Shown here one piece after another: positions 1 through 64,000 of a stretch of DNA of 64,000 nt (positions within the stretch are counted from its first letter, which is position 1; the number at the start of each line of letters is the position of its first letter). The translations under genes and the position numbers were made by a program. The notes beneath the pieces are model-generated. The model made no database searches. It saw nothing but the letters and a program-made list of their open reading frames with translations, and had not been told where the DNA came from. This DNA is from an uncultured Candidatus Saccharibacteria bacterium (GTDB lineage Bacteria > Patescibacteriota > Minisyncoccia > UBA6257 > WO2-44-18), in assembly GCA_964373675.1 (NCBI GenBank), contig CAYJVO010000002.1:3054-67053 (forward strand), read 5' to 3'.

Positions 1-554
1 TCCCAACTCATCAGTCGGTGAGCCGCTTCCTTAATAATATGCTTCTGCAGCGCAGGATCGGACTGATAACACATCGTGCACATCAAATTGCAGGCTAACG
101 CCGATTCCACATAGAGAACCAGCGGAAAATCTTTGAGAGTAAACTCTTTCGGATACATCTTCATCTTGTAGCGATACGCCAGGTACCGCAGCGCATCTTT
201 AGGACTTTTGTCCAAATGATGCAAAGCGACGTCCAGTTCGCTTACCGCCAAAGAAAAACCCAATGTGTCTCTTCCGGCTTCATCCGTATTGGTAAAATCG
301 TAGCTCTGCAGATAAGCCAGCACCGCCAAAAGCGGCACTGCGTCCGAATGAATTGCGGATTCCAATTCTTTCTGAATACAATGGGTTAATTTACCAACGG
401 TTTCTTGATCTACTCGGCTGACATACCGATTTACCCGGTGATGCGCGCCGCCATGTTCTTTTGACCACTCAAAAATTTCTTCCGCACGCTTAGCGTGTTC
501 GGTCAGCGCTGATTCTCGCCTTTCTTTAAGTTTGCGGGTGCTTTCTTCACTCAT
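1..554 (-). CDS. radical SAM domain protein, N-terminal part (gene continues beyond window edge)
   Basis: Minus-strand ORF runs off coordinate 1. The ATG at 552-554 has AGGAG 6 nt upstream on the minus strand. Translation MSEESTRKLKERRES... contains CNLMCTMC, a CxxxCxxC radical-SAM cluster motif. Confidence 0.5.
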   Translation of the reverse strand, partial: MSEESTRKLKERRESALTEHAKRAEEIFEWSKEHGGAHHRVNRYVSRVDQETVGKLTHCIQKELESAIHSDAVPLLAVLAYLQSYDFTNTDEAGRDTLGFSLAVSELDVALHHLDKSPKDALRYLAYRYKMKMYPKEFTLKDFPLVLYVESALACNLMCTMCYQSDPALQKHIIKEAAHRLMSW

Positions 555-690
555 AGACACTCCTGTAAAATTACTACCCAAACAGTACCAAAAAAATGGA
601 CTTTAGGCAAAAACATACTTGAAAAAATGTGGGCTAATGCGCTAATGTAGCTTATAGAATCTTTAACAATGCTTTAGTAAAGGAGGGGCG

Positions 691-2769
691 ATGGATAAAA
701 AAATCGCCTACGTCAGCGATCTTACCCATACCCGACAAACGGTAGCGCTTAACACGATGCCGTTTCCGGTCGGCTGCCTAGTCAGTTACGCCAAAAAGTT
801 TGAACCGCTCAATCAGGCCTACGGATTTAAAATCTTCAAATATCCGGCAAAACTCATTGAGTCGCTACTGGCGCGGCTTCCGGACATCGCCTGCTTCAGC
901 AATTATTGCTGGAATTTTGACCTTGGTTACCAGTTCGCCGAACGGATTAAAAAGAAACGTCCCGAAACCATCATCATCTTTGGCGGGCCGAATTACCCCA
1001 CGGACCAATCGGAACAGCAAAAATTCTTTCTGGAACATCCGGCGATAGATTTTTACACCTATAAGGAAAGCGAAGCTGCCTTTTCCGAGCTCTTATTGAA
1101 ACTGACGGAAAACGAATTTAACGTTGAAGCGGTCAAACGCGTCAAGCCGCGCGGATGCCATTTCCTTATTGACGGCCAAATTGTCGCCGGCGAGCCGGCA
1201 GAACGAATCCGCAACTTGGATGAAATTCCCTCGCCGTATCTTACGGGCTTGATGGATGAATTTTTCGACCCGGTGCTGATTCCAATCATTCAAACCAATC
1301 GCGGCTGTCCTTTTGCCTGTACCTTCTGCGTTGAGGGCTTAACCTACTACAATAAAGTAAACAAACGTTCGGTGGATACGGTTCATCAAGAATTGTGCTA
1401 TATCGCCCAACGGCTCCCGCCAGCAGTTCACGATCTCCACATTACCGATTCCAATTTCGGGATGTATAAAGAAGACGAAGCGATCGGCGAAGCAATCGCC
1501 AAAGTTCAGGAAAAATACGGCTGGCCGCTCTATATCCATGTGGCAACCGGCAAGAATCAAAAAGAGCGCGTTCTTAAAGTGGCGAAAACCATTAATGGCG
1601 CCCTGCGCTTGGCCGGATCCGTGCAATCACTGACCGAAAAAGTTCTGGAAAACATCAAACGGGATAATATTTCCGCTGATGGACTGATGGAGTTAGCTAA
1701 AAAAGCCAATGAGTTAGGTGCCAATTCTTATTCAGAGATTATCACTTGCTTACCAGGAGAAACAAAGGAAAGCCACTTTAAAACTATAGAAACGGTGGTC
1801 AATGCCGGTTTCAAATGGGTGCGCATCTATCAACTGATGATGCTGATGGGCGTAGAAATTTCCGATCTGGCTACTCGTGATAAATTCGCAATGAAAACAA
1901 AATTCCGGGTACTGCCGCGCTGTTTCGGCGATTACGATTTCCAAAACCAAGATCCGATTCTTAGCGGCGAAATAGAAGAAATCTGCGTCGCCACTAATGA
2001 CATCTCTTTTGAAGAATACCTGGAGAGCCGACTCTTTCATCTAACCGTGGAAATTTTCTACAGCGACAGTATTTCCGCGGAACTGGTAGAATTTCTCAAA
2101 CTCAACGGGATTTCCGTCTATCGGTGGCTGAAATTCATCCATGACCATCGCGACGCCTTCCCGGAAGAAATTAAAAAGCTGTATCAGCAGTTTTACCAAG
2201 AAACCAAGAACGAACTTTGGGATTCCAAAGAAGCGCTGGAAAAATTTGTCCGAAACCGCGAGGTAATCCAAAAATATGTCTCCGGCGAATACGGCAGCAA
2301 TCTGATCTTCAAATACAAAGCGCTGGCGATGACCAAACACTTCACCGATATTAATTCGGTTGGCTTTGAAGCGGCCAAGAGTCTGCTTGCCGAAGTCAAA
2401 CCCGAAGCGCTGGAACACTACGCCAAATACCTTGCCAACCTTCAACGCTATACCGATTGCCGAAAAACCGATATCTTCAATGTCCGGCTCAGCTTCACTG
2501 AACGATTTGATTATGATTTTAAGGAATTAGACCGTAGAGGCTTCTTCCTGATGCCAGACGAAGCATACCGACCAGAAGGAGTTCTGCTGCACTTTGCTTG
2601 CACTAGCTGGCAGATGAAGATTGTAGATGACGGTTTCAGGCAATACGGAACAACGACAGTCGGAATCAGCCGAATGCTCAGCAAAGTGTTCGTTGCCAAG
2701 CTCTATCGGGAGGTAAATTACGTGCAACTGACAGAATCAACAAGCGAAACTGCGCCCAAGCCCTCATGA
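691..2769 (+). CDS. B12-binding-domain radical SAM protein
   Basis: 692-aa ORF with a strong SD (AAGGAGG at 679-685). N-terminal B12-binding-like region (IIIFGGPNYP) is followed by TNRGCPFACTFC, the CxxxCxxC radical SAM motif. Confidence 0.8.
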   Translation: MDKKIAYVSDLTHTRQTVALNTMPFPVGCLVSYAKKFEPLNQAYGFKIFKYPAKLIESLLARLPDIACFSNYCWNFDLGYQFAERIKKKRPETIIIFGGPNYPTDQSEQQKFFLEHPAIDFYTYKESEAAFSELLLKLTENEFNVEAVKRVKPRGCHFLIDGQIVAGEPAERIRNLDEIPSPYLTGLMDEFFDPVLIPIIQTNRGCPFACTFCVEGLTYYNKVNKRSVDTVHQELCYIAQRLPPAVHDLHITDSNFGMYKEDEAIGEAIAKVQEKYGWPLYIHVATGKNQKERVLKVAKTINGALRLAGSVQSLTEKVLENIKRDNISADGLMELAKKANELGANSYSEIITCLPGETKESHFKTIETVVNAGFKWVRIYQLMMLMGVEISDLATRDKFAMKTKFRVLPRCFGDYDFQNQDPILSGEIEEICVATNDISFEEYLESRLFHLTVEIFYSDSISAELVEFLKLNGISVYRWLKFIHDHRDAFPEEIKKLYQQFYQETKNELWDSKEALEKFVRNREVIQKYVSGEYGSNLIFKYKALAMTKHFTDINSVGFEAAKSLLAEVKPEALEHYAKYLANLQRYTDCRKTDIFNVRLSFTERFDYDFKELDRRGFFLMPDEAYRPEGVLLHFACTSWQMKIVDDGFRQYGTTTVGISRMLSKVFVAKLYREVNYVQLTESTSETAPKPS

Positions 2770-3768
2770 TGAGGGCTTTTTGTTAACGTTCAGAGACAAA
2801 AAATCGTTAGTATCATAACGAGGAATCAAAAAAGCGGAATCTTTGGGAGTAATGGAACGCCGCTCAATAGTGACCGCGTACCGGAAACCGATCTCATCCA
2901 GAAGATTAGCCGTTTCGGGGGCGTAACGGCCGTGGGGATAAGAAAAAACATCCACCCCCTTCCCCAAAAGTTCCTCCAAAATCTTTTTAGAAGTTTGCAG
3001 ATCGGCGCGCGCCTTTTCTACCGGTAATACCTCAAACGAATTATGACCATGCGAATGACTCCCGATCACCATACCCTCCGCATCAAGCTTGCGCACCTGG
3101 TCGGAGCCCATAAATAAAGCTCGGCATAAAACCTCTTCATCCAAACCGAATTTTTCAAAGTAAAAATGTAAAAACTGCTCCCTGGTAACCGAAGGCAAAG
3201 TAATCATCGCCTCTTTAAAATTATTTGTCAGCCTATCGCCGTGCTTCCGGCGATTATCAATGCTGCGATCTTTCGGAATCACGTAGGCTCCTTGCGACCA
3301 ACTGTTGAAAAGGTCAATCAGTTCGCTCGGCGACGAACGGGAAAAAAGGATGTGAAGCTTATGGGTTAAAGGCAGCTTGCCGCCGAAAATAGAAGTAATG
3401 ACAAAAAAAGTCCCGGTCGCCTTATATTTTTTTAAGATCGGCGCGGCATTTTCGTAGTTATCCCTGAATCCGTCGTCAAAGGTAAACGCGCAAAACTTAC
3501 CGGAACTTCCTTCTCGCGCGGCCTGGTATACCTCGGGCACCGAAACTATGCGGAAACGCTCGACTAACCATTGCACCTGCCGATCAAACTCCTTAATAGA
3601 GCATGGGTGAATCCCGCCCCAAGCCGGATCAGGATCCCGTACGTAGTGATAAGTAACGATGATGTAATTTTCTTTTTCCATAATGATCTTAGACGCCTGT
3701 AATCTGCGCCAAAAAATCCACGCTGCGTTTGTAGGATAATCCGTCGGTATACCGGACATGCGAAGCAA
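2764..3768 (-). CDS. polysaccharide deacetylase (NodB/CE4 family)
   Basis: FTFDDGFRDNYENAAPILKKYKATGTFFV matches the NodB motif. The true start may be the internal Met at 3681 (MEKENYIIV), which would remove the overlap with the upstream gene. Confidence 0.75.
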   Translation of the reverse strand: MLRMSGIPTDYPTNAAWIFWRRLQASKIIMEKENYIIVTYHYVRDPDPAWGGIHPCSIKEFDRQVQWLVERFRIVSVPEVYQAAREGSSGKFCAFTFDDGFRDNYENAAPILKKYKATGTFFVITSIFGGKLPLTHKLHILFSRSSPSELIDLFNSWSQGAYVIPKDRSIDNRRKHGDRLTNNFKEAMITLPSVTREQFLHFYFEKFGLDEEVLCRALFMGSDQVRKLDAEGMVIGSHSHGHNSFEVLPVEKARADLQTSKKILEELLGKGVDVFSYPHGRYAPETANLLDEIGFRYAVTIERRSITPKDSAFLIPRYDTNDFLSLNVNKKPSS

Positions 3769-5104
3769 CGATGCGCCGCCGCGCCTCGCCGTCCAGTTTT
3801 GGATTATCCAGATACAGGTTGATCAATTTCGGCAGATCTTCATCAGTTTTAGCCAAGCGCACTGCACCACTCTCGTAAATCGGTCGGTAATGGTTGAATT
3901 GGTATGCTAAGGCAAAACGATCAATATAGCCGATATTAATAATCGGTTTGTCAAAAATACAGGCCTCAATGGAAATGGTAGAAGCATAATTAATATTCAA
4001 ATCAGTATACTTTAAAGAATATTTCAAATTCAATAAATCGCCGTAATTCATTTCTACTTTCCCGTCGGTATATTTACCAGCCGGATCAATGCAAAGATCC
4101 GAAGTATTTAAAAATTCTTTGTAATGGTCGTAAACATCTAGCGGGTGGATACGAATGAATAAATTAACGTAAGGAATTATTTTATCTTCTCGCAAGCGGA
4201 TAAGATCGCGGATGTATTTTTTTTGAAATGGATACGCTTTAGTAACCGTGGTATGGAAAATTGTTTTATAAGCCGGATTTAGTCCTTTGGATTTTAAAAA
4301 CTCCTCCCTTGAGGGTATGTGATTCGAAATATCCGAATTCCATTCAAATAATTCTAAACCATCTTTGTTTTCGGATAATTCGGATGTATTAGAATTTTTT
4401 GAATCGCTTCTATCAAAGTAAGGATCAAAACGTGGCGTCCCGGAAACAAAAATCTTATCCGGCAGATAACGATGAATCTCAAGAACCTCTTTTTTAATAA
4501 TATCGTTCCAGGCAATCAAATAATCAGTTTTCCGGATATGTTTGGCATTGGTTGTCGGATTATCCCAAGAAGCGTTAATCGCAACAGTTGGAATCTTTAG
4601 CTTTTTAGCCGATAAAATAATTTCTGCCTCCCAGCTATCAAATCCCGGCGTTGCCGTAATCACCAAGGCTGGCTGATATTTCCCCGCTAATTCCAAAAAC
4701 CGCCGCGATCTTGGCAATAAGATTTCCTCCAGCCAAGTAAAAAAATCAGCGGTTAAAAACGGCGAAAAAGGCTTGCCGAAAAACCTCAAAATGCGCCGCT
4801 TCCAATTATTTTTATAATTCGGCCGCTTATACCAATGACGAATAGAGGCTAGATAATCAAACTCATTTACTAAGCTGATCCGTAAAAATTTAAAGAATTC
4901 CCAGAATTTCGGACTAGCCGCCCTCAGCTTTTCGTAAAAAACATTGGATGACTGCAGATAATTGCGCTGTTTCGCGATCTCGGCATCAATCATCGGAGTC
5001 AATACCACCGCACGGTATTTGCTTGAAAGGTATTCAATATATTTTGTCCGCAATAGGTCGCTGGTGGCAATATAATTGGGAAGCGCTAAAAAAACAGTTC
5101 GCAT
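3689..5104 (-). CDS. TagF-like CDP-glycerol glycerophosphotransferase family protein; carries an in-frame 89-bp repeat insertion
   Basis: 471 aa with a GTPRFD motif typical of the TagB/TagF family. An SD (GGAG) is supplied by the R1 repeat immediately upstream. Residues NSNTSELSENKDGLELFEWNSD are encoded by the MITE-like repeat at 4319-4407. Confidence 0.6.
   Translation of the reverse strand: MRTVFLALPNYIATSDLLRTKYIEYLSSKYRAVVLTPMIDAEIAKQRNYLQSSNVFYEKLRAASPKFWEFFKFLRISLVNEFDYLASIRHWYKRPNYKNNWKRRILRFFGKPFSPFLTADFFTWLEEILLPRSRRFLELAGKYQPALVITATPGFDSWEAEIILSAKKLKIPTVAINASWDNPTTNAKHIRKTDYLIAWNDIIKKEVLEIHRYLPDKIFVSGTPRFDPYFDRSDSKNSNTSELSENKDGLELFEWNSDISNHIPSREEFLKSKGLNPAYKTIFHTTVTKAYPFQKKYIRDLIRLREDKIIPYVNLFIRIHPLDVYDHYKEFLNTSDLCIDPAGKYTDGKVEMNYGDLLNLKYSLKYTDLNINYASTISIEACIFDKPIINIGYIDRFALAYQFNHYRPIYESGAVRLAKTDEDLPKLINLYLDNPKLDGEARRRIVASHVRYTDGLSYKRSVDFLAQITGV
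4319..4407. mobile_element. 89-bp MITE-like repeat, copy 1, in-frame inside the TagF-like CDS
   Basis: About 90% nucleotide identity to 10674-10762. The termini are inverted: GTGATTCGAAAT...TTTTTTGAATCGC. Confidence 0.65.
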
Positions 5105-5105
5105 A

Positions 5106-5215
5106 CTAAATTTTATTCTCCTTCGCCGAAAACCCCGGGCGGCCTACTCCGCCGAGTCTGACTCGGCTACGAAGGCTGGATAAGCCCGCGGGATGAAGGC
5201 GAGGAGCTTCATTTT
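5106..5215 (-). repeat. R1 structured repeat copy (supplies SD for the TagF-like gene and extends the dehydrogenase ORF)
   Basis: Reverse complement equals GAAGCTCCTCGCCTTCATCCCGCGGGCTTATCCAGCCTTCGTAGCCGAGTCAGACTCGGCGGAGTAGGCCGCCCGGGGTTTTCGGCGAAGGAGAATAAA, and ends 7 nt before the ATG at 5104. Confidence 0.7.
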
Positions 5216-6179
5216 CTAAATTCTTAATTGCCTTAACCACTAACTCGCTAATATAAACTTGAGTGCGTTCAGTGGCTTCCTCGGTAGAGCCGCCCAAATG
5301 CGGCAAAATGATCAAATTCTGATTTTTCCTGGCGTATTCCACCAACGGATTATTAATCAAATGGGCGCCGTCCGGGGATTCATCTGCCAACGTATCAATT
5401 CCCGCTCCGGCAATCCATCCTTTTTTTAAAGCCTCCAGCAATGCGACCTCATCAGTAATTTCCCCGCGGGCGGTGTTGATAAAAACGGCGGTTGGCTTCA
5501 TGAGTTTAAAATGTTCCTGTTTAAGCATTTTATAAGTAGAATCATTGTAAACAGCGTGAAGAGAAACAACATCGGATAATTTTAAAAGATTAGGCAGATC
5601 CGCCTTAACAGCTCCGTATTTTTTCATCTCGGCGGCGCCGACAAAAGGATCATAAGCCAACGCCCTCATTCCAAAGGCCGCGCTGTAGCCAGCCACCAGC
5701 CGTCCCAGCCGGCCAAAACCAATCAAACCGATAGTTTTTCCAGAAAGTTCCCGGCCGCTGTATTTAGCCCGATCCCATTCGCCTTTCTTAATCGCTTCAA
5801 ACCCCCAAGGAATTTTTCGCAACAGCGCCAAAATTAAAGCCATTGTTTCCTCAGCGGTAGAAGGAGTTTTGTGAAGAGCGGGAGCATCAGCTTTTATATT
5901 AACTATCTTAATGCCGCGCCGCCTGCACTCATCCAAATCCAAATACCTCAACTGGGTGGTGCGGGAACCGATCAGCTTTAATCTGCGCGCCCGATCCAAA
6001 ATAGGCTTATCAAACTTAACCTCCAAACCGGTCACTACCACATCGGCTTTTGACAAATTTCTAAAAAACTCCGCCCGCGATCCAAAATTAATCACCCGGC
6101 CGGATCGAGCAAGAATTTTTTTAGCTTTTGCGCTGAATTCTTTTTCCGCAATTAAAATATTAATTGATTTTTGAGCCAT
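5106..6179 (-). CDS. D-isomer-specific 2-hydroxyacid dehydrogenase (NAD-binding)
   Basis: GLIGFGRLGRLVAGY Rossmann motif and the typical family length. The last ~35 codons (RLHPAGLSSLRSRVRLGGVGRPGFSAKENKI) are read through the R1 repeat at 5106-5215, so the native C-terminus is probably earlier. Confidence 0.75.
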   Translation of the reverse strand: MAQKSINILIAEKEFSAKAKKILARSGRVINFGSRAEFFRNLSKADVVVTGLEVKFDKPILDRARRLKLIGSRTTQLRYLDLDECRRRGIKIVNIKADAPALHKTPSTAEETMALILALLRKIPWGFEAIKKGEWDRAKYSGRELSGKTIGLIGFGRLGRLVAGYSAAFGMRALAYDPFVGAAEMKKYGAVKADLPNLLKLSDVVSLHAVYNDSTYKMLKQEHFKLMKPTAVFINTARGEITDEVALLEALKKGWIAGAGIDTLADESPDGAHLINNPLVEYARKNQNLIILPHLGGSTEEATERTQVYISELVVKAIKNLENEAPRLHPAGLSSLRSRVRLGGVGRPGFSAKENKI

Positions 6180-6885
6180 ATTTTTTTATCAGCACCTCTG
6201 CCACCTCCCAATCAAAAGCGTCATTAATATCGTGAGCGGTCCAAGATTCAATGGGTAAACCAACTCGCTTTCCCACCTCAATCTTTTTTTCTTTTAAAAA
6301 AAGGTCTCTTCTAAAACAATAAACGCTGGCGAAAGCATATCGCTTGGGATCTGACTGTCTGGTTGGATGTTTATAATGAAGCTCCGGATTATCAAATTCC
6401 AAAAACCCATCGGCTGTTAAATGCCGCACGTGGTAGGGGTGAAAAGGTCTCGGCGCTTCAATGATGGTAATGCCCGAATCGGCTTTTTTATCACGGATAA
6501 GTTTAAATAATGCATCAATCTGTTCAGTAAGCACAAACGGCGAAGTAGGCTGGACCATAAAAACATATTCCGGACAATAATTTTCATTTTTTTCCAGCCA
6601 CTCAAGGGCGTGAAAAATAACCGGCGGCATCGGCGTGCCGTCTTCAGCTAATTCCGCCGGCCGCAAAAAAGGCGCTTCAGCGCCGTATCTTTTAGCGATC
6701 TCGGCGATTTTCTGATCGTCAGTGGTAATCACTACTCGGTCTACGAACCGGCTTTTTTTCAATGCTTTAATTGAATAAGCAATCAGCGGCTGGCCATTCA
6801 ATAATCTAATGTTCTTCCCCGGCAGTCCCTTAGAACCTCCTCTGGCAGGGACCAAACCCAAAAAACCAAATTTTTCCGATTGCAT
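6160..6885 (-). CDS. acylneuraminate (CMP-nonulosonic acid/CMP-Kdo) cytidylyltransferase family
   Basis: GLVPARGGSKGLPGKNIRLLNGQPLIAYSI is the N-terminal motif of CMP-NeuAc/Kdo synthetases. The longest ORF extends to 6930 as MCGFTW..., reading through an inverted-repeat cassette arm. Start at the Met at 6885 (MQSEKFG) is preferred. Confidence 0.7.
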   Translation of the reverse strand: MQSEKFGFLGLVPARGGSKGLPGKNIRLLNGQPLIAYSIKALKKSRFVDRVVITTDDQKIAEIAKRYGAEAPFLRPAELAEDGTPMPPVIFHALEWLEKNENYCPEYVFMVQPTSPFVLTEQIDALFKLIRDKKADSGITIIEAPRPFHPYHVRHLTADGFLEFDNPELHYKHPTRQSDPKRYAFASVYCFRRDLFLKEKKIEVGKRVGLPIESWTAHDINDAFDWEVAEVLIKKYGSKIN

Positions 6886-6921
6886 GGTAAAATTAATAAC
6901 ATAAAATAACAGCCAAGTAAA

Positions 6922-7134
6922 CCCGCACATAACTAGGACTGCAACAGCCTCGCTTCTCTGAAAAAAACGCCATCATTCACAATTTTTTATCAGCAAATCT
7001 TCGTAGCAATAGCAGTTTAACGCGTTAAACGCTTTGACGCGTCAAAGCACTATCCCATGGGATAGTGCTAGGAAATAACCCCACACAGCTTTGTCTCAGG
7101 CATTGAAGAAAGCGGAGTCCTAGTTATGTGCGGG
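6922..7134. mobile_element. inverted-repeat cassette, family A copy 1 (TIR CCCGCACATAACTAGGACT / AGTCCTAGTTATGTGCGGG)
   Basis: 19-bp perfect terminal inverted repeats at 6922-6940 and 7116-7134. The interior contains the perfect palindromes GCTTTGACGCGTCAAAGC and AGCACTATCCCATGGGATAGTGCT. The interior plus right arm is repeated at 45014-45174. Confidence 0.6.
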
Positions 7135-7206
7135 GCAAGCCCCGAGAAAATTAATAACTATATTAATAATTCCTAAATTAACTTAATAACCACTCAATAA
7201 CTACCA

Positions 7207-7297
7207 AACTATAACCTGTGCTATAACCTGTGCTATAAACTACATTATAAACTGTGCTATAAACTATACTATGCTATAAACTATACTATAAACTATT
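7207..7297. repeat. iteron-like tandem repeats (CTATAAAC/CTATAACCTGTG units, about 7 copies)
   Basis: Direct reading of 7207-7297 shows the tandem units. The block lies in a 710-bp non-coding region. Confidence 0.7.
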
Positions 7298-7303
7298 AAT
7301 AAA

Positions 7304-7343
7304 TCTTTCCGTTATAACCGCCATGGCGGTTATAACGGAAAGA
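7304..7343. repeat. 40-bp perfect palindrome TCTTTCCGTTATAACCGCC-ATGG-CGGTTATAACGGAAAGA
   Basis: Exact reverse-complement symmetry centred on CCATGG. Confidence 0.85.
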
Positions 7344-7346
7344 TTT

Positions 7347-7404
7347 CCGAAAATCCGAAAAAAATGAATCTCCAAAAAAATGAACCTCCGAAAATGAAAC
7401 TCCC
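7347..7404. repeat. tandem repeats of about 15 nt (AAAAATGAAYCTCC), 3-4 copies
   Basis: Direct reading of 7347-7404 shows the repeated unit. Confidence 0.6.
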
Positions 7405-7424
7405 CGGGCTTACCCTCGGCCTCG

Positions 7425-7608
7425 CTGTAAGCGGAGCCGAGTCTGACTCGGCGGAGCCCCACGCCTTTGGCAGGGCAATGCTCGCCCGTGGCAGGGCGTG
7501 ACGCCCGGGATATTCTTTGAATGAAGCTCCACGGCCTTATCTAGCCTTCGTAGCCGAGTCAGACTCGGCGGAGTAGGCCGCCCGGGGTTTTCGGCGAAGG
7601 AGAATAAA
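7425..7608 (+). repeat. R1 structured repeat family (one partial and one full copy) with GCCGAGTCWGACTCGGC hairpin
   Basis: CTTCGTAGCCGAGTCAGACTCGGCGGAGTAGGCCGCCCGGGGTTTTCGGCGAAGGAGAATAAA at 7546-7608 also occurs at 5106-5170 (reverse complement) and 56953-57024. A partial copy lies at 7425-7460. The local context is GC-rich. Confidence 0.7.
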
Positions 7609-7611
7609 CAA

Positions 7612-7640
7612 TAAAAAAAGCCGCGGTTTGATCGCGGCTG
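7612..7640 (-). terminator. rho-independent terminator of the sqd1-like gene
   Basis: On the minus strand, CAGCCGCG-ATCAAAC-CGCGGCTG is followed by TTTTTTT directly after the TAA stop. Confidence 0.7.
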
Positions 7641-8813
7641 TTATTTTTTCCTGTCCCAAGTAACTCTCGGCTGGATAATAGATATATCAATAAGGTGTTT
7701 GGCCTCCTTAATTTTCAAAAGCATGGAATTCACCAATTCCTCGGACAGCAATATCGGTTTTAACCCCAGTTTCAGCAAACTTTCGTTGGAAGGATTATAA
7801 TAGTGGTTCTCTTTTTCTACTCGGGGATTCTCTAATTTCTTAACAGCCACTGTCACTCCCAATTTGGCAGCTGAAGATTTTACTGTTTCTGCCAGCTGAC
7901 TGACGGAAAAAACTTCCGTAAATTGATTAAACACCCGAAACTCGCCTCTTTTAGCCGGATTTTCCACCGCTAACTGAACGCATTTTAAGGTATCACGAAT
8001 ATTCAGAAAACCCCGCTTCTGGCCGCCTAGACCGTAAACGGTCAGCGGTGTACCGACGACTGCTTGAACGCAAAATCTGTTTAATACTGTTCCAAAAACA
8101 TCGTCGTAATGAAAACTCGTCAAAAGATCGGGGTGAAGTTTGGTGCAATCGGTTTCAATTCCATAAACCACACCCTGATTAAGATCGGTAGCTCTCAACT
8201 TCCAAATACGGCAGGTAAATTCAATGTTGTGGCTGTCGTGAACCTTACTTAAATGATAAAACGAACCAGCACTTTTAGGATAAAGCATGCGGTCGTTACG
8301 TCCTTTATGATTAACATCTAACCAACCTTCTTCAATGTCTATATTGGGAGTGCCGTATTCGCCCATCGTCCCCAACTTCACTAAATGTGCGTCCGGAACA
8401 AATTTTTTCATCGCAAAAAGAACATTCAGGGTGCCGCTTATATTGTTTTCCTGCGTCAAAACGGCATTGCGTCGGCTGAACATTGAATAAGGCGCGGATG
8501 GCTGCTCGGCATAATGCACGATTGTCTGAGGACGAACTTCATCCATTATTTCAAAAAAGCGTCTTTCATTTTTCGCGATATCGGCAATAAAATATGAAAT
8601 TTTACGGCCGGCAACCTGCTCCCAAACATTTATCCGTTTCTGCAATGGAAGTGTAGACCAAAGAGGCATAGAACCAAACTCCGCTTCCCAAACTCTTTTT
8701 GCCATGCTATCAATGATTGCTACTTCGTAGCCAAGCGCGGAAAAATGCATTGCCGTCGGCCAGCCCAAATAGCCATCGCCGCCGAGAACGAGAATTTTAT
8801 GCGCTTCCATCAA
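7641..8813 (-). CDS. sqdB: UDP-sulfoquinovose synthase (SQD1/SqdB/Agl3 family)
   Basis: Near-collinear identity to SQD1 motifs: LGGDGYLGW, HYAEQPSAPYSM, VKLGTMGEYGTPNIDIEEGW, YPKSAGSFYHLSKVHDSHNI, ATDLNQGVVYG, LNRFCVQA and GEFRVFNQFTE. The protein is 390 aa. Confidence 0.85.
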   Translation of the reverse strand: MMEAHKILVLGGDGYLGWPTAMHFSALGYEVAIIDSMAKRVWEAEFGSMPLWSTLPLQKRINVWEQVAGRKISYFIADIAKNERRFFEIMDEVRPQTIVHYAEQPSAPYSMFSRRNAVLTQENNISGTLNVLFAMKKFVPDAHLVKLGTMGEYGTPNIDIEEGWLDVNHKGRNDRMLYPKSAGSFYHLSKVHDSHNIEFTCRIWKLRATDLNQGVVYGIETDCTKLHPDLLTSFHYDDVFGTVLNRFCVQAVVGTPLTVYGLGGQKRGFLNIRDTLKCVQLAVENPAKRGEFRVFNQFTEVFSVSQLAETVKSSAAKLGVTVAVKKLENPRVEKENHYYNPSNESLLKLGLKPILLSEELVNSMLLKIKEAKHLIDISIIQPRVTWDRKK

Positions 8814-8865
8814 CTCTCCTTGTAAGTTTGTTAAAGGACTAAAACCTATTCGTAAAGTTAATTTA

Positions 8866-8894
8866 AAAACAAAGGAGCGTCAATATTGACGCTC
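8866..8894 (-). terminator. rho-independent terminator downstream of the neuC-like gene
   Basis: On the minus strand, GAGCGTCAA-TAT-TGACGCTC is followed by CTTTGTTTTT. Confidence 0.6.
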
Positions 8895-8921
8895 TTTACA
8901 TAATTCATGCCCAGCAAGGGC

Positions 8922-10112
8922 TTAAATTCTAACATCGTTTTGAGAAATCAATTTCTTCCTAAAAAACCTGTCCTTATCTATTATAAAATTCTTCAAGACT
9001 TTAATTATTTTTTCTGATGCGCTTCCATCGCCAAACCCGTAACCGCAGCACGAGAGTTTCTTTTTAAACTGCGGATTTTGTAAAGCGTACTCCAACGCTC
9101 CCTTGATTGATTCAGGGGAAAGATCGGCATCAACAACATTTTCTTCCCGATCGCGTCCCATTTCTCTTTGGCCAATATTAATAGCTGGCAAATGGAAATA
9201 AGGCGCTTCCACAAAGGCACAAGAGGAATTGCCGATAATGGCTTTAGCATCCGCCATTAATCCAAGAAAATCCAAATTTTCAATATTTTTATAGACTGAG
9301 AACTGTTTATCGTTTTGGATTTCCGCAATCGCCTGCCGAATGCCTTCATAACCGGGATCCGAACACGGATAAATCACAATTGATCTGACGTTAGAGGGCC
9401 GGACAACGCTAAAAATATTTTTTGCTGTTTTATAATTTTCTTCCGTAGAGAGGTAAGTATCGGGATGGAAAATAACAATGAAATAATCGCTTTCATTAAG
9501 ACCGTATTTTTCTCTTGCTAATTTCGGATTAGTATACATCTTCTTTACAATCCGGTCTATATAAAGGGAGCCAACCATATAAATTCTCCACTGTTCTTCT
9601 CCAAGACCTATGATTCTTTGGGCTGCTTTTTCCGTCTCCGGAAAATGTATGTGGGCCAACTTTGTTATTGCGTGCCGCTGGATATCATCAATATTGCCGG
9701 AGGTCTCACCACCCTGCGTATGCGCAACAGCGATATTAAAATGAACCGCCGCCAATGCCATAACCAAATGCTCTCCCCTATCGCCGTGCACCATCAAAAT
9801 ATCCGGACGGAGTTTTTCTAAAACGCCGCCAGCCTGCTTAAGACATTCGCCAATATTCTCAACTCGGATTCTAGATGAATCTCCCCGTCCAGCGCCCATA
9901 GAAATTACCTCAATCAAACTATTTGGAAAATAGCTTCGAACCTCTCCTTGAGTCGCTCCAAATTCTTCCGAAGCGTGCATATCGCCCAAGAGAATCTGCA
10001 GTTCTAAATCCGAATCGTCATCAATAAGCCGCATTAAGGGCAAATAAGCGCCGAAGCCCCCCCGCTTACCGGAAAACACGCAGATCTTTCTTTTCGCCAA
10101 TTTTAAATACAC
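8922..10112 (-). CDS. neuC: UDP-N-acetylglucosamine 2-epimerase (hydrolysing), NeuC family
   Basis: HGDRGEHLVMALAAVHFNIAVAHTQGGETSGNIDDIQRHAITKLAH closely matches the NeuC signature HGDRFD...[22 protein letters not shown]. Confidence 0.75.
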   Translation of the reverse strand: MYLKLAKRKICVFSGKRGGFGAYLPLMRLIDDDSDLELQILLGDMHASEEFGATQGEVRSYFPNSLIEVISMGAGRGDSSRIRVENIGECLKQAGGVLEKLRPDILMVHGDRGEHLVMALAAVHFNIAVAHTQGGETSGNIDDIQRHAITKLAHIHFPETEKAAQRIIGLGEEQWRIYMVGSLYIDRIVKKMYTNPKLAREKYGLNESDYFIVIFHPDTYLSTEENYKTAKNIFSVVRPSNVRSIVIYPCSDPGYEGIRQAIAEIQNDKQFSVYKNIENLDFLGLMADAKAIIGNSSCAFVEAPYFHLPAINIGQREMGRDREENVVDADLSPESIKGALEYALQNPQFKKKLSCCGYGFGDGSASEKIIKVLKNFIIDKDRFFRKKLISQNDVRI

Positions 10113-10145
10113 TCAAACTGCTAATCGCAGTTTAGGCAAAAAGGA

Positions 10146-10871
10146 TTATTTTTGCAACACAAAAAAATAGTGATACTTATTCAATACCGGTTTTATTTCG
10201 CGCAAAATACGAAAATGCGAACCTAAAATTCGCCTGACCTTACCTAATCGGTAGTTCCAATAATCAATCTCCCAATAATGCTGACCAGAAACCTTGATGC
10301 CGCCGAACTTCAACGGAATACGCAGGAAAAAATCCAGAAAGGATTTTCTAAAAATAGTGCGTACGCCTGGAAATTTGAAAACCCATTCCCAACCAGTGGA
10401 TTTATAAGGCAAAGAAATCAAGGCGTAGCGCTTAGTCACGCGCCGTAATTCCGCCAGCGCCTTAGAAACCTCTTCAAACGGAATATGCTCTAAAACTTCA
10501 AAAGCCGTAACCACGTCAAATCCGCTTTCTTTAAATGGCAATGAGCGTATGTCTGCCACCACATCCGGATTTAAATTCTTATCAAAATCGCAGGTCGTCA
10601 AATTATAGCCCAGCTTTTTCATATAGTCCGAGAAAAACCCGCTGCCCTTCCCAATCTCCAAAATTTTAAATTTGCGATTCAAAACATCCGAATTCCATTC
10701 GAATGATTCTAAACCATCTTTGTTTTTGGATAATTCTAATGTATTCGAATTTTTTGAATCGCATTCCGCAATCTCTTGCACAAGACTAACTTGATAATAA
10801 TAAGAAATAAACCGCTCGAGGTCATCATACTTACGCCGAAAATAATGTTCTTTTTCAACTTGTGGGTTCAT
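10146..10871 (-). CDS. class I SAM-dependent methyltransferase carrying the in-frame 89-bp repeat
   Basis: ILEIGKGSGFFSDYMKKLGYNLTTCDFD is MTase motif I. Residues DSKNSNTLELSKNKDGLESFEWNSD are encoded by the repeat at 10674-10762. Confidence 0.6.
   Translation of the reverse strand: MNPQVEKEHYFRRKYDDLERFISYYYQVSLVQEIAECDSKNSNTLELSKNKDGLESFEWNSDVLNRKFKILEIGKGSGFFSDYMKKLGYNLTTCDFDKNLNPDVVADIRSLPFKESGFDVVTAFEVLEHIPFEEVSKALAELRRVTKRYALISLPYKSTGWEWVFKFPGVRTIFRKSFLDFFLRIPLKFGGIKVSGQHYWEIDYWNYRLGKVRRILGSHFRILREIKPVLNKYHYFFVLQK
10674..10762. mobile_element. 89-bp MITE-like repeat, copy 2, in-frame inside the methyltransferase CDS
   Basis: 11-bp terminal inverted repeats GCGATTCAAAA / TTTTGAATCGC. 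The host proteins are unrelated, but the repeat translates to nearly the same peptide in both. Confidence 0.65.
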
Positions 10872-10890
10872 GAAACCTATTGGCTAAACC

Positions 10891-11595
10891 CTAGTGGCTA
10901 TTGGCTTTGTGGATTATAAATGAATTCCCATGCCAAGAATATTTGTGGAACTCGGTCGCGCTGAATTGCGGATATTTCTTCAACCACTCTCGAAATGCCA
11001 GCTGCTCGCCGGCATTCGGGTTGCCCCGGAAAAGAAACCAATCATCAAAAACTATAACCGTCCCAGCAACTATATAATCCTTAACAAATTCCAGCACCGG
11101 CACCGTTGACTCATATAAATCGCAATCTACCCAAATCACGGCCGCAGATTTCATCGGCAGCTTTTTCCTGGTGTCCGCGGTTAGCGTTTCGTTAAACCAG
11201 CCGGGAATAATTTCCACTTTGCTAAAATCAACTCCTGCCGCTTTAAGGTTATTCTTGAAAAGACCCAGCGAGGCAGAATATTCGCCTTTAGAAAACTGAG
11301 TAAATTCCGCATCCTTTCCCCGTATATCCGGCAGCCCCTCAAAAGAATCGAAGGCGTAAAACCGCATTTCTTGAAGATGCTTATTTTTCTGCGCCCACCG
11401 GCAAGCCGCGGCAAAAGTCCCGCCTCGGAAAACCCCGAACTCCAAATAATCTCCGGGTAGGCGAGCTTCCGCGACATAGTTCATAATTTTACGCAAAATT
11501 TCCTGCTTATCCCGCTCTTTTGGAGATAAACGTAAAAATTCCAGCCCCGGAAATCGCCTTTCTAACCAATGAAAAATTGCTTTAAAGACGGCCAT
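10891..11595 (-). CDS. TylF/MycF-family (macrocin O-methyltransferase-like) SAM methyltransferase
   Basis: LPGDYLEFGVFRGGTFAAACRW and VIWVDCDLYESTVPVLEFV match the TylF family. Confidence 0.7.
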   Translation of the reverse strand: MAVFKAIFHWLERRFPGLEFLRLSPKERDKQEILRKIMNYVAEARLPGDYLEFGVFRGGTFAAACRWAQKNKHLQEMRFYAFDSFEGLPDIRGKDAEFTQFSKGEYSASLGLFKNNLKAAGVDFSKVEIIPGWFNETLTADTRKKLPMKSAAVIWVDCDLYESTVPVLEFVKDYIVAGTVIVFDDWFLFRGNPNAGEQLAFREWLKKYPQFSATEFHKYSWHGNSFIIHKANSH

Positions 11596-11812
11596 GCTTT
11601 TTTAATAAATTTTTAATGTCGCCGACATTTTTCACCTTCGCCATTTCCTCAATAACAATCTTCAATCCGTATTCCCTTTCCAGCGTCTCCCAAAGCTTTA
11701 ATCCGTTAAACGAATCCCAGCTTGATAAATTATCCGGACTGGTTTGATCCGTAATTTTTTCCGGCTTAACTCCAAAAACTCCCGCTAAAATTTCTTCTAA
11801 AGATTTATGCAT
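11582..11812 (-). CDS. acyl carrier protein
   Basis: 76 aa with LSSWDSFNGLKLWETLEREYGL, a DS phosphopantetheine-attachment motif in a helix II-like context. Confidence 0.65.
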   Translation of the reverse strand: MHKSLEEILAGVFGVKPEKITDQTSPDNLSSWDSFNGLKLWETLEREYGLKIVIEEMAKVKNVGDIKNLLKKHGRL

Positions 11813-11927
11813 CCCGTTAGAAGCAGATCGCGATCTGCGATTGGCTGGATATTATTTTATATAAACAATTTTTCATTTTTATAAGATTTTGGCAGTCTAT
11901 AAAGCGATCGCGGCTTCTAACGGGATC
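11810..11927. mobile_element. inverted-repeat cassette, family B copy 1 (CATCCCGTTAGAAGC...GCTTCTAACGGGATC) with internal promoter facing the ACP gene
   Basis: Arms at 11810-11832 and 11905-11927 are inverted repeats. The terminal CAT of the left arm is the ACP start codon. On the minus strand the interior reads TTATAA-17 nt-TATAAA about 35 nt upstream of the ATG. Confidence 0.6.
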
Positions 11928-11939
11928 TTGTTTCAAGAT

Positions 11940-13613
11940 TTATGATTCGTAATCTGCTGTAGAAAGATCGCCCAGATCGGCGCCAGTCTCCTGGGCCCGA
12001 AGCACTCGGCGCATAATCTTTCCGCTGCGAGTCTTGGGTAATTTACTGACGAACTCAATCTCTCGCGGCACTTCGTGTACTGATAAATGTTTTTTCACAA
12101 ATTGCATCAGCTCACTCTTCAACGCCTCACCGGCTTCCGAACCAGACTTGAGCATCACGAACGCCTTAACGACATTGCCATATAATTCGTGGGGCTTTCC
12201 GATCACGCCGGCCTCCGCCACCGCCGGATGGGCCACCAACGTGCTTTCAATTTCAAAAGGACTAATCCGTTCAGCGGCACTCTTAATCATATCGTCTTCC
12301 CGACCCTGGAACCAAATATATCCCTCCCCATCCTTATAGGCCGTATCGCCAGAAATATACCACCCATCCTCAAAATAGGAATCAAACTTTTTTGGATTGT
12401 TCCAAATTGTTTTCATCAACCCTGGCCATGGAATTTTTACCGCTAAGCGACCAACCTCACCGGGCGGCAGCTCTTTGCCTTGATGATCAATAATCGCAGC
12501 CACGATACCCGGAATTGGTTTTCCCATTGATCCTTTCTTAATAGGCAAACAACGATAGTTATTAATAAGCTGGTGGCCATTCTCCGTCATATACCAAGAA
12601 TCATGTATTGATATTCCTAAACTATCCATCGTCCAGTCAATTAAGCTCGGGTTCAGTGGCTCGCCAGCGCTCACAATATGACGCAACGCCGGATGGTTTT
12701 CTTTATTTATCGGTGTGTTGTAGTAACGGAGCAGACGAAAGGCGGTCGGCGTGCTGTACCAAACGCTGATCCTCATTTTTTCCATGAACTCCGCCCAAGC
12801 CAACGACTGAAATTGGCCTTCATAAATATGCGCCGCCACCCCGCAAAGAAGCGGGGCAAAAAAATTGTAGACCATCCCCGTTACCCACCCAGGATCTCCG
12901 GTATTCCAATACCGATCTTCCGCATGAAGGTCCAATACATATTTAGCAGTGACCAGATGGCCAATCATGGCGCGATTAACCAGCAAGACACCCTTTGGCT
13001 TGGCCGTAGAGCCAGAAGTGTAATGAATAATAAACGGTGTTTCCAGATCGCCAAAGTACAATGCTCTTGGGTCGATTGACGTTTTTACGGCTTCCGAAAT
13101 TTTTTCTGGCGTTAAAATATTTTTCAATGCCGGCAGCTTATTCAAGGGAACATTAGGCCGAAGTTTTTCAGTAGTATAAATCCAAGTGGCTGAACAGTCT
13201 CCTAACCGATCCTCAATAGCGTCGGCGCCAAAAGCCTCAAAAAGCGGCACCGCGATCGCGCCGCACTTAATAGTGGCATGCAATACCGCCACGTATTCTA
13301 TGGAACGCGGCGCGTACAAAGCAAAACGATCACCGGGCCGCAAACCGTTTTGGTAAAAAAAGGACGCCAGCCGATCGGTTTTCTCTGCCAGTTCCTGAAA
13401 AGTAATCTGCTGGGCGACTCCATCAGCGCGCTGGGAAATAATCGCCGGCCGATCGCCGTTTCCTTTAACTGCCTGAACATTCGTAATTTCGTAAGCGTAA
13501 TTTACTTTGCCGTTGGCGTGCCAAGAAAATTCTTGGTGCCAATCCTGCCAAGAAAATCGTTTATATTCCGCTTCGTAATCCTTAAAATTAGGAGCTAGAT
13601 CCATCTTTTGCAT
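11940..13613 (-). CDS. AMP-dependent synthetase/ligase (acetyl/acetoacetyl-CoA synthetase-like)
   Basis: IIHYTSGSTAKPKGV is the AMP-binding motif, and the protein has an Acs-like N-terminus. The long ORF to 13700 overlaps the upstream gene, so start at the Met near 13613 (MQKMDLAPNF) is preferred. Confidence 0.7.
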   Translation of the reverse strand: MQKMDLAPNFKDYEAEYKRFSWQDWHQEFSWHANGKVNYAYEITNVQAVKGNGDRPAIISQRADGVAQQITFQELAEKTDRLASFFYQNGLRPGDRFALYAPRSIEYVAVLHATIKCGAIAVPLFEAFGADAIEDRLGDCSATWIYTTEKLRPNVPLNKLPALKNILTPEKISEAVKTSIDPRALYFGDLETPFIIHYTSGSTAKPKGVLLVNRAMIGHLVTAKYVLDLHAEDRYWNTGDPGWVTGMVYNFFAPLLCGVAAHIYEGQFQSLAWAEFMEKMRISVWYSTPTAFRLLRYYNTPINKENHPALRHIVSAGEPLNPSLIDWTMDSLGISIHDSWYMTENGHQLINNYRCLPIKKGSMGKPIPGIVAAIIDHQGKELPPGEVGRLAVKIPWPGLMKTIWNNPKKFDSYFEDGWYISGDTAYKDGEGYIWFQGREDDMIKSAAERISPFEIESTLVAHPAVAEAGVIGKPHELYGNVVKAFVMLKSGSEAGEALKSELMQFVKKHLSVHEVPREIEFVSKLPKTRSGKIMRRVLRAQETGADLGDLSTADYES

Positions 13614-13659
13614 ATGTGCATATTGTAACGATTTTTTTGTATTTACGCAACAAAAAAGC

Positions 13660-14616
13660 CTACTCTTGAGTAGGCTCATACGAATACTTAATGATGTCAT
13701 AGTGAAGCGCCTTCATTAAGGAATAGAGGGTTTCGTTCACGGGCACACTAAGGCCATGCTTTCTTGCCAATTGGACGACTTTTCCCACAAAGCTTTCGTA
13801 CTCTAATTTTCGTTTCCGCAATCGTACATCTCTTTGGGTAGAGCTGACATATTCATTAAACGACTTCCCTGAATCTAAAACATAATTTACGTCATCCGGT
13901 GTTAAAACCACTCCTTCGGCTCGGCCAACCGCCACTACCTCCGCCATCAGCTTATCCAGCATTACCGCTGACTCGGAACATTCATGAAAACGATTAAAGG
14001 GAAGGTTGCAAACTGCCGTTGGAATATTGATGGTACAATTCCATAAAAATTTTCTCCACATCGCTCTTCGGATATCCGGCGGATTAAATACTGGTATATT
14101 GGCTTTTCTAAATGTGTCATTAATGGCTGAGACGCGTCTTGAAACTTCGCCATTCCATTCGCTAAAATAAATTTCCCCTTTACTGCCATGGTCAACTGTT
14201 CCTTCAGGATGGTTAACGGAAACGCCTACTAAAGTAAAGCCGGGCAAAACCTTTTCCTGGCCAATCACTGCTCCAATTCTCTCTGGATTGTCAATGCCAT
14301 TTTGAATCGTCAGAACCAATGTATCCTTCCCAACCACTGACTTAATCGCCTGCGCGGCTTCATCGGTGTCATGGGACTTAACTGTAAATAAAATAAGGTC
14401 GGCTTCTGGCAATCCATCAAGGGTGTCTCGGAAATTTGCCGGACTAATGTCAAAATTGCCAGTACGGCTGCGTACCCGAATCCCATGCCTGCGGAAATGA
14501 ACCAAATTCTGTCCGCGGGTAATAAAAGTTACATCGTATCCTGCCCGAACTAATAAGGCACCGAAATAAGCTCCGACTGCTCCGGCGCCCATTATATAAA
14601 TCCTGTTCATCAACAC
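13660..14616 (-). CDS. 2-dehydropantoate 2-reductase (PanE/ApbA)-family NAD(P) oxidoreductase
   Basis: MNRIYIMGAGAVGAYFGALLVRAGYDV is an N-terminal Rossmann motif. The 318-aa length matches the ApbA N- plus C-domain. Confidence 0.65.
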   Translation of the reverse strand: MLMNRIYIMGAGAVGAYFGALLVRAGYDVTFITRGQNLVHFRRHGIRVRSRTGNFDISPANFRDTLDGLPEADLILFTVKSHDTDEAAQAIKSVVGKDTLVLTIQNGIDNPERIGAVIGQEKVLPGFTLVGVSVNHPEGTVDHGSKGEIYFSEWNGEVSRRVSAINDTFRKANIPVFNPPDIRRAMWRKFLWNCTINIPTAVCNLPFNRFHECSESAVMLDKLMAEVVAVGRAEGVVLTPDDVNYVLDSGKSFNEYVSSTQRDVRLRKRKLEYESFVGKVVQLARKHGLSVPVNETLYSLMKALHYDIIKYSYEPTQE

Positions 14617-14655
14617 CTCGTATTCAAAGGATGCTCACTTTATCGTATAGAAAAA

Positions 14656-15114
14656 CTATTTCCTTGGCAAATTGATCCTATAAAAATTCGTCTCCGCTCT
14701 GGAAAACCCCATTGCTTGATACATCTTATTCGCCTCAACCCGCTTCGGATTGGTCCGCAAACTGATATGCTTAGCCCCGAATTTTTCCGCCGTTTCAATA
14801 GCGGTTTTCAAAATAGCCGGCCCGATACCAGTCAAACGATAATCGCGATCCGCTACTAAATCCTCCAGCTCGGCGATTAAACCAGTCGGCAATTGTGTAA
14901 AATAAAGAAATCCCATACCAACAATTTGGGGCCCATTTTTAACAACTAGAAGGCGGCCGCTGTCTTGATTCAACAACTTTATAAAATCGGTTTCACTAAG
15001 CGGCTTAGGAGGCACAGCGGTCAACCCTAGCTGACCTATTAAAATGTTTACATCGCGAAGCGCCTCGGCGCTATATTCTTTTAATTGTTCCACTTGCATA
15101 AAGGTTACCTTCAT
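14656..15114 (-). CDS. GNAT-family N-acetyltransferase
   Basis: 152 aa with a GNAT-like acetyl-CoA-binding region (QIVGMGFLY...RLTGIGPAILKTAIE). Confidence 0.6.
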   Translation of the reverse strand: MKVTFMQVEQLKEYSAEALRDVNILIGQLGLTAVPPKPLSETDFIKLLNQDSGRLLVVKNGPQIVGMGFLYFTQLPTGLIAELEDLVADRDYRLTGIGPAILKTAIETAEKFGAKHISLRTNPKRVEANKMYQAMGFSRAETNFYRINLPRK

Positions 15115-15177
15115 ATTCTAATGAATTTTATTCGTAAAATCAATGGAGTTTTCTAAAAATTATGGTAAATTAAGAAC

Positions 15178-15630
15178 ATGAAACTAAAGTTGTTTTTGGC
15201 ATTCTCCGCTCTTTTAGTCGGCTTTCTTTATATCCTGCCCCCGCTTTTTGTTAAAGCTCATCTGGAAAAATCCGGCCAGGTTTTCGCTCTGAATTTTGAT
15301 GTCTATCGCGATGAGCTCTTCTATTTATCCCGCGCTCGGGAAATCTATGACGGCCACTTCCCGCCCAGTGACCTCTACTACAATGGGAAAAAACCAACTG
15401 TTCAGAATCCGCTTCCCTCTTTAATTTTGGCCGGGCTCATCTATCTTTGGAAAGGCAATATAGTCATCGCCTACCTTACCGCTCAGTTCATCTTCACGCC
15501 AATCATCTTCCTGCTTCTGTATATTCTCGGCAAACAACTGTTTCAATCTCCGCTCTGGGCAATCGCTTTTGCCTACATTACAGTACTTACGCCAATGGCG
15601 TTGCGTGTTTTAAATTTCCATGGAGCTTAG
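15178..15630 (+). CDS. polytopic membrane protein, N-terminal segment (possible frameshift with following ORF)
   Basis: Hydrophobic 150-aa ORF that overlaps the next ORF by 11 nt in the +1 frame. Confidence 0.4.
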   Translation: MKLKLFLAFSALLVGFLYILPPLFVKAHLEKSGQVFALNFDVYRDELFYLSRAREIYDGHFPPSDLYYNGKKPTVQNPLPSLILAGLIYLWKGNIVIAYLTAQFIFTPIIFLLLYILGKQLFQSPLWAIAFAYITVLTPMALRVLNFHGA

Positions 15631-17083
15631 CTTCGGTCAAATTTTCACAGACACGAACAATGACGGCTTCCACGAGTCTCTCCGGGAATTTTTTGGCTAT
15701 TTCGTCAAACAATTTATACCGTTGGTCCAAACTCAAATAGAAAAACTTTATTTTGCCAGATTGGACTACCCTCTGCTGGTTTTTCCGTTATACCTCGCGG
15801 CCATCATCGGACTAATAGCTTTTTGGAAAAAACCTTCCTACAAAACCGCTATTCTGGCCGCCATTCCGGCCGGCCTGCTTTTTTATTCTTATTTCCACTA
15901 CTGGGTTTATTGGTGCATCGTGATCGGATTAATTACTCTGTATGCCATCATTTTTGAACGTCGGAATAAAACCCTAATTCGTTCATTGGCTATTCTCCTC
16001 GGCATTCTGGCAATAATTTCTATCCCTTACTTTGTAAATTATTTTTCTTTCAAAAATACCCCCGGAGCGTATGATTTGGCGTTAAGATTTGGTATTGCCT
16101 CAGGACGCTCTCTCGCCTTGGCAACGATGGGGTGGACTTATATTAGTTACGCAATACTGGCAATAGCAATCTACTTTGTATACTTCAGGAAAGGGCATAA
16201 AAATATCGCCGTGCTTTTTTGGATATTTTTAGTTGCCATGGTCACAATTTGGAACGTACAAATCATAATTGGATTTTCACCAACACCCAATAATTGGCGC
16301 AGAACAGTCAGCCCTATTTTATTCATCATCATCATCCATCTTATTTATACGCTTTCGCGGCGGGCAGAATTACGTTGGCCTCGTTTAAAACCAATTATTA
16401 TCGGGGTGTTGATATTAGCAACCTCGGGGGTCGCTCTTAAAAAGATTGTGAACGCCGTGCAAATTGTCCGTCAACCCGAACAACGAATCTTAACCGGCCA
16501 AACTCTGCCAAATGAACTTTTGGCCTCCTGGCAATGGCTGAACGGACAAACAATCCGCGAACCGAGAGTCGCTACAAATTCTTTCATGACTTCGCTTTAT
16601 CTCACCGCTTACACTGACGCGCGGCCAACCCTGCCCCATGCCGTTCTCTCATTACAATCTACTCAAGAACTCGAGAATCATTTTCTTGAAATGAACAAAA
16701 TTTTTGGTGTATCGCCTGAAACCTTGGAACAGGTGCTTTTAAAAACTTACATCCCGCCTTGCCATCCGGCTTGTACGCCTAATAGTGAAGACAACGTTCG
16801 CAAACCTACGTGGCACCTCTATGCGCACTTTTTCCGGACTGGTGACGTCAATGCCTATATCAATAATCCTAAAGATATTGATAGTGCCTATATTAAAAAA
16901 CTGCGGGGCAGATACGAAGCTATGAGAGTTAATCCTGAATCGGTATTAAAAGATGTAAAGTATATTTATTACGGCCCCTGGGAACAAGAACTAGGAGCAA
17001 AATTAACGACGGAGTTGAAAAAACGTTTCGAGCTGGTATATAAAAATAGTCTGGTAGAAATTTATCGCCGTAAAAAAACATGA
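15620..17083 (+). CDS. polytopic membrane protein (GT-C / O-antigen-polymerase-like fold plausible), C-terminal segment
   Basis: 487 aa with more than 8 predicted TM helices followed by a soluble C-terminal domain. Adjacent to glycan genes. Confidence 0.4.
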   Translation: MELSFGQIFTDTNNDGFHESLREFFGYFVKQFIPLVQTQIEKLYFARLDYPLLVFPLYLAAIIGLIAFWKKPSYKTAILAAIPAGLLFYSYFHYWVYWCIVIGLITLYAIIFERRNKTLIRSLAILLGILAIISIPYFVNYFSFKNTPGAYDLALRFGIASGRSLALATMGWTYISYAILAIAIYFVYFRKGHKNIAVLFWIFLVAMVTIWNVQIIIGFSPTPNNWRRTVSPILFIIIIHLIYTLSRRAELRWPRLKPIIIGVLILATSGVALKKIVNAVQIVRQPEQRILTGQTLPNELLASWQWLNGQTIREPRVATNSFMTSLYLTAYTDARPTLPHAVLSLQSTQELENHFLEMNKIFGVSPETLEQVLLKTYIPPCHPACTPNSEDNVRKPTWHLYAHFFRTGDVNAYINNPKDIDSAYIKKLRGRYEAMRVNPESVLKDVKYIYYGPWEQELGAKLTTELKKRFELVYKNSLVEIYRRKKT

Positions 17084-17931
17084 ACTGCGCTATTTGTTCC
17101 GGAACAATCAATCAAAGTTATATTAAAAGAAATGGGGTGACTTTAATGCGCTGCTTGAAGTGTAAATTTGTCTTTATACCACAACAACTATACGATACCA
17201 ATCCTGCCTTGCAATATTTAAATGATACAACTTCACCGTCAGCGTACTATTCGACCACCGCTACGGTTGATAAGAAAAATTTCCAACGTACATTATCTCG
17301 GCTGGAACAATACATCGCTCCTGGAACGATTTTAGATATTGGCGCAAGTGTCGGCACCTTTTTGGATGTTGCTAAAAAACGCGGCTGGCATGGAATCGGC
17401 ATTGAACCAAATCCTAAAGCCGTGGCTATCGCGCGCTCTAAAGGACTGGAAATGCTGCAAGGCTTTTTTAATGATCAATGCCTTAAGGAACTCCAAAAAC
17501 AATTCCCTTCGGGTTTTGACGCAGTCCATATGGGCGATATTATTGAACATGTCTTTGAACCGCTGGAACTCCTTAGATTGGCACGTGCCATCTTAAAACC
17601 CGGTGGCTACCTCGCGATCGTAACGCCGGATATTGATACCCTACTGGCCAAAAAATACCAGATAAAACCCAAAGAACATCTTGTTTACTTTAATCGCAGC
17701 TCAATGGAGGAAGCGCTGAATAATGGTGGATTTAAAAAACAAATCATCAAGCGACAGACCAAGTTTCGCGACATTGCCAATATAGGTAAAGGAACAGTTT
17801 ATTTGGATCCACTATCTCGAATGATTTCACTTATTGCCAAAATCAAACCAATTGGCTTGGTAATAAATTTTATTGTTAGTCTTTTTCCCGAAGAACTACT
17901 CGTTATAGCTAGAAAGCCAGGGCAGAACTAA
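17080..17931 (+). CDS. class I SAM methyltransferase with N-terminal zinc-ribbon
   Basis: CAICSG...CLKCKF zinc ribbon, and ILDIGASVGTFLDVA as motif I. Confidence 0.65.
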   Translation: MNCAICSGTINQSYIKRNGVTLMRCLKCKFVFIPQQLYDTNPALQYLNDTTSPSAYYSTTATVDKKNFQRTLSRLEQYIAPGTILDIGASVGTFLDVAKKRGWHGIGIEPNPKAVAIARSKGLEMLQGFFNDQCLKELQKQFPSGFDAVHMGDIIEHVFEPLELLRLARAILKPGGYLAIVTPDIDTLLAKKYQIKPKEHLVYFNRSSMEEALNNGGFKKQIIKRQTKFRDIANIGKGTVYLDPLSRMISLIAKIKPIGLVINFIVSLFPEELLVIARKPGQN

Positions 17932-19139
17932 TTAGGAAAAATGGCTACATCATCAAAATAAGCAGTCCCCGCAGCAGGATCAAATTCCATCCTCAATTCA
18001 TCAAACTTATCTGCTGTACCATTATTTTGGAAACTCTCTTCCGGCGTAAAAGGACCATTATCAATCCTTACCCGATATTTATCGGTTACTAAATCAAAAG
18101 ATATAAATAGAGTATGCCAGGTATTAGGAAAATATTGACCGGCCAAAGTGCCGCCACCACTCCCAACTTCGCCGGCTGGCCTCATATGCACTGAAGCCTT
18201 AGCAATACCATTTTCCCTTAAAATAGCCACAAATTTTCCGCTGCTACTAGTAGTGCGTCTCATTCTAACGCTTAAAATTCCCTTTCCCGTAATTGGGGTA
18301 AATCTTCTATCAGCGGTTGCGGTGATACCTTGGTTCTCAACGGCTTTTAGGCCCTCAAAAACAACACTGTTTTGAACATTGTATGCGTTTGAACTCCACG
18401 CATTAGTCCACCCCGCGCCACTATTATTTCCATTAAGCGGTCCAATATCATAAATATCAAAATCATCGGACACTAATGGGGTTGGCGGCGGTGGTAATGG
18501 CGGTTCTCCGGTACCGCAATCCACAGATATAGTATTAAGGATGCCAGCAGAATTTACCGTTACTTTATGACAATTAGAGCCGTCGGTATCTTTGAGAATA
18601 ACGTCATTTAAAGTACCGACTTTGGTTATTTTAGTAAAAGGCCCGACTAAAAGATCATCATTGGTAATTGTGTTATCACCGATTGTTCCTCCGGTTCCCC
18701 CATTGACCGCATTAAGAGTTGATAATATTCCCAGTCCTAAAGATAGCCGTCCCGCCACCGCATCCAAATTAGCAGAATCACCATCCCACTGCCTTCTTTC
18801 ATTAAAGGCGGTATCCCAACCAAAAGCTTTGGCGCTCAAATCCAATCCATCTATTAAGCCGGATAATTTTATATCACCGAGAACGGAAAGATTGCCAGCT
18901 ATGTCCACTTTTTCTACCGGGGCATTCGTTCCTATGCCAACTTGATCGGTTTGGGTGGTTAACCTCACAACCGTTCCGCTATCTGTCCATCCCGCTGGAC
19001 CACCTTGAGCCGGAGCGCCAGCAGGGGGCCCCTGGGCCTCGACCAACTGTGTCTCATCGTTGCGTGAAGGAAAATAAATAAACGCCGCCACAATCAAAAC
19101 TACGACAGCGAGAGCTAATAAAAAGGAGTTTTTGGTCAT
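17928..19139 (-). CDS. secreted/membrane-anchored hypothetical protein (N-terminal TM, Gly/Pro-rich linker, beta-rich C-domain)
   Basis: MTKNSFLLALAVVVLIVAAF signal anchor followed by GPPAGAPAQGGPAGW. No catalytic motif recognised. Confidence 0.4.
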   Translation of the reverse strand: MTKNSFLLALAVVVLIVAAFIYFPSRNDETQLVEAQGPPAGAPAQGGPAGWTDSGTVVRLTTQTDQVGIGTNAPVEKVDIAGNLSVLGDIKLSGLIDGLDLSAKAFGWDTAFNERRQWDGDSANLDAVAGRLSLGLGILSTLNAVNGGTGGTIGDNTITNDDLLVGPFTKITKVGTLNDVILKDTDGSNCHKVTVNSAGILNTISVDCGTGEPPLPPPPTPLVSDDFDIYDIGPLNGNNSGAGWTNAWSSNAYNVQNSVVFEGLKAVENQGITATADRRFTPITGKGILSVRMRRTTSSSGKFVAILRENGIAKASVHMRPAGEVGSGGGTLAGQYFPNTWHTLFISFDLVTDKYRVRIDNGPFTPEESFQNNGTADKFDELRMEFDPAAGTAYFDDVAIFPN

Positions 19140-20239
19140 GAATTTAATGATAGCATTTTATTGTAAATAACGTTGTATAGCTGGGCAGTTTTCCCCCAAC
19201 TCATTGAACGCGCAAAAGAAATCGAATTTTTCGACATATCAAACCTCAAATCGGGATTAGATAATATTTTCTCCATAGCGGCTGAAGCGCTCTTTGGGTT
19301 CTGCGGACTTACCAAAATGCCGTTCTTCCCGTCCCTAACCGCGTCTTCCGCGCTAGTTTCTTTAGTAGTAATCACCGGCAATCCGGCGGCCGCCGCCTCC
19401 AAGAAAACCAGTCCAAAACCTTCAATGTCTTTGTTAACATCCTGCGGCATTAATATAAAAAGCTCGGCGTTTTTATAAACCGATATCAATTCTTCCTCCG
19501 ATAAATTTTCTAAAAAAACAACCCGATCTTGATACTTGATACTTGATACTTGCCGCTGAAGCGCTTCGTACTCCGGCCCTTTCCCGACAATCACGTATTT
19601 CAAACCTGGAAACTTCTTGGCTACTTCCGCGAATGCCGCGATTGAATATTCGTATCCTTTTCGTTGCTTTAATGTTCCAACGCTTAATATATAAGGTTTC
19701 AATTTCTGGACTTCCGATGTCCCAATATTGACGTCAATGGTTTGGACATCGGAAGTCCCTGATATTGATTCGAATTTTGTAAAATCAACGCCGTGATTAA
19801 TAACAGAGATTTCCAAATCCGGCAAAAATTTCTGGATTTCTCTTTTGGTATTATTACTAACCGCTATTACCCTAAACGCTCTTTTATACGCCCATTTCAT
19901 AATCGGCCGTCTCCACCAGCTGTAAAACGGCTTAACCGCCCCGGTGCCAATGCCGGTTATAATTAGTTTTTTTCTTGATCCTAAAGATACTATGGCCGCA
20001 ATCACGCCATATGGCCAGCCATCCAAGGCATGAATAATATCGCAATATTTAAAGGCTCGACGAATACAGAAATAGAAAAAAGGTAATTGCCAACATTTTT
20101 TCGGCAAACCGCTATCATGAGTTAAAACTTCATATTGAAAATCTGGAACAATCTTTTCAAGAGCGCTGATTAGCGAATGATAAAACCGCCCGGCGCCAGT
20201 TTTATCGCTTAAATCATGATTAAGATAACAAATTTTCAT
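19136..20239 (-). CDS. GT4-family glycosyltransferase
   Basis: YVIVGKGPEYEAL...FGLVFLEAAAAGLPVITT is the GT4 C-domain signature. A heptamer-repeat-encoded loop (QVSSIKYQ) is present. Confidence 0.8.
   Translation of the reverse strand: MKICYLNHDLSDKTGAGRFYHSLISALEKIVPDFQYEVLTHDSGLPKKCWQLPFFYFCIRRAFKYCDIIHALDGWPYGVIAAIVSLGSRKKLIITGIGTGAVKPFYSWWRRPIMKWAYKRAFRVIAVSNNTKREIQKFLPDLEISVINHGVDFTKFESISGTSDVQTIDVNIGTSEVQKLKPYILSVGTLKQRKGYEYSIAAFAEVAKKFPGLKYVIVGKGPEYEALQRQVSSIKYQDRVVFLENLSEEELISVYKNAELFILMPQDVNKDIEGFGLVFLEAAAAGLPVITTKETSAEDAVRDGKNGILVSPQNPKSASAAMEKILSNPDLRFDMSKNSISFARSMSWGKTAQLYNVIYNKMLSLNS
19528..19552. repeat. heptamer tandem array (CTTGATA x3.5) inside GT4 CDS
   Basis: CTTGATACTTGATACTTGATACTTG. 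It is in-frame and encodes QVSSIKYQ. Confidence 0.8.
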
Positions 20240-20518
20240 CCCGTTAGAGACAGGGAGCGTTTTAATCGATTTTTGATATATCGCTTTCCCATGCCTGATT
20301 TTAAATATAGTTCCCTCGACTTTGCGTCTTGTTCATTTTCGCATGCTTCAAAATATATTAATTCCCAAGGTCCACGATTTTTAGTGAAGCCATGTAAATC
20401 ACTGTTGCGTTATTTAAAACGCTTCCGTAAATCTGCCGTATATCCTGTATACCATTGTCTATTCTTTTTGCTTTGTAAAACATAAACATAATAAAACATT
20501 ATTGTCTCTAACGGGATC
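20237..20518. mobile_element. inverted-repeat cassette, family B copy 2 (CATCCCGTTAGAGACAG ... TTGTCTCTAACGGGATC)
   Basis: Arms at 20237-20253 and 20502-20518. The left-arm CAT is the start codon of the GT4 gene. The right arm abuts the stop codon of the next methyltransferase gene. The interior is 248 bp and AT-rich. Confidence 0.6.
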
Positions 20519-21242
20519 ATCGTTGTAAAATATAAATAATCTTTGCCCCCCAGCGGTTTTCTAAATAATTCCTCAATGGTCTGCTGAAAGAGACCAATCG
20601 GTAAACCAATTTCCGCAATCGTCCTCTAAGCCCGTCAAAAATCCGTGGAGTGATAAAATACTCTCTGTCCACTAATTGAAAATATTTAAGAACTGTCTTT
20701 TTAAAAATTGCCGGGGTTAAAATCGTAATATGATTATTACGTTCATGATAAGCGGGAAACTCGCCATGCTGTAAAAAATATTGGCGATTTACGGGAGAAG
20801 CCACATTGATAGAGGACATTATCAGCAAACCGCCGGGCTTGAGAACCCGCCGCGCTTCGCGGATAAAATTATGAGGATTTTCCAAATGCGGGATCAAACA
20901 CCAGCCAGTAACCACATCAAAAAATTTATCCGGCCAAGGAATAGATTGAAAGCTTAAATCAGCAGTTTTAAATTCTTTTAAAAAACTAACTCTTTCCGGA
21001 TTGAGATAATTACCGATATCCACGCCATAAATATTTCGGTAACCAGCTCCATGAACAGCCGAGATGAATCCGCCGCTCGCCGCGCCGCAATCCAAAACCG
21101 CGGCTCCATAGAGAGGGCCGACATATTTTTGAAAAACCTCTAAGCCCCTGCCGCGGCGAATGGTCGGCCCGGTAAATTTACTTAGCCGTTCTTTAACTGT
21201 TTCATGATGCTTTTTAAGTTCTTCAGGAGATAGGTACTGCAT
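20517..21242 (-). CDS. class I SAM-dependent methyltransferase
   Basis: VLDCGAASGGF is motif I. It is paralogous to the next gene. Confidence 0.7.
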   Translation of the reverse strand: MQYLSPEELKKHHETVKERLSKFTGPTIRRGRGLEVFQKYVGPLYGAAVLDCGAASGGFISAVHGAGYRNIYGVDIGNYLNPERVSFLKEFKTADLSFQSIPWPDKFFDVVTGWCLIPHLENPHNFIREARRVLKPGGLLIMSSINVASPVNRQYFLQHGEFPAYHERNNHITILTPAIFKKTVLKYFQLVDREYFITPRIFDGLRGRLRKLVYRLVSFSRPLRNYLENRWGAKIIYILQR

Positions 21243-21252
21243 AGATTCTAAA

Positions 21253-21933
21253 TTACTTCTTTCTTAACACATAATAAATATAGCGGCCAAACCATTGATT
21301 TGCCGGAAGGATTTTTTTAAGCAGTTTATTCAAAAATAAAAATTTAAATTCTGATTTTGAATATTCGGTTGTCACTAAATCAAAATACTTCAAAAAAGTC
21401 TTTTTAAAAATTGCGCGGGTAAAAAATGTAATGTGATTATCGCCTTCCAAAAAATGATAAATATCGCCGCGCCAGAAAAAGAGCAGCCGATTCAAAATAT
21501 GAAATGGGTTTGGAGTGGAAATAATAAATATCCCGCCCGATTTTAAAACCCGAAACACTTCCCGTCCGAAAAAATAAGGATTCTCTAGGTGCTCAACCAG
21601 TTGGGAAGCTATTACTCCGTCAAAATGACTATCCGGCCACGGCAATTTATCCAAGCATAAATCAGCTTTAGAAAATTCGAATTTCTTGGCCGGCTCAGAA
21701 CGATAATCATCAATGTCCGCGCCAGTCAAATTCTGATAACCGGCTTCCGAAAACTGCGAAAGCAGGGAGCCATCGGCTGATCCGCAGTCTAAAATCGGCC
21801 GCGAACGATCGGGCAAATATTTTTCCGCTAAACCTAAAATCTTGCCGCTGCGAATATCCCAACTGGAACGCTGCTGCAGATGCAATAGCTCATTTTGTCT
21901 ATTTTTTATTTCATCTGGATCAAGGTATTTCAT
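21253..21933 (-). CDS. class I SAM-dependent methyltransferase (paralog of 20517-21242)
   Basis: ILDCGSADGSLL is motif I. The conserved C-terminal block (LENP...GG...I.S, NHIT...AIFKKT.LKYF.LV..EY) is shared with the neighbour. The longest ORF starts MCGM... inside the cassette arm, so the Met at 21933 is preferred. Confidence 0.7.
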   Translation of the reverse strand: MKYLDPDEIKNRQNELLHLQQRSSWDIRSGKILGLAEKYLPDRSRPILDCGSADGSLLSQFSEAGYQNLTGADIDDYRSEPAKKFEFSKADLCLDKLPWPDSHFDGVIASQLVEHLENPYFFGREVFRVLKSGGIFIISTPNPFHILNRLLFFWRGDIYHFLEGDNHITFFTRAIFKKTFLKYFDLVTTEYSKSEFKFLFLNKLLKKILPANQWFGRYIYYVLRKK

Positions 21934-22042
21934 CCCGCACATAACTAAGACTGCAGCAACGCTGCAATCCTATTTTAACTTTTTAACTTTTTTCACCATA
22001 ATATATCTAATTTTTAAAATAGTCTTAGTTATGTATGGGATG
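21931..22042. mobile_element. inverted-repeat cassette, family A copy 2 (CATCCCGCACATAACTAAGACT ... AGTCTTAGTTATGTATGGGATG)
   Basis: 22-bp terminal inverted repeats with a 68-bp AT-rich interior that has promoter-like hexamers. Both termini present an outward ATG. The left one is the MTase start codon. Confidence 0.65.
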
Positions 22043-23383
22043 CAATATAAGATTGGCCAAGCGTTCTCCTGATTTGCCATCCAACCATACACAGGCATTT
22101 TTAGCAATTGCACTATTTCCTTCTCTGCCAATAGAAGGATTGGCTAAATAATATCTTGCCAACTCAACTAATTCCTGCGGACTGCGGGCAATTTTAAGCG
22201 AGCCCTGATTAATAACTGCTTGCTGATGTTCATATTCATAATACCGTCTTAAACTGTCCCAAAAGGGCTTTGGTTTTTCTCCGTCAAGGCCAATTAGCAC
22301 GATGGGTTTATTGAAAATCGCGGCGTCCAAAACAATGCTTGAGGGGCTTGTGACTGCCACATCGCTATGGTAGATCAGATCGGCCAGATGTTCATCATCG
22401 CCGCGGCGTAGTAAGGATTCTTCCAATCGGGCCGCGCTTTTAGGAATGTCAAAAACCATATACGGCGGCGGAGTAAAATCGCTTATTTCCGCTCCTCCAA
22501 AAATCGGAAAGCGCACCACTACCTGTTCTCCAACGCCGGCTAAAATCTTCAATAAATATTTATTAAAAGAAGTGTCGCCGGTCCAAATATCACTCGGCGG
22601 AGTCACAAAAATCAATTTCCGATTCGGATCTAATTTCAGTTTTTCAAAAAATTCTTTGCGAGGCGTTCGTTTTCCTAAAATGTAATGATCGTAGTGAGGA
22701 TACCCCACCACTGCTGTCACATCAGCAGGCACACTGTGATATTTAACAGCCCAATCTTTAATCTGATTATTCTGCACCGCTAAGATATCTGGTAAGGTAC
22801 GCAGCAATCCCTTAGTTGTCATGGCGTCCCAAGAACGACTCATCGCAATGCTTTTAATACCTTTTCTTCTAGATTCTCTGACTAAATAAGTGTCACTGTA
22901 CTCCTGAACTCGCAAATCCTGAATGTCAGTAGCAAAAACTAACTGCGGCTGGTATTTGGCAAACAGGGCGTCATAGCCGCCAGCCGGTACTAACCAATAA
23001 TCAAGCCAGCGAAAAAATTTTCTGACTAATCCAAAACTGCCCAACCAGCTCAGAAAAGAAGTGAACCAATAGCGCAAATAATTGCGATCTTTCCCTAACT
23101 GCACCAGCTTATGAATTTTTTTGCTGCGATTATGCAGTAAATTCCACGATAAAACGTGAAATAAGAGATTGATTTTAGAGAGAGGACGAAACGGCACTTC
23201 CTCCACAATTATATTGCCTCCCCCAAACTCTTTTTGAAAAAATTCTCCCTTTTTCTCTGGTACTAAAAGTACAATTCTAAGATTTGGCTGACTTTTTAAC
23301 AAAGCAAAGGCGTCGGTCTCCAGTATATTACGGACAACCAGATTGAAAAAACCGGTAAAGAAAATTGTTTTGGGAGGATTCAT
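22025..23383 (-). CDS. TagF-like/capsule-biosynthesis glycerophospho- or glycosyl-transferase family protein
   Basis: 452 aa, paralogous in architecture to 3689-5104 (FNKPIVLIG vs FDKPIINIG C-terminal block). Confidence 0.5.
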   Translation of the reverse strand: MNPPKTIFFTGFFNLVVRNILETDAFALLKSQPNLRIVLLVPEKKGEFFQKEFGGGNIIVEEVPFRPLSKINLLFHVLSWNLLHNRSKKIHKLVQLGKDRNYLRYWFTSFLSWLGSFGLVRKFFRWLDYWLVPAGGYDALFAKYQPQLVFATDIQDLRVQEYSDTYLVRESRRKGIKSIAMSRSWDAMTTKGLLRTLPDILAVQNNQIKDWAVKYHSVPADVTAVVGYPHYDHYILGKRTPRKEFFEKLKLDPNRKLIFVTPPSDIWTGDTSFNKYLLKILAGVGEQVVVRFPIFGGAEISDFTPPPYMVFDIPKSAARLEESLLRRGDDEHLADLIYHSDVAVTSPSSIVLDAAIFNKPIVLIGLDGEKPKPFWDSLRRYYEYEHQQAVINQGSLKIARSPQELVELARYYLANPSIGREGNSAIAKNACVWLDGKSGERLANLILHPIHN

Positions 23384-24765
23384 TTGCCTATAAATAACTT
23401 CTTACCGATGCGCCAAAAATTTAATAAAAACTCCTTATCTTTATGCCCAAAAACAAACAGATTTTTAGCTTTAAAACGGAACTCCGGGTATTTTTTAATC
23501 AATTCCGAATAAAAAAAGACAGTGCGCTCCAAATAAGTTGCGGCATAAACTAAGCCGGATCCCACAACCCCAAAAATAGGCAAGAAAATAACAGACCCGA
23601 CGGGAATAACCAGCACCTCGTTGATAAACCGCATCGCCAGCACCCGGTGTTCACGAAGGACGCTAAGCAACATTTTTAGAATTTTATATACGCCAAACAA
23701 AGGCAAAGCAAAAAGCATAACGCGGAAAATTGGAATCGCGGGCGCGTATTGTGGAAAAACCCATACCACTAAAGGAGGAACGGCTACTACGCCGATGATC
23801 AAAAAACTAATACCGAGCCAAACAGCGTACTTGGCTGACTGTTTAAAAATGTAGCTTAACTCATCGCGACGATCGGCTTTAAGCGCCACGATAGGCGCAA
23901 GCCCATCCAAAGGCATCAAACCCTCCATAAAGGCTACTAGATTTACGGCCAGCGAGTAAAAAGCGACCGCCTCGGTGTTAATAAAGACTTTTACGAACCA
24001 AGGCATGGTATTTTTTGTTACTCGGGAAAACGCGTAGCGGAGCATCGCCCATTTGCCGTAAGTCTTCATCAGGGGGCCTATAATGCCCTGAGAATAAATT
24101 TTCACCGAACTGAAAGCGGCGCGATATCTCTTTATAAATGCCGAAAAGAAAAGCACCGTAAACGCCGCCGCTTCTCCGATTACATGGATCGCAATTACTT
24201 CCACAATGGTAAACTGATACCAGAAAATGGCGGCGATAATTAAAATTAGTTTGGCCGCTTCGCGAACAGCCGGCACGCTCTGATACGAGAAAGAAATTAC
24301 TGATTTTAAAAAAGTAGCGGTGACGCCTTCCAGCGCCCTGATAAGAATTAGGGCGCTCACAATCTTTACAAAAAGGGCAATATCTTGATCGTACCAATGC
24401 GCAATTATTTCCGAGCCGAAAAATACCGCAACGGTCATCAAGGCCGCAAAACCAACCTTAAAAATTACCAATTCCCCAAAAAGACGCTTTGCCCGATCCG
24501 GCTGCTCCGTGTTGAAATAACGCCGAATGTCCACCCCCACCACCGAATCAATAAACTGAAAAATATTCACGCTCTGAAGAATAGCAACGAACGAAAGCAA
24601 CAGCTGATAAAGGCCAAATTGGAAAATACTTAAGGACTTAATGATAAAAAATGAATTTAATAATCCGGCTGCTGTCGCGGCAGTACCATAAAACCGTTTC
24701 AGTGTTTCACCTTTAAGAAAATAATGCGAAAGCGGCTTTTTTTGATCTTTGGGATTAATAATCAT
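23380..24765 (-). CDS. polysaccharide flippase (Wzx-like, MOP superfamily)
   Basis: 461 aa with about 12-14 predicted TM helices. Sits among GT genes. Confidence 0.6.
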   Translation of the reverse strand: MIINPKDQKKPLSHYFLKGETLKRFYGTAATAAGLLNSFFIIKSLSIFQFGLYQLLLSFVAILQSVNIFQFIDSVVGVDIRRYFNTEQPDRAKRLFGELVIFKVGFAALMTVAVFFGSEIIAHWYDQDIALFVKIVSALILIRALEGVTATFLKSVISFSYQSVPAVREAAKLILIIAAIFWYQFTIVEVIAIHVIGEAAAFTVLFFSAFIKRYRAAFSSVKIYSQGIIGPLMKTYGKWAMLRYAFSRVTKNTMPWFVKVFINTEAVAFYSLAVNLVAFMEGLMPLDGLAPIVALKADRRDELSYIFKQSAKYAVWLGISFLIIGVVAVPPLVVWVFPQYAPAIPIFRVMLFALPLFGVYKILKMLLSVLREHRVLAMRFINEVLVIPVGSVIFLPIFGVVGSGLVYAATYLERTVFFYSELIKKYPEFRFKAKNLFVFGHKDKEFLLNFWRIGKKLFIGK

Positions 24766-25836
24766 TTATACGAAAACTTTTATTAGTTTTTCTATGAGGG
24801 TGGGTAAATTATGCCTCTCAATGATTAAGGTCCTCAGGCGTTTACCTATTTGTTTACGCTCTTCTTCGTTCAATATTATTAAATTTAAAATTTTATGCGC
24901 TAAATCAATCGGGTCCTGCGACTTAAACATTAATAAACGATCAAGATCGTGCGGGAAAATTTCTTTAAACGTCTCATTAGTTACTAATACCGGCAATTCG
25001 CAAGCCATCGCCTCTAAAGTAGTCTTATCAAAACTGCCAGTGCGCGTCAGGTTTACAAAAAGGTCGTGTTCATTGTAGATAATAACAGTCTGATAATTGG
25101 GGACCTTCGGACGAAATTCCACTAATGCCGGGAGATTCAATTCTTGTATTAAATTTTTAATTTTTTCATAATATTCTTTTTCATCCGGTTTGCCCGGCGT
25201 CGGCTCGCCAACGATCGTCAAACTAACATCTGACTTTGACTGTTGAATTATTGCCAGAGCGCGCAATAAAGTCTCTAAATCCTTTACCGGCGCAATCCTC
25301 CCTAAAAAAAGAACTTTGAACTTTGAACTTTGAACTTTGAACTTGAGCGGCTCAAACCGCTCTGTGTCTATTCCCTGCTGCAAAATCGTTAATTTTTTAC
25401 TTCTCAGCGGATAAGCCAGCCGAGTTGAGGTAACGATTTGATCTGCGAGCCAAGCGGCAAGCCGTAGTTTTAAATTAGCAAGATAATGCGCATACCACAG
25501 AATTATTTTTTTACCCCACAACTTCCAGAAAACTCCGCCTAAAATAATATATTCTGGATTCATATGCACAAAAACAGCGTCGTAATCATTCCTCAATCGC
25601 CAAATATATTTATAAAATCTCAAAATATAAATTAACCGTCGCATCCAATTCCTAATTCCTTCTTTACCCAACGAATACACCTTTACACTCTCCGGTAATT
25701 CCGCTCGGCCACGATAAAGACAAATCACCGAGATTTGTTTAACTCGCTGTGCCAATTCCTCAATCCAACGGTGATAGATGCCTAAAACATCATCATCTTT
25801 GTCTACTTTTTGGGTGATGAATAACAATCTTGCCAT
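24766..25836 (-). CDS. GT4-family glycosyltransferase
   Basis: FLGRIAPVKDLETL...NLPALVEFRPKV. A heptamer-encoded loop (KFKVQSSKFK) is present. Confidence 0.75.
   Translation of the reverse strand: MARLLFITQKVDKDDDVLGIYHRWIEELAQRVKQISVICLYRGRAELPESVKVYSLGKEGIRNWMRRLIYILRFYKYIWRLRNDYDAVFVHMNPEYIILGGVFWKLWGKKIILWYAHYLANLKLRLAAWLADQIVTSTRLAYPLRSKKLTILQQGIDTERFEPLKFKVQSSKFKVLFLGRIAPVKDLETLLRALAIIQQSKSDVSLTIVGEPTPGKPDEKEYYEKIKNLIQELNLPALVEFRPKVPNYQTVIIYNEHDLFVNLTRTGSFDKTTLEAMACELPVLVTNETFKEIFPHDLDRLLMFKSQDPIDLAHKILNLIILNEEERKQIGKRLRTLIIERHNLPTLIEKLIKVFV
25311..25346. repeat. heptamer tandem array (GAACTTT x5) inside GT4 CDS
   Basis: GAACTTTGAACTTTGAACTTTGAACTTTGAACTTGA. It is in-frame. Confidence 0.85.
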
Positions 25837-26975
25837 GATTTTTTAATTGCATCTAAATACTGCTGCTTAGTTGGCCAATTTTTTAAAAGGTTATTCTGCC
25901 CATCAATAACTCTCCTTCGTTCCGCGGGATTGGCTATTAACTCTTCTAAAACCTCGATGAGCCGCTTTTTGTCGCCTACCGGCACCACTCGGCCAATAGC
26001 CGCACCGACATCGGTCATAACCACCGGCAGACCGGCCGCCGCCGCCTCAACCGCCGCCAGACCGTAACCTTCGTAGTTGGAGGTCAATAAAAATAAATCC
26101 GCGGTCTTGTAATAAGAAATCAGATCATCCGTCCAGGGCTCAATAATTGCGTTATTTTGCAATTTTAAATTTTCAATTTTAAATTTTAAATTTTGGCGTT
26201 CCGGACCATCGCCAACGATCAATAACAAAGGATTTCCGACGCTTGATGCCTGACGCTTGACGCGATTAAACGCCTCGATTGCTAATCCGATATTTTTCTC
26301 TCGCGACAATCGAGAGGCCACGAGAATAATAAAATTGTGGCTCGGATATTTTCTGTGAAGATCGATCTTGATTGGAGATTTTTTTATTTTTTTAACGTCA
26401 ACAAAAATTGGCCGCACTTCAATTTTGGACTCGGGATAATCAATTTGCGAAATAACGGATTTTTTAATCCGATCACTAACTACCCGCAGGCGGTCGGCCT
26501 TTTTAATTAAAAACTTCGCCAGCAAAACCCGGATTTTATTCTTTAATGACTCCTTCGCGAAATACGGGCTTAAAAAATCCGTATGCGCTTGAAGCTCTAA
26601 CGGAATTTTGAATTTCTTTTTCAGAGGATAGCCCACTAAGCCGGTCTCAAAAGGATCCTGCGCCGTTACTAGATAATCCGAATGCTTCAAGCTTTTATCC
26701 GAATTATCCGAACTCAAAATATATTTGGCGATTTTGTAGGCATCCCAAAAATAAAAAGGCTTGAGGCGCGTATTGGTGGAATAAATCCAAGCGTTCGCAG
26801 TTATTGCTTTTTTGTTCGGGGCATTCGGATAGCGGTTCGTATTATTCGGATTATCTTTTGTGTAAACTATGATGTGCAGCTCCTCGACAAGTTGAGCGTA
26901 CTCAATCATCCTCTGCCGAACAGCCGAGTTTTCTTTAAAAATATTTGAATCTGCTGATAACATTAAAAGCCGCAT
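25803..26975 (-). CDS. GT4-family glycosyltransferase
   Basis: LLLIVGDGPERQNL...GYGLAAVEAAAAGLPVVMTDVGA is the GT4 signature. Confidence 0.75.
   Translation of the reverse strand: MRLLMLSADSNIFKENSAVRQRMIEYAQLVEELHIIVYTKDNPNNTNRYPNAPNKKAITANAWIYSTNTRLKPFYFWDAYKIAKYILSSDNSDKSLKHSDYLVTAQDPFETGLVGYPLKKKFKIPLELQAHTDFLSPYFAKESLKNKIRVLLAKFLIKKADRLRVVSDRIKKSVISQIDYPESKIEVRPIFVDVKKIKKSPIKIDLHRKYPSHNFIILVASRLSREKNIGLAIEAFNRVKRQASSVGNPLLLIVGDGPERQNLKFKIENLKLQNNAIIEPWTDDLISYYKTADLFLLTSNYEGYGLAAVEAAAAGLPVVMTDVGAAIGRVVPVGDKKRLIEVLEELIANPAERRRVIDGQNNLLKNWPTKQQYLDAIKKSWQDCYSSPKK
26161..26194. repeat. heptamer tandem array (AATTTTA x5) inside GT4 CDS
   Basis: AATTTTAAATTTTCAATTTTAAATTTTAAATTTTG. It encodes LKFKIENLKLQN. 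Confidence 0.85.
26240..26264. repeat. degenerate heptamer array (GCTTGAT/GCCTGAC/GCTTGAC) inside GT4 CDS
   Basis: GCTTGATGCCTGACGCTTGACGCG. Confidence 0.6.
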
Positions 26976-26981
26976 ATTTAA

Positions 26982-27003
26982 AAGCCTAGCAATTGCTAGG
27001 CTT
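26982..27003 (-). terminator. hairpin terminator downstream of 27028-28128 gene
   Basis: AAGCCTAGCAATTGCTAGGCTT is followed by TTTAAAT on the minus strand. Confidence 0.5.
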
Positions 27004-27027
27004 AATTGATTCTAGCCTATTTTAAGA

Positions 27028-28128
27028 CTATTTCACAATCTTAACAGAATCTTTACCTTCGAAAGAAAGATTATTCAACGTTTTTCCCTTAACAATACCT
27101 TCTGTATCTCCGGGCCGCAAATTAGTTCTCCGTGTATCAAAGTGGCAAATCAAATCCAAAAAGCCATCATTATTTATATCCTCTCCATTTTTATTACAAA
27201 ACACCAAGCTTTTTTCTTCACCTGTTTTACCAAACGTTAAGGAAATTGTATCCACAACACGAGGTGCATCAAAATTACCATCCGATAATAGAGCTATGGG
27301 AATCATACCATGGCTTTTACTATTAATTGCATTAGGATCGCTACCGGGTTTGATGTCTATATTAATTTGCTTTATAAGCGGATCACCTAAAAATCTAAAA
27401 GCTAAGTCGTTAAGAGCTCCAATAAACTGCCATTGCCCTTGTTTAAAATACATTAAATGGCCGTTTGGATAAATGTCTATGAAATCCGGGGGGTCCCAGG
27501 CACGAATCAAAGTGTTGTCACTCTCAATCACCATGGCGTAGGGAACATTTGCCGCCAGAACAAGGGGGGCTGTGGTAATATCTAGTACTGTAACAAATGA
27601 AGTAAGATCGCACGGGACGCCAGAAATTGTATATGAAGCCAGCGAAGCGCCGAAAGGAAAATCTGGGAAAGTGCTGATGGTGTCAATCTGATAAAAATGG
27701 ATGTTGAATAAAGAACCGCAAACGGGCATTTGAATCTTCGACACCCGGCCTCCTTTTTTACCCTTAACGCCTTTAAATTTAACATCAACATCTTTTGGTT
27801 CGGGCATCCCTTCCCAAGAATCAAAAAGCCAAATATCTCTATTTCTGGCGACCCTTGCTATAATCCCAGCGCTTCCTCCATTCCAAACACCACACTCCAC
27901 AAAACTGCCCTCAATACCATTCTTTTCTAGATTAAGAGCTTGCTCGTAGAGATTAGAAAGTCTTCGATAAGAGAGCAATGTATACGGTTTAACTTTTAAA
28001 ATAAGTATTATTTTTTTGAGCTGGAATAAGTCACTGGGCTTAATTCCAGCAAAAAATTTTCTTGTGGCTTTTATCTTCAGATACAGCCATTGAGTCAAAG
28101 CATTGCTTTTTAATAATTTTTTGATCAT
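27028..28128 (-). CDS. TylF-like SAM methyltransferase domain fused to a C-terminal domain of unknown function
   Basis: SFVECGVWNGGSAGIIARVA...IWLFDSWEGMPEP matches the TylF family. The C-terminal ~200 aa show no recognised motif. Confidence 0.5.
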   Translation of the reverse strand: MIKKLLKSNALTQWLYLKIKATRKFFAGIKPSDLFQLKKIILILKVKPYTLLSYRRLSNLYEQALNLEKNGIEGSFVECGVWNGGSAGIIARVARNRDIWLFDSWEGMPEPKDVDVKFKGVKGKKGGRVSKIQMPVCGSLFNIHFYQIDTISTFPDFPFGASLASYTISGVPCDLTSFVTVLDITTAPLVLAANVPYAMVIESDNTLIRAWDPPDFIDIYPNGHLMYFKQGQWQFIGALNDLAFRFLGDPLIKQINIDIKPGSDPNAINSKSHGMIPIALLSDGNFDAPRVVDTISLTFGKTGEEKSLVFCNKNGEDINNDGFLDLICHFDTRRTNLRPGDTEGIVKGKTLNNLSFEGKDSVKIVK

Positions 28129-28179
28129 AGACTTTTTATTATACAGTTTAAGGTTTTTTTCTCAACTTGTTGTTGCCTT

Positions 28180-30477
28180 TCAATAATTGAGTGTGTTTAA
28201 AATTTCTACTAGCTTTGTCATACAATTTCCTATTGAAAATTGTTTGGCCTTTTCTTTGGCATTTCTTACTATCTTTTCTCTAAAATTCTTATCACTGCCA
28301 ATTTTTCTAATAGCGGCCAGAATTTGTTCTTTGCGGTTGGGCTCAACCAAAATCCCTTCTTTGCCGTCATCAATGATTTCGGCTAAATTGCCGATCTTGG
28401 TAGTTATAACCGGCAGGCCGGCATTCATTGCTTCCACCACCTGAAATGAAAAACTCTCAAAAGAAGTATTTAAGACAAAAACCGTCACGCTATGCAATAA
28501 TTCCAATAATTTTTCTCGTGGAACGGCATCCAAGAAATCAACTTTATTTTTGACACCTGACACCTGACACTTGACACCGAGCGCTTCACGCTCTGGCCCG
28601 TCTCCCACAATCACCAATTTCCAGTCCGGCAAATCCCGCATTAAGTCAATCAAAACATCGAACCCCTTCCACGGCACCAGACGGCCAGCCGATAGAATGG
28701 TTTTGAGTTGATGAGTTGATGAGTTGATGAGTTTTTTGGATGGCGGATTATCTAGCTGTATGCCGTTGTAGATGACTTTCACTTTTTCCGGATTTTTTAT
28801 CCAGCCGCCGACTAGTTTTTGGAAGTACTGGCTGGGAGTGATAATTATCTTGGCCTGATTGGCAACAAACTTTTGCACGCTGCGCAATAATTCTGTTCGC
28901 AATCCATATCTTTTTTGCTGAAACTCATCAATAGAATCTTTAACCCCAAAACGCTGGGCCGCCTGCTCCCAAGCATAATCGCCGGCAACTCTCATAATAA
29001 AGGGCTTTCTCAAAACCTTGGCTGCCAGCATTGCCGGCAATCCTACGCTGACTGGATCCTGCGAATAAACAATGTCATTCCTCCGCGCCCTTAACAGACA
29101 TTTGAAAAAATAAATCAAATGGCGAATGCCAATCGGCCAGCGCCTGACAACCCGAAAGGGCAGAACCGCGATGCTCATTCCGTGCTTCGGCAATTCTTTT
29201 TCCAAAAGAGCGGTGTAAGTTGCCGGACCGCCGATCTCCGGAGGATAAATTCCGGTAGCTACTAAAAGTCGTGTAATTGGTAATTTGTAATTGGTAATTA
29301 GAGCTTGGAAAATATTTTTAATTTTTGATGCAATTTTGTCCCAGGAATAATTTTCTAAAACTAGCTTTCTTCCATTTTCAGCTATTTTGTTTCTTAGAAT
29401 ATCATTTTCCATCAAACCTTTTATCTTTCCAGCCACATCCTTAAAGTCATCAACTTGACAAAAAAGGCCCGTCTCGCCATCCTTTAAGAAATCAGAAATT
29501 CCCCCAACTGGAGTTCCGATAATTGGCAAGCCGGCCGCCATGGCTTCCAAAAAAGAATTGCCTAATCCTTCGGAACGAGATGGTCTTACAAAAATATCTG
29601 CCCCAGCCAAATAATTCGGTATCTTGTCCGGATCAACGTGGCCCAGAAACTCAATTTTGTCGGCTACTCCTAAATCCGAGGCTAGCTTTTTTAACTTTTC
29701 TTCATCTGGTCCAGAACCTAAAACCTGACACCTGATACTTGACACCTGATACTTCTTTAATTCTGCTACAGTTCGAATTAACGTATCAATGCCATTTTTA
29801 TGAACTAACCGCGAAGTTGTTATAAGGGTATAGGGTTTAGCGTTTAGGGTTTTAGATTTTTCACTATACGCCATACGCTTAACGCTAAACGCTTCAACAT
29901 TCACGCCATTCGGCACTACTTCAATCGGACACCTGGCTCCGTGCCGTCGCGCAAAATCCATCAGATAATTGCTGATTACTTGAATATAATCGGCCTTTTT
30001 GAATAAAAACCGCCACAAAGGATAAAAAATCCCCACCCGCCTCAAAATATGCGATTCGCTATCCCCCTCCTGCAGCGTAAGAAGAAGCGGGATGGACGGA
30101 TGCCGCAACTTGAAAAAAAGCGCGGCCATGCCGCCATAAGAAGCCATTATTGCCCAAATTAACTTAAAGGACTTTTTTTTGTGTTCTTGCTCTGCCGTTC
30201 GCCAAGCGCGAAAAGCGTACAAAATTTTTTTAAAAAAGTGGCCGTAATAATCGTGCTGGTTGAGGCCGCCGCTCCCGATCCTAATTACCTCAACATTGCT
30301 TATCTTTTCCCGCGAAAGCCAATGCCGGTCAAATTTGTAGGTAAAACAAAAAAAATTATCATCCGGCAGCCGATCAGTAATTTCTTTAACTGCCACTTCC
30401 GCGCCTCCCACGAAAGGAAAATAAGCGGTGCTGAAAATAACGATTTTAGGACTCATAAATCTTTTCTGTTTCTTCAA
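28180..30477 (-). CDS. tandem double GT4 glycosyltransferase (two GT-B units, 765 aa)
   Basis: Two GT4 signatures: VLGSGPDEEKL...GLGNSFLEAMAAGLPIIGT and VIVGDGPEREAL...SFQVVEAMNAGLPVITT. The gene contains five heptamer/octamer arrays in loop positions. Confidence 0.75.
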   Translation of the reverse strand: MKKQKRFMSPKIVIFSTAYFPFVGGAEVAVKEITDRLPDDNFFCFTYKFDRHWLSREKISNVEVIRIGSGGLNQHDYYGHFFKKILYAFRAWRTAEQEHKKKSFKLIWAIMASYGGMAALFFKLRHPSIPLLLTLQEGDSESHILRRVGIFYPLWRFLFKKADYIQVISNYLMDFARRHGARCPIEVVPNGVNVEAFSVKRMAYSEKSKTLNAKPYTLITTSRLVHKNGIDTLIRTVAELKKYQVSSIRCQVLGSGPDEEKLKKLASDLGVADKIEFLGHVDPDKIPNYLAGADIFVRPSRSEGLGNSFLEAMAAGLPIIGTPVGGISDFLKDGETGLFCQVDDFKDVAGKIKGLMENDILRNKIAENGRKLVLENYSWDKIASKIKNIFQALITNYKLPITRLLVATGIYPPEIGGPATYTALLEKELPKHGMSIAVLPFRVVRRWPIGIRHLIYFFKCLLRARRNDIVYSQDPVSVGLPAMLAAKVLRKPFIMRVAGDYAWEQAAQRFGVKDSIDEFQQKRYGLRTELLRSVQKFVANQAKIIITPSQYFQKLVGGWIKNPEKVKVIYNGIQLDNPPSKKLINSSTHQLKTILSAGRLVPWKGFDVLIDLMRDLPDWKLVIVGDGPEREALGVKCQVSGVKNKVDFLDAVPREKLLELLHSVTVFVLNTSFESFSFQVVEAMNAGLPVITTKIGNLAEIIDDGKEGILVEPNRKEQILAAIRKIGSDKNFREKIVRNAKEKAKQFSIGNCMTKLVEILNTLNY
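28551..28578. repeat. heptamer tandem array (TGACACC x4) inside double-GT4 CDS
   Basis: TGACACCTGACACCTGACACTTGACACC. It encodes GVKCQVSGVK. Confidence 0.85.
28704..28733. repeat. octamer tandem array (TGAGTTGA x3.5) inside double-GT4 CDS
   Basis: TGAGTTGATGAGTTGATGAGTTGATGAGTT. It encodes LINSSTHQLK. Confidence 0.8.
29274..29301. repeat. heptamer tandem array (TAATTGG x4) inside double-GT4 CDS
   Basis: TAATTGGTAATTTGTAATTGGTAATTAG. Confidence 0.8.
29724..29754. repeat. heptamer tandem array (CCTGAYA x4.4) inside double-GT4 CDS
   Basis: CCTGACACCTGATACTTGACACCTGATACTT. It encodes KYQVSSIRCQV. Confidence 0.85.
29832..29858. repeat. heptamer tandem array (AGGGTTT x4) inside double-GT4 CDS
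   Basis: AGGGTTTAGCGTTTAGGGTTTTAGATT. Confidence 0.7.
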
Positions 30478-31537
30478 CCATGTTATCCAAATTCAGTTTC
30501 GTTTTTCTAAAATTACTTGCTTCCAGCGAAAATTTTTGAGCTTCTTTTGGATTGTCTAAAAGAAATTTAATCGCCCTCGCCAGTTCCGCCGGTTCTCTCG
30601 GCGGCATCACCAAACCGCGTCCGCTTATAATTTCCGTCATGCCGCCGATTCTGGTAACAACTATCGGCAGCTGAGCCGCCATTGCTTCAATCATTGTATA
30701 AGGCAGACCTTCCTTTATTGAAGAAAGCACAAAAACATCAAAAGCTTTTAAATAGTGTGCGGCCGGAGCAATGTCTTGAATAATAAAGACCCGATTGTCC
30801 AATCCTAACTTTTTGATTTTTGATTCCAGATTTTTTCTTTGATACCCAGAACCCAAAATAATAAAATGCGTCTCGGGTACCAAGGCGGCCGTCTCAACTA
30901 GAGTGCGGTAATCCTTTTCCGCAACCAAACGGCCAATTGACCCTATCCAGACTGCTTCGGCGTCTAGTAATTTGCCGCTAATGGTTTTAATTGCTTTGCG
31001 GGCATCTTTTTTGCTCAAAAAAGAAAGTTCGGAAATCCCATTATGAATGGTCGTTAGCTTTTCCGGCGGAGCGATACGGCATTTCATTGCCAACTGACGG
31101 TCATATTCGGAAACATTAATGATTTTGTCCTGAAATAGAGCGGCTAATTTGTGAAGTAAAATATAAAACCGGCGGCGCCAAAAGCTAAAATCGTTATCAG
31201 GATTAAACACCCAGCCGTGAGCGGTAAAAATTACTCTTGGCACCCCAGCTAATTTGGCGGCGATTGCTCCGATAACTCCGGCTTTGGAACTGTTTAAATG
31301 AATGATTTCCGGTTTTTCCTTACGAAGTTTAAAGATAAGTTCCAACAAAGCCGCAATGTCATTAACAAAAAGCAAATGCGGCCAAAAAACGTTGGACAAG
31401 AATCGGACTCCGCCTTTTCCACCGGTAAGAATCTTAATTTCAAACTTTTTCGGATCCAAGCTCTCAACAAGATCCTTTACATACTTTTGAGCTCCGCCAA
31501 CATCGTCTTTGGTAATGACGAATAATATTTTAGTCAT
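30446..31537 (-). CDS. GT4-family glycosyltransferase
   Basis: IILGSGYQRKNL...EGLPYTMIEAMAAQLPIVVTRIGG is the GT4 signature. Confidence 0.75.
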   Translation of the reverse strand: MTKILFVITKDDVGGAQKYVKDLVESLDPKKFEIKILTGGKGGVRFLSNVFWPHLLFVNDIAALLELIFKLRKEKPEIIHLNSSKAGVIGAIAAKLAGVPRVIFTAHGWVFNPDNDFSFWRRRFYILLHKLAALFQDKIINVSEYDRQLAMKCRIAPPEKLTTIHNGISELSFLSKKDARKAIKTISGKLLDAEAVWIGSIGRLVAEKDYRTLVETAALVPETHFIILGSGYQRKNLESKIKKLGLDNRVFIIQDIAPAAHYLKAFDVFVLSSIKEGLPYTMIEAMAAQLPIVVTRIGGMTEIISGRGLVMPPREPAELARAIKFLLDNPKEAQKFSLEASNFRKTKLNLDNMVEETEKIYES

Positions 31538-32219
31538 TAAGTCGCGGGATTTCTGTTTTCACAGCTGTATCATTCGGATTAAATTCCAATACTTTTTTAT
31601 AATACTCAATCGCCTTTTCTTTGAATCCAAAATCGCGATAAAAATTGGCCAGCGTATAATAGGAACCGTAGATATTATTAAAGTCTCGCTGAACAGCGGC
31701 CAAATAATTAGCTTCCGCTTTTTTAAAATCGTTCAAATAATAGCCGTATAAATTAGCTAAGTTTAAATAAGGCAAAACCGGCTCCGGAGAAAGCAATTTC
31801 GCGTATTCCCAGGCATCGCGAGCGCCTTGGTAATTATTAAAAAACTTTTTGTGGATACCTACTGCCATCCAGCTTTCAAAATCTCCCGGTTTATTTTTTA
31901 AAATTTCGGCTAAATCGGCTAAATACTGTTTTTGTTTTTTCAGAGCCGACTGCGGCAGTTGAGAAATGATCGGATCGCTGCCAATAAAATTAATTGGTTC
32001 TCCGGCATAAACCGGCAATTTACTTGCCGGATTCTCTTGCGCAACTTTTTTTTCTTCTGCCGTCTCTAAATTTTGAGCTACCGGCGTAAACTCTGTATCT
32101 TTTCCTTTTATTAAAAGGTGGCTTGCGGCTACTATTGATAAAGCCAAAAGAGGAATTCCAACAAAGAAAATCAGCTTTCTCATATCAGCTAACTTATCAA
32201 ATTTAACTGATAAAAACAA
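31530..32219 (-). CDS. TPR-repeat protein with N-terminal membrane anchor
   Basis: N-terminal TM helix and TPR-like motifs (WEYAKLL, AIEYYKKVLEFNPND). Confidence 0.55.
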   Translation of the reverse strand: MFLSVKFDKLADMRKLIFFVGIPLLALSIVAASHLLIKGKDTEFTPVAQNLETAEEKKVAQENPASKLPVYAGEPINFIGSDPIISQLPQSALKKQKQYLADLAEILKNKPGDFESWMAVGIHKKFFNNYQGARDAWEYAKLLSPEPVLPYLNLANLYGYYLNDFKKAEANYLAAVQRDFNNIYGSYYTLANFYRDFGFKEKAIEYYKKVLEFNPNDTAVKTEIPRLND

Positions 32220-32300
32220 TCCCGCCCTCGCTGGTGCGAGGGCGGGACGCTAACTAATTAAGATCTCAAGCTCGTCCGCCTTTGGCGGAGATTACCCTAA

Positions 32301-35300
32301 TTAGAAGCTAAGCACTTCGGATGACATAGATACGGTTGGCAAGCCAGACAACAGGAATCCGGTGAACCAATCATCAGAAGCAATGGATTGCGTGGTGTTG
32401 GTAGCGTTATCTGACCAGATGAAGTCTTCATCAGCTTCAACCAAGGCGTCAATCAATGAAGCCGTAGCAGCAAATCTGCCAGCCGCGCTTGAAGCAGCAG
32501 CAGTTTGCGAGTAATCGCAAGCGCTGACAACGTTTTCAGTCGCCGCCGCATCGCACTGTACTGCGTTCCAAGCCGCATCACCCAATAGTTTAGTTGTAAT
32601 CGTTGGCGTGCTGGAAGCGCCAGTCACGTCAGCTTTCAACTCAAACCATCGAGTTTCGCCAGCCGGAATTCTGATTGCCGCAGCAGTTGCGCCGCTGGTA
32701 TCAGTCGGGTTAAAGAGCACTGGCACATCAACATCTGAATCAGCATCGGTTACTGTGCCGTCGCCGCCGCTAGCGTCAAAATCTCTGTTAGCTTCATTGC
32801 CATCAGCAATTGCCAAACCAAATTGGTTCAACAATCCGCTGGAGCTGCCGCAAGAACCCAAGCTAAATCCAGAATCGGAGTAGCAAAAAGCTCTGAGGTT
32901 AGTTACAGCGAATACCGCAGTGTCAGAAGGCTGAGTTACTGACGTAGTATTCGTTGAAAGATTAAAGGTGAACTTGTACAAGCTAACACCATTAGTGCCA
33001 GCCGGCGCTTCAACCTTGAAGCGGTACAAGATCTGATCAGAGGTATTGCTGAACTTACCGGAAGTAGCCAGTTTGGTAAGCGTTGGAATCGCTTTCACGA
33101 TTCTTCCGCCACTAGAGTTGGTGTCAGCATCAACGGCATCATCATCAGCGCCGTTGTAGATCGTGCTGCCAGAAGAGATACCAGTGGCTTTAAGGCCTTG
33201 TTCGCCTTCAGCCGCGTCATCATCTGGAGCATCGCCCCAACCGCCATCCCAGTTAATTGTTAGCAAATGACCGGGAACGGCTTGGGAAAGATTAACGCCA
33301 ATCGGAGCGATATCGGCTTTAACCGTCAAGAGCTTCTGAGTATCCTTCGGAACCGTAAAGCCAGTCAAAGTGGCGGTGGCATAATCGCTGGAAAAGATTG
33401 CTTCACCAACTTTGGTTGCGCCATCCCACAAGGTCACTTTGGTTAGATCAGAAGGAGAATTGGAAGCGTTAGCTTGACCGTTATCAGACGAGGAGCTTGC
33501 GATTTGAAGACCTATCTGATCCAAACGAATATCCTCATAAATCGCATCAAGTCTGAAGACTGCTAAGGTTTGATCAACCGTGCCTGCCTGTACGAGTTTC
33601 AGACCCGGACTAGCTGAATCAAGAGAAAGCGTTAAGGTTCCGGAAGTTTGCGGTATAATCGTTCGGCCGTTATCCGCGGTAATGGTCTCTGAAAGAGAAG
33701 TACCGGAAGTAACGCCGGTAGAAACTATCGTACTAGCTGCATTAATCAGACCCCAACCGACAAACTCGCTAGTGCCGCCGGCAGTCAAGTTACACTTAAG
33801 AGTTAAAATCTTAGAGGTGCCTTTCGGAATCACTAAGCCAGTATCAAGAGTGAAGGTCTTGTCTGCGCCAGCTGCGTCGTCATTGGTCGGATTAACGGTA
33901 TTTGATCCGCTAGTAATTACAGTAGCGCCATCAAACAGCTGACAATTAGATAATTCATCAGCCGTGTTGGCCGGATATGATGTCGTCAAATCCAGCACCA
34001 TTTGCGTTACCTTGACATCCTCTCCGGATTCGGTGGCGTCTAACACATATTTAGCAAACGAATAAGCGTTAGTGCCCCGAACCACATTTTGGTCAGGAGA
34101 TGTCGTAGCCGTGTCCGTTGAAATGGTAACCCTCAAATCAGCGGTCTTCATTGTCATTGCGCTCATCGTTACCGTGCCGCCGCCTGGAGTAATGGTCTGG
34201 GCCGTGCTTAGACCCCGAACCGTTGTCCAGTCGCCATTCGCTGTGGTAGAAGCCTGGATCTGATCGTTCTGGCTGAAGTCAGTGCCAAGTTTACCAACAA
34301 GTTTGTAAACATGGCGGCCGACTTTCAGAGTAACAGTGTCAGTAAAGCGGATGGCATTATTGTAGCCAGCCTGGCCGTCAACTGGACCAGCAATGACATT
34401 ACCGTTTTCATCAAGCAGTTTGATGTTAGTAATATCGTTGGTATCAATGGAACCGCCGGTGCCGGCCGCTTCAGTCAAAGCAACATCAAAGTTCATGGCC
34501 GCAGTCGTAATATCTTCGCCCTTAACATCAGCCAAGAAGCCGCCTAACGGCTGGTCTCCTAGGTTTTCTGCAATATTTTGAGAGACAACTGCGGTGGCTT
34601 TTTCCACTGTCAGAGTGCCAGCGCCGATAGTAGCCTGCGAAGCATCGTATCGTGGATTATTGGTCTGGAAATCGTTATCATCGTCAGTGCTATCAGCAGC
34701 TGCCTCGCCGCTGCCGATTGGCAAAATGTCATAGCCGTAAGTCAAACCAGTAACTTTAACGTCTGCGAGACGATAAAGATCAAAGTCAATGGTTCGGTTA
34801 GAACCGCTGAGAATATCTCCTTTGATATAGACCTCCTTGTTAAGACCTTTTTCAATCTTAACGCCGCTGCCGAATTTAGCGGTGTAATACTTACCGTCAG
34901 AGCTGATCTCAACATCGTAGGCAACGCCGTCAAGATAAATCTTTGTATTACCCAAATCGGAGGTTGCCGCCGAACCGGATTGGTTTAATCTAACAGACTT
35001 AACCAAAACGTCTTCATTAGAACCGGCAGTCATTTTCAAGGCCGTAAAGATATAACCTTTTGTGCCGATTTCTTTGGTAACGTTGTTGCGCGGATCCAAT
35101 GGACCGACATCCAATGTTACGCTGCCGATTGTCAGAGTGCTGTTAACGGTCATTACGTTTCCCGTCAACGGAAAAGTGGCATTCACAGCCGCTCCATTAG
35201 TCTCTACTCCAACCAAGGTCAAAGTAATTAATTGGCCGTTATAGTCGTTCTGGTCGCTATCAGAATCACCGGCTAAGGTAATCGTCCGAGTCTGACCAGC

Positions 35301-36083
35301 TTTAACTACAAAAGAATCGGTGAGTTTTAGACGGTGGTCGGATCCAAAGGTTTTGGCATCGCCAATGCGAACGCCGTCTTCATCCAAATGAACTACTCCG
35401 CTAAAAGCGGCATCATTACCCTGACCAGTCCTCTCAACTGTCAAAGACTTAACGGTAACATCGCCATCAGCCGATGCAGTTAATAATAATTTAGTAAATG
35501 GTCGGCTGGCGAATGATTCGCCGAATAGTCCTGAAACTGGTTGATCAGGAGCCAAAGTAACAGTCAAACCAGTACCCGTACCCGGCGTTGGAGCCGGAGC
35601 TGGGGCTGGAGCCGGAGCTGGGGCTGGAGCCGCTGCCAGCGAAGCATACTTAGCCCGAGATTTAGAACCAAAGTATCCTGCCGCTGGAGAAACGGCGCTA
35701 GCCGCCTGCCACTTGGCAACAGCAGATTGAGACAACGAACCAAAATAGGTCGTCTCATTGCCGGACGAACCAGAGCCGCTTGACGCTACCGGATATCCGG
35801 ATGCGTTAAGATATTGCTGCAAGCATTTCACGTCATCCCCTCTTACACCCACGGTGAGGTCGCGAGTGAAATTGCAAGAAACAGAAACGCCTGCGCCGGC
35901 CTGAGCCGTGGCTAATTTTGCCTGCAATTGCTGAATCTGAGCTAACAAGGCATTAATTTGAACTTGCAGCTCAGACACGCTCTGCGCGTGAGCTATTGGA
36001 ATCAGCATCGCTGATCCAGATAGCCAAATCGCCGTTGTCGCTGAAAGGACAACAGACGAAATTTTCTTAGTTAAATTACTCAT
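32301..36083 (-). CDS. large cell-surface protein (signal anchor, coiled-coil, peptidoglycan-binding domain, (PA)n linker, long Thr/Ser/Gly/Asp-rich beta domains)
   Basis: 1260 aa with an N-terminal hydrophobic anchor and a coiled-coil segment (LQVQINALLAQIQQLQAKLATAQAG). A PG-binding-like segment follows (GDDVKCLQQYLNASGYPV...FGSLSQSAVAKWQAA), then PAPAPAPAPAPAP. The remainder is low-complexity and beta-rich. Confidence 0.7.
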   Translation of the reverse strand: MSNLTKKISSVVLSATTAIWLSGSAMLIPIAHAQSVSELQVQINALLAQIQQLQAKLATAQAGAGVSVSCNFTRDLTVGVRGDDVKCLQQYLNASGYPVASSGSGSSGNETTYFGSLSQSAVAKWQAASAVSPAAGYFGSKSRAKYASLAAAPAPAPAPAPAPAPTPGTGTGLTVTLAPDQPVSGLFGESFASRPFTKLLLTASADGDVTVKSLTVERTGQGNDAAFSGVVHLDEDGVRIGDAKTFGSDHRLKLTDSFVVKAGQTRTITLAGDSDSDQNDYNGQLITLTLVGVETNGAAVNATFPLTGNVMTVNSTLTIGSVTLDVGPLDPRNNVTKEIGTKGYIFTALKMTAGSNEDVLVKSVRLNQSGSAATSDLGNTKIYLDGVAYDVEISSDGKYYTAKFGSGVKIEKGLNKEVYIKGDILSGSNRTIDFDLYRLADVKVTGLTYGYDILPIGSGEAAADSTDDDNDFQTNNPRYDASQATIGAGTLTVEKATAVVSQNIAENLGDQPLGGFLADVKGEDITTAAMNFDVALTEAAGTGGSIDTNDITNIKLLDENGNVIAGPVDGQAGYNNAIRFTDTVTLKVGRHVYKLVGKLGTDFSQNDQIQASTTANGDWTTVRGLSTAQTITPGGGTVTMSAMTMKTADLRVTISTDTATTSPDQNVVRGTNAYSFAKYVLDATESGEDVKVTQMVLDLTTSYPANTADELSNCQLFDGATVITSGSNTVNPTNDDAAGADKTFTLDTGLVIPKGTSKILTLKCNLTAGGTSEFVGWGLINAASTIVSTGVTSGTSLSETITADNGRTIIPQTSGTLTLSLDSASPGLKLVQAGTVDQTLAVFRLDAIYEDIRLDQIGLQIASSSSDNGQANASNSPSDLTKVTLWDGATKVGEAIFSSDYATATLTGFTVPKDTQKLLTVKADIAPIGVNLSQAVPGHLLTINWDGGWGDAPDDDAAEGEQGLKATGISSGSTIYNGADDDAVDADTNSSGGRIVKAIPTLTKLATSGKFSNTSDQILYRFKVEAPAGTNGVSLYKFTFNLSTNTTSVTQPSDTAVFAVTNLRAFCYSDSGFSLGSCGSSSGLLNQFGLAIADGNEANRDFDASGGDGTVTDADSDVDVPVLFNPTDTSGATAAAIRIPAGETRWFELKADVTGASSTPTITTKLLGDAAWNAVQCDAAATENVVSACDYSQTAAASSAAGRFAATASLIDALVEADEDFIWSDNATNTTQSIASDDWFTGFLLSGLPTVSMSSEVLSF

Positions 36084-36261
36084 TTTTGTTTAATTAATTT
36101 TTCGACTTTATGTTTATTTAATTTTTATGCTATCGACCAGTATATTTTTAATTTAATTTAGGATTACCTCCCCTTGTCGTCGACCTTGCCGCTAATCATT
36201 CAGTGAGGATGATGACTTTAAGCGGAAGCACAAGAGTATAATCTTTCTGGTTGCCTGTTAA

Positions 36262-36292
36262 AGTAAAAAATTCAGCCGTAATGAGGCTGAAA
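36262..36292 (-). terminator. rho-independent terminator (downstream of regulator gene, upstream of surface-protein gene)
   Basis: On the minus strand, TCAGCC-TCATTAC-GGCTGA is followed by ATTTTTTAC. Confidence 0.6.
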
Positions 36293-36467
36293 ATAATGCA
36301 CATCGATATCTCAAAAATATCGATCATATCATGCGGTTCAGCCTCACACTGAACCTCCCTGCCATCAGCAGAGAAACTTATTCAGTTTTCTGTAAAATAT
36401 AACGAATATCTCGGCTTTTCATTACGGCAATTTTAATTGCCGAATTAGTGAGGAAATCCGGCAAAAA

Positions 36468-37070
36468 TCATAAGTTCGCCTTTGCCGTATAATAAGTAGC
36501 TGGTCCGCCATTACCAATTCGCTCAGCTAATCCCTGATTGCATAGTTTTTGAAGGTCATATCTTATGGTTCTCTCACTTACCTCTGGAAATTCGGCAATA
36601 ATGTCTTTTAAAGCAATTTTGCCTGATTGCCGAATCTTTTCAATAATGGCACTTTGCCGAATTGCCATATTAATTGCCGAATTGCCGTTTCCATTGCCGT
36701 TGCCATTATTACTATCAATTTGGTTATCCTGACTTTTTATTACTTCAGGAACTTTAGAAAACTCGTTTTCTAAATTCGGTGATTGCTCTAATCCGGTAAC
36801 TTGCCTGATTGCCGAATCTAAGATCCCTAATTGATGAATAATAATAGTTGCATTTGCCGGATCAATCTCATAAATATTCTTGGCAAGCTCTACCACTCCA
36901 GTTAATACTGCGATGAATCCTGCCGCTTGTTCATATTGACGGCTAAGCACTTCTTCTAAAAGCTGAAAAGATAATTTCTCCAATCGGTTCTTTAATTCCG
37001 GCCGGCGGACGTAGGCCGCAATTTTGACAATCGCCGAACTAATTTCTTTTACTTTCTGATTTACAAACAT
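36468..37070 (-). CDS. transcriptional regulator with C-terminal DeoR-type HTH; contains (NG)n low-complexity insert
   Basis: C-terminal IALKDIIAEFPEVSERTIRYDLQKLCNQGLAERIG is a DeoR-like HTH. NGNGNGNGNS is encoded by GGCAAY hexamer repeats. Confidence 0.5.
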   Translation of the reverse strand: MFVNQKVKEISSAIVKIAAYVRRPELKNRLEKLSFQLLEEVLSRQYEQAAGFIAVLTGVVELAKNIYEIDPANATIIIHQLGILDSAIRQVTGLEQSPNLENEFSKVPEVIKSQDNQIDSNNGNGNGNGNSAINMAIRQSAIIEKIRQSGKIALKDIIAEFPEVSERTIRYDLQKLCNQGLAERIGNGGPATYYTAKANL

Positions 37071-37083
37071 TAGTAATAAGTTT

Positions 37084-37165
37084 ATCCGTATCAGGTATCA
37101 AGTGTCAAGAATTGAAATTTGCTAATGTTATAAAAAAATGTAAACCTGATACTTGAAACATGAAA
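37084..37165. promoter_or_regulatory. divergent intergenic region: inverted heptamer arrays (GTATCAGGTATCAAGTGTCAAG / CCTGATACTTGAAACATGAAACC) flanking a 33-bp AT-rich core
   Basis: The two arrays are in opposite orientation around AATTGAAATTTGCTAATGTTATAAAAAAATGTA, which carries TTGAAA and TATAAA hexamers, between the regulator and galU. Confidence 0.5.
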
Positions 37166-37984
37166 CCCGCAACTAAAGTATCAACTGCCGTTCTACCGGT
37201 TGCCGGACTGGGAACCAGATTAATGCCTTTAACACTCCACCAGCCAAAAGCCATGGTCGGTATTATTGATCGGCCGGTTATTCATTATGTAATTGACGAG
37301 GTGTTGACTGCTGGCATCAAAAACATTGTTATCGTGATCGGGCCCAAACAAAAAGAATTTAAAAAATATATTCAATATCTCAAAAAATGCGATCCGGAAT
37401 GGCAAAAATTGAAAATTCATTTTGATTTTGCAATCCAAAAGATGCCCCGCGGAAACGGAGAGGCGATTTTATGCGCAGAAAGATTTATTAAAAAACAACC
37501 CTTCTTGCTTTGTTTCGGCGATGAGATTTTAGCAGCTAAAGAATCGCCGCTCAAAACCATGCTTCAATTATTTTATAAAACCAATCTCCCCGCCCTAATC
37601 GTGGAACCGGTTCCTAAAAAACTGATTCCTCAATACGGGATAGTGAAAATCAAAGATGGCGAAATTTTAGACATTGTGGAGAAGCCAAAAATTAAAGAAG
37701 CTCCCTCAAATCTGGCCATTATCGGTCGTTATATCATTACGCCGGAAATCCTGCCTTTTATCAAAAAATTGGCTGCTCAAACGCCGCTAGACCAAGAAAT
37801 ATATTTAGCAGACGCCCTTCGGCTCTATTTAAAAAATAGTGGGCGAATTCTTGGCTGGAGATTTACCGGACAAAGATTTGACGCTGGTTCCAAGCTCGGC
37901 ATCCTTAAAGCGCAAGCTTATTTTGGTATCCATCATAAAAAGCTTGGCAAAGAATTTAGAAAATTTCTTAAACGGAGTTTATGA
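37160..37984 (+). CDS. galU: UTP--glucose-1-phosphate uridylyltransferase
   Basis: LPVAGLGTRLMPLT...PKAMVGIIDRPVIHYVIDE is the GalU N-terminal signature. 274 aa. Confidence 0.8.
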   Translation: MKPATKVSTAVLPVAGLGTRLMPLTLHQPKAMVGIIDRPVIHYVIDEVLTAGIKNIVIVIGPKQKEFKKYIQYLKKCDPEWQKLKIHFDFAIQKMPRGNGEAILCAERFIKKQPFLLCFGDEILAAKESPLKTMLQLFYKTNLPALIVEPVPKKLIPQYGIVKIKDGEILDIVEKPKIKEAPSNLAIIGRYIITPEILPFIKKLAAQTPLDQEIYLADALRLYLKNSGRILGWRFTGQRFDAGSKLGILKAQAYFGIHHKKLGKEFRKFLKRSL

Positions 37985-38004
37985 GATCGGATTTCATAAT
38001 GACA

Positions 38005-38718
38005 CTAAATACTCCACTGCGAAGTTAAAAAGATGACTATGCTTAATAAAATAAAAACTGTCAGATCCTGGAAAACGACTTTCGGATTTAAAACTTTTTG
38101 ACGGTATTTAAAAATTAAATCACTCAGCAGCCAGGCGATTAAAAAGGCGAGGTTGGTTTGTTGTAAAAATCCAATCGGCAAAAAAGCGATGGCTGCCGCG
38201 CTCTGAGTTAATAAAAATGACGGAACCCAACTCCAAATCGGGCTTCCTTTTAAAATGCCGTTAAACAAAAATAATGAAACGACAAAAAATCCTAGCAGAT
38301 TAAAAATAAACCGATCGCTCGGCGTCGCCAATACAAAGAAAACCAATAAGGTCAGATAAAACAGCCCTAAATAAAAAAGCCAGCCTGCGCGCTGGCGGTC
38401 AACAAAAACCAAATTTTTAATTCCCAGCAACAGATAAAAAAGCGCGGCAGAAGCTAAAATCGCTAACGGCGCAAATCTAGAAAGCTCCCAATTCAACAAC
38501 AAGCTTACCAACAACAAAACTATGAGCTGGCTGCCGTAATGAAAAGTCTGAAAAATCGGCCGCAAATATAAAATCAGCGCTGCCGCCAGAAAAACTGCCG
38601 TTGGCAGCAAGGCAAAATTGCTGAATTTTACCAAAGCCAAAAGTCCGCCGAAAATCAACGCCTTAAACGCTAATCGCGATTGCGGATTCTTTAAGACTAA
38701 CCTTAACTTTATCGCCAT
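38005..38718 (-). CDS. polytopic membrane protein, hypothetical
   Basis: 237 aa with about 7 hydrophobic segments and no catalytic motif. Confidence 0.35.
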   Translation of the reverse strand: MAIKLRLVLKNPQSRLAFKALIFGGLLALVKFSNFALLPTAVFLAAALILYLRPIFQTFHYGSQLIVLLLVSLLLNWELSRFAPLAILASAALFYLLLGIKNLVFVDRQRAGWLFYLGLFYLTLLVFFVLATPSDRFIFNLLGFFVVSLFLFNGILKGSPIWSWVPSFLLTQSAAAIAFLPIGFLQQTNLAFLIAWLLSDLIFKYRQKVLNPKVVFQDLTVFILLSIVIFLTSQWSI

Positions 38719-41353
38719 CTTTAATTTGTCCCTTAATCATCCAGTCAGCCAGCTGATCAAGAACAGCTTTTTGGATCAAGCGCTTAATCGGCCGCGCGCC
38801 GTAATCGGGATCAAATCCGTTTTTTATAATGTACTTTTTCGCCGCTTCGTCAACAGCGATTTTAATGTTACGCTCGGCTAATTTTCTTCTCACCAAATCC
38901 AATTGAATATCCACGATTTTTCCAATATCCTCCGGTTTCAATGAATTAAACACAATTATCTCATCCAGCCGGTTCAAAAATTCCGGTTTAAAGGTCTGTT
39001 TTAATGAAGTCAACGCCCGTTCTTTAAAATCGGCTTCCTTATTAAGAAATTCGTTCTGGTCGCCATTGCCAAAACCCATTTGCGCCATCTCCTTAAAATA
39101 CTGACTGCCGACATTGGAGGTCAAAATAATAATAGTATTTTTAAAATTCACCGTTCGTCCTTTGGCGTCAGTCAACCGGCCGTTATCCAAAATCTGAAGC
39201 AGAATGTTAAAAACCTCCGGATGAGCTTTTTCAATCTCATCAAACAAAATCAAACTGTACGGCCGGTGGCGAATAGCTTCCGTTAATTGTCCGCCCTCTT
39301 CAAAACCAACGTATCCGGGTGGGGAACCAATCAACCTTGCTACGGCGTGCTTTTCCATGTACTCCGACATGTCAATTCTCACCAGCGCTTTTTCATTGTT
39401 AAACATAAATTCCGCCAATGCTCTGGCTAATTCGGTTTTGCCGACACCGGTCGGCCCCAGAAACATAAAGGAGCCGAGGGGGCGATTTTCATCCGCTAAT
39501 CCGGCGCGGGCTCGCCGCAAAGCGTTGGCAACAGCGCCCAGCGCTTCTTTTTGACCAACCACGCGATCAGATAAAACTTCTTCAATTTTGGAAAGTTTTT
39601 CGCTTTCCGTCTCTAACATTTTTGTTATTGGAATGCCGGTCCAACGCGAAACCACTGCCGCAATATCCTCTTCATCCACCGCTTCTTTAATAAATCCTTC
39701 TCCACCTCCGGTTCGGTACGGGGCATGCTTTTGACCCCGCACCAGAACCTCCGGTTCGGTACGGAGCATACTTTTGGTAAAGTGTTTCTTCTCAAACACT
39801 TTATAATCTTTCTCTGCCGCCGGCAGTTTGCCATAAATAATCTGCGCCACTCGTTCCAAATCGCCTCCCCTTTCTGCCAACTCTGCCTCGCGCCGCAAAT
39901 CTTCAATTTTTTTGCGCAAATTATGCAAATTTTCAAAAGCTAATTTTTCCGAATGCCAAACTGCCGAAAGTTCGTCATTCTTTTCTTTTAATTTCGCTGC
40001 CTCCTTGTCAATCGTTTTAATCCGCTCTTTGCTTTTAGCTAATGATTCTTTGTTTAAGGCCGACCGTTCCACCTCCAATCGGGTAATATCACGCCTGATT
40101 TTATCTATCTCCGCCGGCAGGCTTTCGGTCTCCAGTCTTCGAGCGGCCGCCGCCTCGTCAATCAAATCCACTGCCTTATCCGGCAAAAAGCGATCCGAAA
40201 TGTACCGGGCAGAGAGATTAACTGCGGCCATTAAAGCTTCTTCGCTGATCCGCAAGCCGTGATGAATTTCGTATTTTTCTTTCAAGCCGCGCAAAATCGC
40301 CAGCGCATCTTCAATGCTTGGTTCCTCTACCATAACCGGCTGGAAACGCCGCTCCAACGCCGGGTCCTTTTCAATATGACGCTGGTATTCTCTGATGGTG
40401 GTAGCGCCAATGCAATGAAGTTCTCCCCGCGCTAGCGGCGGTTTTAAAATATTGGAAGCATCCACCGCTCCCTCGGCAGCTCCGGCGCCGACGATCATAT
40501 GAATCTCGTCAATAAACAAAATCAATCGGCCGGCTGAATTCTGAATTTCCTTAATAAACGCCTTTAAACGATCTTCAAATTCACCGCGGAATTTCGTGCC
40601 GGCGATCAAAGAGCCGAGATCCAGCATGACAATCTCCCTGTCTTTTAAAGTCTCTGGAACATCGCCGCTAACAATCCGCTGAGCTAATCCTTCAACAATT
40701 GCCGTTTTGCCAACGCCCGACTCGCCGATTAAGACCGGGTTATTTTTAGTGCGCCGAGACAACACCTGGATTAAACGACGCAATTCGTCTTCACGGCCGA
40801 TTACCGGATCCAATTTGCCTTCTTTAGCCTTGTCAGTAAGATTAACGGCATATTTATCCAAAACCTGAAATTTGCTTTCCGGCATCTCGTCGGTTATATG
40901 CATAGAACCCCGAAGTTGTGCCAGCGTCCTAAACGCCGATTCCCGGTGTAAACCGAACTTATCCAAAATCCGCTTTGCGCTGGAAACCACTTCCATAATG
41001 CCCACCAACAAATGCTCGCAGGAAATATACTCATCTTTTTGAGATAAAGCGATTTTGCCGGACCGGTCTAAAATCTGCATCAGCTCTTGAGAAAGGTACA
41101 ACTGTCCGACAGCTGAATGTGCCGACAAAATCTTCGGCATTTTTCGCATCTCCTCCTCAATTTCCGCATCCAAAGCTTCCAAATTAATCCCGGATTTAAT
41201 CAAAATCGGGCGAACCAGCGACTGTTCGTCAGTAATTAAAGCGGAAAGTAAATGGACGGCCTTGAATTCGCCGTGGTTTTTCCGAGCGGCCAAATCTTGA
41301 GCATTTTGCAATGCTTCTTGGGCCTTAATGGTAAAACGATTAAAATTTCTCAT
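38663..41353 (-). CDS. clpB: ATP-dependent chaperone ClpB
   Basis: 896 aa with Clp N-domain, two AAA+ modules (GESGVGKT; [15 protein letters not shown]) and a coiled-coil middle domain. Confidence 0.9.
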
Positions 41354-41464
41354 GCTAACGCAAATAATGCTAACCTACGAATTTACACGAATGCCACGAA
41401 TTATTTGCGTATTCGCATATATTCGCATTGTTTGCATTATTTAATTTAGTTTAATAATAACAAA

Positions 41465-41491
41465 TTAGCACTCCCATTGCAAGAGTGCTAA
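41465..41491. promoter_or_regulatory. CIRCE operator (HrcA-binding inverted repeat) upstream of clpB
   Basis: TTAGCACTC-CCATTGCAA-GAGTGCTAA is a perfect match to the CIRCE consensus TTAGCACTC-N9-GAGTGCTAA. It lies about 115 nt upstream of the clpB start and overlaps the stop of the cysteine desulfurase gene. Confidence 0.8.
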
Positions 41492-42822
41492 CAAGATTTT
41501 TCGCCAACTATTTTTTCTAATATTTTCACAAAATAATCAATTTCCTTTTTAATTGTCTGCCGTCCAAAAGTAATCCGCAAACTTCCCAGAGCTCGCTCAT
41601 CCAAAAATCCCATTGCCTTCAGCACCGGCGATGGCTGAACAACTCGTGCTGAACAGGCGACGCCGGAAGAAACCGCAATGCCGACCAGGTCCAATTTTAT
41701 AACCAATTCATGCGCCTTTTGGCCGGGAAAATAAATATTCAAATTATTGGGAACGCGTTTCTCTAAAAAACCGTTAAGCTGGACCGCTGGGGCTTTTTTT
41801 AACTTTTTCCAGCAATAATCCCGTAATGTCCGAACTCGCTTTGCTTCTCTATTTCTTAGCGCTCTAGAAATCTCTACGGCTTTACCAAAACCGACTATTG
41901 AAGGCGTATTTGGCGTTCCGGACCACAAACCGCCCGGCTCCTGTCCCCCGCCGGTAACTATAGGCAAAATGGGTAATGTAAAATGCGACCTGGAATTTTT
42001 ATTCTGTTCTTGTCGCTTGTCGCTTGTCTCATTAAACATTTTCCCAACATACAACGCTCCAATTCCCTTAGGACCGTAAATCTTGTGCGCCGACAAAGTC
42101 ATTAAATCAACGCCCAGCTGATCAACATTGCAGTTTAAATACTGAAAGGCCTGAACGGCGTCGGTGTGGAGAAGGGGGTAGAATGTAGAATTTTGAATAT
42201 TGAATTTAGGATTTTTATTTTTCCAATATTCTATATTCTGTATTCTATATTCTTGAATCGCTTCGGCGATTTCCGCAATTGGCTGAATGGTCCCCACCTC
42301 ATTATTCACATACATCACTGAAACCAAAACCGTCCGCTCGTTGAGGGCGGTTTCTAATTTTTTCAAATCAACGAAGCCATCGCGCGAAACCGGAATATAA
42401 ACCACTTCCACGCCTTCTTTTTCCAAATCTTTCGCCGTTTCCAAAACCGACGCGTGTTCAAAAGCTGAAATGATAAGGCGAGGAGTTAGAATATGGGATT
42501 TAGAATCTAGGGATTTTTTATTTTTAGAAAGAGCCCCGTTCCTCAATCCTATATTCTGAATTCTAAATTCTTTTATTGCTCCCCGCAGCGCCAAATTATT
42601 CGCTTCCGTCGCCGACCCCGTAAAAATTATTTCATCGTATTTAGCGCCAATCGCTTCGGCAATTGTCTTGCGGGCCTTAAAAATAGCGGCCGACGCCTCT
42701 TGTCCAAGTTGGTGTACTGATCCTGCGTTCCCATAAACTTCGCTAAAATACGGGTTCATGGCCGCTTTAACATGTTTATCCACCGGTGCTGACGCCGCGT
42801 AATCTAAATACATACGTTTCAT
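41488..42822 (-). CDS. cysteine desulfurase (IscS/NifS family) with three low-complexity insertions
   Basis: Class V aminotransferase fold with SAHKIYGPKGIGALYV (PLP-Lys region) and the C-terminal SSGVACS active-site Cys loop. Three insertions are encoded by heptamer arrays at 41993-42030, 42178-42258 and 42486-42573. Confidence 0.8.
   Translation of the reverse strand: MKRMYLDYAASAPVDKHVKAAMNPYFSEVYGNAGSVHQLGQEASAAIFKARKTIAEAIGAKYDEIIFTGSATEANNLALRGAIKEFRIQNIGLRNGALSKNKKSLDSKSHILTPRLIISAFEHASVLETAKDLEKEGVEVVYIPVSRDGFVDLKKLETALNERTVLVSVMYVNNEVGTIQPIAEIAEAIQEYRIQNIEYWKNKNPKFNIQNSTFYPLLHTDAVQAFQYLNCNVDQLGVDLMTLSAHKIYGPKGIGALYVGKMFNETSDKRQEQNKNSRSHFTLPILPIVTGGGQEPGGLWSGTPNTPSIVGFGKAVEISRALRNREAKRVRTLRDYCWKKLKKAPAVQLNGFLEKRVPNNLNIYFPGQKAHELVIKLDLVGIAVSSGVACSARVVQPSPVLKAMGFLDERALGSLRITFGRQTIKKEIDYFVKILEKIVGEKSC
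42178..42258. repeat. palindromic pair of heptamer arrays (GTAGAAT... / ...ATATTCT) inside cysteine desulfurase CDS
   Basis: GTAGAATGTAGAATTTTGAATATTGAAT ... AATATTCTATATTCTGTATTCTATATTCT around a TTTTATTTTTCC centre. It is in-frame. Confidence 0.8.
42486..42573. repeat. second palindromic heptamer-array pair (TAGAATA/TGGGATT ... ATTCTGA/ATTCTAA) inside cysteine desulfurase CDS
   Basis: TAGAATATGGGATTTAGAATCTAGGGATT TTTTATTTTTAG ... AATCCTATATTCTGAATTCTAAATTC. It is in-frame. Confidence 0.8.
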
Positions 42823-42888
42823 ACAAGTATCTTATTATCTTTGACAAGCATTACAAAATAGTATAATTTATCTGTAAAATCAATTCTT

Positions 42889-43371
42889 ATGCAATTATTG
42901 TTTAACAATTCCCTTGGCGCCAAACTAACCCCTGATGATGTCATCGGCGAAATAATCAAATTCATGAACGCTGATCCTCATCGCTGTTATAAAGTCATCA
43001 TCGGAACTGATTCGGAGCGTTCCGCTGACAACACCGCCGATTTTGTAACGGCAATTGTCATTCACCGCTTAGGAAATGGCGGGCGATACTTTTGGCGACG
43101 GATTGAACCAAAAACCAAATATCACACCTTAAGGGGCCGCATCACTGGAGAAGTTTTGATGTCTTTGGACATTGCCCGGGAATTACTTCAGGCTATGAAA
43201 AATTACCAAGTTCCGAAATTTGATTTTGAAATTCATGTGGATGTTGGGGAAAACGGCGCGACTAAAACAATGATTCAGGAACTAGTCGGCATGATTCGGG
43301 CTAATAATTTTGAAGCCAAAACCAAACCCGAAAGCTACGCCGCCAGCAAAGTCGCGGACCGCCATATTTAG
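42889..43371 (+). CDS. RNase H-like fold protein (YkuK/DUF458-like)
   Basis: 160 aa. The KVIIGTDSE strand with a catalytic-type Asp resembles the DUF458 family. Assignment is from memory of the family motif. Confidence 0.35.
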   Translation: MQLLFNNSLGAKLTPDDVIGEIIKFMNADPHRCYKVIIGTDSERSADNTADFVTAIVIHRLGNGGRYFWRRIEPKTKYHTLRGRITGEVLMSLDIARELLQAMKNYQVPKFDFEIHVDVGENGATKTMIQELVGMIRANNFEAKTKPESYAASKVADRHI

Positions 43372-43398
43372 TTTCAAGTTTCAGGTGTCAGGTATCAA
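43369..43398. repeat. heptamer array (reverse orientation; AGTTTCAGGTGTCAGGTATCAAG) 5' of four-helix-bundle gene
   Basis: Reverse complement is CTTGATACCTGACACCTGAAACT. Confidence 0.75.
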
Positions 43399-43402
43399 GT
43401 AA

Positions 43403-43759
43403 ATGGAAAAGGGTTATAAAAAATTGATGGCCTACCGCGAAGGTCACAAATTAGTTCTGCAAACTTATCTTGCAACTAGTAAGTTTCCTAAGTCAGAATT
43501 ATTCGGACTTGTTTCTCAAATGCGTAGGGCGGCGGTGTCTGTGGTGGCAAACATCTTAGAAGGCCAGGCCAGAATAAGTAAAAAGGAATTTAAAAATTTC
43601 ATCTCTATCACTAATGGATCCCTTGTTGAATTGGAATATTATCTTGAACTATCACGAGAATTGAATTACATTAACAGGAACGATTATGAGGAAGTAGAAA
43701 AGCAAAGAGCTCTTACTGGCTCTTTATTGGGTGGATTACTTCGTTACCTTAAATCTTAA
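43403..43759 (+). CDS. four-helix-bundle protein (23S rRNA intervening-sequence protein family; Avd-like)
   Basis: 118 aa. YREGHKLVLQTY...LVSQMRRAAVSVVANILEG...NGSLVELEYYLELS matches the TIGR02436-type four-helix-bundle family. Confidence 0.7.
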   Translation: MEKGYKKLMAYREGHKLVLQTYLATSKFPKSELFGLVSQMRRAAVSVVANILEGQARISKKEFKNFISITNGSLVELEYYLELSRELNYINRNDYEEVEKQRALTGSLLGGLLRYLKS

Positions 43760-43830
43760 CTTGACACCTGACACCTGATACCTGATACCTGACACATAAC
43801 ACCTGACACCTGATACATGATACATGACAC
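43759..43830. repeat. heptamer array, about 10 units (CTTGACA CCTGACA CCTGATA ... CATGACA), 3' of four-helix-bundle gene and overlapping start of next ORF
   Basis: Direct reading of 43759-43830. This is the longest array in the window, in the opposite orientation to 43369-43398. Confidence 0.85.
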
Positions 43831-44386
43831 TTTAGTAATTGATATTGAAACCAAAAATACCTTCGCCGAAGTCGGCGGTCAAGAAAATGTCAAAAAGTTA
43901 GATGCCTCTTTTGTGGGCGTCTATTCGTATAATCAAAACAAGTACCTGTCATTTTTTGAAAATCAATTTGGCGAACTTAACAAGTTTTTAAAAACTGCCG
44001 GATTAATAATTGGCTTTAGTATTAACCGCTTTGACATTCCGGTTTTAGAAAAATATTTAGACTTTAATATTTGGTCCATTCCCCGTCTAGATCTTTTAGA
44101 AGAAATTGAAATTGGTTTTGGCAATCGGATTAGTTTGGATGTGCTGGCGAAAACTAATTTAGGCATCGGCAAAACCCACCACGGCCTAGAAGCGATCAAA
44201 TTTTATAAAGAGCGAAATTGGAAAGAGCTGGAAAGCTACTGCCTTAATGACGTGAAAATCACCAAGGAACTTTACGAACTCGCCAAAAAACAAAAGCACC
44301 TCTCCATCCCCGACCGCACCACCGGCGTTTTAACAAAGGTGAACTTTAACTTTCCCGAAATCATCTTCCCGCAAACGCTTTTATAA
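43817..44386 (+). CDS. DEDDy-type 3'-5' exonuclease domain protein
   Basis: LVIDIETKN is Exo I (D-x-E), and YCLNDVKITKELYE is the Exo III Y-x3-D. 189 aa. Confidence 0.5.
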   Translation: MIHDTLVIDIETKNTFAEVGGQENVKKLDASFVGVYSYNQNKYLSFFENQFGELNKFLKTAGLIIGFSINRFDIPVLEKYLDFNIWSIPRLDLLEEIEIGFGNRISLDVLAKTNLGIGKTHHGLEAIKFYKERNWKELESYCLNDVKITKELYELAKKQKHLSIPDRTTGVLTKVNFNFPEIIFPQTLL

Positions 44387-44411
44387 AAAACCCCAACCGG
44401 GCTAGTTGGGG
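44384..44411. terminator. bidirectional hairpin terminator
   Basis: AAAAAA-CCCCAAC-CGGGCTA-GTTGGGG. On the minus strand the hairpin is followed by TTTTTTAT. Confidence 0.6.
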
Positions 44412-44607
44412 TAGATGAGAATGAGGTTTTGGTCTCCGTTTTTTATTTGTTCGGCTGTTCCGCTTATGAAAGTTTGGCGGGCTACCGTTTTTTTTTGAAT
44501 TTTGGCCTTACTAAACAGAGACCGGGCTCTTAAAGAGAAACTATCAAGGGACTAAATTAATAATATAAAAACCTGCCAGAATCACCAGGTGGGGGATGTG
44601 GATAATT

Positions 44608-44937
44608 CTAATCGTCGCAGTGATGGTTGCCGTGCCCATGGCAATGTCCGCAATGATTACATGGCGTATGCTGATGAGTCTGGCTCTGATTCTGGTTTTG
44701 ATTTTGACTCTGAGACTGCTTAACGCTAACACTGTTTCTTACTTCCACGCGTGTCTGATTAATGACGGGCGGCGGCACATAAACATTGCTATTAGTAAGA
44801 CCCAATGCAATTCCCACATTCCAGCCCACATTCCCGTCCTGATCGCCATTAACGCCGGCATAAGGCGTCATTCCGTAATGCCAACCCTGACAGCCAATAG
44901 TCGCTGCCAGCAAAACCGCGACTGGCACAAATCTCAT
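44608..44937 (-). CDS. small secreted His/Cys-rich (metal-binding?) lipoprotein-like protein
   Basis: Good SD (AGGAGA 6 nt upstream). N-terminal signal with LAATIGC lipobox-like sequence, a QSQSQNQNQNQSQ linker and C-terminal CNHCGHCHGHGNHHC. The fully overlapping plus-strand ORF lacks these features. Confidence 0.5.
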   Translation of the reverse strand: MRFVPVAVLLAATIGCQGWHYGMTPYAGVNGDQDGNVGWNVGIALGLTNSNVYVPPPVINQTRVEVRNSVSVKQSQSQNQNQNQSQTHQHTPCNHCGHCHGHGNHHCDD

Positions 44938-45013
44938 GATTTTCTCCTGTAAAAAGCCGGCTGGTATAATATCACATCTACAAAATAATGCAAGCCCCCA
45001 CGCCTAATAAGCG

Positions 45014-45174
45014 CTTCCACAATTTTTTATCAGCAAATCTTCGTAGCAATAGCAGTTTAACGCGTTAAACGCTTTGACGCGTCAAAGCACTATCCCATGG
45101 AATAGTGTTAGGAAATAACCCCACACAGCTTTGTCTCGGGCATTAAAGAAAACAAAGTCTTAGTTATGTGCGGG
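45014..45174. mobile_element. partial copy of family A cassette (interior plus right arm AGTCTTAGTTATGTGCGGG)
   Basis: About 95% identical to 6975-7134. It is flanked by a 23-bp direct repeat GCAAGCCCCCACGCCTAATAAGC (44989-45011 and 45175-45197) and followed by a 16-bp-stem hairpin. Confidence 0.6.
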
Positions 45175-45226
45175 GCAAGCCCCCACGCCTAATAAGCACC
45201 TCTTTTATTAGGTGTGGGGGCAAGCC

Positions 45227-46162
45227 TTATCCGGAGATTAATTTTTTAAATTCTTTCAGTTTGGCTAAAAAGGTTTTTTTATCCTTAGCTTCTAAGTTCA
45301 GGCGCAGGAGGTCTTCGGTCTGTGATGGCCGCACATTAAACCACCAGGCCCCAAATTCCATTTTCAGACCATCTAGATGAGAAAGTCTTTGGGCTTCTTT
45401 TTTATATTTCTGTTCAATCTTTGTTAAAATTTTTTCTTTGTCGCTGACTCTAAAATTTATCTCTCCGGAACGATGATATTTTGGTAAGCCATCAATCCAC
45501 TCACCCAAACTCAAGCCTTGATACCTGATACCTGATATCTGATTCATAAAATAAATCGCCGTCAAAATTCCTGAATCCCAAACCGCGCTGAATTCCTTAA
45601 ACTTAAAGTAGTAATGCCCGGAAGTTTCGGCAGCAAAATCAATTTTCTTTTTATTCATCAGTTTTTTAATAAAGTAATGGCCAACTCGCGAATTAATAAT
45701 TTTTTTGCCATCGGCTGAAATCAATTCTCTGGCTAAATAGCCGGCGCGAACATCTAAAATCAAGGGTCCTTTAAAACTTCTACTTATCAACACTGCCACC
45801 GCATCCGGCGCCACCGGCTGGCCACGATCGTCTAAGAAAAATACCCGATCACCATCCGCGTCAAAAATAATGCCGAGGTCGGCTTTATGTTTACGCACTG
45901 CTGTCCGCAAATCATTAAACGCATCTCTCCTCCATGGATCCGGCCCATGCGCCGGAAAACGACCATCAGGTCTATCATTAATTAAAATAGGCTTAACTCT
46001 TGATACTTGACGCTTGACACTTGATACTCGGAAAAGTTCTTTAAGAACTTTTCCGGTGGTTCCATTAGAGCAATCAAAAACAACTTTTAAAGCTCTTTCT
46101 AGCTTTAAAAACTTTTTCAAAAAATTTATGTATAACTCCAAATAATCCATGTCGCATTTCAC
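45227..46162 (-). CDS. phosphoglucomutase/phosphomannomutase, C-terminal domains II-IV (split from N-terminal ORF; GTG start)
   Basis: 311 aa starting at a GTG that overlaps the stop of the upstream ORF (AAAATGTGAAATGC). Contains in-frame heptamer arrays at 45527-45546 and 45999-46028. Confidence 0.65.
   Translation of the reverse strand: MKCDMDYLELYINFLKKFLKLERALKVVFDCSNGTTGKVLKELFRVSSVKRQVSRVKPILINDRPDGRFPAHGPDPWRRDAFNDLRTAVRKHKADLGIIFDADGDRVFFLDDRGQPVAPDAVAVLISRSFKGPLILDVRAGYLARELISADGKKIINSRVGHYFIKKLMNKKKIDFAAETSGHYYFKFKEFSAVWDSGILTAIYFMNQISGIRYQGLSLGEWIDGLPKYHRSGEINFRVSDKEKILTKIEQKYKKEAQRLSHLDGLKMEFGAWWFNVRPSQTEDLLRLNLEAKDKKTFLAKLKEFKKLISG
45527..45546. repeat. heptamer array (CCTGATA x3) inside PMM CDS
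   Basis: CTTGATACCTGATACCTGATATCTGATT. It encodes QISGIRYQG. Confidence 0.75.
45999..46028. repeat. heptamer array (CTTGAYR x4) inside PMM CDS
   Basis: CTTGATACTTGACGCTTGACACTTGATACT. It encodes VSSVKRQVSRVK. Confidence 0.75.
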
Positions 46163-46614
46163 ATTTTGCCTTTTACCATCGATAAAATTTCCTTGCCGCT
46201 GATTGGCGCTGCTTTCGGCCCAACAATTTTTAACCCGTTGTATTCTTTTGGGTTATGGGAAGCCGTGATTATAATCCCGCCAATTGCCTTAAAATGGTTT
46301 ACCAAAAAATAAAGCATTGGCGTGGTGATCATTCCCGCTTCCACAATCTTGACACCTGATACCTGACACATGACACGCACCATCGTTTCATACAACGCCG
46401 GCGAGCTCAATCTCGCGTCGTGTCCCACCATTACAACTTTTGACTTTTGACCTTCCCTCGACCTGAGCTCGGGACGAAGGTTGGCTTTTGACTTGAAAAA
46501 ATAGCGACCCAACGCGTAGGCAATTCTAGCCGCTATTTTTTCATTTATCTCCTCCGGATACCGACCGCGGATGTCGTATGCTTTGAATATTGCTTTATTT
46601 ATCATTAGTTTCAT
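46159..46614 (-). CDS. phosphoglucomutase/phosphomannomutase, N-terminal domain I (contains active-site TASHNP)
   Basis: GGIIITASHNPKEYNGLKIVG is the PGM/PMM phosphoserine loop. 151 aa, ending 4 nt into the next ORF. Confidence 0.7.
   Translation of the reverse strand: MKLMINKAIFKAYDIRGRYPEEINEKIAARIAYALGRYFFKSKANLRPELRSREGQKSKVVMVGHDARLSSPALYETMVRVMCQVSGVKIVEAGMITTPMLYFLVNHFKAIGGIIITASHNPKEYNGLKIVGPKAAPISGKEILSMVKGKM
46339..46368. repeat. heptamer array (CTTGACA CCTGATA CCTGACA CATGACA) inside PMM N-domain CDS
   Basis: It encodes VMCQVSGVKI. Confidence 0.8.
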
Positions 46615-46629
46615 TTTATTATAAAAGCG

Positions 46630-48735
46630 ATGTCCAGGTCCAAAAAAAATATTGACGACTCAAAAAAACCTAAAATCCGTCCGGAAACCAAAAACAGTAT
46701 TGTTGCTATCTCCCTTATCGGTCTGGCGGTCATATTATTGCTGGCCAGCTTTGAAAAAGCCGGACCGGCTGGTCAGCTTATTTATTTACTTTTTAACAAA
46801 GCTTTTGGCGCCGGTTATTACATTTTGCCGGCGATCTCCCTTATTATTGCTTTCGCCTTTATTTTTTCTTCTCAGAAAAAATTTTTTGGGGTCACTTTTA
46901 TCGGGGCGACTGTTTTCCTAATCTTCGGTTTGGGGCTATTAGACATTTTGTTGCCGAAGCAAGCCGGCCTTGTCGGATCATCAGTCGGGGCCATTGAGTT
47001 AATACTCGGCTATCCGGCCTCTCTAGTTCTTACCGCTACTTTTATTATCGCTGGCCTTCTATTGACGCTCAATGCCTCAATCCGATTCGCAATCAGAAAG
47101 AAAAAAGAGGGGGAATCCTCCTTTGCTAAAGCTACGGCGGGCGAAGAAAAACCACTAGTCATAAAAACTCCGGAACCGATTGTCGCTCAACCGACCGCTG
47201 CCGCGGAGACCAAACCGGCTAAATCGGAATCCTCCTTTGCTAAAGCTTCGGAGGACGAGGAAAAACCGGATTTTGATCTGCCGATGCCGAAAGGTAGAAT
47301 AAAATCTTTTAACGCCAAAAATTATGTCGCCCCGCCGCTTTCGCTTTTAAAATCTTCTACGGAAAAACCGACTGCCGGCGATCTTCGCGCTAATGCCAAC
47401 ATCATTAAAAGAACCTTGGACAGTTTTGGCATTCCGGTGGAAATGGGAGAAATCAACATCGGACCAAAAGTCACCCGCTACACCCTCAAGCCGGCGGAGG
47501 GCGTAAAGCTCTCACGCATTGTCGCCCTGAACTCGGATCTGGCGTTGGCGCTCGCCGCCCATCCGATCCGTATTGAGGCGCCAATCCCCGGCAAATCATT
47601 GGTTGGCATTGAAGTTCCCAACAAATCCGCTGCTCTAGTCCGGTTAGGAAGTCTAATGGCTTATCAAGATTTTCAAAATGCCGGACCGCTCGCTTTTATC
47701 GTCGGCCGCGATGTAACTGGCGAACCAATTATTGCCGATGTTGAAAAAATGCCTCATCTTCTGGTTGCCGGCGCCACCGGATCGGGAAAATCAGTAATGA
47801 TCCACTCAATGATCGTTTCGCTTCTTTATAAAAACTCGCCCGACATCCTCAAATTAGTACTCATTGACCCCAAAAGAGTTGAATTGACCGCTTATGATGG
47901 CGTGCCTCACTTGATTACTAAAGTGATTACTGACGGCAAAAAAACCATTAGCGTATTTAGATGGGTGATTCAGGAAATGGAACGCCGCTACGAACTTCTT
48001 CAAAATGCCGGCTCGCGCGACATCCACAGTTTCAACAAAATGGCTGACCAGCCAATGTCTTATATATTAATAGTAGTTGACGAACTGGCTGACTTAATGG
48101 CAGCTTATGGCCGAGAAATAGAAAGCTCCGTTGTCCGTCTGGCGCAAATGGCCCGCGCCACTGGAATTCATTTGGTGGTCTCTACTCAACGACCGTCAGT
48201 AGAAGTGATTACCGGCCTTATCAAAGCAAACATCACCAGCCGCGTTGCTCTTCAAGTCGCCAGCCAAGTAGACTCGCGAACTATTTTGGATTCTGCCGGA
48301 GCGGAAAAACTTCTGGGCGGAGGCGATCTTTTATTTATCTCTTCAGAATTCTCCAAGCCCAAACGGATCCAAGGCGCCTACATTTCCGAAGAAGAAATCA
48401 ATAAAGTCGCCGATTTCATCAAGGATAATAACGGATTCGCCGGCGAATCCGAGATAACCGTAATGCCCGGCTCCCCTGCTTTGCCAAATGATTGGTCTGC
48501 TGACGAAGAAGATGAACTCTTTGATGAAGCTATTCAGGTGGTCAAAGAAGCGAAAAAAGCATCGGCCTCGCTGCTCCAGCGCCGCCTTAAAGTCGGCTAT
48601 GCTCGGGCCGCCCGACTACTAGACTTGATGGAGGCCAAAAATTTAATTGGGCCGGGCGAAGGAGCCAAACCAAGGGAAATTCTTATGGATCTAGGCGATG
48701 ACAGCATAGACAACAAAGATGGTGATGCTATATAA
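46630..48735 (+). CDS. ftsK: DNA translocase FtsK/SpoIIIE
   Basis: N-terminal TM segments, a linker, a motor domain (LLVAGATGSGKSV Walker A; VVDELADL Walker B) and a C-terminal gamma wHTH. Confidence 0.9.
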   Translation: MSRSKKNIDDSKKPKIRPETKNSIVAISLIGLAVILLLASFEKAGPAGQLIYLLFNKAFGAGYYILPAISLIIAFAFIFSSQKKFFGVTFIGATVFLIFGLGLLDILLPKQAGLVGSSVGAIELILGYPASLVLTATFIIAGLLLTLNASIRFAIRKKKEGESSFAKATAGEEKPLVIKTPEPIVAQPTAAAETKPAKSESSFAKASEDEEKPDFDLPMPKGRIKSFNAKNYVAPPLSLLKSSTEKPTAGDLRANANIIKRTLDSFGIPVEMGEINIGPKVTRYTLKPAEGVKLSRIVALNSDLALALAAHPIRIEAPIPGKSLVGIEVPNKSAALVRLGSLMAYQDFQNAGPLAFIVGRDVTGEPIIADVEKMPHLLVAGATGSGKSVMIHSMIVSLLYKNSPDILKLVLIDPKRVELTAYDGVPHLITKVITDGKKTISVFRWVIQEMERRYELLQNAGSRDIHSFNKMADQPMSYILIVVDELADLMAAYGREIESSVVRLAQMARATGIHLVVSTQRPSVEVITGLIKANITSRVALQVASQVDSRTILDSAGAEKLLGGGDLLFISSEFSKPKRIQGAYISEEEINKVADFIKDNNGFAGESEITVMPGSPALPNDWSADEEDELFDEAIQVVKEAKKASASLLQRRLKVGYARAARLLDLMEAKNLIGPGEGAKPREILMDLGDDSIDNKDGDAI

Positions 48736-48744
48736 TCTTTCAAA

Positions 48745-49392
48745 ATGGAAAAGTCTCTAAAAGAACTCCTTAAAGAACAGCTAGAACTAAAAGGAATCTC
48801 CATGCAACGGCTGCATCAGTTAACCAGCGTCCCGGAAAGATATCTTGCCGGCATTTTAGAAATTGACCCGCGCAACATTCCTGCCTTGCCATATGTAAGG
48901 GGTTATTTAATAAAAATCGGGGAGATATTGGGTTTAGACGGCGAAGAGCTTTGGAAAAAATACAAAAAAGAAACGGAGATTAAAAGCTCAGGAGAAAAAG
49001 ATTGTCTGCCAGAGAATCGCTACGCCATTAAAACAATAAACAGGCGCTGGACGATTCTGGTCGTCATTGTGGTGTTGGCGATTGGCTATGCCACTCTGAA
49101 TGCCGGCAGAATTCTTGGAAGACCGGAATTAACAATCCATTCACCAATCCAAGACCAAACTATAACGGCGAATACGATTTACAATCTCTCTGGGAAAATT
49201 AATCCCCGGGACACTCTTAAAATTAACGGTGAGGAAGTTGTGGTAGAAACTGACGGACAATTTGATAAATTCTACAGTCTCCAGCCCGGCTTAAACACTT
49301 TTGTATTTAGCGTCAAACGGCTTTTAGGAAAAGAGGCCCGAGTCGTAAAACAACTGATTTACCAACCACAACAACAAGTTGGCAATAAATAA
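48745..49392 (+). CDS. RodZ-like protein (N-terminal XRE-type HTH, single TM, C-terminal domain)
   Basis: [22 protein letters not shown] is HTH-like, followed by TM helix [17 protein letters not shown]. Confidence 0.45.
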
Positions 49393-50386
49393 CATGGCTA
49401 AAAAAGAGCTGGAACCAAAAAACGATCTGAATCGGCTTCTGGAAACCCTGCAGGAAAAGTACGGCGAGGGTGCCATTATGAAGCTGGGTGAAACTAAAAA
49501 AGCCAGCGTGGAGGTGGTTCCTACCGGTTCTTTCTCGCTGGATCTTGCTTTGGGAGTCGGCGGACTGCCAAGGGGTAGAATCGTGGAAATTTTTGGACCC
49601 GAAAGCAGCGGAAAAACTACTTTAGCGCTTAATGTCATTGCCCAGTCCCAAAAACGGGATGGGAAGGCCGCATTTATTGACGCGGAGCATGCCTTGGACC
49701 CTGACTATGCCACGAAGTTAGGGGTAAAAATCAAAGAACTGCTTATTTCTCAGCCGGACAACGGCGAAGAGGCCCTGAATATCCTTGAAAGTCTTGTGCG
49801 CTCCGGAATGATTGATGTTGTAGTGGTAGATTCGGTAGCGGCTTTGACGCCCAAAGCGGAAATTGAGGGAGAAATGGGAGCCCAATTCATCGGCTTGCAA
49901 GCCCGACTAATGTCCCAAGCATTAAGAAAACTGACTGCTATTGCCGCCAAATCCAACACTCTCATCGTTTTTATCAATCAGCTTAGAGAAAAAATCGGAA
50001 TAATGTTCGGCAATCCCGAAACCACCCCCGGCGGCCGAGCTTTAAAATTTTATTCCTCGGTACGCATTGATATCCGGCGAATAGCTCAGTTGAAAAAAGG
50101 CGATCAGGTAACCGGCAATCGCGTAAGAGCTAAAGTGGTGAAAAACAAAGTGGCGGCACCGTTTAGACTTGCTGAATTTGACATCTATTATAATGAAGGT
50201 ATTTCTTATGAAGCTGATGTGATCAATGCTGCGCTAAAATATGGCGTTATCACAAAAAGCGGCGCCAGCTACAGTTTTAACGGTGAAAAATTAGGCATTG
50301 GCATTGAAAATGTAAAAAATAAATTAACCGAAGATAAAAAACTTTTAAAAGAGATTGAGAAAAAAATCTTGGAGATAACTAAATAA
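49379..50386 (+). CDS. recA: recombinase RecA
   Basis: [19 protein letters not shown] is Walker A; also [14 protein letters not shown]. 335 aa. Confidence 0.95.
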
Positions 50387-50910
50387 TGGTTTTTTTGCTG
50401 AAAACTGCCGTTCTTTTATCTTTATTGACTGGTTTCTATGGCTGGCTTACTAATCAGCCGGCGATTGCGGTTCCCTACGGCATTATTAATCCGCTGATCC
50501 TTCTTGCCATCTCTTGGTTGGCTCAAAAAACCTCTCATCGCCAAAGCGTTGAAACTTTGGCGGCGGCTATTTTATTAATTAACATTCCCGGTAGCGTTTA
50601 TCTCCACAAAATTGGGATCCAATATGATGTCCCGCTCCATTTTTTGGTGTCTTTTTGGAGTTTTGAAATTTTGGCTTTATTTCTAAAAGATTTTTTTCCC
50701 AATAGCCGGTTCGTTTATTCAACTGCTTTTGCTTTAATAATAGTGGGCGGTTTAGGATTTGAGGGATTACAGAAAAGTTCTGATTTAATTTTCAACACCC
50801 AACTATTTTTTGACGCAGCGCAACCGATATCGCTGGATTTTACCGTTGATTTGATAATGGATACGCTTGGAGGGCTGGCGGGCTGGCTGAAAATCAAATC
50901 AACATTTTAA
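50386..50910 (+). CDS. small polytopic membrane protein, hypothetical
   Basis: 174 aa with 4-5 hydrophobic segments. Confidence 0.3.
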   Translation: MVFLLKTAVLLSLLTGFYGWLTNQPAIAVPYGIINPLILLAISWLAQKTSHRQSVETLAAAILLINIPGSVYLHKIGIQYDVPLHFLVSFWSFEILALFLKDFFPNSRFVYSTAFALIIVGGLGFEGLQKSSDLIFNTQLFFDAAQPISLDFTVDLIMDTLGGLAGWLKIKSTF

Positions 50911-51859
50911 CTGTTTTAGCCAGCTTTTCGGAATCGTGACGAATCAAACCGGAAGTTCTAATAAGATTTGCTGTAATCGGGGTGGGGCCTTTGGGAAAAT
51001 TTTCTAGATCCGGCTCTACAAATTCCGATTTTTCCCGAATATAAGGTTTAAAGCGCATAGCGCTCGGCTTGGTTTTGTTCACTGCCACAAAATCAATGGC
51101 GCTTTTGCCAAGATAATATTCCATTACCTCAACAAAGTCCGAAGCGCGAAAGCCGGAAGTTTCGCCCTGTTTGGTCATTAAATTAACAAAATAAATCACT
51201 TTGCCCCGAGCTTGTCTAACGGCTTCTTTTAATCCCCCTACCAGCAGATTAGGAATCAAACTTGTATAAAGATCGCCTGGTCCGATAATAATGGCGTCCG
51301 CTTCTAAAATTGCCTTTCTGGCTTCCGGGTTAACTGACACATTGGGCTTAAGCCAAACCCGACGGATTTTTTTAACACCATCATGTTTAGGAATATCAAT
51401 GTTCGTTTCGCCTTTTATAATCTTCCCATCCTCCAGCTCGGCCATTAAATAAGTAGTTTTTAGGGTAACTGGCAGCACTCTTCCTTTAACCGATAAGATT
51501 TTAGAAACTTCCCCAATAGCCTTGCTGAAACCGCCGGTAATTCTTTCCAGAGCGATGATCATTAAATTTCCAAAGCTGTGGCCAGAAAGCCCGCTACCTT
51601 CAATAAAACGGTAATTAAAAAGCTGGGACAAGATCTTATTATCCGAATCGGATAACGCAATCAGAGCGCGGCGGATATCTCCGGGCGGCAGAATCCCGAA
51701 TTCTTCCCGCAAAATTCCGGTTGATCCGCCGTCATCCGACATCGTCACAATCGCAGTTAAATCATTAAAATAATGCTTCAAACCCGAAAGTACCGTAAAA
51801 ACGCCCGTCCCTCCGCCGATAACAACTATTTTTTTATTGATTTTCTTTGATGGATTCAT
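50894..51859 (-). CDS. YvcK-like gluconeogenesis factor (UPF0052/CofD-like family)
   Basis: KIVVIGGGTGVFTVLSGLK...LTAIVTMSDDGGSTG is the family signature. Confidence 0.8.
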   Translation of the reverse strand: MNPSKKINKKIVVIGGGTGVFTVLSGLKHYFNDLTAIVTMSDDGGSTGILREEFGILPPGDIRRALIALSDSDNKILSQLFNYRFIEGSGLSGHSFGNLMIIALERITGGFSKAIGEVSKILSVKGRVLPVTLKTTYLMAELEDGKIIKGETNIDIPKHDGVKKIRRVWLKPNVSVNPEARKAILEADAIIIGPGDLYTSLIPNLLVGGLKEAVRQARGKVIYFVNLMTKQGETSGFRASDFVEVMEYYLGKSAIDFVAVNKTKPSAMRFKPYIREKSEFVEPDLENFPKGPTPITANLIRTSGLIRHDSEKLAKTVKMLI

Positions 51860-51861
51860 TT

Positions 51862-53355
51862 TTATGCTCCTCTTTGCTCCGGCTGTCCACCGCGAATCTG
51901 ACGATACTGCTCTTTGTACTTTTCAATCATTTTTTCGACTTCCTCATGGGGAATTTCAACTCTTAAAAGATCAATCGCATTGATTGTATCATAAATATCA
52001 AATTTATTTTTCAACTTATAAATTGCGTCGCGCCAAAGAATTGCTTTTTCATATTCGCCTTTTTTGACTGCCTTTTTTTCCAGCTTTCCCATTATATCAA
52101 GAAAAGCGTAATAAACTCCTTTTTCGGCGCCGCCCCGGCCAATGGTCCGGTCTTTGAAAGGAATGCGCAGAATCGCTTTTTGCTCACGCATCATTTGCCT
52201 AACCTTGCCTGCCCGCTGCCACTGAAATCCTGTTGAGATGATATTCTCATACCAGGTCCGGGCTTTTTCCAGTTTTTCTTTGTCTAAATTAGGAATCGCC
52301 CGCATAAAATCCAGCAAGCGGTAAGCGCCGTCTTCAATCATTTCCAAACTCCACCACGGCTTGGCCGAAGCCCACCAAATGTGATCGCTGGCCAGCGCTA
52401 TATCCATCTTCTTCCGGACCAAGGAATAAGCGGGGTGATTTTTATCAAGAGCGTAAACTTCGTTCAACGCGAACTTAACAAACTCCCACTGCCAGTGATG
52501 AATCATATTTTCCGGATCAGACCAGGAAAGAAACTGAATTTCTTTATTAATATCCTCCTGACTGGAGGCCCAGGTGGATTTAAGCGGCATTGCCTCTTCA
52601 ATTTCTTGGTAATACTCCGGGATTTCTGATACTTTTATTAATTCAAATTCGGGCGCCTCAAAAATCTCAAATAGCATTTTTTCAAGGCCCGGCCGGTGAT
52701 GACCGAAGGTCTCGCCATCCATTGCCGTTACCAAATATCGCCCGCTTTTTAAGTCATCTTTCATTGCCTCAACCAACGTTTCGCGCGATCTGACCACCGC
52801 GCTCATTATCAAATTACTCAATCTTCTTTCCCTGAAAAAAATTTTTAGATTTGTGCCTTTAATCCGATAAATTTTTTTGTAATCAACACTGCCAACCCGG
52901 CCATTTAAGGCAATTTCATCTAGGATTATCCATTTAAAACCGAGGTCGTTAATAATCGGCGCTAATTTCTCATGATAAGCCATCTCCGGCGGAAAAAATC
53001 CCTCGGGATTATAAGCGTCGCCCAGAAAAAATCGGCAAGTTTCGTCGTTGATTTTAATCTGCCGGACAATTTCCTGTTCTTCCAAAAATGGCAAAAAAGC
53101 ATGGTACTTGGCCGAACTAGTGTATTCAACCCGTCCTTCTTTGCCTAATTCCCGCAAAATATCAATGAGTCCTTGATATTTATATTTATCAAAAACTTCC
53201 AAAAGCGCCCCACTTACATTAAAAGTAAGACGAACCCGCTTATGCTTCTTAATGCCCTCCAGAATCGGCCGGTAACTTTGGGCGACAATCGCTTCCAAAA
53301 TATCCGGCTGCTGCTCGGCCGGCTGATAGATGTGTAAAAAATTAGCCCAGTACAT
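51862..53355 (-). CDS. glycoside hydrolase family 57 protein (alpha-glucan branching/amylopullulanase-like)
   Basis: The N-terminus MYWANFLHIYQP matches the GH57 HxHQP start. 497 aa. Confidence 0.75.
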   Translation of the reverse strand: MYWANFLHIYQPAEQQPDILEAIVAQSYRPILEGIKKHKRVRLTFNVSGALLEVFDKYKYQGLIDILRELGKEGRVEYTSSAKYHAFLPFLEEQEIVRQIKINDETCRFFLGDAYNPEGFFPPEMAYHEKLAPIINDLGFKWIILDEIALNGRVGSVDYKKIYRIKGTNLKIFFRERRLSNLIMSAVVRSRETLVEAMKDDLKSGRYLVTAMDGETFGHHRPGLEKMLFEIFEAPEFELIKVSEIPEYYQEIEEAMPLKSTWASSQEDINKEIQFLSWSDPENMIHHWQWEFVKFALNEVYALDKNHPAYSLVRKKMDIALASDHIWWASAKPWWSLEMIEDGAYRLLDFMRAIPNLDKEKLEKARTWYENIISTGFQWQRAGKVRQMMREQKAILRIPFKDRTIGRGGAEKGVYYAFLDIMGKLEKKAVKKGEYEKAILWRDAIYKLKNKFDIYDTINAIDLLRVEIPHEEVEKMIEKYKEQYRQIRGGQPEQRGA

Positions 53356-54868
53356 TTCTTGTCAATGCTTTGGCCGCTTCAAATATCTTTAAATAATCGG
53401 CAGCTGAACGCTTCCAGGAAAAATCTTTTGCCATGGCCCTTTTTTTAATTTCCTGCCAGGTTTTCAAATCACGATAAACTTCAAACGCTCGGGAAACGGC
53501 AACCACTAAAGACATCGGGTCAAAGGCCTCAAAAACAAAACCAGTCCCGCTCTCGTTAACTGGATCGTAGTCTTCTACCGTATCAGCTAAACCGCCGGTT
53601 TTACGAACAATGGGAATCGCTCCGTAACGCATTGCTTCCATCTGTATTAAGCCCGATGGTTCAAACTTGGAAGGAATCAAAATCGCATCCGCGCCGGCAT
53701 AAACCAAATGCGGCAAATCTTTGTCAAAACTCAAATGAGCAGCCGCCTGTCCTTTAAACCGACTTTCCAAATCCTGAAAAAAAGACATGTACTTTGATTC
53801 TCCGGTTCCTAAAATAACTAGCTGAAATTTCAATTCCTTCAAGAGCTGGTCAACGACCGGAAACAACAAATCAAACCCTTTTTGTTCCATTAAACGGGAA
53901 ACGATTCCTACTAAAAATACTTTCTCATCTTGAGGCAAACCGAAGCGCGACTGCAAATGAAGTTTATTTTTAACTCTTTTATCCAAACTATCAAGATTGT
54001 AACGCTCGGCTAAATTAGGATTGGTTTCCGGATTAAAAATTTTGTAATCAATCGCATTCAGTATGCCGTAAAGCCGCGAACGGCGCTCCCTTAGCAAACC
54101 ATCCAACCCCTCGCCAAATTCCGGCGTAGTGATCTCTCTAGCGTAATTCTGGGAAACGGTGGTAATGATGTCCGCATACAAAATGCCGCGGCGCATGCCA
54201 TTAATTTTTAAAAGCCGCGGATTGAAAAATGACGGGATTGAGGACTGACCGTCATCATAATCCAATTCGGAAATAAAACGGTGATCAAACATTCCCTGAT
54301 AATACAAATTATGAATAGTGAAAACGACGGCAATTTTGTTCAGTTTACCGTCGTTTTTATAGACGGTTTTTAAATAATTCGGCAGAAACCCGGTCTGCCA
54401 ATCGGAGGCCACGATTATATCCGGCTGCCATTTAGATACCCGAAGCCATTCCAAGGCGCCGCGGCACAAAAGCGTCCAGCGAACTGCGTCGTCGGCATAA
54501 CCGTAGACATTCGCCCGCTGCTCATAATATTCCATGTTTTCCAAAAAATAAGTCGTTGCCGGTGACCGCGGCACAGTTCCTTCTGTAAATTTTTTGACAT
54601 TGCAGGTCAAATATTTCGGTTCTGTATCCCCTTCAGCGTCAGTCGGCACCTGCAAACCCTCTAGTTCCATTTCCAATTTGAATTGCTGAAGATCAATGCC
54701 GGCATAACGCGGCACCAATACTCGCGCGTCATGGCCGATTTTCTTTAAGGCCCGGGGCAAAGAAAACATCACCTCTCCCAGCCCTCCCACCTTCATAAAT
54801 GGAGAACACTCCGGCGTAACAAAAAGAATTTTCAGCGGCGGTTTTTTGACAAAAAATGGAAATGCCAT
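53342..54868 (-). CDS. glgA: glycogen synthase (GT5, GlgA-like)
   Basis: KILFVTPECSPFMKVGGLGEV is the GlgA N-terminal ADP-glucose-binding motif. Confidence 0.85.
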   Translation of the reverse strand: MAFPFFVKKPPLKILFVTPECSPFMKVGGLGEVMFSLPRALKKIGHDARVLVPRYAGIDLQQFKLEMELEGLQVPTDAEGDTEPKYLTCNVKKFTEGTVPRSPATTYFLENMEYYEQRANVYGYADDAVRWTLLCRGALEWLRVSKWQPDIIVASDWQTGFLPNYLKTVYKNDGKLNKIAVVFTIHNLYYQGMFDHRFISELDYDDGQSSIPSFFNPRLLKINGMRRGILYADIITTVSQNYAREITTPEFGEGLDGLLRERRSRLYGILNAIDYKIFNPETNPNLAERYNLDSLDKRVKNKLHLQSRFGLPQDEKVFLVGIVSRLMEQKGFDLLFPVVDQLLKELKFQLVILGTGESKYMSFFQDLESRFKGQAAAHLSFDKDLPHLVYAGADAILIPSKFEPSGLIQMEAMRYGAIPIVRKTGGLADTVEDYDPVNESGTGFVFEAFDPMSLVVAVSRAFEVYRDLKTWQEIKKRAMAKDFSWKRSAADYLKIFEAAKALTRNVLG

Positions 54869-54923
54869 ATCAAAAATTATAACATCTTAAAACCTATCTC
54901 AATAATATCTCAATAGGTTCTAT

Positions 54924-55529
54924 TTAGATATTATTATTGAGATGAGTTCCGATTTTCTTAGAAAAAATTTTCTTTAAAAGATACTCTCCGCCGATAAATA
55001 ATACCAGCGATCCGATGATAACCCACTCCATTTTACGGACAAGCCAACGCGCGCCCTCCGGGCCAACAAAATAGCCGGCGGTAAAAGTTAAAATTCCCAT
55101 AACCGCTACCCACAGACAGCCGGCGAAAAAATGAATTTTAAAAAACTTCTTGAATGCCAATCCCTGCCAGCCGGCAATTAAAGGGGTGAGGCGGTTAATG
55201 TAGTACATAAATTTGGCAAAAAAGGCCATTCTGGAATACCGGCTCATAAAATTTTTATCCAGCCACTCGTGATAAGTGCTGAAACGAACGGTTAAAAGAA
55301 AACCCAGTTTAGTGCTTCGCACATATTTCCCCAGCGAATACCACAAAATATCGCCTAAAACTGCGCCTCCTAAAATTACTCCTAGAATGATTGACCAATT
55401 CAACTGTCCCTGCCAGGCAAAAATTGCTGCCAGCAGAAAAATCAAATCCCCCTCAATAAACATTCCGCCAAAAATGATCGCGTAAGCCCAGAAAGGGTTA
55501 TTCGCAACAAAACTTTCCAAACCAGTCAT
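54924..55529 (-). CDS. DedA-family membrane protein
   Basis: 201 aa with a DedA/SNARE-associated topology and motif (GxxxVxxGRxxP-like region FFAKFMYYINRLTPLIAG). Confidence 0.65.
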   Translation of the reverse strand: MTGLESFVANNPFWAYAIIFGGMFIEGDLIFLLAAIFAWQGQLNWSIILGVILGGAVLGDILWYSLGKYVRSTKLGFLLTVRFSTYHEWLDKNFMSRYSRMAFFAKFMYYINRLTPLIAGWQGLAFKKFFKIHFFAGCLWVAVMGILTFTAGYFVGPEGARWLVRKMEWVIIGSLVLFIGGEYLLKKIFSKKIGTHLNNNI

Positions 55530-55544
55530 TCTTTTATTTTAACA

Positions 55545-55581
55545 TCTTATTAATAAAACAACCCCGCAAGGCGAGGTTGTT
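55545..55581 (-). terminator. rho-independent terminator
   Basis: On the minus strand, AACAACC-TCGCCTTGCGG-GGTTGTT is followed by TTATTAATAA. Confidence 0.5.
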
Positions 55582-55589
55582 TTATCGGG

Positions 55590-55790
55590 CTATAGATTCT
55601 GCAAATCAACGTCTATATCAGAGAATTCCTTGTCCACCTCTCCCAAATCTAATCCGCTCAATTCTGATTCTATGGCTTGTTCTGCCGTATTAGCCGGCGG
55701 AGAAACTTGGCCACCTTGTCTTAAATAGTACCAGCCTAATAAGGCAATAATGATAATGCCGATAATAATCCAAATGAGATTTTTAGTCAT
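55590..55790 (-). CDS. small membrane protein, hypothetical
   Basis: 66 aa with a single TM (LIWIIIGIIIIALLGWYYL). Confidence 0.3.
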   Translation of the reverse strand: MTKNLIWIIIGIIIIALLGWYYLRQGGQVSPPANTAEQAIESELSGLDLGEVDKEFSDIDVDLQNL

Positions 55791-55795
55791 GTTAT

Positions 55796-56614
55796 TTATT
55801 GAGTTGAATTAGTTGCTGGCTCCGACTCTTCCGGCTTTTCCGGCCTAGGAACCGCTTTTAACGCCTTCAACGCATCCCTTACGGCTTCGCGAGCCGCATG
55901 AATTTTCTCCCGAACCGCCTTCAAGTCGTTATTTAAAGCTCTTCGCGCCGCCGATACCGCTTCACCTAACTTAGTCTCATCGGTAAAAGTAATGGTATAA
56001 GTCTTGGCTAATTGAGCTTCAATAGCTGATCGCGCCTCGGTAATCAATTTCCGGGCAGCATCAATAGCTGTTCTAACGGAACCGACTTCTACGCCTTCCG
56101 CCGCAAGCTTATTGACACGATCCTCAACCTTATTCAAAGCTTCTTCAATTCGTCTCAAAACTTCTCCCCAATGCTTAGTTAGCTTCTCATTGATTTCATC
56201 AAAACGTTTATCCAAGCGCTCAACGATCTGCTTTTTACGTTCGTCGCGAACCTTCGCCAACCGCTCTTTGAGCTCTTCGCGCTTCTTTTCCGTGTCTTCT
56301 TTCATCTTGACGCGAGCCGCTTCTACTCTTTGCTTAAACTGTTCTTGCGCAGCGCGGATCGCTTCGCGCTTCTGGTCCGACGCTTTACGAATCGCTTCTT
56401 TCTGCTCATCGGTTAAAGCGCGGGTCGCCTCTCGTTTTTGTTCAGCGACCTTTTGAATCGCTTCTCTTTTTTCTTCCGCCGTTTGGCGAACTTCTTCCCC
56501 CACTCGCTCGCGAGTAGGCGTCGGAGAAGTAGTCTGCGCGACCGTCACTAGGCCATTACTCAAGATCAGGCCTAGCACCAAAGAAATATGGGTTAATTTT
56601 ATGTTGACCTTCAT
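55796..56614 (-). CDS. secreted coiled-coil repeat protein, hypothetical
   Basis: Signal peptide and repeated EQKREAIRKA/EQKREATRAL motifs. Confidence 0.45.
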   Translation of the reverse strand: MKVNIKLTHISLVLGLILSNGLVTVAQTTSPTPTRERVGEEVRQTAEEKREAIQKVAEQKREATRALTDEQKEAIRKASDQKREAIRAAQEQFKQRVEAARVKMKEDTEKKREELKERLAKVRDERKKQIVERLDKRFDEINEKLTKHWGEVLRRIEEALNKVEDRVNKLAAEGVEVGSVRTAIDAARKLITEARSAIEAQLAKTYTITFTDETKLGEAVSAARRALNNDLKAVREKIHAAREAVRDALKALKAVPRPEKPEESEPATNSTQ

Positions 56615-56655
56615 GGTATTAATTATACGAAAAGTAAAAATTCAATCAAGTACGG

Positions 56656-56727
56656 GGTGCCCACCGGGAATCGGACCCGGGCCACTCCGGCCACAGCGGA
56701 GAGCTCTACCACTAAGCTATGGGCACC
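56656..56727 (-). tRNA. tRNA-His (GUG) with encoded G-1
   Basis: Reverse complement G-GTGCCCATAGCTTAGTGGTAGAGCTCTCCGCTGTGGCCGGAGTGGCCCGGGTTCGATTCCCGGTGGGCACC folds as a cloverleaf. The anticodon loop is CTGTGGC and the G-1:C73 pair is present. Confidence 0.85.
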
Positions 56728-56924
56728 ATATAAATTAAAATCTAAATTACAAAATCCAAATAACAAAACTAGTAATCACTTCTGCCGGATTTCCACCTAT
56801 ACAATACAACTGTTCAATGCGACTCGCAACATTAACACATTCCGCATCGCGTTCAGTTCATGTCATTCGGGTTGTATATTTAATGTTCGTATCATTCGGA
56901 TATAAGTTCCCGTTATTCGGATTA

Positions 56925-57025
56925 TCTATGTGCAGGGTTCATCCCGCGGGCTTATCCAGCCTTCGTAGCTGAAGCTACTTCGGCGGAGTAGGCCGCCCGG
57001 GGTTTTCGGCGAAGGAGAATAAAAG
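56925..57025 (+). repeat. R1 structured repeat copy (variant hairpin GTAGCTGAAGCTAC)
   Basis: ATCCCGCGGGCTTATCCAGCCTTCGTAGC...GGCGGAGTAGGCCGCCCGGGGTTTTCGGCGAAGGAGAATAAA is shared with 5106-5215 and 7535-7608. Confidence 0.7.
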
Positions 57026-57420
57026 TGCCCCGCAAGGCGATCCCTTGCGGGGCGAGAAATAGGAGAATGCGCCCCCCCTCTGGCGGCGATCCCGCCAGCA
57101 GGAAGCTTGGCTATCCGCCAAATCCGAGGATTCTCCGAACAATGAAATCCTTCAGCGCCCGGAGTGCGGACCTGATCCTCCTCAAGAAAGACGGCTTCGG
57201 TTCGCGAATGTCACCCACCGCTCCGAATCCAGCCGCCTCCTCAAGAGAAATAGGCGGCGCGTAGGTCCTGGCGACAAACCAGGATGGCGCCTTCTTGGAA
57301 CGCAGAAAGCGCCGCGCGCCCCGATTCCAATGAAATCTGGCATGAGAGTTAAGAAACCTTTGGCCCACGGACTTTTCACACCGAATGCAGAACGCCATGG
57401 CTCCTCCTTTCAAATCCTGG
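57025..57420. other. GC-rich (~60%) island of unknown nature adjoining an R1 repeat; contains a basic 94-100-aa ORF on the minus strand with a strong SD
   Basis: GC is about 20 points above the flanks. Minus-strand ORF 57111-57413 (MAFCIRCEKSVGQRF..., Arg-rich) is preceded by GAAAGGAGGAGCC. No RNA-family consensus could be matched by eye. Confidence 0.3.
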
Positions 57421-57449
57421 AAATTTTGAACTAATAAAAAGATATCATA

Positions 57450-58133
57450 CTATTGATCTTTTGTCAATAGCAGCCATTTGAGATCTTCCGAAGCCTCAAT
57501 TTCCAACTCCCCCGGCACCCGCAGCACCACTAAGTCGTCCCAGCTTGCCACCACCCAGCGCCGGCCGCGATAATTCTTGTTTTCCATGAAGTACCGAAGC
57601 GGCACTTCTTCTATTCCGCGTTTCTGGGTGGCGTGAATAACCGAACCTCTGCTGCCTTCTGCTTCAATGACTAAACCAACGTGACCGACGGTCAAATCAG
57701 GATCGTCAAAATAATAATTTACCCTCCCTTTTTTAAAAATCAGATCGCCGACCTGAAAATCGCCTCCCTCAATTCCCGAACTGTTAGCAAAACCAAATTG
57801 GGCAATAGAACGGCGGGGCAACCAGATGCCAATCCGGCCATACAGCCACTTAGTTAAACCAGAACAATCAAAATATTCCGGCGCCTCGCTCATTTGCGCC
57901 CGCCGCTTGTATTTTGATTTTCCCGCCAGCTGCCGGGCATAAAACCGAAGCAATTCTTGAGGCGTTAAGGGCATTATTTCAATTCCTAAATTCCTGATAG
58001 CTTTTTTAGTTTCCTCAACGGAAAGTCCGGACACCGATGATAAACTCAATGCCAATCTATCGCCTACCAATCTATACATGCTTGCTTTCCAAAAAACTTC
58101 CGGTATTCTACAATAAAAGTCTATGAAAATCAA
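57450..58133 (-). CDS. NlpC/P60-family cell-wall peptidase
   Basis: DCSGLTKWLYGRIGIWLPRRS is the catalytic Cys motif of the C40 family. Confidence 0.7.
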   Translation of the reverse strand: MIFIDFYCRIPEVFWKASMYRLVGDRLALSLSSVSGLSVEETKKAIRNLGIEIMPLTPQELLRFYARQLAGKSKYKRRAQMSEAPEYFDCSGLTKWLYGRIGIWLPRRSIAQFGFANSSGIEGGDFQVGDLIFKKGRVNYYFDDPDLTVGHVGLVIEAEGSRGSVIHATQKRGIEEVPLRYFMENKNYRGRRWVVASWDDLVVLRVPGELEIEASEDLKWLLLTKDQ

Positions 58134-58980
58134 AACTATAATTCTATTAGCGTCCCTTACCGGCCTAATCCTCGCCGCCGGTTATTATATCGGCGGGCAA
58201 AACGGACTTTGGACGGCTTTGATAATCGCCGCGATAATGAATTTCGGCTCTTACTGGCTTTCCGACAAAATTGTTCTCGCGATGTACCGCGCGAAACCGG
58301 TTTCAGAAAACGAGAGCCCGCGGTTCCATCAAATTGTCCGACGCTTGGCGGAAAAATCCGGTCTCCCCCAGCCGCGGCTTTATATTGTAAACCTGCCAAT
58401 TCCGAACGCTTTTGCCACTGGCCGAAATCCCAAGCATGCCGCCGTGGCTGTAACGCCCGCATTAATGGAAATATTAGACGATGAAGAACTGGAAGGCGTT
58501 CTTGCCCATGAACTTTCTCACGTCAAAAACCGAGATATTTTAATTTCCAGCATCGCCGCCACTCTAGCCGGAGCGATTTCTATGCTCGCCCAAATGGCTT
58601 ATTTCGCCGCAATGTTTGGCGGACGGCGCGATAACAGAAACGGCGGGAGTCCGTTTGGTATGCTCGCGCTGGTAATTCTAACCCCGCTTATTGCTACCCT
58701 GCTTCATCTTGCCATTTCCCGTTCGCGTGAATTTCTTGCCGATGAAACCGGCGCCAAAAATTCCGGCAAACCGGCGGCGCTTGCCCGAGCTTTAGAAAAA
58801 ATCCATGCCGCTTCTTTGCGCCGACCATTAATTGCCGAACCGCGTTACGAAGCCACCGCCCATCTTTTTATCTCTAATCCTTTCCGTCCGTCGCTTTTAA
58901 TGAAGCTTTTCTCTACCCACCCGCCAGTAGAGGAACGGGTAAAACGCTTAAGTAAAATGAATATAGAAAAAAGCGGCTAA
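58123..58980 (+). CDS. htpX: protease HtpX (M48 zinc metalloprotease)
   Basis: HELSHVKNRD is the HExxH motif, and there are N-terminal TM helices. 285 aa. Confidence 0.9.
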   Translation: MKIKTIILLASLTGLILAAGYYIGGQNGLWTALIIAAIMNFGSYWLSDKIVLAMYRAKPVSENESPRFHQIVRRLAEKSGLPQPRLYIVNLPIPNAFATGRNPKHAAVAVTPALMEILDDEELEGVLAHELSHVKNRDILISSIAATLAGAISMLAQMAYFAAMFGGRRDNRNGGSPFGMLALVILTPLIATLLHLAISRSREFLADETGAKNSGKPAALARALEKIHAASLRRPLIAEPRYEATAHLFISNPFRPSLLMKLFSTHPPVEERVKRLSKMNIEKSG

Positions 58981-59270
58981 GTGCCGCTTTTTGATTTTAA
59001 CTGGTTGAATTTTTTAATTTCGGCAACTCTTGCTTCGTCAAGATCGTGCCAACTACCGCAAGCGCAAGCACCATCTATAACATCACAGCGAATGCCGCCA
59101 TTACTTCCCAAATCAACATATTTGCTGTGGGCGTCTAATAACCCGGAGTCAATCGCTCCGTTTATCATAGAACAAGCCATCAGTGCATCCATGTTATGAA
59201 TGTGGTTTTCGGGATGGTCTTTAATATCTTCCAAAACTACCGCGTAAATCCGCTCCATAACAACAACCAT
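58977..59270 (-). CDS. hypothetical protein
   Basis: 97-aa ORF with a CDVIDGACACGSWHD cluster and no recognised family. Confidence 0.3.
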   Translation of the reverse strand: MVVVMERIYAVVLEDIKDHPENHIHNMDALMACSMINGAIDSGLLDAHSKYVDLGSNGGIRCDVIDGACACGSWHDLDEARVAEIKKFNQLKSKSGT

Positions 59271-59417
59271 TAAAAAACTAATACTAGTTTATCAAAAAAG
59301 ATATTAATTTACAAATTTGTGCAGTGGTACATTCAACTCTGAAGTTGCAACACCCGTTAACTCATAACAAAAACGAAGAGCCGACCTCTTATAGAGCGTC
59401 GGCTTTGAGCTATTAAG

Positions 59418-59489
59418 TGTCCCCATGTGGAATCGAACCACAATCTCATCCTTCGCAGGGATACGCTCTATCCATTGAGCTATGGGGAC
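59418..59489 (-). tRNA. tRNA-Arg (anticodon GCG)
   Basis: Reverse complement GTCCCCATAGCTCAATGGATAGAGCGTATCCCTGCGAAGGATGAGATTGTGGTTCGATTCCACATGGGGACA folds as a cloverleaf with anticodon loop CTGCGAA. The D-arm is Arg-like. Confidence 0.75.
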
Positions 59490-59640
59490 AACGCCTATCA
59501 AAGTTTAAGCTTAATATAGCCGTCTTTGATCATCTTCTCAATATAATCTTTACGTTTTAAATCCTTAATCTTTCTTTCAATCCTACGAGCCTCGGGTAGA
59601 GCGTCGGCTTTGAGCTATGGGCGCGTTATTCGCGTGTTCT

Positions 59641-60090
59641 CTAAAATCTCAAAATTCTTGCCAGATGATCAATTAAGGATTCTTCGTATTCAATCTCTGC
59701 CAGATGGTTGCTTAAAAAACTTTTGATTCTTCCAATATCTGATTCGCTCGCCAGTATTTTTAAATACGGGGTTAAACGACGCTTTTGCTTAAAAATCACT
59801 TCGCTGTCGCGGACAGCAAAACCGGAAAAATCTTCGTAAGGATAAAATTTTTTGTCCTCCATGGCAAGCCCTTTTTCATCCAGTTTAAACTCCAGCTCCC
59901 GAGGCAATTGGCGCGCCCAAAATATCACTACCAGTTCGGCAATTACGACAAACAAAGCGAATAAAAAATTCCCGAACCACAAAGCGACTGCCACTACCAA
60001 AATTGCAATGATCGCTGTCAGCCAATACCAAGAAACGCCTTTTGTCCGATATTCAAACTCCGGCGCGCGCCACCGAACCTCTTTTAACAT
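59641..60090 (-). CDS. membrane protein with N-terminal TM pair, hypothetical
   Basis: 149 aa with hydrophobic segment WYWLTAIIAILVVAVALWFGNFLFALFVVIAELVVIFWA. Confidence 0.3.
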   Translation of the reverse strand: MLKEVRWRAPEFEYRTKGVSWYWLTAIIAILVVAVALWFGNFLFALFVVIAELVVIFWARQLPRELEFKLDEKGLAMEDKKFYPYEDFSGFAVRDSEVIFKQKRRLTPYLKILASESDIGRIKSFLSNHLAEIEYEESLIDHLARILRF

Positions 60091-60102
60091 AACTAAATTA
60101 TA

Positions 60103-61005
60103 CTATAGGGCCGTTTCAATTATATAATCTAAAAGTTTCTGAAAACTTATCCCAACTGCTTTCGCCCCCTGCGGCAACAAACTCATCTCTGTCATTCCCG
60201 GCAAGGTATTAATCTCCAAAACGTATAAATTACTGTTCTCTATACTCTTTCCTCTATCCTCTAAAATAAAGTCTGTCCGTGAATATCCCTTCGCCCCAAT
60301 CGCTTTATGGGCCTTCAGTGCCGCCTGCTGGATTTTTTTAATCATCGGCGGCGGCAATTTCGGCGGCGTAATTTCCCGCGACGCGCCTTTTACGTATTTC
60401 GCTTTATAATCAAAAAACTTTGATTTAGAAATAATCTCCGTTGGCAAAAGCGGCCTCAACTGGCCGCCGACTTCCAGCACTCCGCAAGTCAGCTCACGGC
60501 CGGCAATATATTCCTGTGCCATGATTTTCCTGGAATGACCCGCGGCATTTTTCACTGCCATTTCCAATTCTTTAAAATTTCTGGCGATATTCACGCCGAC
60601 GCTGGATCCCCGATCCGCCGGTTTTATTACTATAGGAAAACCATTTGGCCGACCGGGCACCAGCAATCCGACTTTTTTAAAAACTGCTTCGGAGGCCAAC
60701 TTATCCATCCCTAACTCACTGGCCTGACTGCCGGATCCCGTAAAAGGAATTTCCAGTTTTTCCAAAATCCGCTGAACCGTCCCATCTTCACCATATTCTC
60801 CGTGCATAGCGATAAAAACCACATCAAAATTTTTCTTAAGCTGATCAAAGGTAATTGGCCACTTGCAGGATTTAGAAACCCTTATCGGTCTGGCATCATA
60901 CTTGGCGTGATCTAAAAATTTCAGCACCATTTGGCCACTCTTTAAAGAAATAGCGTGCTCTGCCGACGGCCCGCCCATTAAAACGGCGACGCGAATTTTC
61001 TTCAT
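60103..61005 (-). CDS. ddl: D-alanine--D-alanine ligase
   Basis: MKKIRVAVLMGGPSAEHAISLKSG at the N-terminus, an ATP-grasp core, and LEINTLPGMT at the C-terminus. Confidence 0.9.
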   Translation of the reverse strand: MKKIRVAVLMGGPSAEHAISLKSGQMVLKFLDHAKYDARPIRVSKSCKWPITFDQLKKNFDVVFIAMHGEYGEDGTVQRILEKLEIPFTGSGSQASELGMDKLASEAVFKKVGLLVPGRPNGFPIVIKPADRGSSVGVNIARNFKELEMAVKNAAGHSRKIMAQEYIAGRELTCGVLEVGGQLRPLLPTEIISKSKFFDYKAKYVKGASREITPPKLPPPMIKKIQQAALKAHKAIGAKGYSRTDFILEDRGKSIENSNLYVLEINTLPGMTEMSLLPQGAKAVGISFQKLLDYIIETAL

Positions 61006-62123
61006 AATTTCTTCTCAATAAGCCGCCTTACTACTTTATTCCATTTTCTCAACGGCTCATTAATAAACAAAGCTACGGCTTTTTCTCTTGAGTAGCCGAA
61101 TTCCTCCAATGTTTTAATTGCGCCAACCGCGTCATGTATCAACTGTTCGTACTCAGATTTTAAAACATTTTCAGCGGCCTCTTTTACTAAGCCGGGGAAA
61201 GATTTTTCCAACCGCTTTTCCAAAAATGGAATCTCCCGCTCTCTGATCTCCCGGAAATAATCATACCTGCCTTCGCCCGGCTTTAGCCGCAATAAAATTC
61301 TTCTCGGCTCCTCGCCTGTGGAAAAATAAGCTAAAATTTCATCCTTGGCGCGCGATTCCGCCCATTCTCGCTGTTCCCTCAAATAACGCTCGGCCAAATT
61401 CTTTGCTTCGCTTCTGGTCTGCGCCGGTTTTTCATTTAATAAAATAGTGCGATCTCTTTCTTCTTTAAATAAATGATTAATGGCGTGCTGTTCTTCGTGG
61501 ATTAGTGTCTGCGGCTTTTCGTTTTCTGGAACTTTTGCCGCGTTTTCAGCAATAATTGTTCCTTCAAGCTCGGGTATTAAAGATTTACGAATGTGAGCTC
61601 CTCTACTGACCTCGGCTGCTGCCAAATCGCGTTCTGTTAAAACCCGCTTTTCCGCAAAGGCCTGACTGCGTATTAAAGCATAATCTCTCAAATCATAGCA
61701 TCTAAAATACACAGTCATCGGTCCTTGAACCACCTCTACTTTGCCTTTTGGCGCTTGCCCGAATACTGCCTTAAAAAGGTCAGAGGGGTCAGGAATTCCT
61801 TCTGCCGCCTTTTTCACTGCCTCATGTTTAAGTCTATAACGGGCCAAAATAGTTCTAGTGATCAGTTTTTGTTCTTCTGTAAGACCGAATCTTTCCCCCA
61901 TTTCCTCAATAATGCTGTTTAACTCTTGAGGACCTATATCAGGATTGGCCCTGATGTTTGCTATAAGTTTTAATTCCAAATCAGCGATTCCTTCTTTTTG
62001 CGCCGCCAGCTTTTCTTTAAATTCTTCTAACTTGACTCGTTTCTCCTCTTTTGGGGCCTTTCTAACTTTTTCCAATTCCTCTTTAGACGAAAACTGTTCT
62101 GAAAACTCCAGCTTCTCTTTCAT
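61002..62123 (-). CDS. hypothetical protein
   Basis: About 373 aa and charged/helical. The longest ORF begins MCGM inside a cassette arm, so the Met at 62123 (MKEKLEF) is preferred. Confidence 0.4.
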   Translation of the reverse strand: MKEKLEFSEQFSSKEELEKVRKAPKEEKRVKLEEFKEKLAAQKEGIADLELKLIANIRANPDIGPQELNSIIEEMGERFGLTEEQKLITRTILARYRLKHEAVKKAAEGIPDPSDLFKAVFGQAPKGKVEVVQGPMTVYFRCYDLRDYALIRSQAFAEKRVLTERDLAAAEVSRGAHIRKSLIPELEGTIIAENAAKVPENEKPQTLIHEEQHAINHLFKEERDRTILLNEKPAQTRSEAKNLAERYLREQREWAESRAKDEILAYFSTGEEPRRILLRLKPGEGRYDYFREIREREIPFLEKRLEKSFPGLVKEAAENVLKSEYEQLIHDAVGAIKTLEEFGYSREKAVALFINEPLRKWNKVVRRLIEKKL

Positions 62124-62195
62124 CCCACACATAACTAAGACTGCAGCAACGCTGCAATCCTAATACTAGTCTGACCTTTTAACTTTTTAACTTGT
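62121..62195. mobile_element. partial family A cassette (left arm CATCCCACACATAACTAAGACT plus about 50 bp shared with copy 2; no right arm)
   Basis: CATCCCACACATAACTAAGACTGCAGCAACGCTGCAATCC...TTTTAACTTTTTAACTT matches 21931-21995. The arm CAT is the start codon. Confidence 0.55.
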
Positions 62196-62250
62196 TTCAT
62201 CTTTCCCAATTTAACAAAAAACCGAGCGGATAACCAGTTAAATGCTCGGT

Positions 62251-63075
62251 TTATAATGAAATGCTGCTGGTGAAAAGCTCGTCTCTTTTGACTTCTTTAA
62301 TACCCAATAACCTCAGCCATCGCCAGCAAACAGCGCAAGGAGCAGTGTGGCCGCTGAAAATTAACCGGGCGCCGCAAAGCGTCTTTCTTTCTTTCGAAGT
62401 GAACAGCTCACGGATTAGCTTCGCTGTTGGCTTGGTTGGATTAAAACATTTTGCGAAATCCGCCGGATCACGGTTGGGACGCACATTCAGCAAAGCGTCA
62501 ACTGCGTCGTGGATCGTACCGCAAAGTTCCTGCTGAACGCCGCTTGGCAAATCGCGCCGCCGGCAACCTTCCAGAGTCTCCATCGCCGCGCAATGGTTTG
62601 CCCCGCGGCTGATGATTCTTCCATACCGATCAACCAGCACCGCGCCAACAGAAGCCCGCTCGCAGCTGGCCAACGCGCGGCACTTCCTAGCTTCCTGAAG
62701 TAAATTCTTTTCGTGAATCTTTAAAAGCCAATTTTCTAATTGACCTTCCGTCCGTCTAAGCTGCTCCGGATTAATAATCTCAATGGGTTTTCTTAATAGC
62801 TTCCACATGGCAAACCATATTCCCAGATTAAAAATTGATGTCGTGGTTGTTCCAGACCAACAAACAGCGACTCTATCGCATTCTCTCATGACAGAAAATG
62901 TTCTACTTAGAAAATTAAAATCCCAATAATTTATTAGCGACAAATCTTCCCAGAGCCAATAAACCTTGTTGCCTTTCGCCTCTTCGGACTTGATATATTG
63001 CGCGCAGAGCTTGTGGAAACTGCTGCCCTCCAAAAGATCTTCTGTTAACGGCAATAAAAAAATCTTTGTCATCAA
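62251..63075 (-). CDS. protein with C-terminal cytidine/deoxycytidylate-deaminase-like zinc motif
   Basis: NHCAAME...SGHTAPCAVCW resembles the H(A/C)E...PCxxC deaminase zinc site. The N-terminal ~130 aa are unassigned. Confidence 0.35.
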   Translation of the reverse strand: MMTKIFLLPLTEDLLEGSSFHKLCAQYIKSEEAKGNKVYWLWEDLSLINYWDFNFLSRTFSVMRECDRVAVCWSGTTTTSIFNLGIWFAMWKLLRKPIEIINPEQLRRTEGQLENWLLKIHEKNLLQEARKCRALASCERASVGAVLVDRYGRIISRGANHCAAMETLEGCRRRDLPSGVQQELCGTIHDAVDALLNVRPNRDPADFAKCFNPTKPTAKLIRELFTSKERKTLCGARLIFSGHTAPCAVCWRWLRLLGIKEVKRDELFTSSISL

Positions 63076-63420
63076 CTATTCCATTAAATTCTCATATTCC
63101 AGCGGCCCCCGAGGATAGGGTTCGGCCGGAGGGCTGGTACGCTGATAAACCGGCTGAAAATAATCATCAGTCTTAAAGAATTGCCGGCATTTATTGCAAT
63201 GAACTTGCATCAGAACGCCATTTTGCCAAGTGCAGGCCGCTACTTGATGGCAGGCTCGGCAAACTGCGTAAGTACCGCACGCTTCTTCATTCGGTCGGTC
63301 TTTTGAATAAGCTGAGCCGTTGAATTCAGAAAACGGAGCAAAACGCAAAAGCTTGCCGCGATTTTTAAAATAAGCTGTCGCTGCCTTAAGCTGATCATTA
63401 GTTAATCTCAAATCCGCCAT
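63076..63420 (-). CDS. Cys-rich zinc-finger-like hypothetical protein
   Basis: CGTYAVCRACHQVAAC...HCNKCRQFF. Confidence 0.3.
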   Translation of the reverse strand: MADLRLTNDQLKAATAYFKNRGKLLRFAPFSEFNGSAYSKDRPNEEACGTYAVCRACHQVAACTWQNGVLMQVHCNKCRQFFKTDDYFQPVYQRTSPPAEPYPRGPLEYENLME

Positions 63421-63490
63421 ATTCTTCTCTAAAAAAGCTGCCTCTAAATTAACATAAATATAGGAAAAAATGAAGCCCCGTGGAGCGGGG

Positions 63491-63928
63491 TCATTTATTT
63501 AATTCTTTCTCAAAGTCCTCGCGGTAGACGATCCAGCTATTATCATTTTGAAAATCGTAATTATGCATCGCATCTAGTGGCGGAGCGTAAACATGAATAG
63601 ATTTAGCAGGTTTCTTGTTTGAAACATTGCCCATCTGGTGAATAATGTCCGGCGTTTCCAAAATCACATCGCCTGCCTTATAAGTCTTGTGGAACAGAAA
63701 TTTTTTAGTTTTCTTATCATAAACTTTCTGAAAAATTTTTCCTTCCAGCACCATAATCATTCCGCACGAAATACCATGGTCGTGAAATTCACTTTTCGCT
63801 CCCGGCGGCCAAGTTACTTCTAGAACTTCGTACTTTCCTTTATCCAAGAGCAGCTGCCTGCGATTGTACGATCCAAGCCTCATCTCATTCGCCAATCTTT
63901 TCAAAATACTGTTCAGATTATAACGCAA
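63491..63928 (-). CDS. cupin-domain protein (cysteine-dioxygenase-like)
   Basis: EFHDHGISCGMIMVLEGKI...HVYAPPL has cupin His motifs. Confidence 0.5.
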   Translation of the reverse strand: MRYNLNSILKRLANEMRLGSYNRRQLLLDKGKYEVLEVTWPPGAKSEFHDHGISCGMIMVLEGKIFQKVYDKKTKKFLFHKTYKAGDVILETPDIIHQMGNVSNKKPAKSIHVYAPPLDAMHNYDFQNDNSWIVYREDFEKELNK

Positions 63929-64000
63929 GTTGAGAAAATAAAAAAATAGGGCGGGAGAGTAGTGCCTTTTTGTAAACCTCTAAATTTTCAAAATCAAACA

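Follow-up and report, generated by a model that had tools for sequence, protein, structure and literature searches.

A probable palindromic mobile element on the start codon of a glycosyltransferase gene in Candidatus Saccharibacteria

The window, a 64,000-nt stretch of DNA from an uncultured Candidatus Saccharibacteria bacterium, contains a segment bounded by inverted repeats between a methyltransferase stop codon and a GT4 glycosyltransferase start codon. The segment occupies the entire intergenic space and touches both gene boundaries, as an earlier note on this DNA had recorded. That note took it for the second copy of a repeat family and for a mobile or invertible promoter module feeding the GT4 gene. 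The question raised by the locus is what kind of element lies so exactly between two genes. The features, all on the minus strand, are listed in coding order, with the two related copies last.

20517-21242, minus: upstream gene, SAM-dependent methyltransferase; stop TGA at 20517-20519
20517-20520, minus: left copy of the duplicated target ATGA (read from the sequence; family-wide flank duplication)
20503-20517, minus: gene-distal terminal inverted repeat, 5' on the coding strand, ATCCCGTTAGAGACA (repeat finder)
20253-20502, minus: interior, 250 nt, exceeding that of typical family members by about 150 nt
20253-20426, minus: inner hairpin beside the 3' arm (repeat finder and relatives L002 and L008)
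20236-20292, minus: short internal ORF (MGKRYIKNRLKRSLSLTG*), read from the sequence
20238-20252, minus: gene-proximal (3') terminal inverted repeat, TGTCTCTAACGGGAT (repeat finder)
20236-20239, minus: right copy of the duplicated target ATGA, the GT4 ATG (20237-20239) plus the next base (sequence)
19136-20239, minus: downstream gene, GT4 glycosyltransferase (Pfam Glycos_transf_1, 1.5e-40)
11811-11926, minus: typical sister copy, 116 bp, from an AMP-ligase stop (11940-11942) to an acyl-carrier-protein start (ATG 11810-11812)
21928-22045, minus: diverged relative (the short form of 'family A' in the earlier note), detected by the family covariance model

The element at 20238-20517

A repeat finder was used to delimit the arms. 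Two 15-nt arms at 20238-20252 (ATCCCGTTAGAGACA) and 20503-20517 (TGTCTCTAACGGGAT), as read on the forward strand, are 100% complementary and 250 nt apart. The inverted repeat first described is real, but its arms are 15 nt rather than 17 nt because each 17-nt string adds a non-complementary base at either end. The whole element measures 280 nt and has a GC content of 35%. Its interior, AT-rich as claimed (33.6% GC), has 250 nt, not 248; an 89-aa ORF on the opposite strand of the element has no Pfam match. Both gene boundaries were placed correctly. The CAT at 20237-20239 is the ATG of the GT4 ORF, the final two bases of the gene-proximal arm are the AT of this start codon, and the first base of the gene-distal arm on the coding strand, the last of the right arm, is the A of the methyltransferase TGA. 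The family signature CCT precedes the gene-proximal arm.

The tetranucleotide ATGA is present on both sides of the element. The left copy contains the methyltransferase stop and a now-orphan ATG (20518-20520). A 281-base deletion from one ATGA to the other (20240-20520 or equivalently 20236-20516) yields CAACGATGAAAATT, an ATGA stop/start overlap that resembles the empty site of L003.

The interior contains an inner hairpin with a 13-nt stem (92% complementary) in which 20414-20426 pairs with 20253-20265 around a 148-nt loop (20266-20413), and TTACGG (20425-20430) precedes it. In L002 and L008 the corresponding stem has 7 bp and closes a loop of 4 nt, which places the additional length of the window copy in its 148-nt loop. 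The 250-nt interior resembles nothing in the other fetched loci. The TGA of the short ORF at 20236-20292 overlaps the GT4 ATG as ATGA. From its position this ORF could be a candidate for translational coupling, and in a single copy such an ORF could also arise by chance.

The terminus shared with the element near 11810 was confirmed. The 11-mer ATCCCGTTAGA occurs in the window at exactly four sites, 11811, 11916(-), 20238 and 20507(-), and with one mismatch allowed there are 6 matches compared with 0.96 expected, a number reached by 0/100 shuffles. The 11811 copy has a 19-codon internal ORF (11817-11876) with its TAA 4 nt before the ATG, and the copy is bracketed by a 10-bp direct repeat, AAGATTTATG, at 11800-11809 and 11935-11944. 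The diverged copy at 21928-22045 has the arms ATCCCATACATAAC... and ...GTTATGTGCGGGAT and adjoins the ATG of the methyltransferase at 21253-21942. The window thus holds two canonical copies and one diverged copy, three junction elements in one glycan locus. An Rfam search of positions 10000-22000 (E ≤ 1) gave no match to either element, and only sub-threshold chance matches to plant microRNA models elsewhere. Cyanobacterial HIP1 (GCGATCGC in the 11811 copy) was rejected as an identity; the octamer occurs twice compared with 1.45 expected, and the relatives are Saccharibacteria.

The repeat family and its insertion sites

Metagenomes were scanned with the pattern ATCCCGTTAGA-N75-105-TCTAACGGGAT (paired 22 bases), which samples the 97-127 bp size class and gave matches in at least 120 contigs. 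The 11-mer ends are set by the pattern, and their conservation in the matches is therefore uninformative. Family members end in the inverted repeats ATCCCGTTAGA...TCTAACGGGAT, usually measure about 100-125 bp (97-126 bp among the matches listed) and have a variable, AT-rich interior. Named relatives among the matches listed are for the most part Patescibacteria, and the family pattern was not found in viral contigs. Eight of the fetched loci each have at least two exact-pattern copies, and L098 carries tandem copies. The family was not found described in the literature, which was searched for the arm sequences and for Patescibacteria with MITEs or leaderless genes.

The position on a start codon is a property of the family. 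An ORF of at least 60 codons starts at an arm-overlapping ATG right after 109 of the 129 distinct copies among the matches listed, the same arrangement as in the window copy, whose arms extend into the methyltransferase stop codon and the GT4 start codon. Only 7 of these 129 copies lack an ATG on both sides. The downstream genes of 105 copies fall into 151 Pfam families without a functional theme and include essential EF-G, tRNA ligases and RRF; most copies precede single housekeeping genes with their own promoters (all among matches listed).

The flanks were compared for target duplication, again among the matches listed. In 88/120 copies the left flank reads ATGN, and a further 10 have ATG there; the variable base of ATGR is the same on both flanks in 85/88, the base following ATGR is A in 79/79, and the dominant direct repeat, ATGAA or ATGGA, flanks 71/121 copies. 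The duplication is usually 5 nt, with 4 nt in the window copy and about 10 others and 6 nt in one or two, and the 11811 copy has a displaced direct repeat of about 19 nt at its flanks. This variable length (4-6 nt, displaced repeat) is unusual for a DDE transposase and atypical for a MITE. In 39/79 copies the left ATG follows 6-9 nt after the end of a -10-like hexamer, and in 16/79 an upstream ORF of 60 codons or more runs into the left ATGA (matches listed). By these features, the pre-insertion sites look like gene starts.

Orthologous loci were examined for empty sites, as the earlier note had proposed. Nine orthologous GT4 loci, all starting with ATGA[AG], comprise 2 filled and 7 empty sites; the best match to the window GT4 is 66% identical. 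The insertions in the window and in L002 could be one old event followed by precise losses instead of separate gains. Interiors that are 80-86% identical are found before non-homologous genes among the matches listed. Mobility of the element, present or former, is thus well supported by the empty sites, the duplicated start codon and the near-identical copies before unrelated genes, and the 'mobile' half of the original reading stands. These comparisons show that the AT of the 3' arm completes the start codon, that ATGA, ATGAA or ATGGA is duplicated on the opposite side and that element-free orthologous loci exist.

The element has the attributes of a MITE: 280 bp (97-126 bp in the family), only very short ORFs, 15/15 complementary arms, a target duplication, multiple dispersed copies and both empty and filled orthologous sites. 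No long element with the same ends was detected in 929 kb of fetched loci, and a Pfam comparison of 50 window ORFs gave no transposase, recombinase or integrase match. A piggyBac-like or IS1380-like reading of the CCC... end was rejected because the direct-repeat register does not fit. IS200/IS605 elements have like-oriented subterminal hairpins and do not make a duplication, and ends of this type were set aside for these reasons.

Polarity, hairpin and internal ORF

The element has a direction relative to the gene. In 41 copies the signature CCTRYY-TCTAACGGGAT marks the arm next to the gene, and in 2 the arm farther from it (matches listed); the window copy has the canonical polarity. The family covariance model scores 71 bits on the gene strand and 48 on the other, and for each of the three canonical copies the gene strand scores 20-27 bits higher. 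A Logan contig assembled independently (L001, sample ERR3478686) is 100% identical, with the element in the same orientation.

The arms are conserved as a paired structure. Over 107 copies, 14 arm positions are 99.2% paired, and positions 12-14 vary in sequence, with four types of pair at each, yet remain paired in 96-98% of copies (matches listed). Many copies have a stem of 14 bp that is extended by another 7-9 bp, and the 4-nt bulge is always found on the 3' arm. Folding pairs the arms of the window copies as well (z = -4.1 and -6.1). Sense and antisense folding energies are equal (-37.4 and -36.9 kcal/mol), so folding energy does not decide between an RNA and a DNA hairpin. In copies from contigs labelled Chloroflexota or Planctomycetota, GGAG(G) stands in the 3' arm at the spacing of a Shine-Dalgarno sequence, and CTCC in the 5' arm pairs with it.

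The interiors are enriched in short ORFs that end at the downstream gene. An internal ATG-initiated ORF of at least 12 codons ends at a TAA placed 7 nt ahead of the gene's ATG, in the arrangement TAA-CGGG-ATG, in 42/108 copies among the matches listed, compared with 9.7 ± 2.9 in dinucleotide shuffles and 6 on the antisense strand. The copies are mutually related, which inflates these counts, and the enrichment still holds with one copy per sequence cluster (10.6/33 versus 2.7 ± 1.4). The frame of the left ATG is stop-free in 42/97 interiors, compared with 6-18 for the other five frames (matches listed), and in-frame fusion to the downstream gene is a depleted class (10 versus 17.3 expected). 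The internal-ORF stop overlaps the downstream ATG in the window copy and sits 4 nt before it in the 11811 copy. The 18-codon ORF over the GT4 start belongs to the TGA+1 class, which is not significantly enriched in the family (14 versus 8.4 ± 2.8 expected), and the ORF opened by the left ATG of the window copy ends 170 nt ahead of GT4. A conserved leader peptide was rejected because the peptides share only arm-encoded residues. The enrichment of ORFs that stop 4 nt ahead of the ATG suggests that translation is coupled by way of a hairpin, which would bury the start codon.

We consider it probable that 20238-20517 is a non-autonomous palindromic mobile element whose family inserts at translation start sites. 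The window copy would have landed in an ATGA stop/start overlap that coupled the methyltransferase and GT4. The left ATGA would have retained the methyltransferase stop, and the right ATGA, rebuilt with the terminal AT of the element, the GT4 start. In the operon transcript the arms would pair as a long-range stem and bury the GT4 AUG. Translation of a short ORF within the element, ending on the AUG or 4 nt before it, could melt the stem and pass ribosomes to the gene by termination-reinitiation. With such coupling, insertion would be tolerated even before essential genes.

Competing explanations, analogues and meaning

The compensatory arm variation, the fixed polarity, the enriched short ORF ending at the start codon and the burial of the start codon or Shine-Dalgarno sequence in the stem are all expected of a resident leader RNA, a translational attenuator with a hairpin and leader peptide that is vertically inherited and kept for regulation. 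Such an element is unlikely. The leader reading is opposed by downstream genes without a functional theme, absence from seven of nine orthologous loci, a start codon duplicated at the flanks with its variable base matched in 85/88 listed matches, near-identical interiors ahead of unrelated genes, the tandem copies in L098 and the lack of an Rfam family match. A regulatory role acquired after insertion is compatible with the mobile-element explanation and forms part of it.

RNase III sites are known to resemble stems of the build found here, with 14 bp, a 7-9 bp extension and a bulge always on the 3' arm. An RNase III-like cut could separate the methyltransferase and GT4 messages and set their stabilities, and it would also explain the polarity. 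As the origin of the element this is improbable because it leaves the flank duplication, the empty sites and the enriched short ORFs unexplained, and cleavage of the stem would put the AUG in or near the cut with no obvious ribosome entry. RNA processing may be an added property of the mobile element and not a rival to it.

The 'invertible promoter' half of the earlier reading fared less well. A perfect 15-nt inverted repeat around an AT-rich, non-coding segment before a surface-glycan gene is the classic setting of an inverton, in which a site-specific recombinase would flip the 250-bp interior and switch GT4 transcription on or off, and the same arm sequence recurs at another gene junction of the locus. 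The asymmetric interior features have one polarity toward the gene (41:2), which the covariance model and the independent assembly also support, and no recombinase match was found among the 50 window ORFs, although one may be encoded elsewhere in the genome. Given the fixed polarity and the missing recombinase match, an invertible promoter is not supported. Promoter prediction detected no promoter-like site wholly inside the interior, and the sites it did detect were no more numerous than in shuffles (4 versus 3.4). The AT-rich interiors of the matches listed contain 72 sense and 86 antisense -10-like hexamers, and their positional profile did not have a sense-strand peak. Flank duplications and empty sites indicate insertion, and copies before genes of all kinds, including essential ones, are unlike on/off switching. 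Taken together, inversion is very unlikely.

A cassette-bounding recombination site (integron attC or Xer/dif-type, acting as folded ssDNA) through which glycan genes shuffle has a similar architecture of two paired boxes, an asymmetric bulge, a variable loop and 100-125 bp, arms containing GTTAGA and TCTAAC that resemble attC core sites, and three junction elements in one locus in its favour, but is highly improbable because the core order is reversed (GTTAGAG...CTCTAAC on either strand here versus RYYYAAC...GTTRRRY), no integrase match occurs among the 50 window ORFs, relatives differ in the gene order near GT4 with or without the element, most listed copies precede single housekeeping genes with their own promoters, and site-specific recombination would not copy a variable target base.

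The mobile-element reading places the family within a known kind of element, and its closest known analogue is the mycobacterial MIRU. MIRUs are described as 40-100 bp dispersed repeats of a host group rich in leaderless and coupled genes; their terminal repeats are imperfect, and their ends run into the adjoining genes (PMC12548453; PMC3184786, citing Supply et al. 1997). They are further described as mobile and as inserting at start codons, with an internal ORF coupled to the downstream gene at -4 nt (PMC12548453), and both tetranucleotide direct repeats and the contrast of empty and filled sites are on record for them (PMC3184786). Each of these features has a counterpart here. MIRUs are GC-rich and often tandem, whereas the present family occurs in Patescibacteria, includes the start codon itself in terminal inverted repeats that are long and pair well, and has TAA-CGGG-ATG (+4 nt rather than -4) as its commonest stop-start arrangement. 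Composition and host argue against homology, and the likeness is thus one of design, not ancestry.

MITEs and palindromic repeats such as Correia/NEMIS, ERIC, RUP and BOX are likewise non-coding elements of 100-200 bp with terminal inverted repeats and short target duplications. They use generic short targets such as TA and insert anywhere in intergenic DNA, whereas about 90% of the present copies among the matches listed lie exactly on a start codon and rebuild it. We know of no parent insertion sequence for the family. Many dispersed copies, co-transcription with neighbours and RNA hairpins are further points of likeness to these repeats (PMC3184786). Neisseria REP2 and the Borrelia upstream inverted repeats lie just upstream of genes, supply signals including the ATG and have internal stem-loops (PMC3184786); the contribution of a start codon is shared with the present family. 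REP2 is reported to carry a promoter and ribosome-binding site, whereas here a promoter is not evident and a Shine-Dalgarno sequence occurs in few copies, and start-codon duplication is not described for REP2. A short AT-rich stretch enclosed by inverted repeats and lying ahead of a glycan gene recalls invertons, which differ from the present element with its fixed polarity, flanking target duplication and lack of an invertase among the 50 window ORFs. Rickettsia palindromic elements (RPEs) are palindromic mobile repeats that survive in expressed regions through an open frame. RPEs are in-frame peptide insertions in coding sequence, whereas the present family sits at the 5' boundary; in-frame repeat insertions have been reviewed (PMC3184786). 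The same GT4 gene also contains a separate RPE-type palindrome, inserted in frame.

On this reading, the segment at 20238-20517 is an exceptionally long member of a family of small palindromic mobile elements that is common among ultra-small Patescibacteria. The genomes of these bacteria are tiny and gene-dense and are usually held to carry few mobile elements. Here, one small element family is abundant and placed on the start codons of essential genes. Its copies break assemblies, as in Logan contig L001, which terminates within an element copy, they mislead start-codon calling (ORF callers chose ATGTGCGGGATG starts), and they are open to being mistaken for invertons in phase-variation screens. 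A tentative and rather doubtful extension is that these are mobile 'translation-start cassettes' that home to ATGRA with their own start codon, coupling ORF and masking hairpin in many Patescibacteria lineages and perhaps other phyla, and that the host may use them as general translational control. The family precedes many housekeeping genes, and such a takeover is possible where Shine-Dalgarno-led initiation is largely absent. If the design works as proposed, it would explain how a selfish element can occupy the sole position where an ATGRA-specific insertion is harmless, and it would be a second, independent case of the strategy reported for mycobacterial MIRUs.

Structure of the 20238 copy

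The window is a large surface-glycan locus with glycosyltransferases, methyltransferases and sugar-nucleotide enzymes, and the genes near the element are all on the minus strand. Relatives of the downstream GT4 gene (50-66% identity) occur in Candidatus Saccharibacteria and other Patescibacteria genomes. Short or absent leaders seem common here, because a TATAAT-like box lies 6-10 nt before the ATG, with no Shine-Dalgarno sequence, at many first genes. Elsewhere in the window, phosphoglucomutase/phosphomannomutase domains are divided over two overlapping ORFs (45227-46162 with domain I alone; 46159-46614 with domains II-IV and the start GTG), which could reflect a frameshift, a split gene or a sequencing error.

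Features of the element and its sister copy
20517-21242, minus strand: methyltransferase gene, stop TGA at 20519-20517
20503-20517: 5' (distal) arm, 15 nt
20426-20414 with 20265-20253: 13-bp stem
20238-20252: 3' (proximal) arm, 15 nt
20520-20517 and 20239-20236, minus strand: direct repeat ATGA
20292-20236, minus strand: candidate coupling ORF, 18 codons
19136-20239, minus strand: GT4 gene, start ATG at 20239-20237
11811-11926: sister copy, 116 bp, between AMP-ligase and acyl-carrier-protein genes
11800-11809 and 11935-11944: perfect 10-bp direct repeat AAGATTTATG bracketing the sister copy
11876-11817: internal ORF of the sister copy, 19 codons

The arms are perfectly complementary and enclose 250 nt. 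The earlier note had drawn them as 17 nt; the inverted repeat holds, and the excess length is one unpaired base at either end. As had been proposed, the element abuts both gene boundaries. On the minus strand its first base is the A of the methyltransferase stop and its last two are the A and T of the GT4 start, each codon being overlapped by an arm. The element is identical and in unchanged orientation in L001, a contig from an independent Logan assembly of the same organism (sample ERR3478686).

The window copy belongs to a subfamily with the arrangement AGAGACA ... TTACGG-hairpin-CC-TGTCTCT, common to L002, L008, L039 and L048. In these relatives a 7-bp stem with a loop of 4 nt forms the hairpin beside the 3' arm, and the stems show clear compensatory changes between copies (GGTCCCG/CGGGACC, GGTTGTC/GACAACC, GGAAATC/GATTTCC). 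The equivalent 13-bp stem in the window copy encloses 148 nt, which accounts for its length of 280 bp versus 97-126 bp in the family. These extra 148 nt have no match anywhere else in the fetched loci.

Family size and insertion at start codons

The 11-mer ATCCCGTTAGA also delimits the sister copy at 11811, bearing out a second family member with a shared terminus; with one mismatch allowed it matches 6 times in the window versus 0.96 expected. Public metagenome contigs were scanned for ATCCCGTTAGA-N(75-105)-TCTAACGGGAT, and at least 120 contigs matched. The scan yielded loci L008-L127, and all 127 loci together (929 kb) were analysed. Among the matches listed, 109 of 129 distinct copies have, on exactly one side, an ORF of 60 or more codons with an ATG that overlaps the arm (...TCTAACGGGATG), and only 7 have the ATG on neither side. 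The genes downstream of 105 copies among the matches listed represent 151 Pfam families without a theme, and genes behind copies include elongation factors, tRNA ligases, FtsW, MurJ, DNA polymerase I and ribosome recycling factor.

By MAG name, as labelled by the depositors, copies occur in Saccharibacteria, Azambacteria, Doudnabacteria, Kaiserbacteria, Zambryskibacteria, Lloydbacteria and Minisyncoccia. Outside Patescibacteria, the matches listed include one contig each labelled Limnocylindria (Chloroflexota; L022, copy 7264-7371) and Sedimentisphaerales (Planctomycetota; L014, copy 2712-2810), with proteins so labelled at NCBI. Both copies have GGAGG or GGAG in the 3' arm at Shine-Dalgarno distance, and they could represent spread past Patescibacteria or mis-binned contigs. 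No family copy was found on viral contigs, and no Rfam family matches the element.

Copies were oriented by the downstream gene for analysis of the flanks. Of 120 copies among the matches listed, 88 have ATGN before the 5' arm and 10 more have ATG there; in 85 of the 88, N is identical to the base that follows the ATG of the gene itself (A/A 69, G/G 15, T/T 1). The most frequent direct repeat at the flanks among the matches listed is ATGAA or ATGGA, and the base after ATGR is A in 79 of 79 copies. Other notations describe the junctions too: a symmetric ATCCCG...CGGGAT whose duplication is 2 bp, or TCCCG...CGGGA, for which it is 4 bp (T-N-N-A); the 7 copies away from an ATG are compatible with the symmetric notations (TAAA, TTTA, TCAA). 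Among the matches listed, a -10-like hexamer lies 6-9 nt ahead of the left ATG in 39 of 79 copies and the left ATG overlaps the stop of an upstream ORF (ATGA) in 16 of 79, and therefore the sites before insertion were leaderless-type gene starts and coupled gene junctions.

Non-homologous genes follow copies with 80-86% identical interiors, and locus L098 has two copies in tandem. All nine orthologous GT4 genes start ATGA[AG]. The element is present at two of the nine loci, the window and L002 (a 120-bp copy of the window's subfamily), and is missing at seven.

Empty GT4 junctions at orthologous loci
L003, L128, L130: ATGA overlap
L005: TAATG overlap
L131, L129, L004: spacers of 9, 31 and 50 nt, respectively

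Since empty orthologous sites exist, the mobility suggested in the earlier note stands. Without the element and one copy of its ATGA repeat, the junction in the window reads CAACGATGAAAATT, which leaves the methyltransferase C-terminus unchanged and has an ATGA overlap as in L003.

A simple account of the start-codon bias, which we infer, combines a target preference for ATGRA with purifying selection. In a 90%-coding genome, ATGRA away from starts would lie within genes, and only at a start codon would the element's terminal AT and the duplicated G restore an intact ORF. The direct repeat varies in length, usually 4-6 nt, and is ~19 nt and displaced around the 11811 copy. There the upstream AAGATTTATG is 8 nt away from the arm, and the repeat continues with mismatches to ~19 nt of the acyl-carrier-protein 5' end.

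Likeness to known elements and other repeats

The nearest described parallel is the mycobacterial interspersed repetitive unit (MIRU). They are described as mobile repeats that go in at start codons and carry an internal ORF coupled to the gene behind it at -4 nt (PMC12548453). MIRUs also have direct repeats of the tetranucleotide type and imperfect terminal repeats, occur as empty and filled sites, and contain ORFs that overlap adjacent genes (review, PMC3184786). The present family has the same design in an unrelated host and composition, and its terminal repeats are long, well paired and include the start codon. In descriptive terms it is a non-autonomous transposable element (MITE), with two departures: it has no known parent element, and its duplications differ in length. 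No description of the family came out of literature searches that covered the arm sequences and repeats of this sort in Patescibacteria; it is apparently a new family built to a known design.

Several other repeats were observed. The GT4 coding sequence (19685-19768, minus strand) contains an 18-nt inverted repeat, 19708-19725/19741-19758, which encodes 'SGTSDVQTIDVNIGTSEVQKL' and gave spurious plant microRNA matches in Rfam. The alignment shows gaps at this place in four of seven orthologs, and ortholog P0002 (L128) has a 'SGTSDVQTIDVNIGTSEVQKL' module at the matching place and a second copy elsewhere in the protein. The repeat looks like a mobile palindrome inserted in frame, of the Rickettsia-palindromic-element type. 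A hairpin in the methyltransferase gene 10146-10871 (10673-10693/10743-10763; 21-nt arms, 90% complementary; weak microRNA-like Rfam match) may be another.

The earlier reader's other repeat family, family A, includes a 213-bp element (6922-7134) with arms CCCGCACATAACTARGACT, whose interior recurs at 44990-45174 with the right arm only. A short form, 21928-22045, shares the ATCCC...GGGATG ends, adjoins a start codon and was found by the covariance model of family B (28.7 bits, E 5e-4). Gene 61002-62132 is preceded by a half copy (62118-62157), and the L001 contig terminates inside a family A repeat. The 700-bp non-coding stretch 6940-7640 is dense with repeats: tandem units of the CTATAAAC type (7210-7300), a perfect 46-bp palindrome (7301-7346), GCCGAGTCTGACTCGGC at 7436 and 7553, and a 40-nt leader with GAAGGAG (~7570-7612) that is found again before gene 3689-5104. 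Inverted runs of CCTGAYA-like heptamers (43371-43823; arms 30-33 nt, 80-85% complementary) sit between two RNase H-like genes, 42889-43371 and 43817-44386.

Locus L092 has four variant copies (2863-2970, 4779-4887, 5673-5780, 6365-6472) with ends ACCCCGTTAGAG...CTCTAACGGGGT in a pilin-like gene array. The gene ATG is inside the element, and in-frame translation of the 3' arm gives ...RSLTG|FTLMEL, which is the prepilin cleavage motif; the element seems to have been recruited as the signal-peptide-coding region.

Polarity, pairing and proposed translational coupling

The earlier note had read the element as an invertible promoter module. The interior is asymmetric between two identical arms, and its polarity is fixed. 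Of 109 copies among the matches listed, 41 carry the signature CCT-RYY-TCTAACGGGAT on the gene-proximal arm and 2 on the distal one. A covariance model of 107 copies found three canonical copies, and in these its scores for the gene strand are 20-27 bits higher than for the opposite strand; the window copy has the canonical polarity. No Pfam match to a recombinase or transposase occurs in the 50 window ORFs scanned, a promoter scan gave no signal above background, and copies precede essential genes. These properties leave little room for phase-variable inversion. The fixed polarity may arise from orientation-specific insertion or from selection on the interior.

Among the matches listed, inner arm positions 12-14 vary in sequence, each showing four pair types, yet stay paired in 96-98% of copies, and thus pairing as such is maintained. 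The sense and antisense strands fold equally well, so folding leaves pairing in RNA and in single-stranded DNA undistinguished. The predicted RNA folds of the 20238 and 11811 copies have closed arms with the AUG at the stem base (z = -4.1 and -6.1).

Among the matches listed, the frame from the left-flank ATG is stop-free across the interior in 42 of 97 copies versus 6-18 in the five other frames. This frame ends at a TAA in the 3' arm (TAA-CGGG-ATG) in 26 copies and at a TGA overlapping the gene ATG in 12. In 42 of 108 copies among the matches listed, an ORF of 12 codons or more starts at an ATG in the A-rich centre and runs to the 3'-arm TAA, compared with 9.7 ± 2.9 in dinucleotide shuffles and 6 on the antisense strand. 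The excess persists with one copy per sequence cluster (10.6/33 versus 2.7 ± 1.4), and in-frame fusion of the element to the gene is depleted (10 versus 17.3 expected). The open left-ATG frame and the central ORF enrichment point to translation. The internal peptides show no conservation past what the arms dictate, so the act of translating the frame is what matters. The sister copy's internal ORF follows the common pattern. The sole candidate in the 20238 copy has a TGA overlapping the GT4 ATG, a class whose enrichment is not significant.

Termination-reinitiation requires a stop-start overlap or a very short gap (PMC10666635, PMC6728339), and ribosomes on an upstream frame can open a structure masking the start that follows (PMC12548453). 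A few copies come from hosts that use Shine-Dalgarno sequences; their 3' arm reads GGAG(G)TCTAACGGGATG and is paired with CTCC of the 5' arm, which by sequence is a masked ribosome-binding site. We infer that the element keeps the downstream gene expressed after insertion: it would bring a start codon together with a module for stop-start coupling and a masking stem, and these would jointly maintain that expression.

Follow-up and report, generated by a model that had tools for sequence, protein, structure and literature searches.

Correia/NEMIS elements of Neisseria and the enterobacterial ERIC sequences are bacterial MITEs that are co-transcribed with genes. The family of short elements reported here in Patescibacteria resembles them in several respects, since its ~125-bp copies fall in the same size range (~100–150 bp), have terminal repeats foldable into a long stem, lie at gene boundaries in many copies per genome, show a short flanking duplication at part of the loci, lack a transposase gene and are present or absent between relatives. 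Unlike Correia and ERIC sequences, the Patescibacteria copies are placed precisely at start codons, always in the same orientation and with the ATG rebuilt from terminal bases, and they have a stop-bearing distal arm, a conserved short ORF and coding relatives of the GIY-YIG rather than the DDE type. REP/REPIN sequences and their RAYT genes are similar in that the inverted copies flanking a single small nuclease-type gene belong to a sequence that is scattered as short non-coding palindromic doublets as well. However, RAYTs are HUH/Y1 enzymes and REPs bear a GTAG or CGTC tag, both of which are absent from the Patescibacteria elements, and REPINs are extragenic and not tied to start codons, unlike the elements docked on host genes. 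A further parallel is found in termination-reinitiation coupling (ATGA, TAATG), as the ORF inside the element stops 11–12 nt before the host ATG or, in the variant at locus L034 and in a pseudogene of the 64-kb stretch of DNA analyzed (hereafter, the window), shares an ATGA overlap with the host start. Unlike in ordinary coupling, the upstream partner is predicted to come from an inserted element. Finally, free-standing or intron-borne GIY-YIG homing endonuclease genes (I-TevI, the phage Seg proteins) and the inserts reported in CPR rRNA genes, which carry GIY-YIG and are not introns (PMC11270868), share with the coding relatives the character of a small selfish GIY-YIG-only cassette that spares its host gene. 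In contrast to homing endonuclease genes, these relatives encode no more than an 85-aa UPF0213/SLX1-like catalytic domain, which lacks a DNA-binding extension, have perfect 18–19 bp terminal repeats, flanking duplications and non-coding derivatives, and occur on many host genes with ATGRA alone in common instead of one cognate site.

In this study, we report a 112-bp cassette at positions 21931–22042 of the window, which is probably a decayed MITE-like derivative of a family of start-codon-docking GIY-YIG elements in Patescibacteria. It would be a non-autonomous member, whose full-length relatives are ~290 bp long and contain one 85-aa UPF0213/SLX1-type GIY-YIG gene. The original prediction of a 112-bp cassette with 22-bp terminal inverted repeats was confirmed: the arms CATCCCGCACATAACTAAGACT (21931–21952) and AGTCTTAGTTATGTATGGGATG (22021–22042) are complementary at 20 of 22 positions in the window sequence, and a repeat search extended the inverted repeat to 27 nt at 89% identity. 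On the minus strand, the start codon of a methyltransferase gene (21253..21933; PF08241 in Pfam) occupies 21931..21933 at a GGG/ATG junction. The gene-proximal arm, of sense GTCTTAGTTATGTGCGGG (21934..21951, minus strand), holds an in-frame ATG (21942–21940) and the TAG stop used by the internal ORF of intact copies. The longest methyltransferase ORF begins at 21942 and reads MCGM; both this reading through the arm and the identity of the left CAT as the start codon stand as first proposed. The predicted hairpin TGCAGC-AAC-GCTGCA is also present, as a GC-rich minus-strand TGCAGC-GTT-GCTGCA adjoining the proximal arm (21952..21966; TGCAGCAACGCTGCA in the window sequence), and its place is taken in other copies by CGGC-TTC-GCCG, which amounts to one compensatory double change. 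The internal mini-ORF, MVKKVKKLK* (21970..21999, minus strand), is truncated to 9 codons, with ~14 nt deleted in comparison with the intact 21-codon ORF of the copy at 62135–62200.

The distal arm, of sense CCCATACATAACTAAGAC (22022..22039, minus strand; the 18-bp arms of this copy match at 16/18 positions), encodes the end of the upstream minus-strand gene 22025..23383. This gene belongs to the CDP-glycerol glycerophosphotransferase family (Glyphos_transf; PF04464 in Pfam), its stop TAA (22027–22025) sits in the arm, and its final PIHN* is arm-encoded. This arm-borne stop codon had been overlooked at first reading. The neighborhood consists of Glyphos_transf and methyltransferase genes and a glycosyltransferase gene. 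The distal flank CAT (22040..22042, minus strand) is a His codon of the upstream gene. An ATG facing outward at both ends had been proposed, and this holds for the window copy, in which a plus-strand ATG at 22040 opens the expected mini-ORF MQYKIGQAFS*. Nevertheless, that mini-ORF runs antisense to the 3′ end of the real gene 22025..23383, and the proposal does not extend to the family, as all other paired copies of the long subfamily have AAT or GAT for their distal flank, CAT being confined to the window copy. The plus-strand ATG is there by coincidence only.

The arm recurs within the window far beyond a chance match. The 22-mer arm was found five times with up to three mismatches (0.00 expected), and the 14-mer arm core six times with up to two mismatches (0.35 expected). 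The arm pattern CCC[A/G]CACATAACTA[A/G]GAC is present six times in the window and at ~20 loci in other Patescibacteria. A second copy (62124..62200, minus strand) lacks the distal arm and consists of a proximal arm (62124–62141), a hairpin (62142–62156) and an intact 21-codon ORF, MKQVKKLKGQTSIRIAALLQS*, at 62200–62135. It is docked on the ATG (62123–62121) of gene 61002..62123; a partial copy adjoining this ATG had been correctly recognized, but it ends at 62200 and not at 62195. A 213-bp relative (6922..7134) has perfect 18-bp arms, CCCGCACATAACTAGGAC, around a different, palindrome-rich interior and lies undocked, 36 nt from a gene start. A one-armed copy of this relative (45018..45174; 95% over 166 nt) is bracketed by a 23-bp direct repeat. 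Two genes from the 112-bp cassette lies a GIY-YIG element (20240..20515, minus strand) that is bounded by a separate 13-bp inverted repeat, CCCGTTAGAGACA / TGTCTCTAACGGG. It is docked on the glycosyltransferase gene 19136..20239, whose ATG is at 20239, and its junctions read ATGAT/CCC ... GGG/ATGAA. Its 87-codon GIY-YIG ORF (20499–20236) is broken by an in-frame TAA (20412–20410), and no intact GIY-YIG gene was found in the 64-kb window. As its arms are imperfect, its mini-ORF is truncated and the sole GIY-YIG gene of the window is a pseudogene with different arms, the 112-bp copy is probably immobile at present. The simplest view is that it is a fossil, tolerated since it leaves the genes on either side intact.

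Outside the window, arms were scanned by exact pattern and all arm pairs were extracted from the matching loci. The scan of species-representative genomes gave only 4 loci, in two other Patescibacteria assemblies, and did not retrieve the window's own genome. In addition, 28 metagenome contigs with the arm were retrieved, mostly from the Hainich H41 groundwater well, and it must be noted that many of these loci are short low-coverage contigs from one aquifer that possibly represent few genomes. Locus L027, which joins the flanks of two loci across an element, was taken as a low-coverage assembly chimera and left out of the counts. Three subfamilies with the same arms and unrelated interiors were distinguished: that of ~125 bp, to which the 112-bp cassette belongs, one of 66–67 bp, and the 213-bp type of the window. 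The MITE-like copies span 106–129 bp from arm to arm, with arms of 18–20 bp that match at 16–18 of 18 positions inside each element, and contain ORFs of 9–24 codons only. The 125-bp type is asymmetric, its order being distal arm CCCACACATAACTAAGAC, an AT-rich stretch with the short ORF, the GC hairpin, proximal arm GTCTTAGTTATGTGTGGG and ATG. A proximal arm is present at 18 distinct MITE-like loci, among them the two window copies and the L034 variant, and at all 18 its GGG directly adjoins an ORF-opening ATG. The docked host ORFs were assigned by Pfam to HisS, L36, S18, L13, Mur ligase, NusG, SecY and an exonuclease, and the start-codon-docked host genes include secY, nusG, rpmJ, rpsR, rplM, hisS and def. 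The same arms flank unrelated genes across several genomes, and what they mark is a repeated element and not a protein N-terminal motif.

The participation of the gene-proximal terminus in the start codon was likewise borne out, with GGG/ATG in 24/24 docked copies (18 MITE-like and 6 GIY-YIG), all of which have one orientation relative to the host gene. This bears on the idea that either orientation of the cassette supplies a start codon. The element termini are indeed symmetric (AT-CCC...GGG-AT) and would in principle rebuild ATG either way, and the window copy does have an outward ATG at both ends; recombination between the arms could then flip the interior, with CAT...ATG keeping a start in both states, as a phase-variable switch. 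However, no sign of inversion was detected. Apart from the single orientation of the docked copies, the interior is asymmetric, the AAT or GAT distal flank of other copies gives no outward start, the plus-strand mini-ORF is antisense to the end of a real gene, and no recombinase gene is found among the adjacent genes (glycosyl- and methyltransferases). In addition, two Logan contigs of the same organism as the window, which break at the element, show the same sequence and orientation. An invertible cassette is therefore a very improbable explanation, refuted at the level of the family. The elements are neither an invertible switch nor a DDE insertion sequence, and they are also distinct from a homing endonuclease gene of the classical single-site kind.

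Evidence for mobility was obtained from locus L034, which holds a syntenic operon with a flippase, a Glyphos_transf and two successive methyltransferase genes. Between Glyphos_transf and methyltransferase, the window carries an element, while this junction is empty in L034, where an ATGA overlap is found, and in L066 and L067, which have a short spacer. Conversely, the flippase/Glyphos_transf junction contains an element in L034, whereas the two genes overlap by ATGA in the window and in both L066 and L067. Upstream of their distal junctions, L046 and L034 have kept the original TATAAT-N9-ATG or TAAAAT-N7-ATG. The short elements show most of the features of MITEs, namely small size, no transposase gene, terminal inverted repeats, insertion polymorphism and dispersed copies (four arm-bearing copies in 64 kb and ~18 distinct loci elsewhere). 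An element is also present at one secE-nusG junction in both L013 and L030, which are two diverged lineages; this shared site also fits long-term retention of useful sequence.

The two arms of an element remain complementary while their sequences differ from one element to another. In a comparison of 11 distinct elements, paired cells make up 99%, and 10 of the 18 arm pairs have changed on both sides, which was reached in 0/500 shuffles. Such covariation fits either symmetric recognition by one protein or the need for a DNA or RNA stem, and the SLX1-like nature of the nuclease described below would make the stem reading attractive. When folded as RNA, the whole unit reaches −39.8 kcal/mol (z = −6.3). 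The elements could accordingly be thought of as a host cis-regulatory RNA module, in which the 18–20 bp arm stem would act as a processing or occlusion site (e.g., for RNase III) in polycistronic transcripts. This stem would separate the cistrons and free or mask the AUG at its base. The maintained complementarity and the high stability of the stem are consistent with such a module, as are the position of the stem base next to the upstream stop and the downstream AUG, the copies within essential operons, the site common to L013 and L030, and the non-intron GIY-YIG inserts reported in CPR rRNA genes (PMC11270868). We consider it unlikely as the explanation of the family, because the element is present or absent at orthologous junctions, has flanking duplications, shares its ends with nuclease-carrying relatives and has interiors that are unrelated between subfamilies. 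In this regard, no match to a known RNA family was obtained at the gathering score of Rfam 15, which identified only two tRNAs in the window, and local E-value scans retrieved generic hairpins (plant miRNA precursors) at 20–30 bits, far below the cut-offs of 135–140. Nevertheless, a role of the stem at the RNA level could coexist with mobility and is a live alternative.

The coding relatives of the MITE-like elements were reached through a weak profile match in L034, which led to a 292-bp unit at 3737–4028, in which perfect 18–19 bp inverted repeats, CCCTCACATAACTTACGC(T), enclose a gene for an 85-aa GIY-YIG protein. The nuclease stop lies inside the proximal repeat; next comes GTTATGTGAGGG/ATG, whose ATG opens a glycosyltransferase gene. 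ATGAA is present on both sides and TAAAAT-N7-ATG is retained upstream. Homologues of this protein formed 59 clusters, mostly of exactly 85 aa, and the wider nuclease family comprises 6,720 cluster representatives at E ≤ 0.001. The nearest solved structures are UPF0213 proteins, followed by SLX1, a structure-specific endonuclease, and the 85-aa domain has no obvious DNA-binding module. Five further independent sites are built like the L034 unit. Four of them have perfect 18-bp repeats, CCCACACATAACTTACGC/GCGTAAGTTATGTGTGGG, and are docked on pilM, def, a holin-like gene and a small ORF; in comparison with the arm of the 112-bp cassette, the outer 13 nt of these repeats are identical and 15/18 positions match overall. 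The 125-bp-type arms match the perfect terminal repeats of the ~290-bp elements at 13–15 of 18 bases, although no full-length element was found with an inner arm exactly as in the 112-bp cassette (..CTAAGAC). Among the nine independent GIY-YIG sites examined, six are docked on an ATG, all on the strand of the host gene, and three (L048, L054 and L060) are undocked. The host genes include at least six that are unrelated (pilM, def, two glycosyltransferase genes, a holin-like gene and a small ORF) and have ATGRA alone in common. In-frame GIY-YIG-prepilin fusions also occur. The possibility that the mini-ORF of the 125-bp type is a collapsed GIY-YIG ORF was considered and rejected, the similarity being confined to the arms.

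To our knowledge, the characterized bacterial terminal-repeat elements with target duplications use DDE-type or other dedicated transposases. This, together with the lack of a DNA-binding domain in the 85-aa nuclease, would speak for an ordinary MITE of an unseen conventional insertion sequence, in which the GIY-YIG gene is a passenger between the same repeats. Such an origin seems rather unlikely. The complete repeat-to-repeat unit at the nine sites measures 276–301 bp, which leaves room for the GIY-YIG ORF only, and these units hold a sole PF01541 ORF of 85–87 codons (E = 9e-18). Moreover, the nuclease stop is located inside the proximal repeat and the repeats co-vary with the last codons, and no DDE or other transposase-like ORF was detected between or beside the arms in the fetched loci. 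The GIY-YIG nuclease of the full-length relatives, which is linked to the short copies by association and shared termini only, would mobilize them in trans and would probably act on the stem or cruciform that the two arms can form.

With respect to the insertion site, the element sits in the first bases of the host gene with ends (A)T-CCC...GGG-A(T), and its proximal end rebuilds the start codon with the following TG(RA), so that the host reading frame stays intact. The distal arm has TAA in two frames and closes any translation that enters it. The junction ATG is the native start, as the window methyltransferase begins with MKYLDPDE, its paralogue (20517..21242) with MQYLSPEE and the L066 orthologue with MKYLDPEE, which share the start residue. 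The MCG N-terminal extension is a choice of the gene caller; callers take now the ATG of the arm, now that of the junction (10262 in L036, 10271 in L037). Similarly, homologues of the upstream gene begin with MKTIFITC, while P0016 is annotated with MCGMKKTIFITC because an element sits in front of the gene.

ATGRA is present on both sides in five MITE-like and five GIY-YIG loci, the MITE-like ones (L008, L011, L013, L023 and L034) having the first five host bases, ATGGA or ATGAA, on each side. TCAA/TTGA is duplicated in 4 loci of the C...G-ended type, and in the 66-bp type TCAA adjoins each end. Eight Hainich loci lack the ATGRA duplication and read TAA-T/CCC...GGG/ATG, in which TAA is the stop of a long upstream ORF. 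The window copy also lacks it, with distal flank GCAT, and shares AT only, as do the TAAT loci. The upstream ORF stops inside the distal arm in L019, L028 and the window copy. A single insertion chemistry was sought in a 2-bp AT duplication with 18-bp arms, a 4-bp TGRA duplication with 19-bp arms and a 2-bp GR duplication with 20-bp arms; none of them fits both the ATGRAT and the TAAT classes. Excision footprints were also considered, as Glyphos_transf orthologues start with ATGAATCC (MNP), which resembles a distal junction, and no clean footprint could be derived.

The 125-bp copies carry an ORF of 21–24 codons (consensus MIINKTKG..LISKITASPQS*), which is preceded by TAATAT/CAATAT-N7 and ends at the proximal-arm TAG, 11 nt before the host ATG. 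This frame is open in all 11 aligned copies, while the other two frames have 1–4 stops each. The mini-ORF of L011 has an in-frame insertion of 3 nt, and those of L005 and L028 have lost the usual ATG and have an upstream in-frame ATG. The ORF also has 21 codons in the divergent copies at 62135–62200 and in L034, the latter with a TGA that overlaps the host ATG. In two copies, the stop comes earlier. A functional peptide was discarded, as there is neither codon-position bias (10/10/9 variable columns by codon position) nor an excess of synonymous differences (92 vs. 340 non-synonymous); what is preserved is just the open frame and where it starts and stops. Because the peptide is not conserved, we propose that the act of translating up to the host start is what matters (termination-reinitiation). 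In this relay, ribosomes would pass to the host gene from the internal ORF, either the nuclease gene or the 21-codon mini-ORF, after stopping 11–12 nt before the rebuilt ATG. The strict 24/24 orientation bias would then reflect termination-reinitiation. In the full-length elements, 12 nt separate the end of the nuclease ORF from the rebuilt host ATG. A residual ORF (ATG AAT CCC ACA CAT AAC TTA CGC TAA) begins at the host promoter and ATG that have been retained; it ends 1–2 nt before the nuclease ATG in L034 and L042 and runs on in another frame in L046.

Shine-Dalgarno-like motifs were found at 5 of 54 starts in the window, and TATAAT-like hexamers lie 6–11 nt before the ATG at 14 of the 54. 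These start-proximal hexamers look like the pattern expected of leaderless transcripts. In addition, 4-nt gene overlaps are common in the operons of the window. The AT-rich interior had been described as promoter-like, which was not supported, as a consensus scan found no sigma-70 promoter inside the element on the strand of the gene. The likeness of TAATAT/CAATAT-N7-ATG to the start-proximal hexamers of the window is the one feature that would suggest an internal promoter. The proximal arm was also examined as the −10 box of a leaderless host transcript, and it was judged poor, since AGTTAT-N7-ATG agrees with TATAAT at 3/6 positions and lacks the key A.

A full-text literature search for GIY-YIG elements with inverted repeats, Patescibacteria MITEs and UPF0213, of incomplete coverage, retrieved no description of such an element. 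The differences from described bacterial MITEs are the docking on start codons in one orientation, the rebuilt ATG, the conserved short ORF and GIY-YIG as the only coding partner found. More tentatively, and with somewhat less than even confidence, the family may represent a prokaryotic transposable element of a new class. A minimal, structure-specific GIY-YIG nuclease of the SLX1/UPF0213 type would move it by acting on the co-varying repeat stem, and the elements would target the first bases of genes (A/TGRA). Under this tentative interpretation, the elements would persist in compact genomes of leaderless type through the rebuilt ATG and the handing on of ribosomes, even before secY, nusG and ribosomal genes, and the GIY-YIG-prepilin fusions would be another harmless docking on the 5′ end of a gene.

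In practical terms, copies of the element break assemblies, as in contigs L033 and L035, which end in it, and lead gene callers to add false MCG- or MNP- N-termini or to fuse ORFs. If the 85-residue GIY-YIG protein does mobilize the elements, this would provide a function for the large UPF0213 family and a type of bacterial transposon that can do without a conventional transposase. The genomes of Patescibacteria are small and densely packed, and the mobile DNA and translation start of these bacteria are little known. If true, landing on essential start codons, rebuilding the ATG and maybe feeding ribosomes to the host gene would constitute a new route by which selfish DNA persists in streamlined genomes.

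The inverted repeat of the 112-bp cassette (21931-22042) was found to run 5 nt past the family arms, at 21926-21930 and 22043-22047 (TATTT and CAATA, respectively), and these extensions reach into both genes flanking the cassette. The upstream neighbour, a Glyphos_transf gene (22025..23383, minus strand), has at its own start (23383-23360, minus strand) the sequence ATGAATCC (MNP...), which is shared with its orthologues on contigs L066 and L067 (near 1201), whereas most homologues start with MKT. Eight bases of this start are identical to the distal junction (ATGAAT/CC) of docked elements, the copies whose proximal end abuts a host-gene ATG. The match could be either the footprint of an earlier element or a coincidence.

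With respect to assembly, the Logan contigs L033 and L035, from the window's own organism, both terminate within the element (at their start and end, respectively) and, therefore, the repeat breaks short-read assemblies. Contig L027 (1291-1415) carries a single element with flanks from two loci: its distal flank is that of the secY locus (L019), and its proximal flank is that of the Mur-ligase locus (L009). The contig, which has a coverage of 2-3x, is probably a chimera produced during assembly, although recombination between element copies may also have given rise to this junction.

The 213-bp relative of the cassette (6922-7134) contains three perfect palindromes, AGCACTATCCCATGGGATAGTGCT, CTTTGACGCGTCAAAG, and GTTTAACGCGTTAAAC. 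The one-armed copy at 45018-45174 has a 23-bp direct repeat, GCAAGCCCCCACGCCTAATAAGC, on both sides (44991-45013 and 45175-45197), the right one being one half of a hairpin located 3' of a phosphomannomutase-like gene. This gene is apparently split into two ORFs overlapping by 4 nt (45227..46162 and 46159..46614, minus strand). A short element likewise lies downstream of a phosphomannomutase-like gene in the Saccharibacteria contig L004.

The repeat search of the window revealed a further repeat of 80-87 nt in three copies (5111-5197, minus strand; 7529-7608 and 56938-57024, plus strand) with 88-96% identity. Two of the three start with CAT followed by CCCGCGGG, and all end in the Shine-Dalgarno-like GAAGGAGAATAAA. 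Within the copy at 5111-5197 lie the final ~30 codons of gene 5106..6179, as well as a Shine-Dalgarno-like GAAGGAG that stops 13 nt short of the ATG of gene 3689..5104. In addition, tandem arrays of 7-nt units (ACCTGAT/ACTTGAC type) occupy numerous intergenic sites. The search placed arrays at 19527, 28548, 29716, 37089-37169, 43371-43403, and 43756-43840, with further sites at 45502-45548, 45991-46037, and 46340-46386. The small ORF 43403..43759 is flanked on both sides by inverted arrays.

Full-length (~290-bp) relatives of the cassette encode a GIY-YIG nuclease of ~85 aa. Many of its relatives (P0115, P0122, P0179, and about 35 others) are fusions of 200-340 aa, in which a prepilin-type N-terminal methylation motif (..SGAG/FTLIE.., PF07963) lies in frame after the GIY-YIG domain, as if the nuclease gene had been placed in the leader of a pilin gene. 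Other relatives carry MNPAP.. extensions at the N-terminus. In protein P0133 this extension is present twice, with ..RCGM.. in between, an arrangement which suggests nested docking.

Follow-up and report, generated by a model that had tools for sequence, protein, structure and literature searches.

The fused double glycosyltransferase gene near the middle of the window, that is, of the whole 64-kb stretch of DNA analyzed, carries several short tandem arrays with a unit of seven or eight nucleotides. Neither length is a multiple of three and, as an earlier note on this DNA pointed out, the gain or loss of one unit would shift the reading frame. This raises the question of whether the arrays are switches for phase-variable glycosyltransferases or owe their presence to some other process. 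The reading that best accommodates the observations, held here with slightly better than even confidence, is that they are inherited, homogenized and translated heptanucleotide microsatellites.

The host ORF contains two complete GT4 modules, each comprised of Glyco_transf_4 and Glycos_transf_1 (Pfam, E=8e-83), and with two full domain sets and the GxGP and EX7E regions aligned and conserved it belongs to the GT4 (GT-B) glycosyltransferases. Translation probably begins at the ATG at 30456 (MSPKIV...). Homologues with 41–65% identity are found throughout Parcubacteria/Patescibacteria, and an AlphaFold model of the protein (mean pLDDT 85) consists of two GT-B modules, which are encoded by separate ORFs in four related loci (L079, L081, L055, and L075). 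In L075, a GxxExxY gene fills the module junction that corresponds to array 3; array hot spots within GT4 genes hold a GxxExxY gene in two cases, in this locus and in L001.

Table 1. Arrays, host genes, and associated features of the window
Feature	Position	Strand	Context or encoded peptide
Host gene, fused double GT4 (GT-B) glycosyltransferase	28180..30477	(-)	765 aa from TTG, one uninterrupted ORF
Array 1, TGACACC x3.9 (coding strand GGTGTCA)	28551..28577	(-)	aa 634-643 GVKCQVSGVK
Array 2, 8-mer TGAGTTGA x3.75, perfect (coding strand TCAACTCA)	28704..28733	(-)	aa 582-592 LINSSTHQLK
Array 3, GTAATTG x3.9 (coding strand CAATTAC)	29273..29299	(-)	aa 393-402 LITNYKLPIT
Array 4, ACCTGAC/ACCTGAT/ACTTGAC, ~4 units	29715..29749	(-)	aa 243-255 YQVSSIRCQVLGS
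Array 5, AGGGTTT x4 (coding strand AAACCCT)	29825..29852	(-)	aa 209-218 KTLNAKPYTL
Array 6 (weak), ACGCTTA x2.9	29875..29894	(-)	aa 195-201 EAFSVKR; TRF score 33
CTTGATA x3.6	19528..19552	(-)	GT4 gene 19136-20239; QVSSIKYQD, after GKGP
GAACTTT x4.9, perfect	25311..25344	(-)	GT4 gene 24766-25836; KFKVQSSKFKVL
AATTTTA x4.9	26161..26194	(-)	GT4 gene 25803-26975; QNLKFKIENLKL, directly after GDGPE
Weaker array	26238-26263		GT4 gene 25803-26975
Three arrays: CTTGTCG (42009-42028), ATATTCT (42178-42205 and 42226-42253)	42009..42253	(-)	Cysteine desulfurase gene 41488-42822
Weaker tracts	42482-42516, 42545-42571		Cysteine desulfurase gene 41488-42822
Intergenic array (..AGTTTCA, GGTGTCA, GGTATCA..)	43370..43401	(+)	Left arm; between RNaseH-like gene stop and IVP gene ATG
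Small ORF between inverted arrays (IVP)	43403..43759	(+)	Four-helix-bundle protein, TIGR02436 / PF05635 "23S rRNA intervening sequence protein", Avd-like
Long intergenic array TGACACC/TGATACC x9.4 (66 nt)	43762..43827	(+)	Right arm; overlaps next gene's start (43817)
Three TGAYACC-family arrays (45519-45543, 45999-46028, 46350-46376)	45519..46376	(-)	Split PGM/PMM gene
Tract with 7/14-nt periodicity, AAAATCC AAATAAC x2.3	56737..56768	(-)	~10 nt upstream of tRNA-His
CTCTATC x3.7, weak	60238..60263	(-)	D-Ala-D-Ala ligase 60103-61005; low score, least certain member

The single uninterrupted frame of the host gene contains four clear 7-mer arrays, one clear 8-mer array, and a sixth, weak array, and the five that had been described are all located where the earlier note placed them (Table 1). 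Their suggested position around the GxGP-type motifs is correct for two of the five only, two others forming linkers between the N- and C-domains and one the module junction. Array 1 lies in the helix following the GDGP of module 2 (within H630–640 of the AlphaFold model), and array 4 covers a loop and the core β-strand (E248–254) preceding the GSGP of module 1, so that the arrays are not confined to variable loops, as had been proposed. Arrays 2 and 5 occupy the interdomain linkers of modules 2 and 1, respectively, in loops with low pLDDT (residues 579–589 and 204–211), and array 3 sits at the exact junction of the two modules. In array 5 one unit is altered from TAA to TAT; its peptide, like that of array 6, is also present in P0011 and P0003. 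The 8-mer of array 2 is found again at the orthologous site in L001 (11778–11807).

About 18–20 arrays are present in the window as a whole, where our scan identified 17 with a period of 7 nt plus the 8-mer and TRF added a few weaker ones, in agreement with the earlier count of about 18. The arrays reported elsewhere (CTTGATA at 19528, GAACTTT at 25311, AATTTTA at 26161, and CTTGTCG at 42009) are present, and the other host CDSs number seven instead of six: three GT4 genes, a cysteine desulfurase, two PGM ORFs, and Ddl. Counting exact arrays of 2.5 copies or more, the window has 7 with period 7, compared with 0.03 in dinucleotide shuffles, and none with periods 6 and 9. The survey set, made up of the window and 81 related loci (82 sequences; 1.52 Mb of Parcubacteria DNA), contains 124 period-7 arrays versus 2 in shuffles; periods 6, 8, and 9 gave 21, 4, and 2 arrays, respectively, with 6 and 9 near background. 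The repeat family is real and unusual, as had been claimed, and lineage-specific, with arrays in 46 of the 82 sequences and some related lineages carrying none. These over-represented, dispersed heptamer arrays conform in this respect to heptanucleotide SSRs and STRRs. Over 40574–45047, the 66-nt array included, the window is matched at 100% identity by an independent Logan assembly (L162).

A typical array has about 4.5 units, with a length peak at 30–34 nt; those in CDSs have 4.0–4.9 units, apart from two with about 7.5. Perfect arrays measure 30–34 and not 28–29 nt, 8-mer arrays measure 27–30 nt, and total array length looks more constant than copy number. The STRR repeats of cyanobacteria are mainly intergenic and built from few fixed units. 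In contrast, 184 of the 205 period-7 arrays (∼90%, with a coding fraction of 0.925) lie within CDSs, and the vocabulary comprises at least 10 units in the window and 98 distinct units across the lineage, compared with 158 ± 4 expected.

The arrays are concentrated in one gene family. The enrichment in glycan genes that the earlier note proposed to test is strongly positive for GT4 genes, with 2.1–3.3 arrays per 10 kb versus 0.08 in neighboring genes (1.46 Mb), a 26–40-fold difference. Housekeeping genes (cysteine desulfurase, PGM, and Ddl) contain arrays as well, as do spacers, for example rplV–rpsC. No array was found in about 20 further genes of glycan pathways in the same cluster, in a fifth GT4 gene, or in a GT5 glycogen synthase. 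The CTTGATA unit of the array at 19528 recurs in L001 (10595–10625). In the array at 26161 one unit is altered from TAA to GAA, and its 34-mer is identical in L001 (twice) and L108 and matches at 33/34 nt in L005, always after GDGPE. Homologues of the cysteine desulfurase from many Parcubacteria have 7-residue-periodic peptides in the same four loops.

Because 7 equals 1 modulo 3, successive units of a tract within a gene are read in each of the three frames, giving a peptide of 10–11 residues with a 7-residue period. An in-frame stop would arise in 63 of the 184 arrays in CDSs if they were perfect, and every such stop is patched by about one substitution: the deviation rate per position is 0.359 within would-be stop codons and 0.037 elsewhere. 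Moreover, stop-containing units are depleted (66 observed versus 102 ± 5 expected). The arrays are held open for translation by selection.

Comparison between species revealed that the arrays can be far more conserved than the genes around them. In L002, L003, and L083 the array is identical at 30/30 nt, where third-position identity is 0.32–0.36 and amino acid identity 59–61%; other pairs match at 30/30 (L054/L086) and 32/33 nt (L012/L032). Array 3 and the array at the same site in L094 are identical at 26/27 nt in genes with 64% amino acid identity and a synonymous-site identity of 0.40. Judged from these alignments, species with saturated synonymous sites can have orthologous arrays that are 96–100% identical. 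Where arrays do differ, the change runs through all units, as in L001 (AATTTAA) and L018 (AAGTTAA), both of which retain a GAA stop-patch. Differences between the consensus units of orthologous arrays amount to 0.296 per unit position compared with 0.051 within arrays, and among pairs of co-located arrays the units correspond in phase in 30% and out of phase in 4%. The unit-wide differences indicate concerted evolution and, together with the in-phase relation and the common stop-patches, vertical descent.

The arrays add little to the proteins that contain them. On the GT-B fold as modeled by AlphaFold, the sites taken up by arrays are linkers, the module junction, a single helix, which is amphipathic, and a single β-strand. 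The median length difference from array-free orthologues is 0 residues; it is exactly 0 in 9/9 arrays of the post-GDGP helix, array 1 among those of unchanged length, and in 2/2 in helix 262–277, and ranges from −2 to +2 residues at the array 4 hot spot and from −6 to +17 in variable loops. No residual lag-7 signal was found at the hot spots of array-free orthologues, the arrays being either crisp or absent.

Inheritance with homogenization would account for most of these properties. Slippage or gene conversion within an array would keep inherited copies uniform, producing the concerted evolution. As each unit position serves as codon positions 1, 2, and 3, no change made throughout the units is synonymous, and purifying selection on the peptide would freeze the DNA; the length changes that survive would be steps of three units (21 nt, 7 residues). 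Behind the preference for 7 nt there is probably a bias in polymerase slippage, as has been suggested for the heptanucleotide SSRs of other bacteria. As summarized in PMC4679880, heptamers are the dominant longer-unit SSR class in repeat-rich genomes, and slippage was suggested to be favored by a polymerase contact spanning about 7 nt (Mrazek et al. 2007). The arrays would then be tolerated by-products at permissive or heptad-compatible positions and not ON/OFF switches.

Several observations fit this reading poorly. The birth of arrays without a change in length is left unexplained, as is the choice of GT4, cysteine desulfurase, and PGM genes as hosts. A generic mutational bias combined with tolerance would not lead one to expect the GT4 concentration, which demands an extra assumption, e.g. 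that arrays were rarely born and then passed down through a large family of paralogues. Length-neutral birth and the lack of intermediate or decaying arrays match stepwise slippage badly, total length is steadier than copy number, and homogenization by gaining or losing one unit at a time would involve intermediates with a shifted frame. Finally, identical arrays at non-homologous sites, in both orientations and from a small vocabulary, hint at copying or a biased source.

These last points would be met if the arrays were copied or written elements, deposited by a mobile or templated process as the arms or footprints of small cassette genes (TIGR02436 four-helix-bundle and GxxExxY nuclease genes lying between inverted arrays) or as ∼32-nt patches that master arrays supply and that replace the sequence at preferred sites, an explanation that we regard as unlikely. 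Exact 24-mers are common to 20 array clusters across genes, species, sites, and orientations, which could also result from convergence under periodicity and peptide constraints, and unit sharing is higher within genomes (0.164) than between them (0.099), a value reached by 1/500 permutations. A copying process would also suit the absence of added length at constrained sites, the crisp-or-absent pattern, the total of ∼30–34 nt found even with 8-mers, and the presence of GxxExxY genes in two hot spots. One candidate for such a cassette is the small IVP gene, the inverted arms of which (43371–43403 and 43756–43788; 33 nt each) are 85% complementary. The 66-nt array on its right shares its unit family with arrays 1 and 4 and those at 19528, 45519, 45999, and 46350, making TGAYACC, the unit of the IVP cassette arms, the commonest family of the window (about seven sites), and the non-GT arrays of the window cluster within 3 kb of this cassette. 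In 2.3 Mb, two of the three IVP (TIGR02436) genes have an array at most 2 nt away and all three lie between inverted 7-nt-periodic arms; however, 3 IVP and 4 GxxExxY genes stand against about 205 arrays. The arrays show neither the added length, target-site duplications, nor terminal structure of mobile-element insertions, their units are of 98 different kinds, the in-phase orthologues with unit-wide change and common stop-patches speak for vertical descent, and no gene for a reverse transcriptase, a transposase, or an integrase was found in the window. The selfish simple-sequence family offered by the earlier note as its second reading comes nearer than its first, a contingency role, but takes no account of the sites without added length, the in-phase orthologues, or the concerted open-frame evolution. 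Two arrays in L005 carry an inserted 21-nt GC hairpin at an identical point, which could be read in favor of copying.

It is quite unlikely that the arrays are contingency loci, in which slippage by one unit would turn glycosyltransferases OFF and ON and second-order selection (e.g. by phages or host attachment) would keep the repeats pure. The model for such a system is neuO of E. coli K1, a heptanucleotide VNTR of 3–53 units (mode 20) that is variable within a culture and, in 42/64 genomes (66%), OFF (PMC13001214, PMC2651432). As in neuO and the Haemophilus influenzae tracts, a 7-nt unit (here also 8 nt) lies within an intact CDS, the frame depends on copy number, and three units encode one heptad of residues. 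The hosts would be enzymes that modify surface glycans, a point that the GT4 enrichment favors and that the array-free glycan genes and the housekeeping hosts weaken; repeat purity is also conserved between species beyond neutral expectation. One array has the configuration expected of a switch: at L081:6586–6617 a GT4-like gene shifts frame exactly at the array, and removal of two units restores an ORF of 337 residues. This is the only one of 213 arrays to coincide with an intragenic frame break, far from the OFF frequency of neuO, although consensus assemblies would hide minority OFF variants. Among nine arrays compared in assemblies of strains with 95–99.3% nucleotide identity, no change of one or two units was observed, and so none of the ±1-unit alleles for which the earlier note proposed to look. 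The sole heptamer-unit indel was one of exactly three units (21 nt) in an intergenic array, located in L004 at the position equivalent to that upstream of tRNA-His. One further array was replaced by a different tract and a hairpin (+9 nt), an intergenic AT tract differed by 8 nt, and the rest were identical. Similarly, no length change was found among nine strain variants of one orthologue (90%-identity clusters). The tracts are also short, as known heptanucleotide switches have 13–53 units (PMC13001214, PMC2651432) and contingency tracts typically at least 10, and five or six are spread along one gene in place of a single tract near the 5′ end. Arrays in cysteine desulfurase, PGM, Ddl, and the rplV–rpsC spacer, and their absence from the other glycan genes of the cluster, argue further against switching. 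The arrays match neuO in coding geometry and not in behavior, and a contingency role is not supported.

A function of the nucleic acid itself, as a site to which a regulator binds, a signal for translation or processing beside start codons, or homology patches of at least 30 nt for recombination between GT modules, is similarly improbable. It would explain why DNA is conserved beyond the need of the protein, why intergenic arrays end at downstream start codons (43370 and 43762 in the window, nth–IVP in L014, and rplV–rpsC in L023) or precede tRNA-His in two genomes, why arrays are found at module boundaries and at the double-GT4 fusion point, and why paralogues of one locus have identical 34-mers. 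The start-adjacent arrays resemble the TAACTGA repeats of Beggiatoaceae, cyanobacteria, and Bacteroidetes, which form arrays of 2–6 copies, many of them ending just upstream of start codons, those in ribosomal-protein operons included, with a few "reverse" copies translated as LSVISYQ (PMC4679880); a TAACTGA array is present in a related contig (L083:1737–1771). Those repeats have a single unit, are overwhelmingly intergenic, and within genes occur only at protein termini (PMC4679880), whereas the present arrays are mostly internal to enzymes and include structured elements. Units as diverse as these are ill suited to one sequence-specific binder, no Rfam match was obtained for the arrays, and those in common within L005 have no similarity extending beyond the tract and no conversion tracts or chimeras. 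Reading in three frames plus homogenization is a simpler cause of frozen DNA.

As inherited microsatellites, the arrays are nearest in tract size and intragenic multi-copy habit to the Gmet_H4## repeats of Geobacter metallireducens, which consist of four (five at 15 sites) tandem heptanucleotides at dozens of loci, some intragenic (PMC2700814). The Geobacter repeats have essentially one GC-rich unit (GGACCGG) in one genome and were read as regulatory RNA (PMC2700814); those described here are mostly A/T-rich, far more varied in unit, and found in particular gene families, and translation compatibility and interspecies concerted evolution are shown in addition. They share a dispersed, lineage-specific distribution with other prokaryotic heptanucleotide SSRs. 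Unlike the SSRs covered in PMC4679880, according to which units with a length divisible by three dominate in genes, ∼90% of the present heptamer arrays fall within CDSs, and scarcely any arrays have a period of 6 or 9.

Chance low-complexity sequence or an assembly artifact, to which the moderately AT-rich composition of the window (43% GC) and some A/T-only units might point, is ruled out for practical purposes by the period-7-specific excess over shuffles and the recurrence of the same arrays in independent assemblies and dozens of species. The target of a diversity-generating retroelement was also considered and finds no support in the window, as no reverse transcriptase was found in window ORFs of at least 100 residues (Pfam), the Avd-like four-helix-bundle ORF being the only related feature.

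Hairpins of the form TCCGCC..GGCGGA are located in array hot spots. The SDR elements of Nostoc, which Elhai and co-workers reportedly described in 2008, are said to be very small palindromic mobile inserts of ∼21–27 nt nested in other repeats, and the GC-rich hairpin nested in the two L005 arrays is similar to these, a likeness that concerns the inserts and not the heptamer arrays.

The five tandem arrays that the earlier note had placed inside the double-GT4 glycosyltransferase gene were all found in the sequence where it had put them. Together with a weak sixth array, they are contained in a single open reading frame of 765 aa, 28180-30477(-), which comprises two complete GT4 modules (Pfam). 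Approximately 18 arrays had been claimed across the window, and the scan gave 17 of period 7 plus the 8-mer. When only exact arrays of at least 2.5 copies were counted, the window contained seven of period 7, compared with 0.03 in dinucleotide-preserving shuffles, and none of the frame-neutral periods 6 and 9. The heptamer arrays are not an assembly artefact, because L162, an independent Logan assembly and the sole other contig of this organism, matches the window exactly over 40574-45047, including a 66-nt array. Rfam placed no known RNA family at the arrays and matched only two tRNAs in the window.

Positions of the arrays and other features (window coordinates, or coordinates of the related locus where an L-prefixed name is given)
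Feature	Position	Unit or description
Array 1	28551-28577	TGACACC x3.9
Array 2	28704-28733	TGAGTTGA x3.75, perfect
Array 3	29273-29299	GTAATTG x3.9
Array 4	29715-29749	ACCTGAC/ACCTGAT
Array 5	29825-29852	AGGGTTT x4
Array 6 (weak)	29875-29894	
Array-flanked region	43370-43827	
Four-helix-bundle ORF in that region	43403-43759	TIGR02436/PF05635, Avd-like, '23S rRNA IVS'
GxxExxY genes with inverted repeats	L001:14162-14548; L001:15959-16345; L012:912-1292; L075:6785-7171	TIGR04256, PD-(D/E)XK
Hairpins nested in arrays	L005:~10186-10207; L005:~12555-12576	GCCTGCCTGCCGGTAGGCAAG, inserted at AAAATT^GAAAATT
Recurrent hairpin, example	L102:2613-2631	
Window hairpin copy	32275-32289	intergenic
Array upstream of tRNA-His	L004:1067-1097	AATTTTC
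Tract near tRNA-His	56737-56768	7/14-nt periodic
Array at frame change	L081:6586-6617	AAAATTT type
Spacer array, nth|IVP	L014:687-717	
Spacer array, rplV|rpsC	L023:7199-7227	
Intergenic TAACTGA array	L083:1737-1771	~5 units
Phosphoglucomutase/phosphomannomutase ORFs	46159-46614; 45227-46162	domain I; domains II-IV
Stop/start overlap of these ORFs	46159-46162	GTGA
Direct repeat	6978-7030; 45018-45070	CACAATTTTTTATCAGCAAATCTTCGTAGCAATAGCAGTTTAACGCGTTAAAC, at least 53 nt
Tandem repeat in region 6930-7641	7170-7410	CTATAAACTGTG, 12/24 nt, ~7 copies
Palindrome	5151; 7436; 7553	GCCGAGTC(W)GACTCGGC
18-nt tandem repeat	35589-35632	TGGAGCCGGAGCTGGGGC x2.4

Homologues place the lineage in the Parcubacteria/Patescibacteria, within the CPR, and the window has a GC content of 43%. 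A large glycan-biosynthesis cluster occupies 0.7-32 kb and includes five GT4 genes as well as radical SAM, deacetylase, epimerase, cytidylyl-/nucleotidyl-transferase, glycerophosphotransferase and several methyltransferase genes; the remainder consists of housekeeping genes, e.g. those for ClpB, FtsK, RecA, Ddl, glycogen synthase, cysteine desulfurase and PGM. Among window ORFs of at least 100 aa, Pfam detected no reverse transcriptase, transposase or integrase. The best match to the double GT4 in the protein collection is only 65%, while the cysteine desulfurase of the window is present at 100% (P0186, on a 72-kb contig), and the double GT4 gene may therefore be uncalled, or differently called, in the public annotation of this genome.

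In L001, the closest orthologue of the double GT4 gene (65% aa identity) carries six arrays, and the 8-mer of array 2 recurs there at the orthologous site. In the window and 81 related loci (1.52 Mb), 124 period-7 arrays were found compared with 2 in shuffles, and periods 6, 8 and 9 gave 21, 4 and 2 arrays, respectively. At least one array occurs in 46 of the 82 sequences, and some related lineages have none. In an enlarged, de-duplicated set of 152 loci (2.34 Mb), 184 of the 205 period-7 arrays lie within CDS (coding fraction 0.925). Array length peaks sharply at 30-34 nt (4.3-4.9 units) in a bimodal lag-7 run-length histogram that is nearly empty between this mode and the background tail; 8-mer arrays are mostly 27-30 nt. 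Intergenic arrays also have period 7, with longer examples of 45, 66 and 141 nt, which weakens the idea that the 7-nt specificity is solely a protein-level filter for heptad-compatible peptides.

The proposed scan for enrichment in glycan genes revealed a strong concentration in GT4, with 3.31 arrays per 10 kb in the double GT4 gene and 2.10 in other GT4-like genes, compared with 0.08 in the other genes (1.46 Mb). Most of the apparent non-GT4 exceptions are GT-B enzymes too. Arrays are also present in cysteine desulfurase, PGM and Ddl, and periodic peptides recur in the same four loops of desulfurase homologues from many species. The 26-40-fold GT4 concentration is not predicted by a uniform mutational process combined with a tolerance filter; arrays that arose rarely and were then inherited through a large paralogous family might account for it.

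Because 7 leaves a remainder of 1 when divided by 3, each run of three units (21 nt) passes through all three frames and encodes a 7-residue period, such as GVKCQVS, KLQITNY, NLKFKIE or NFQFPIS. An in-frame stop would arise in 63 of the 184 CDS arrays if their units were perfect, and each such codon is broken by approximately one substitution; deviation per position is 0.359 in the would-be stop codons compared with 0.037 elsewhere. Units containing a stop are depleted, with 66 observed and 102 +/- 5 expected from composition-matched units. To judge from these sequence patterns, the arrays are translated, and selection keeps their frame open.

The encoded peptides had been assigned to variable loops of the GT-B fold, and an AlphaFold model of the protein (mean pLDDT 85) bears this out for some arrays and not for others. 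Arrays 2 and 5 lie in the low-confidence linkers between the N- and C-domains of each module, array 3 falls where helix H379-396 ends, in the inter-module junction, and array 4 covers a loop and also a core strand (E248-254) immediately before GSGP, whereas array 1 lies within helix H630-640, after GDGP. About nine hot spots account for the 43 arrays in 44 aligned orthologues. The two GT4 modules are separate adjacent ORFs in several species, and in fused genes an array marks the fusion point.

When segments between conserved anchor columns were compared, array-bearing and array-free orthologues differed by a median of 0 aa. The difference was exactly 0 for all nine arrays in the post-GDGP helix and both in helix 262-277, whereas the pre-GxGP site showed differences between -2 and +2 aa and variable loops between -6 and +17 aa; plain insertion of three extra units (+7 aa) is thereby ruled out at the constrained sites. 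At the hot spots, array-free orthologues retain no residual lag-7 periodicity (0.281, compared with 0.289 at lag 6 and 0.266 at lag 8). Arrays are thus either crisp or absent, and no trace of decayed old arrays shows in the array-free orthologues.

The most informative result concerns conservation. Among co-located arrays of different species, 30% of pairs differ by at most two substitutions in phase compared with 4% out of phase. The DNA of several arrays is nearly identical despite protein identities of 59-70%, with third positions of conserved four-fold codons at or near saturation: 30 of 30 nt match among L002, L003 and L083 (synonymous identity 0.32-0.36) and between L054 and L086, 32 of 33 nt between L012 and L032, and 26 of 27 nt between array 3 of the window and L094. 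Where co-located arrays differ, the change is present in all units; AATTTAA in L001 is AAGTTAA in L018, both with the same GAA stop-patch, and AATCTCA in L054 is AATTTCA in L093. Per unit position, consensus units differ at 0.296, compared with a within-array heterogeneity of 0.051. The in-phase relation and the unit-wide change read as the signature of an inherited array continually homogenised by concerted evolution. Since each unit position serves as codon positions 1, 2 and 3, a homogenised array has no synonymous sites, and purifying selection on the encoded peptide would then freeze its DNA. With modest confidence, we regard inherited, homogenised, translated heptanucleotide microsatellites as the most likely explanation.

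That the arrays are instead copied or written elements is unlikely, but several observations lend this model some support. Only 98 distinct units occur where 158 +/- 4 are expected, and identical arrays reappear at non-homologous sites in both coding orientations. One 34-mer encoding NLKFKIENLKL is found in four genes of three genomes, with 33 of 34 nt in a fifth gene (L005), and units are shared modestly more within than between genomes. On either side of the window's TIGR02436 ORF lie inverted arrays (33-nt arms, 85% complementary) of the unit family that is commonest in the window; the ORF has an RNaseH-like and an RNase_H_2-like gene as neighbours, and looks with its flanks like a small cassette or IVS-like element; such inverted 7-nt-periodic arms accompany all three of these four-helix-bundle (IVP) genes in the data set (window, L014 and L064). 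One GxxExxY gene sits in-frame within a GT4 gene of L001, just before the GDGP strand, and that of L075 lies exactly at the GT4-GT4 junction, the place of array 3 in the window, so array hot spots double as insertion sites for GxxExxY cassettes. An identical 21-nt GC-rich hairpin (peptide ACLPVGK) is nested at the same point of two L005 arrays in different genes. As a test of arrays as cassette footprints, the three IVP and four GxxExxY genes in 2.3 Mb are a small sample. Members of two hairpin families, TCCGCC-N3-4-GGCGGA and CCTGCCGGYAGGCAGG, are present at several loci, in some cases in-frame within array hot spots; the copy in the window is terminator-like in appearance.

The metagenome scan returned no strain-level alleles of the window, its closest match being at 66% aa identity; pairs of closely similar related loci and protein clusters at 90% identity served as proxies. 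Nine arrays could be compared between close relatives at 95-99.3% nucleotide identity. In L004 and L091, strains 99.3% identical, one array differs by exactly 21 nt, or three units (4.4 and 1.4 units), and by two adjacent bases. It lies 10 nt upstream of tRNA-His and hence is not under frame selection, and the difference could be a deletion between 10-nt direct repeats spaced 21 nt apart. A periodic tract of the window occupies the same place relative to tRNA-His. A second array is replaced by a related tract with a GC-rich hairpin (net +9 nt), a third, an intergenic AT tract, differs by 8 nt, and the remaining arrays are identical. All nine strain variants of one orthologue are 773 aa long with both arrays intact, and five other clusters behave alike. 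Among these close relatives, no polymorphism of one or two units was found.

This strain stability bears on the proposal that the arrays are contingency loci, one-unit slippage turning glycosyltransferases ON or OFF, which we consider improbable, a shade more so than copying or writing. A unit that is not a multiple of three, the strong GT4 enrichment and the between-species conservation of repeat purity speak for it, as does a GT4-like gene of L081 whose frame changes exactly at an array. Removal of two units there restores a 337-aa ORF, from which part of the Glycos_transf_1 profile is missing, and the break may represent an OFF allele or a pseudogene, or be a sequencing error. However, it is the sole case that emerged when one or two units were added to or removed from each of 213 arrays, a re-test that yielded no further OFF candidates, whereas the benchmark switch neuO is OFF in 66% of genomes (PMC13001214). 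The 4-5 units here compare with 13-53 in known heptanucleotide switches (PMC13001214, PMC2651432), and five or six arrays are distributed along a single gene. Arrays occur in cysteine desulfurase, PGM, Ddl and spacers such as rplV|rpsC; approximately 20 other glycan genes, a fifth GT4 gene and the GT5 glycogen synthase of the window have none. Of the earlier interpretation, the repeat family and its GT4 enrichment are real, and switching was not borne out by the strain comparisons or the frame test.

Other apparent breaks were set aside. The L014 and L023 arrays, the other two of three initial OFF candidates, are spacers between different genes, with no frame-shifted gene; each supplies the C-terminal residues and stop codon of the gene before it, ends at the downstream start codon and occupies the expected ribosome-binding-site position. 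The split allele P0144+P0146 (two proteins of the collection) breaks in the EX7E motif, away from arrays, and no array was detected at the break in the window's PGM gene.

Least probable of these proposals is a dedicated system that writes, copies or maintains ~32-nt heptamer tracts at defined positions of GT4, cysteine desulfurase and PGM genes, perhaps via Avd-like and GxxExxY nuclease cassettes sharing arrays as inverted arms, with length-neutral rewriting of loops and helices and homology patches of at least 30 nt for GT module fusion and shuffling as the outcome; if true, this would amount to targeted remodelling of proteins or loci of a kind that is new.

Repeats whose unit is not a multiple of three are normally purged from genes or used as ON/OFF switches. 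Here an entire lineage within the CPR retains hundreds of short heptamer tracts in enzymes, core secondary-structure elements included, and these are conserved at the DNA level while neighbouring synonymous sites are saturated. If inheritance with homogenisation is the correct explanation, they illustrate cleanly, in nature, how concerted evolution can couple three frames and suppress ordinary synonymous drift, and they would call for care in annotating CPR genomes and in analysing their dN/dS. A literature search found no report of such heptamer arrays in CPR. As a precedent, the four-heptanucleotide tandem family of Geobacter metallireducens comes closest; its members are located within genes, at times several per gene, and between genes (PMC2700814). 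In the survey summarised in PMC4679880, heptanucleotides are the commonest long-unit SSR of repeat-rich prokaryotes, a prevalence for which a ~7-nt polymerase contact is proposed there as the cause; multiples of three dominate in genes according to that summary, the opposite of the present arrays. The TAACTGA heptamer of Beggiatoaceae, cyanobacteria and Bacteroidetes (PMC4679880) also occurs in L083, and like the present arrays is found next to start codons, with an occasional translated copy. With neuO (PMC13001214) the arrays share coding geometry but not behaviour. Heptamer microsatellites are known but poorly understood, and the present lineage adds several measurable oddities: 7-nt specificity, quantal tract size, gene-family preference, and links to tiny cassettes and hairpin inserts. 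Through these the bacterial heptamer puzzle (cyanobacterial STRR, TAACTGA, Geobacter) becomes directly testable in a data-rich group.

Several other features of the window were observed. The phosphoglucomutase/phosphomannomutase gene is divided into two overlapping ORFs, which could reflect a frameshift or a pseudogene, or a gene that is genuinely split. The two copies of the direct repeat are both intergenic and 38 kb apart, and L162 terminates within this repeat. Intergenic region 6930-7641 contains, besides its complex tandem repeat, a 16-nt repeat (TCCGAAAAAAATGAACC) and a perfect hairpin, and a palindrome is present in three copies. The 18-nt tandem repeat, within a 1260-aa protein with a peptidoglycan-binding domain, is an ordinary repeat that keeps the frame and has no connection with the heptamer family.
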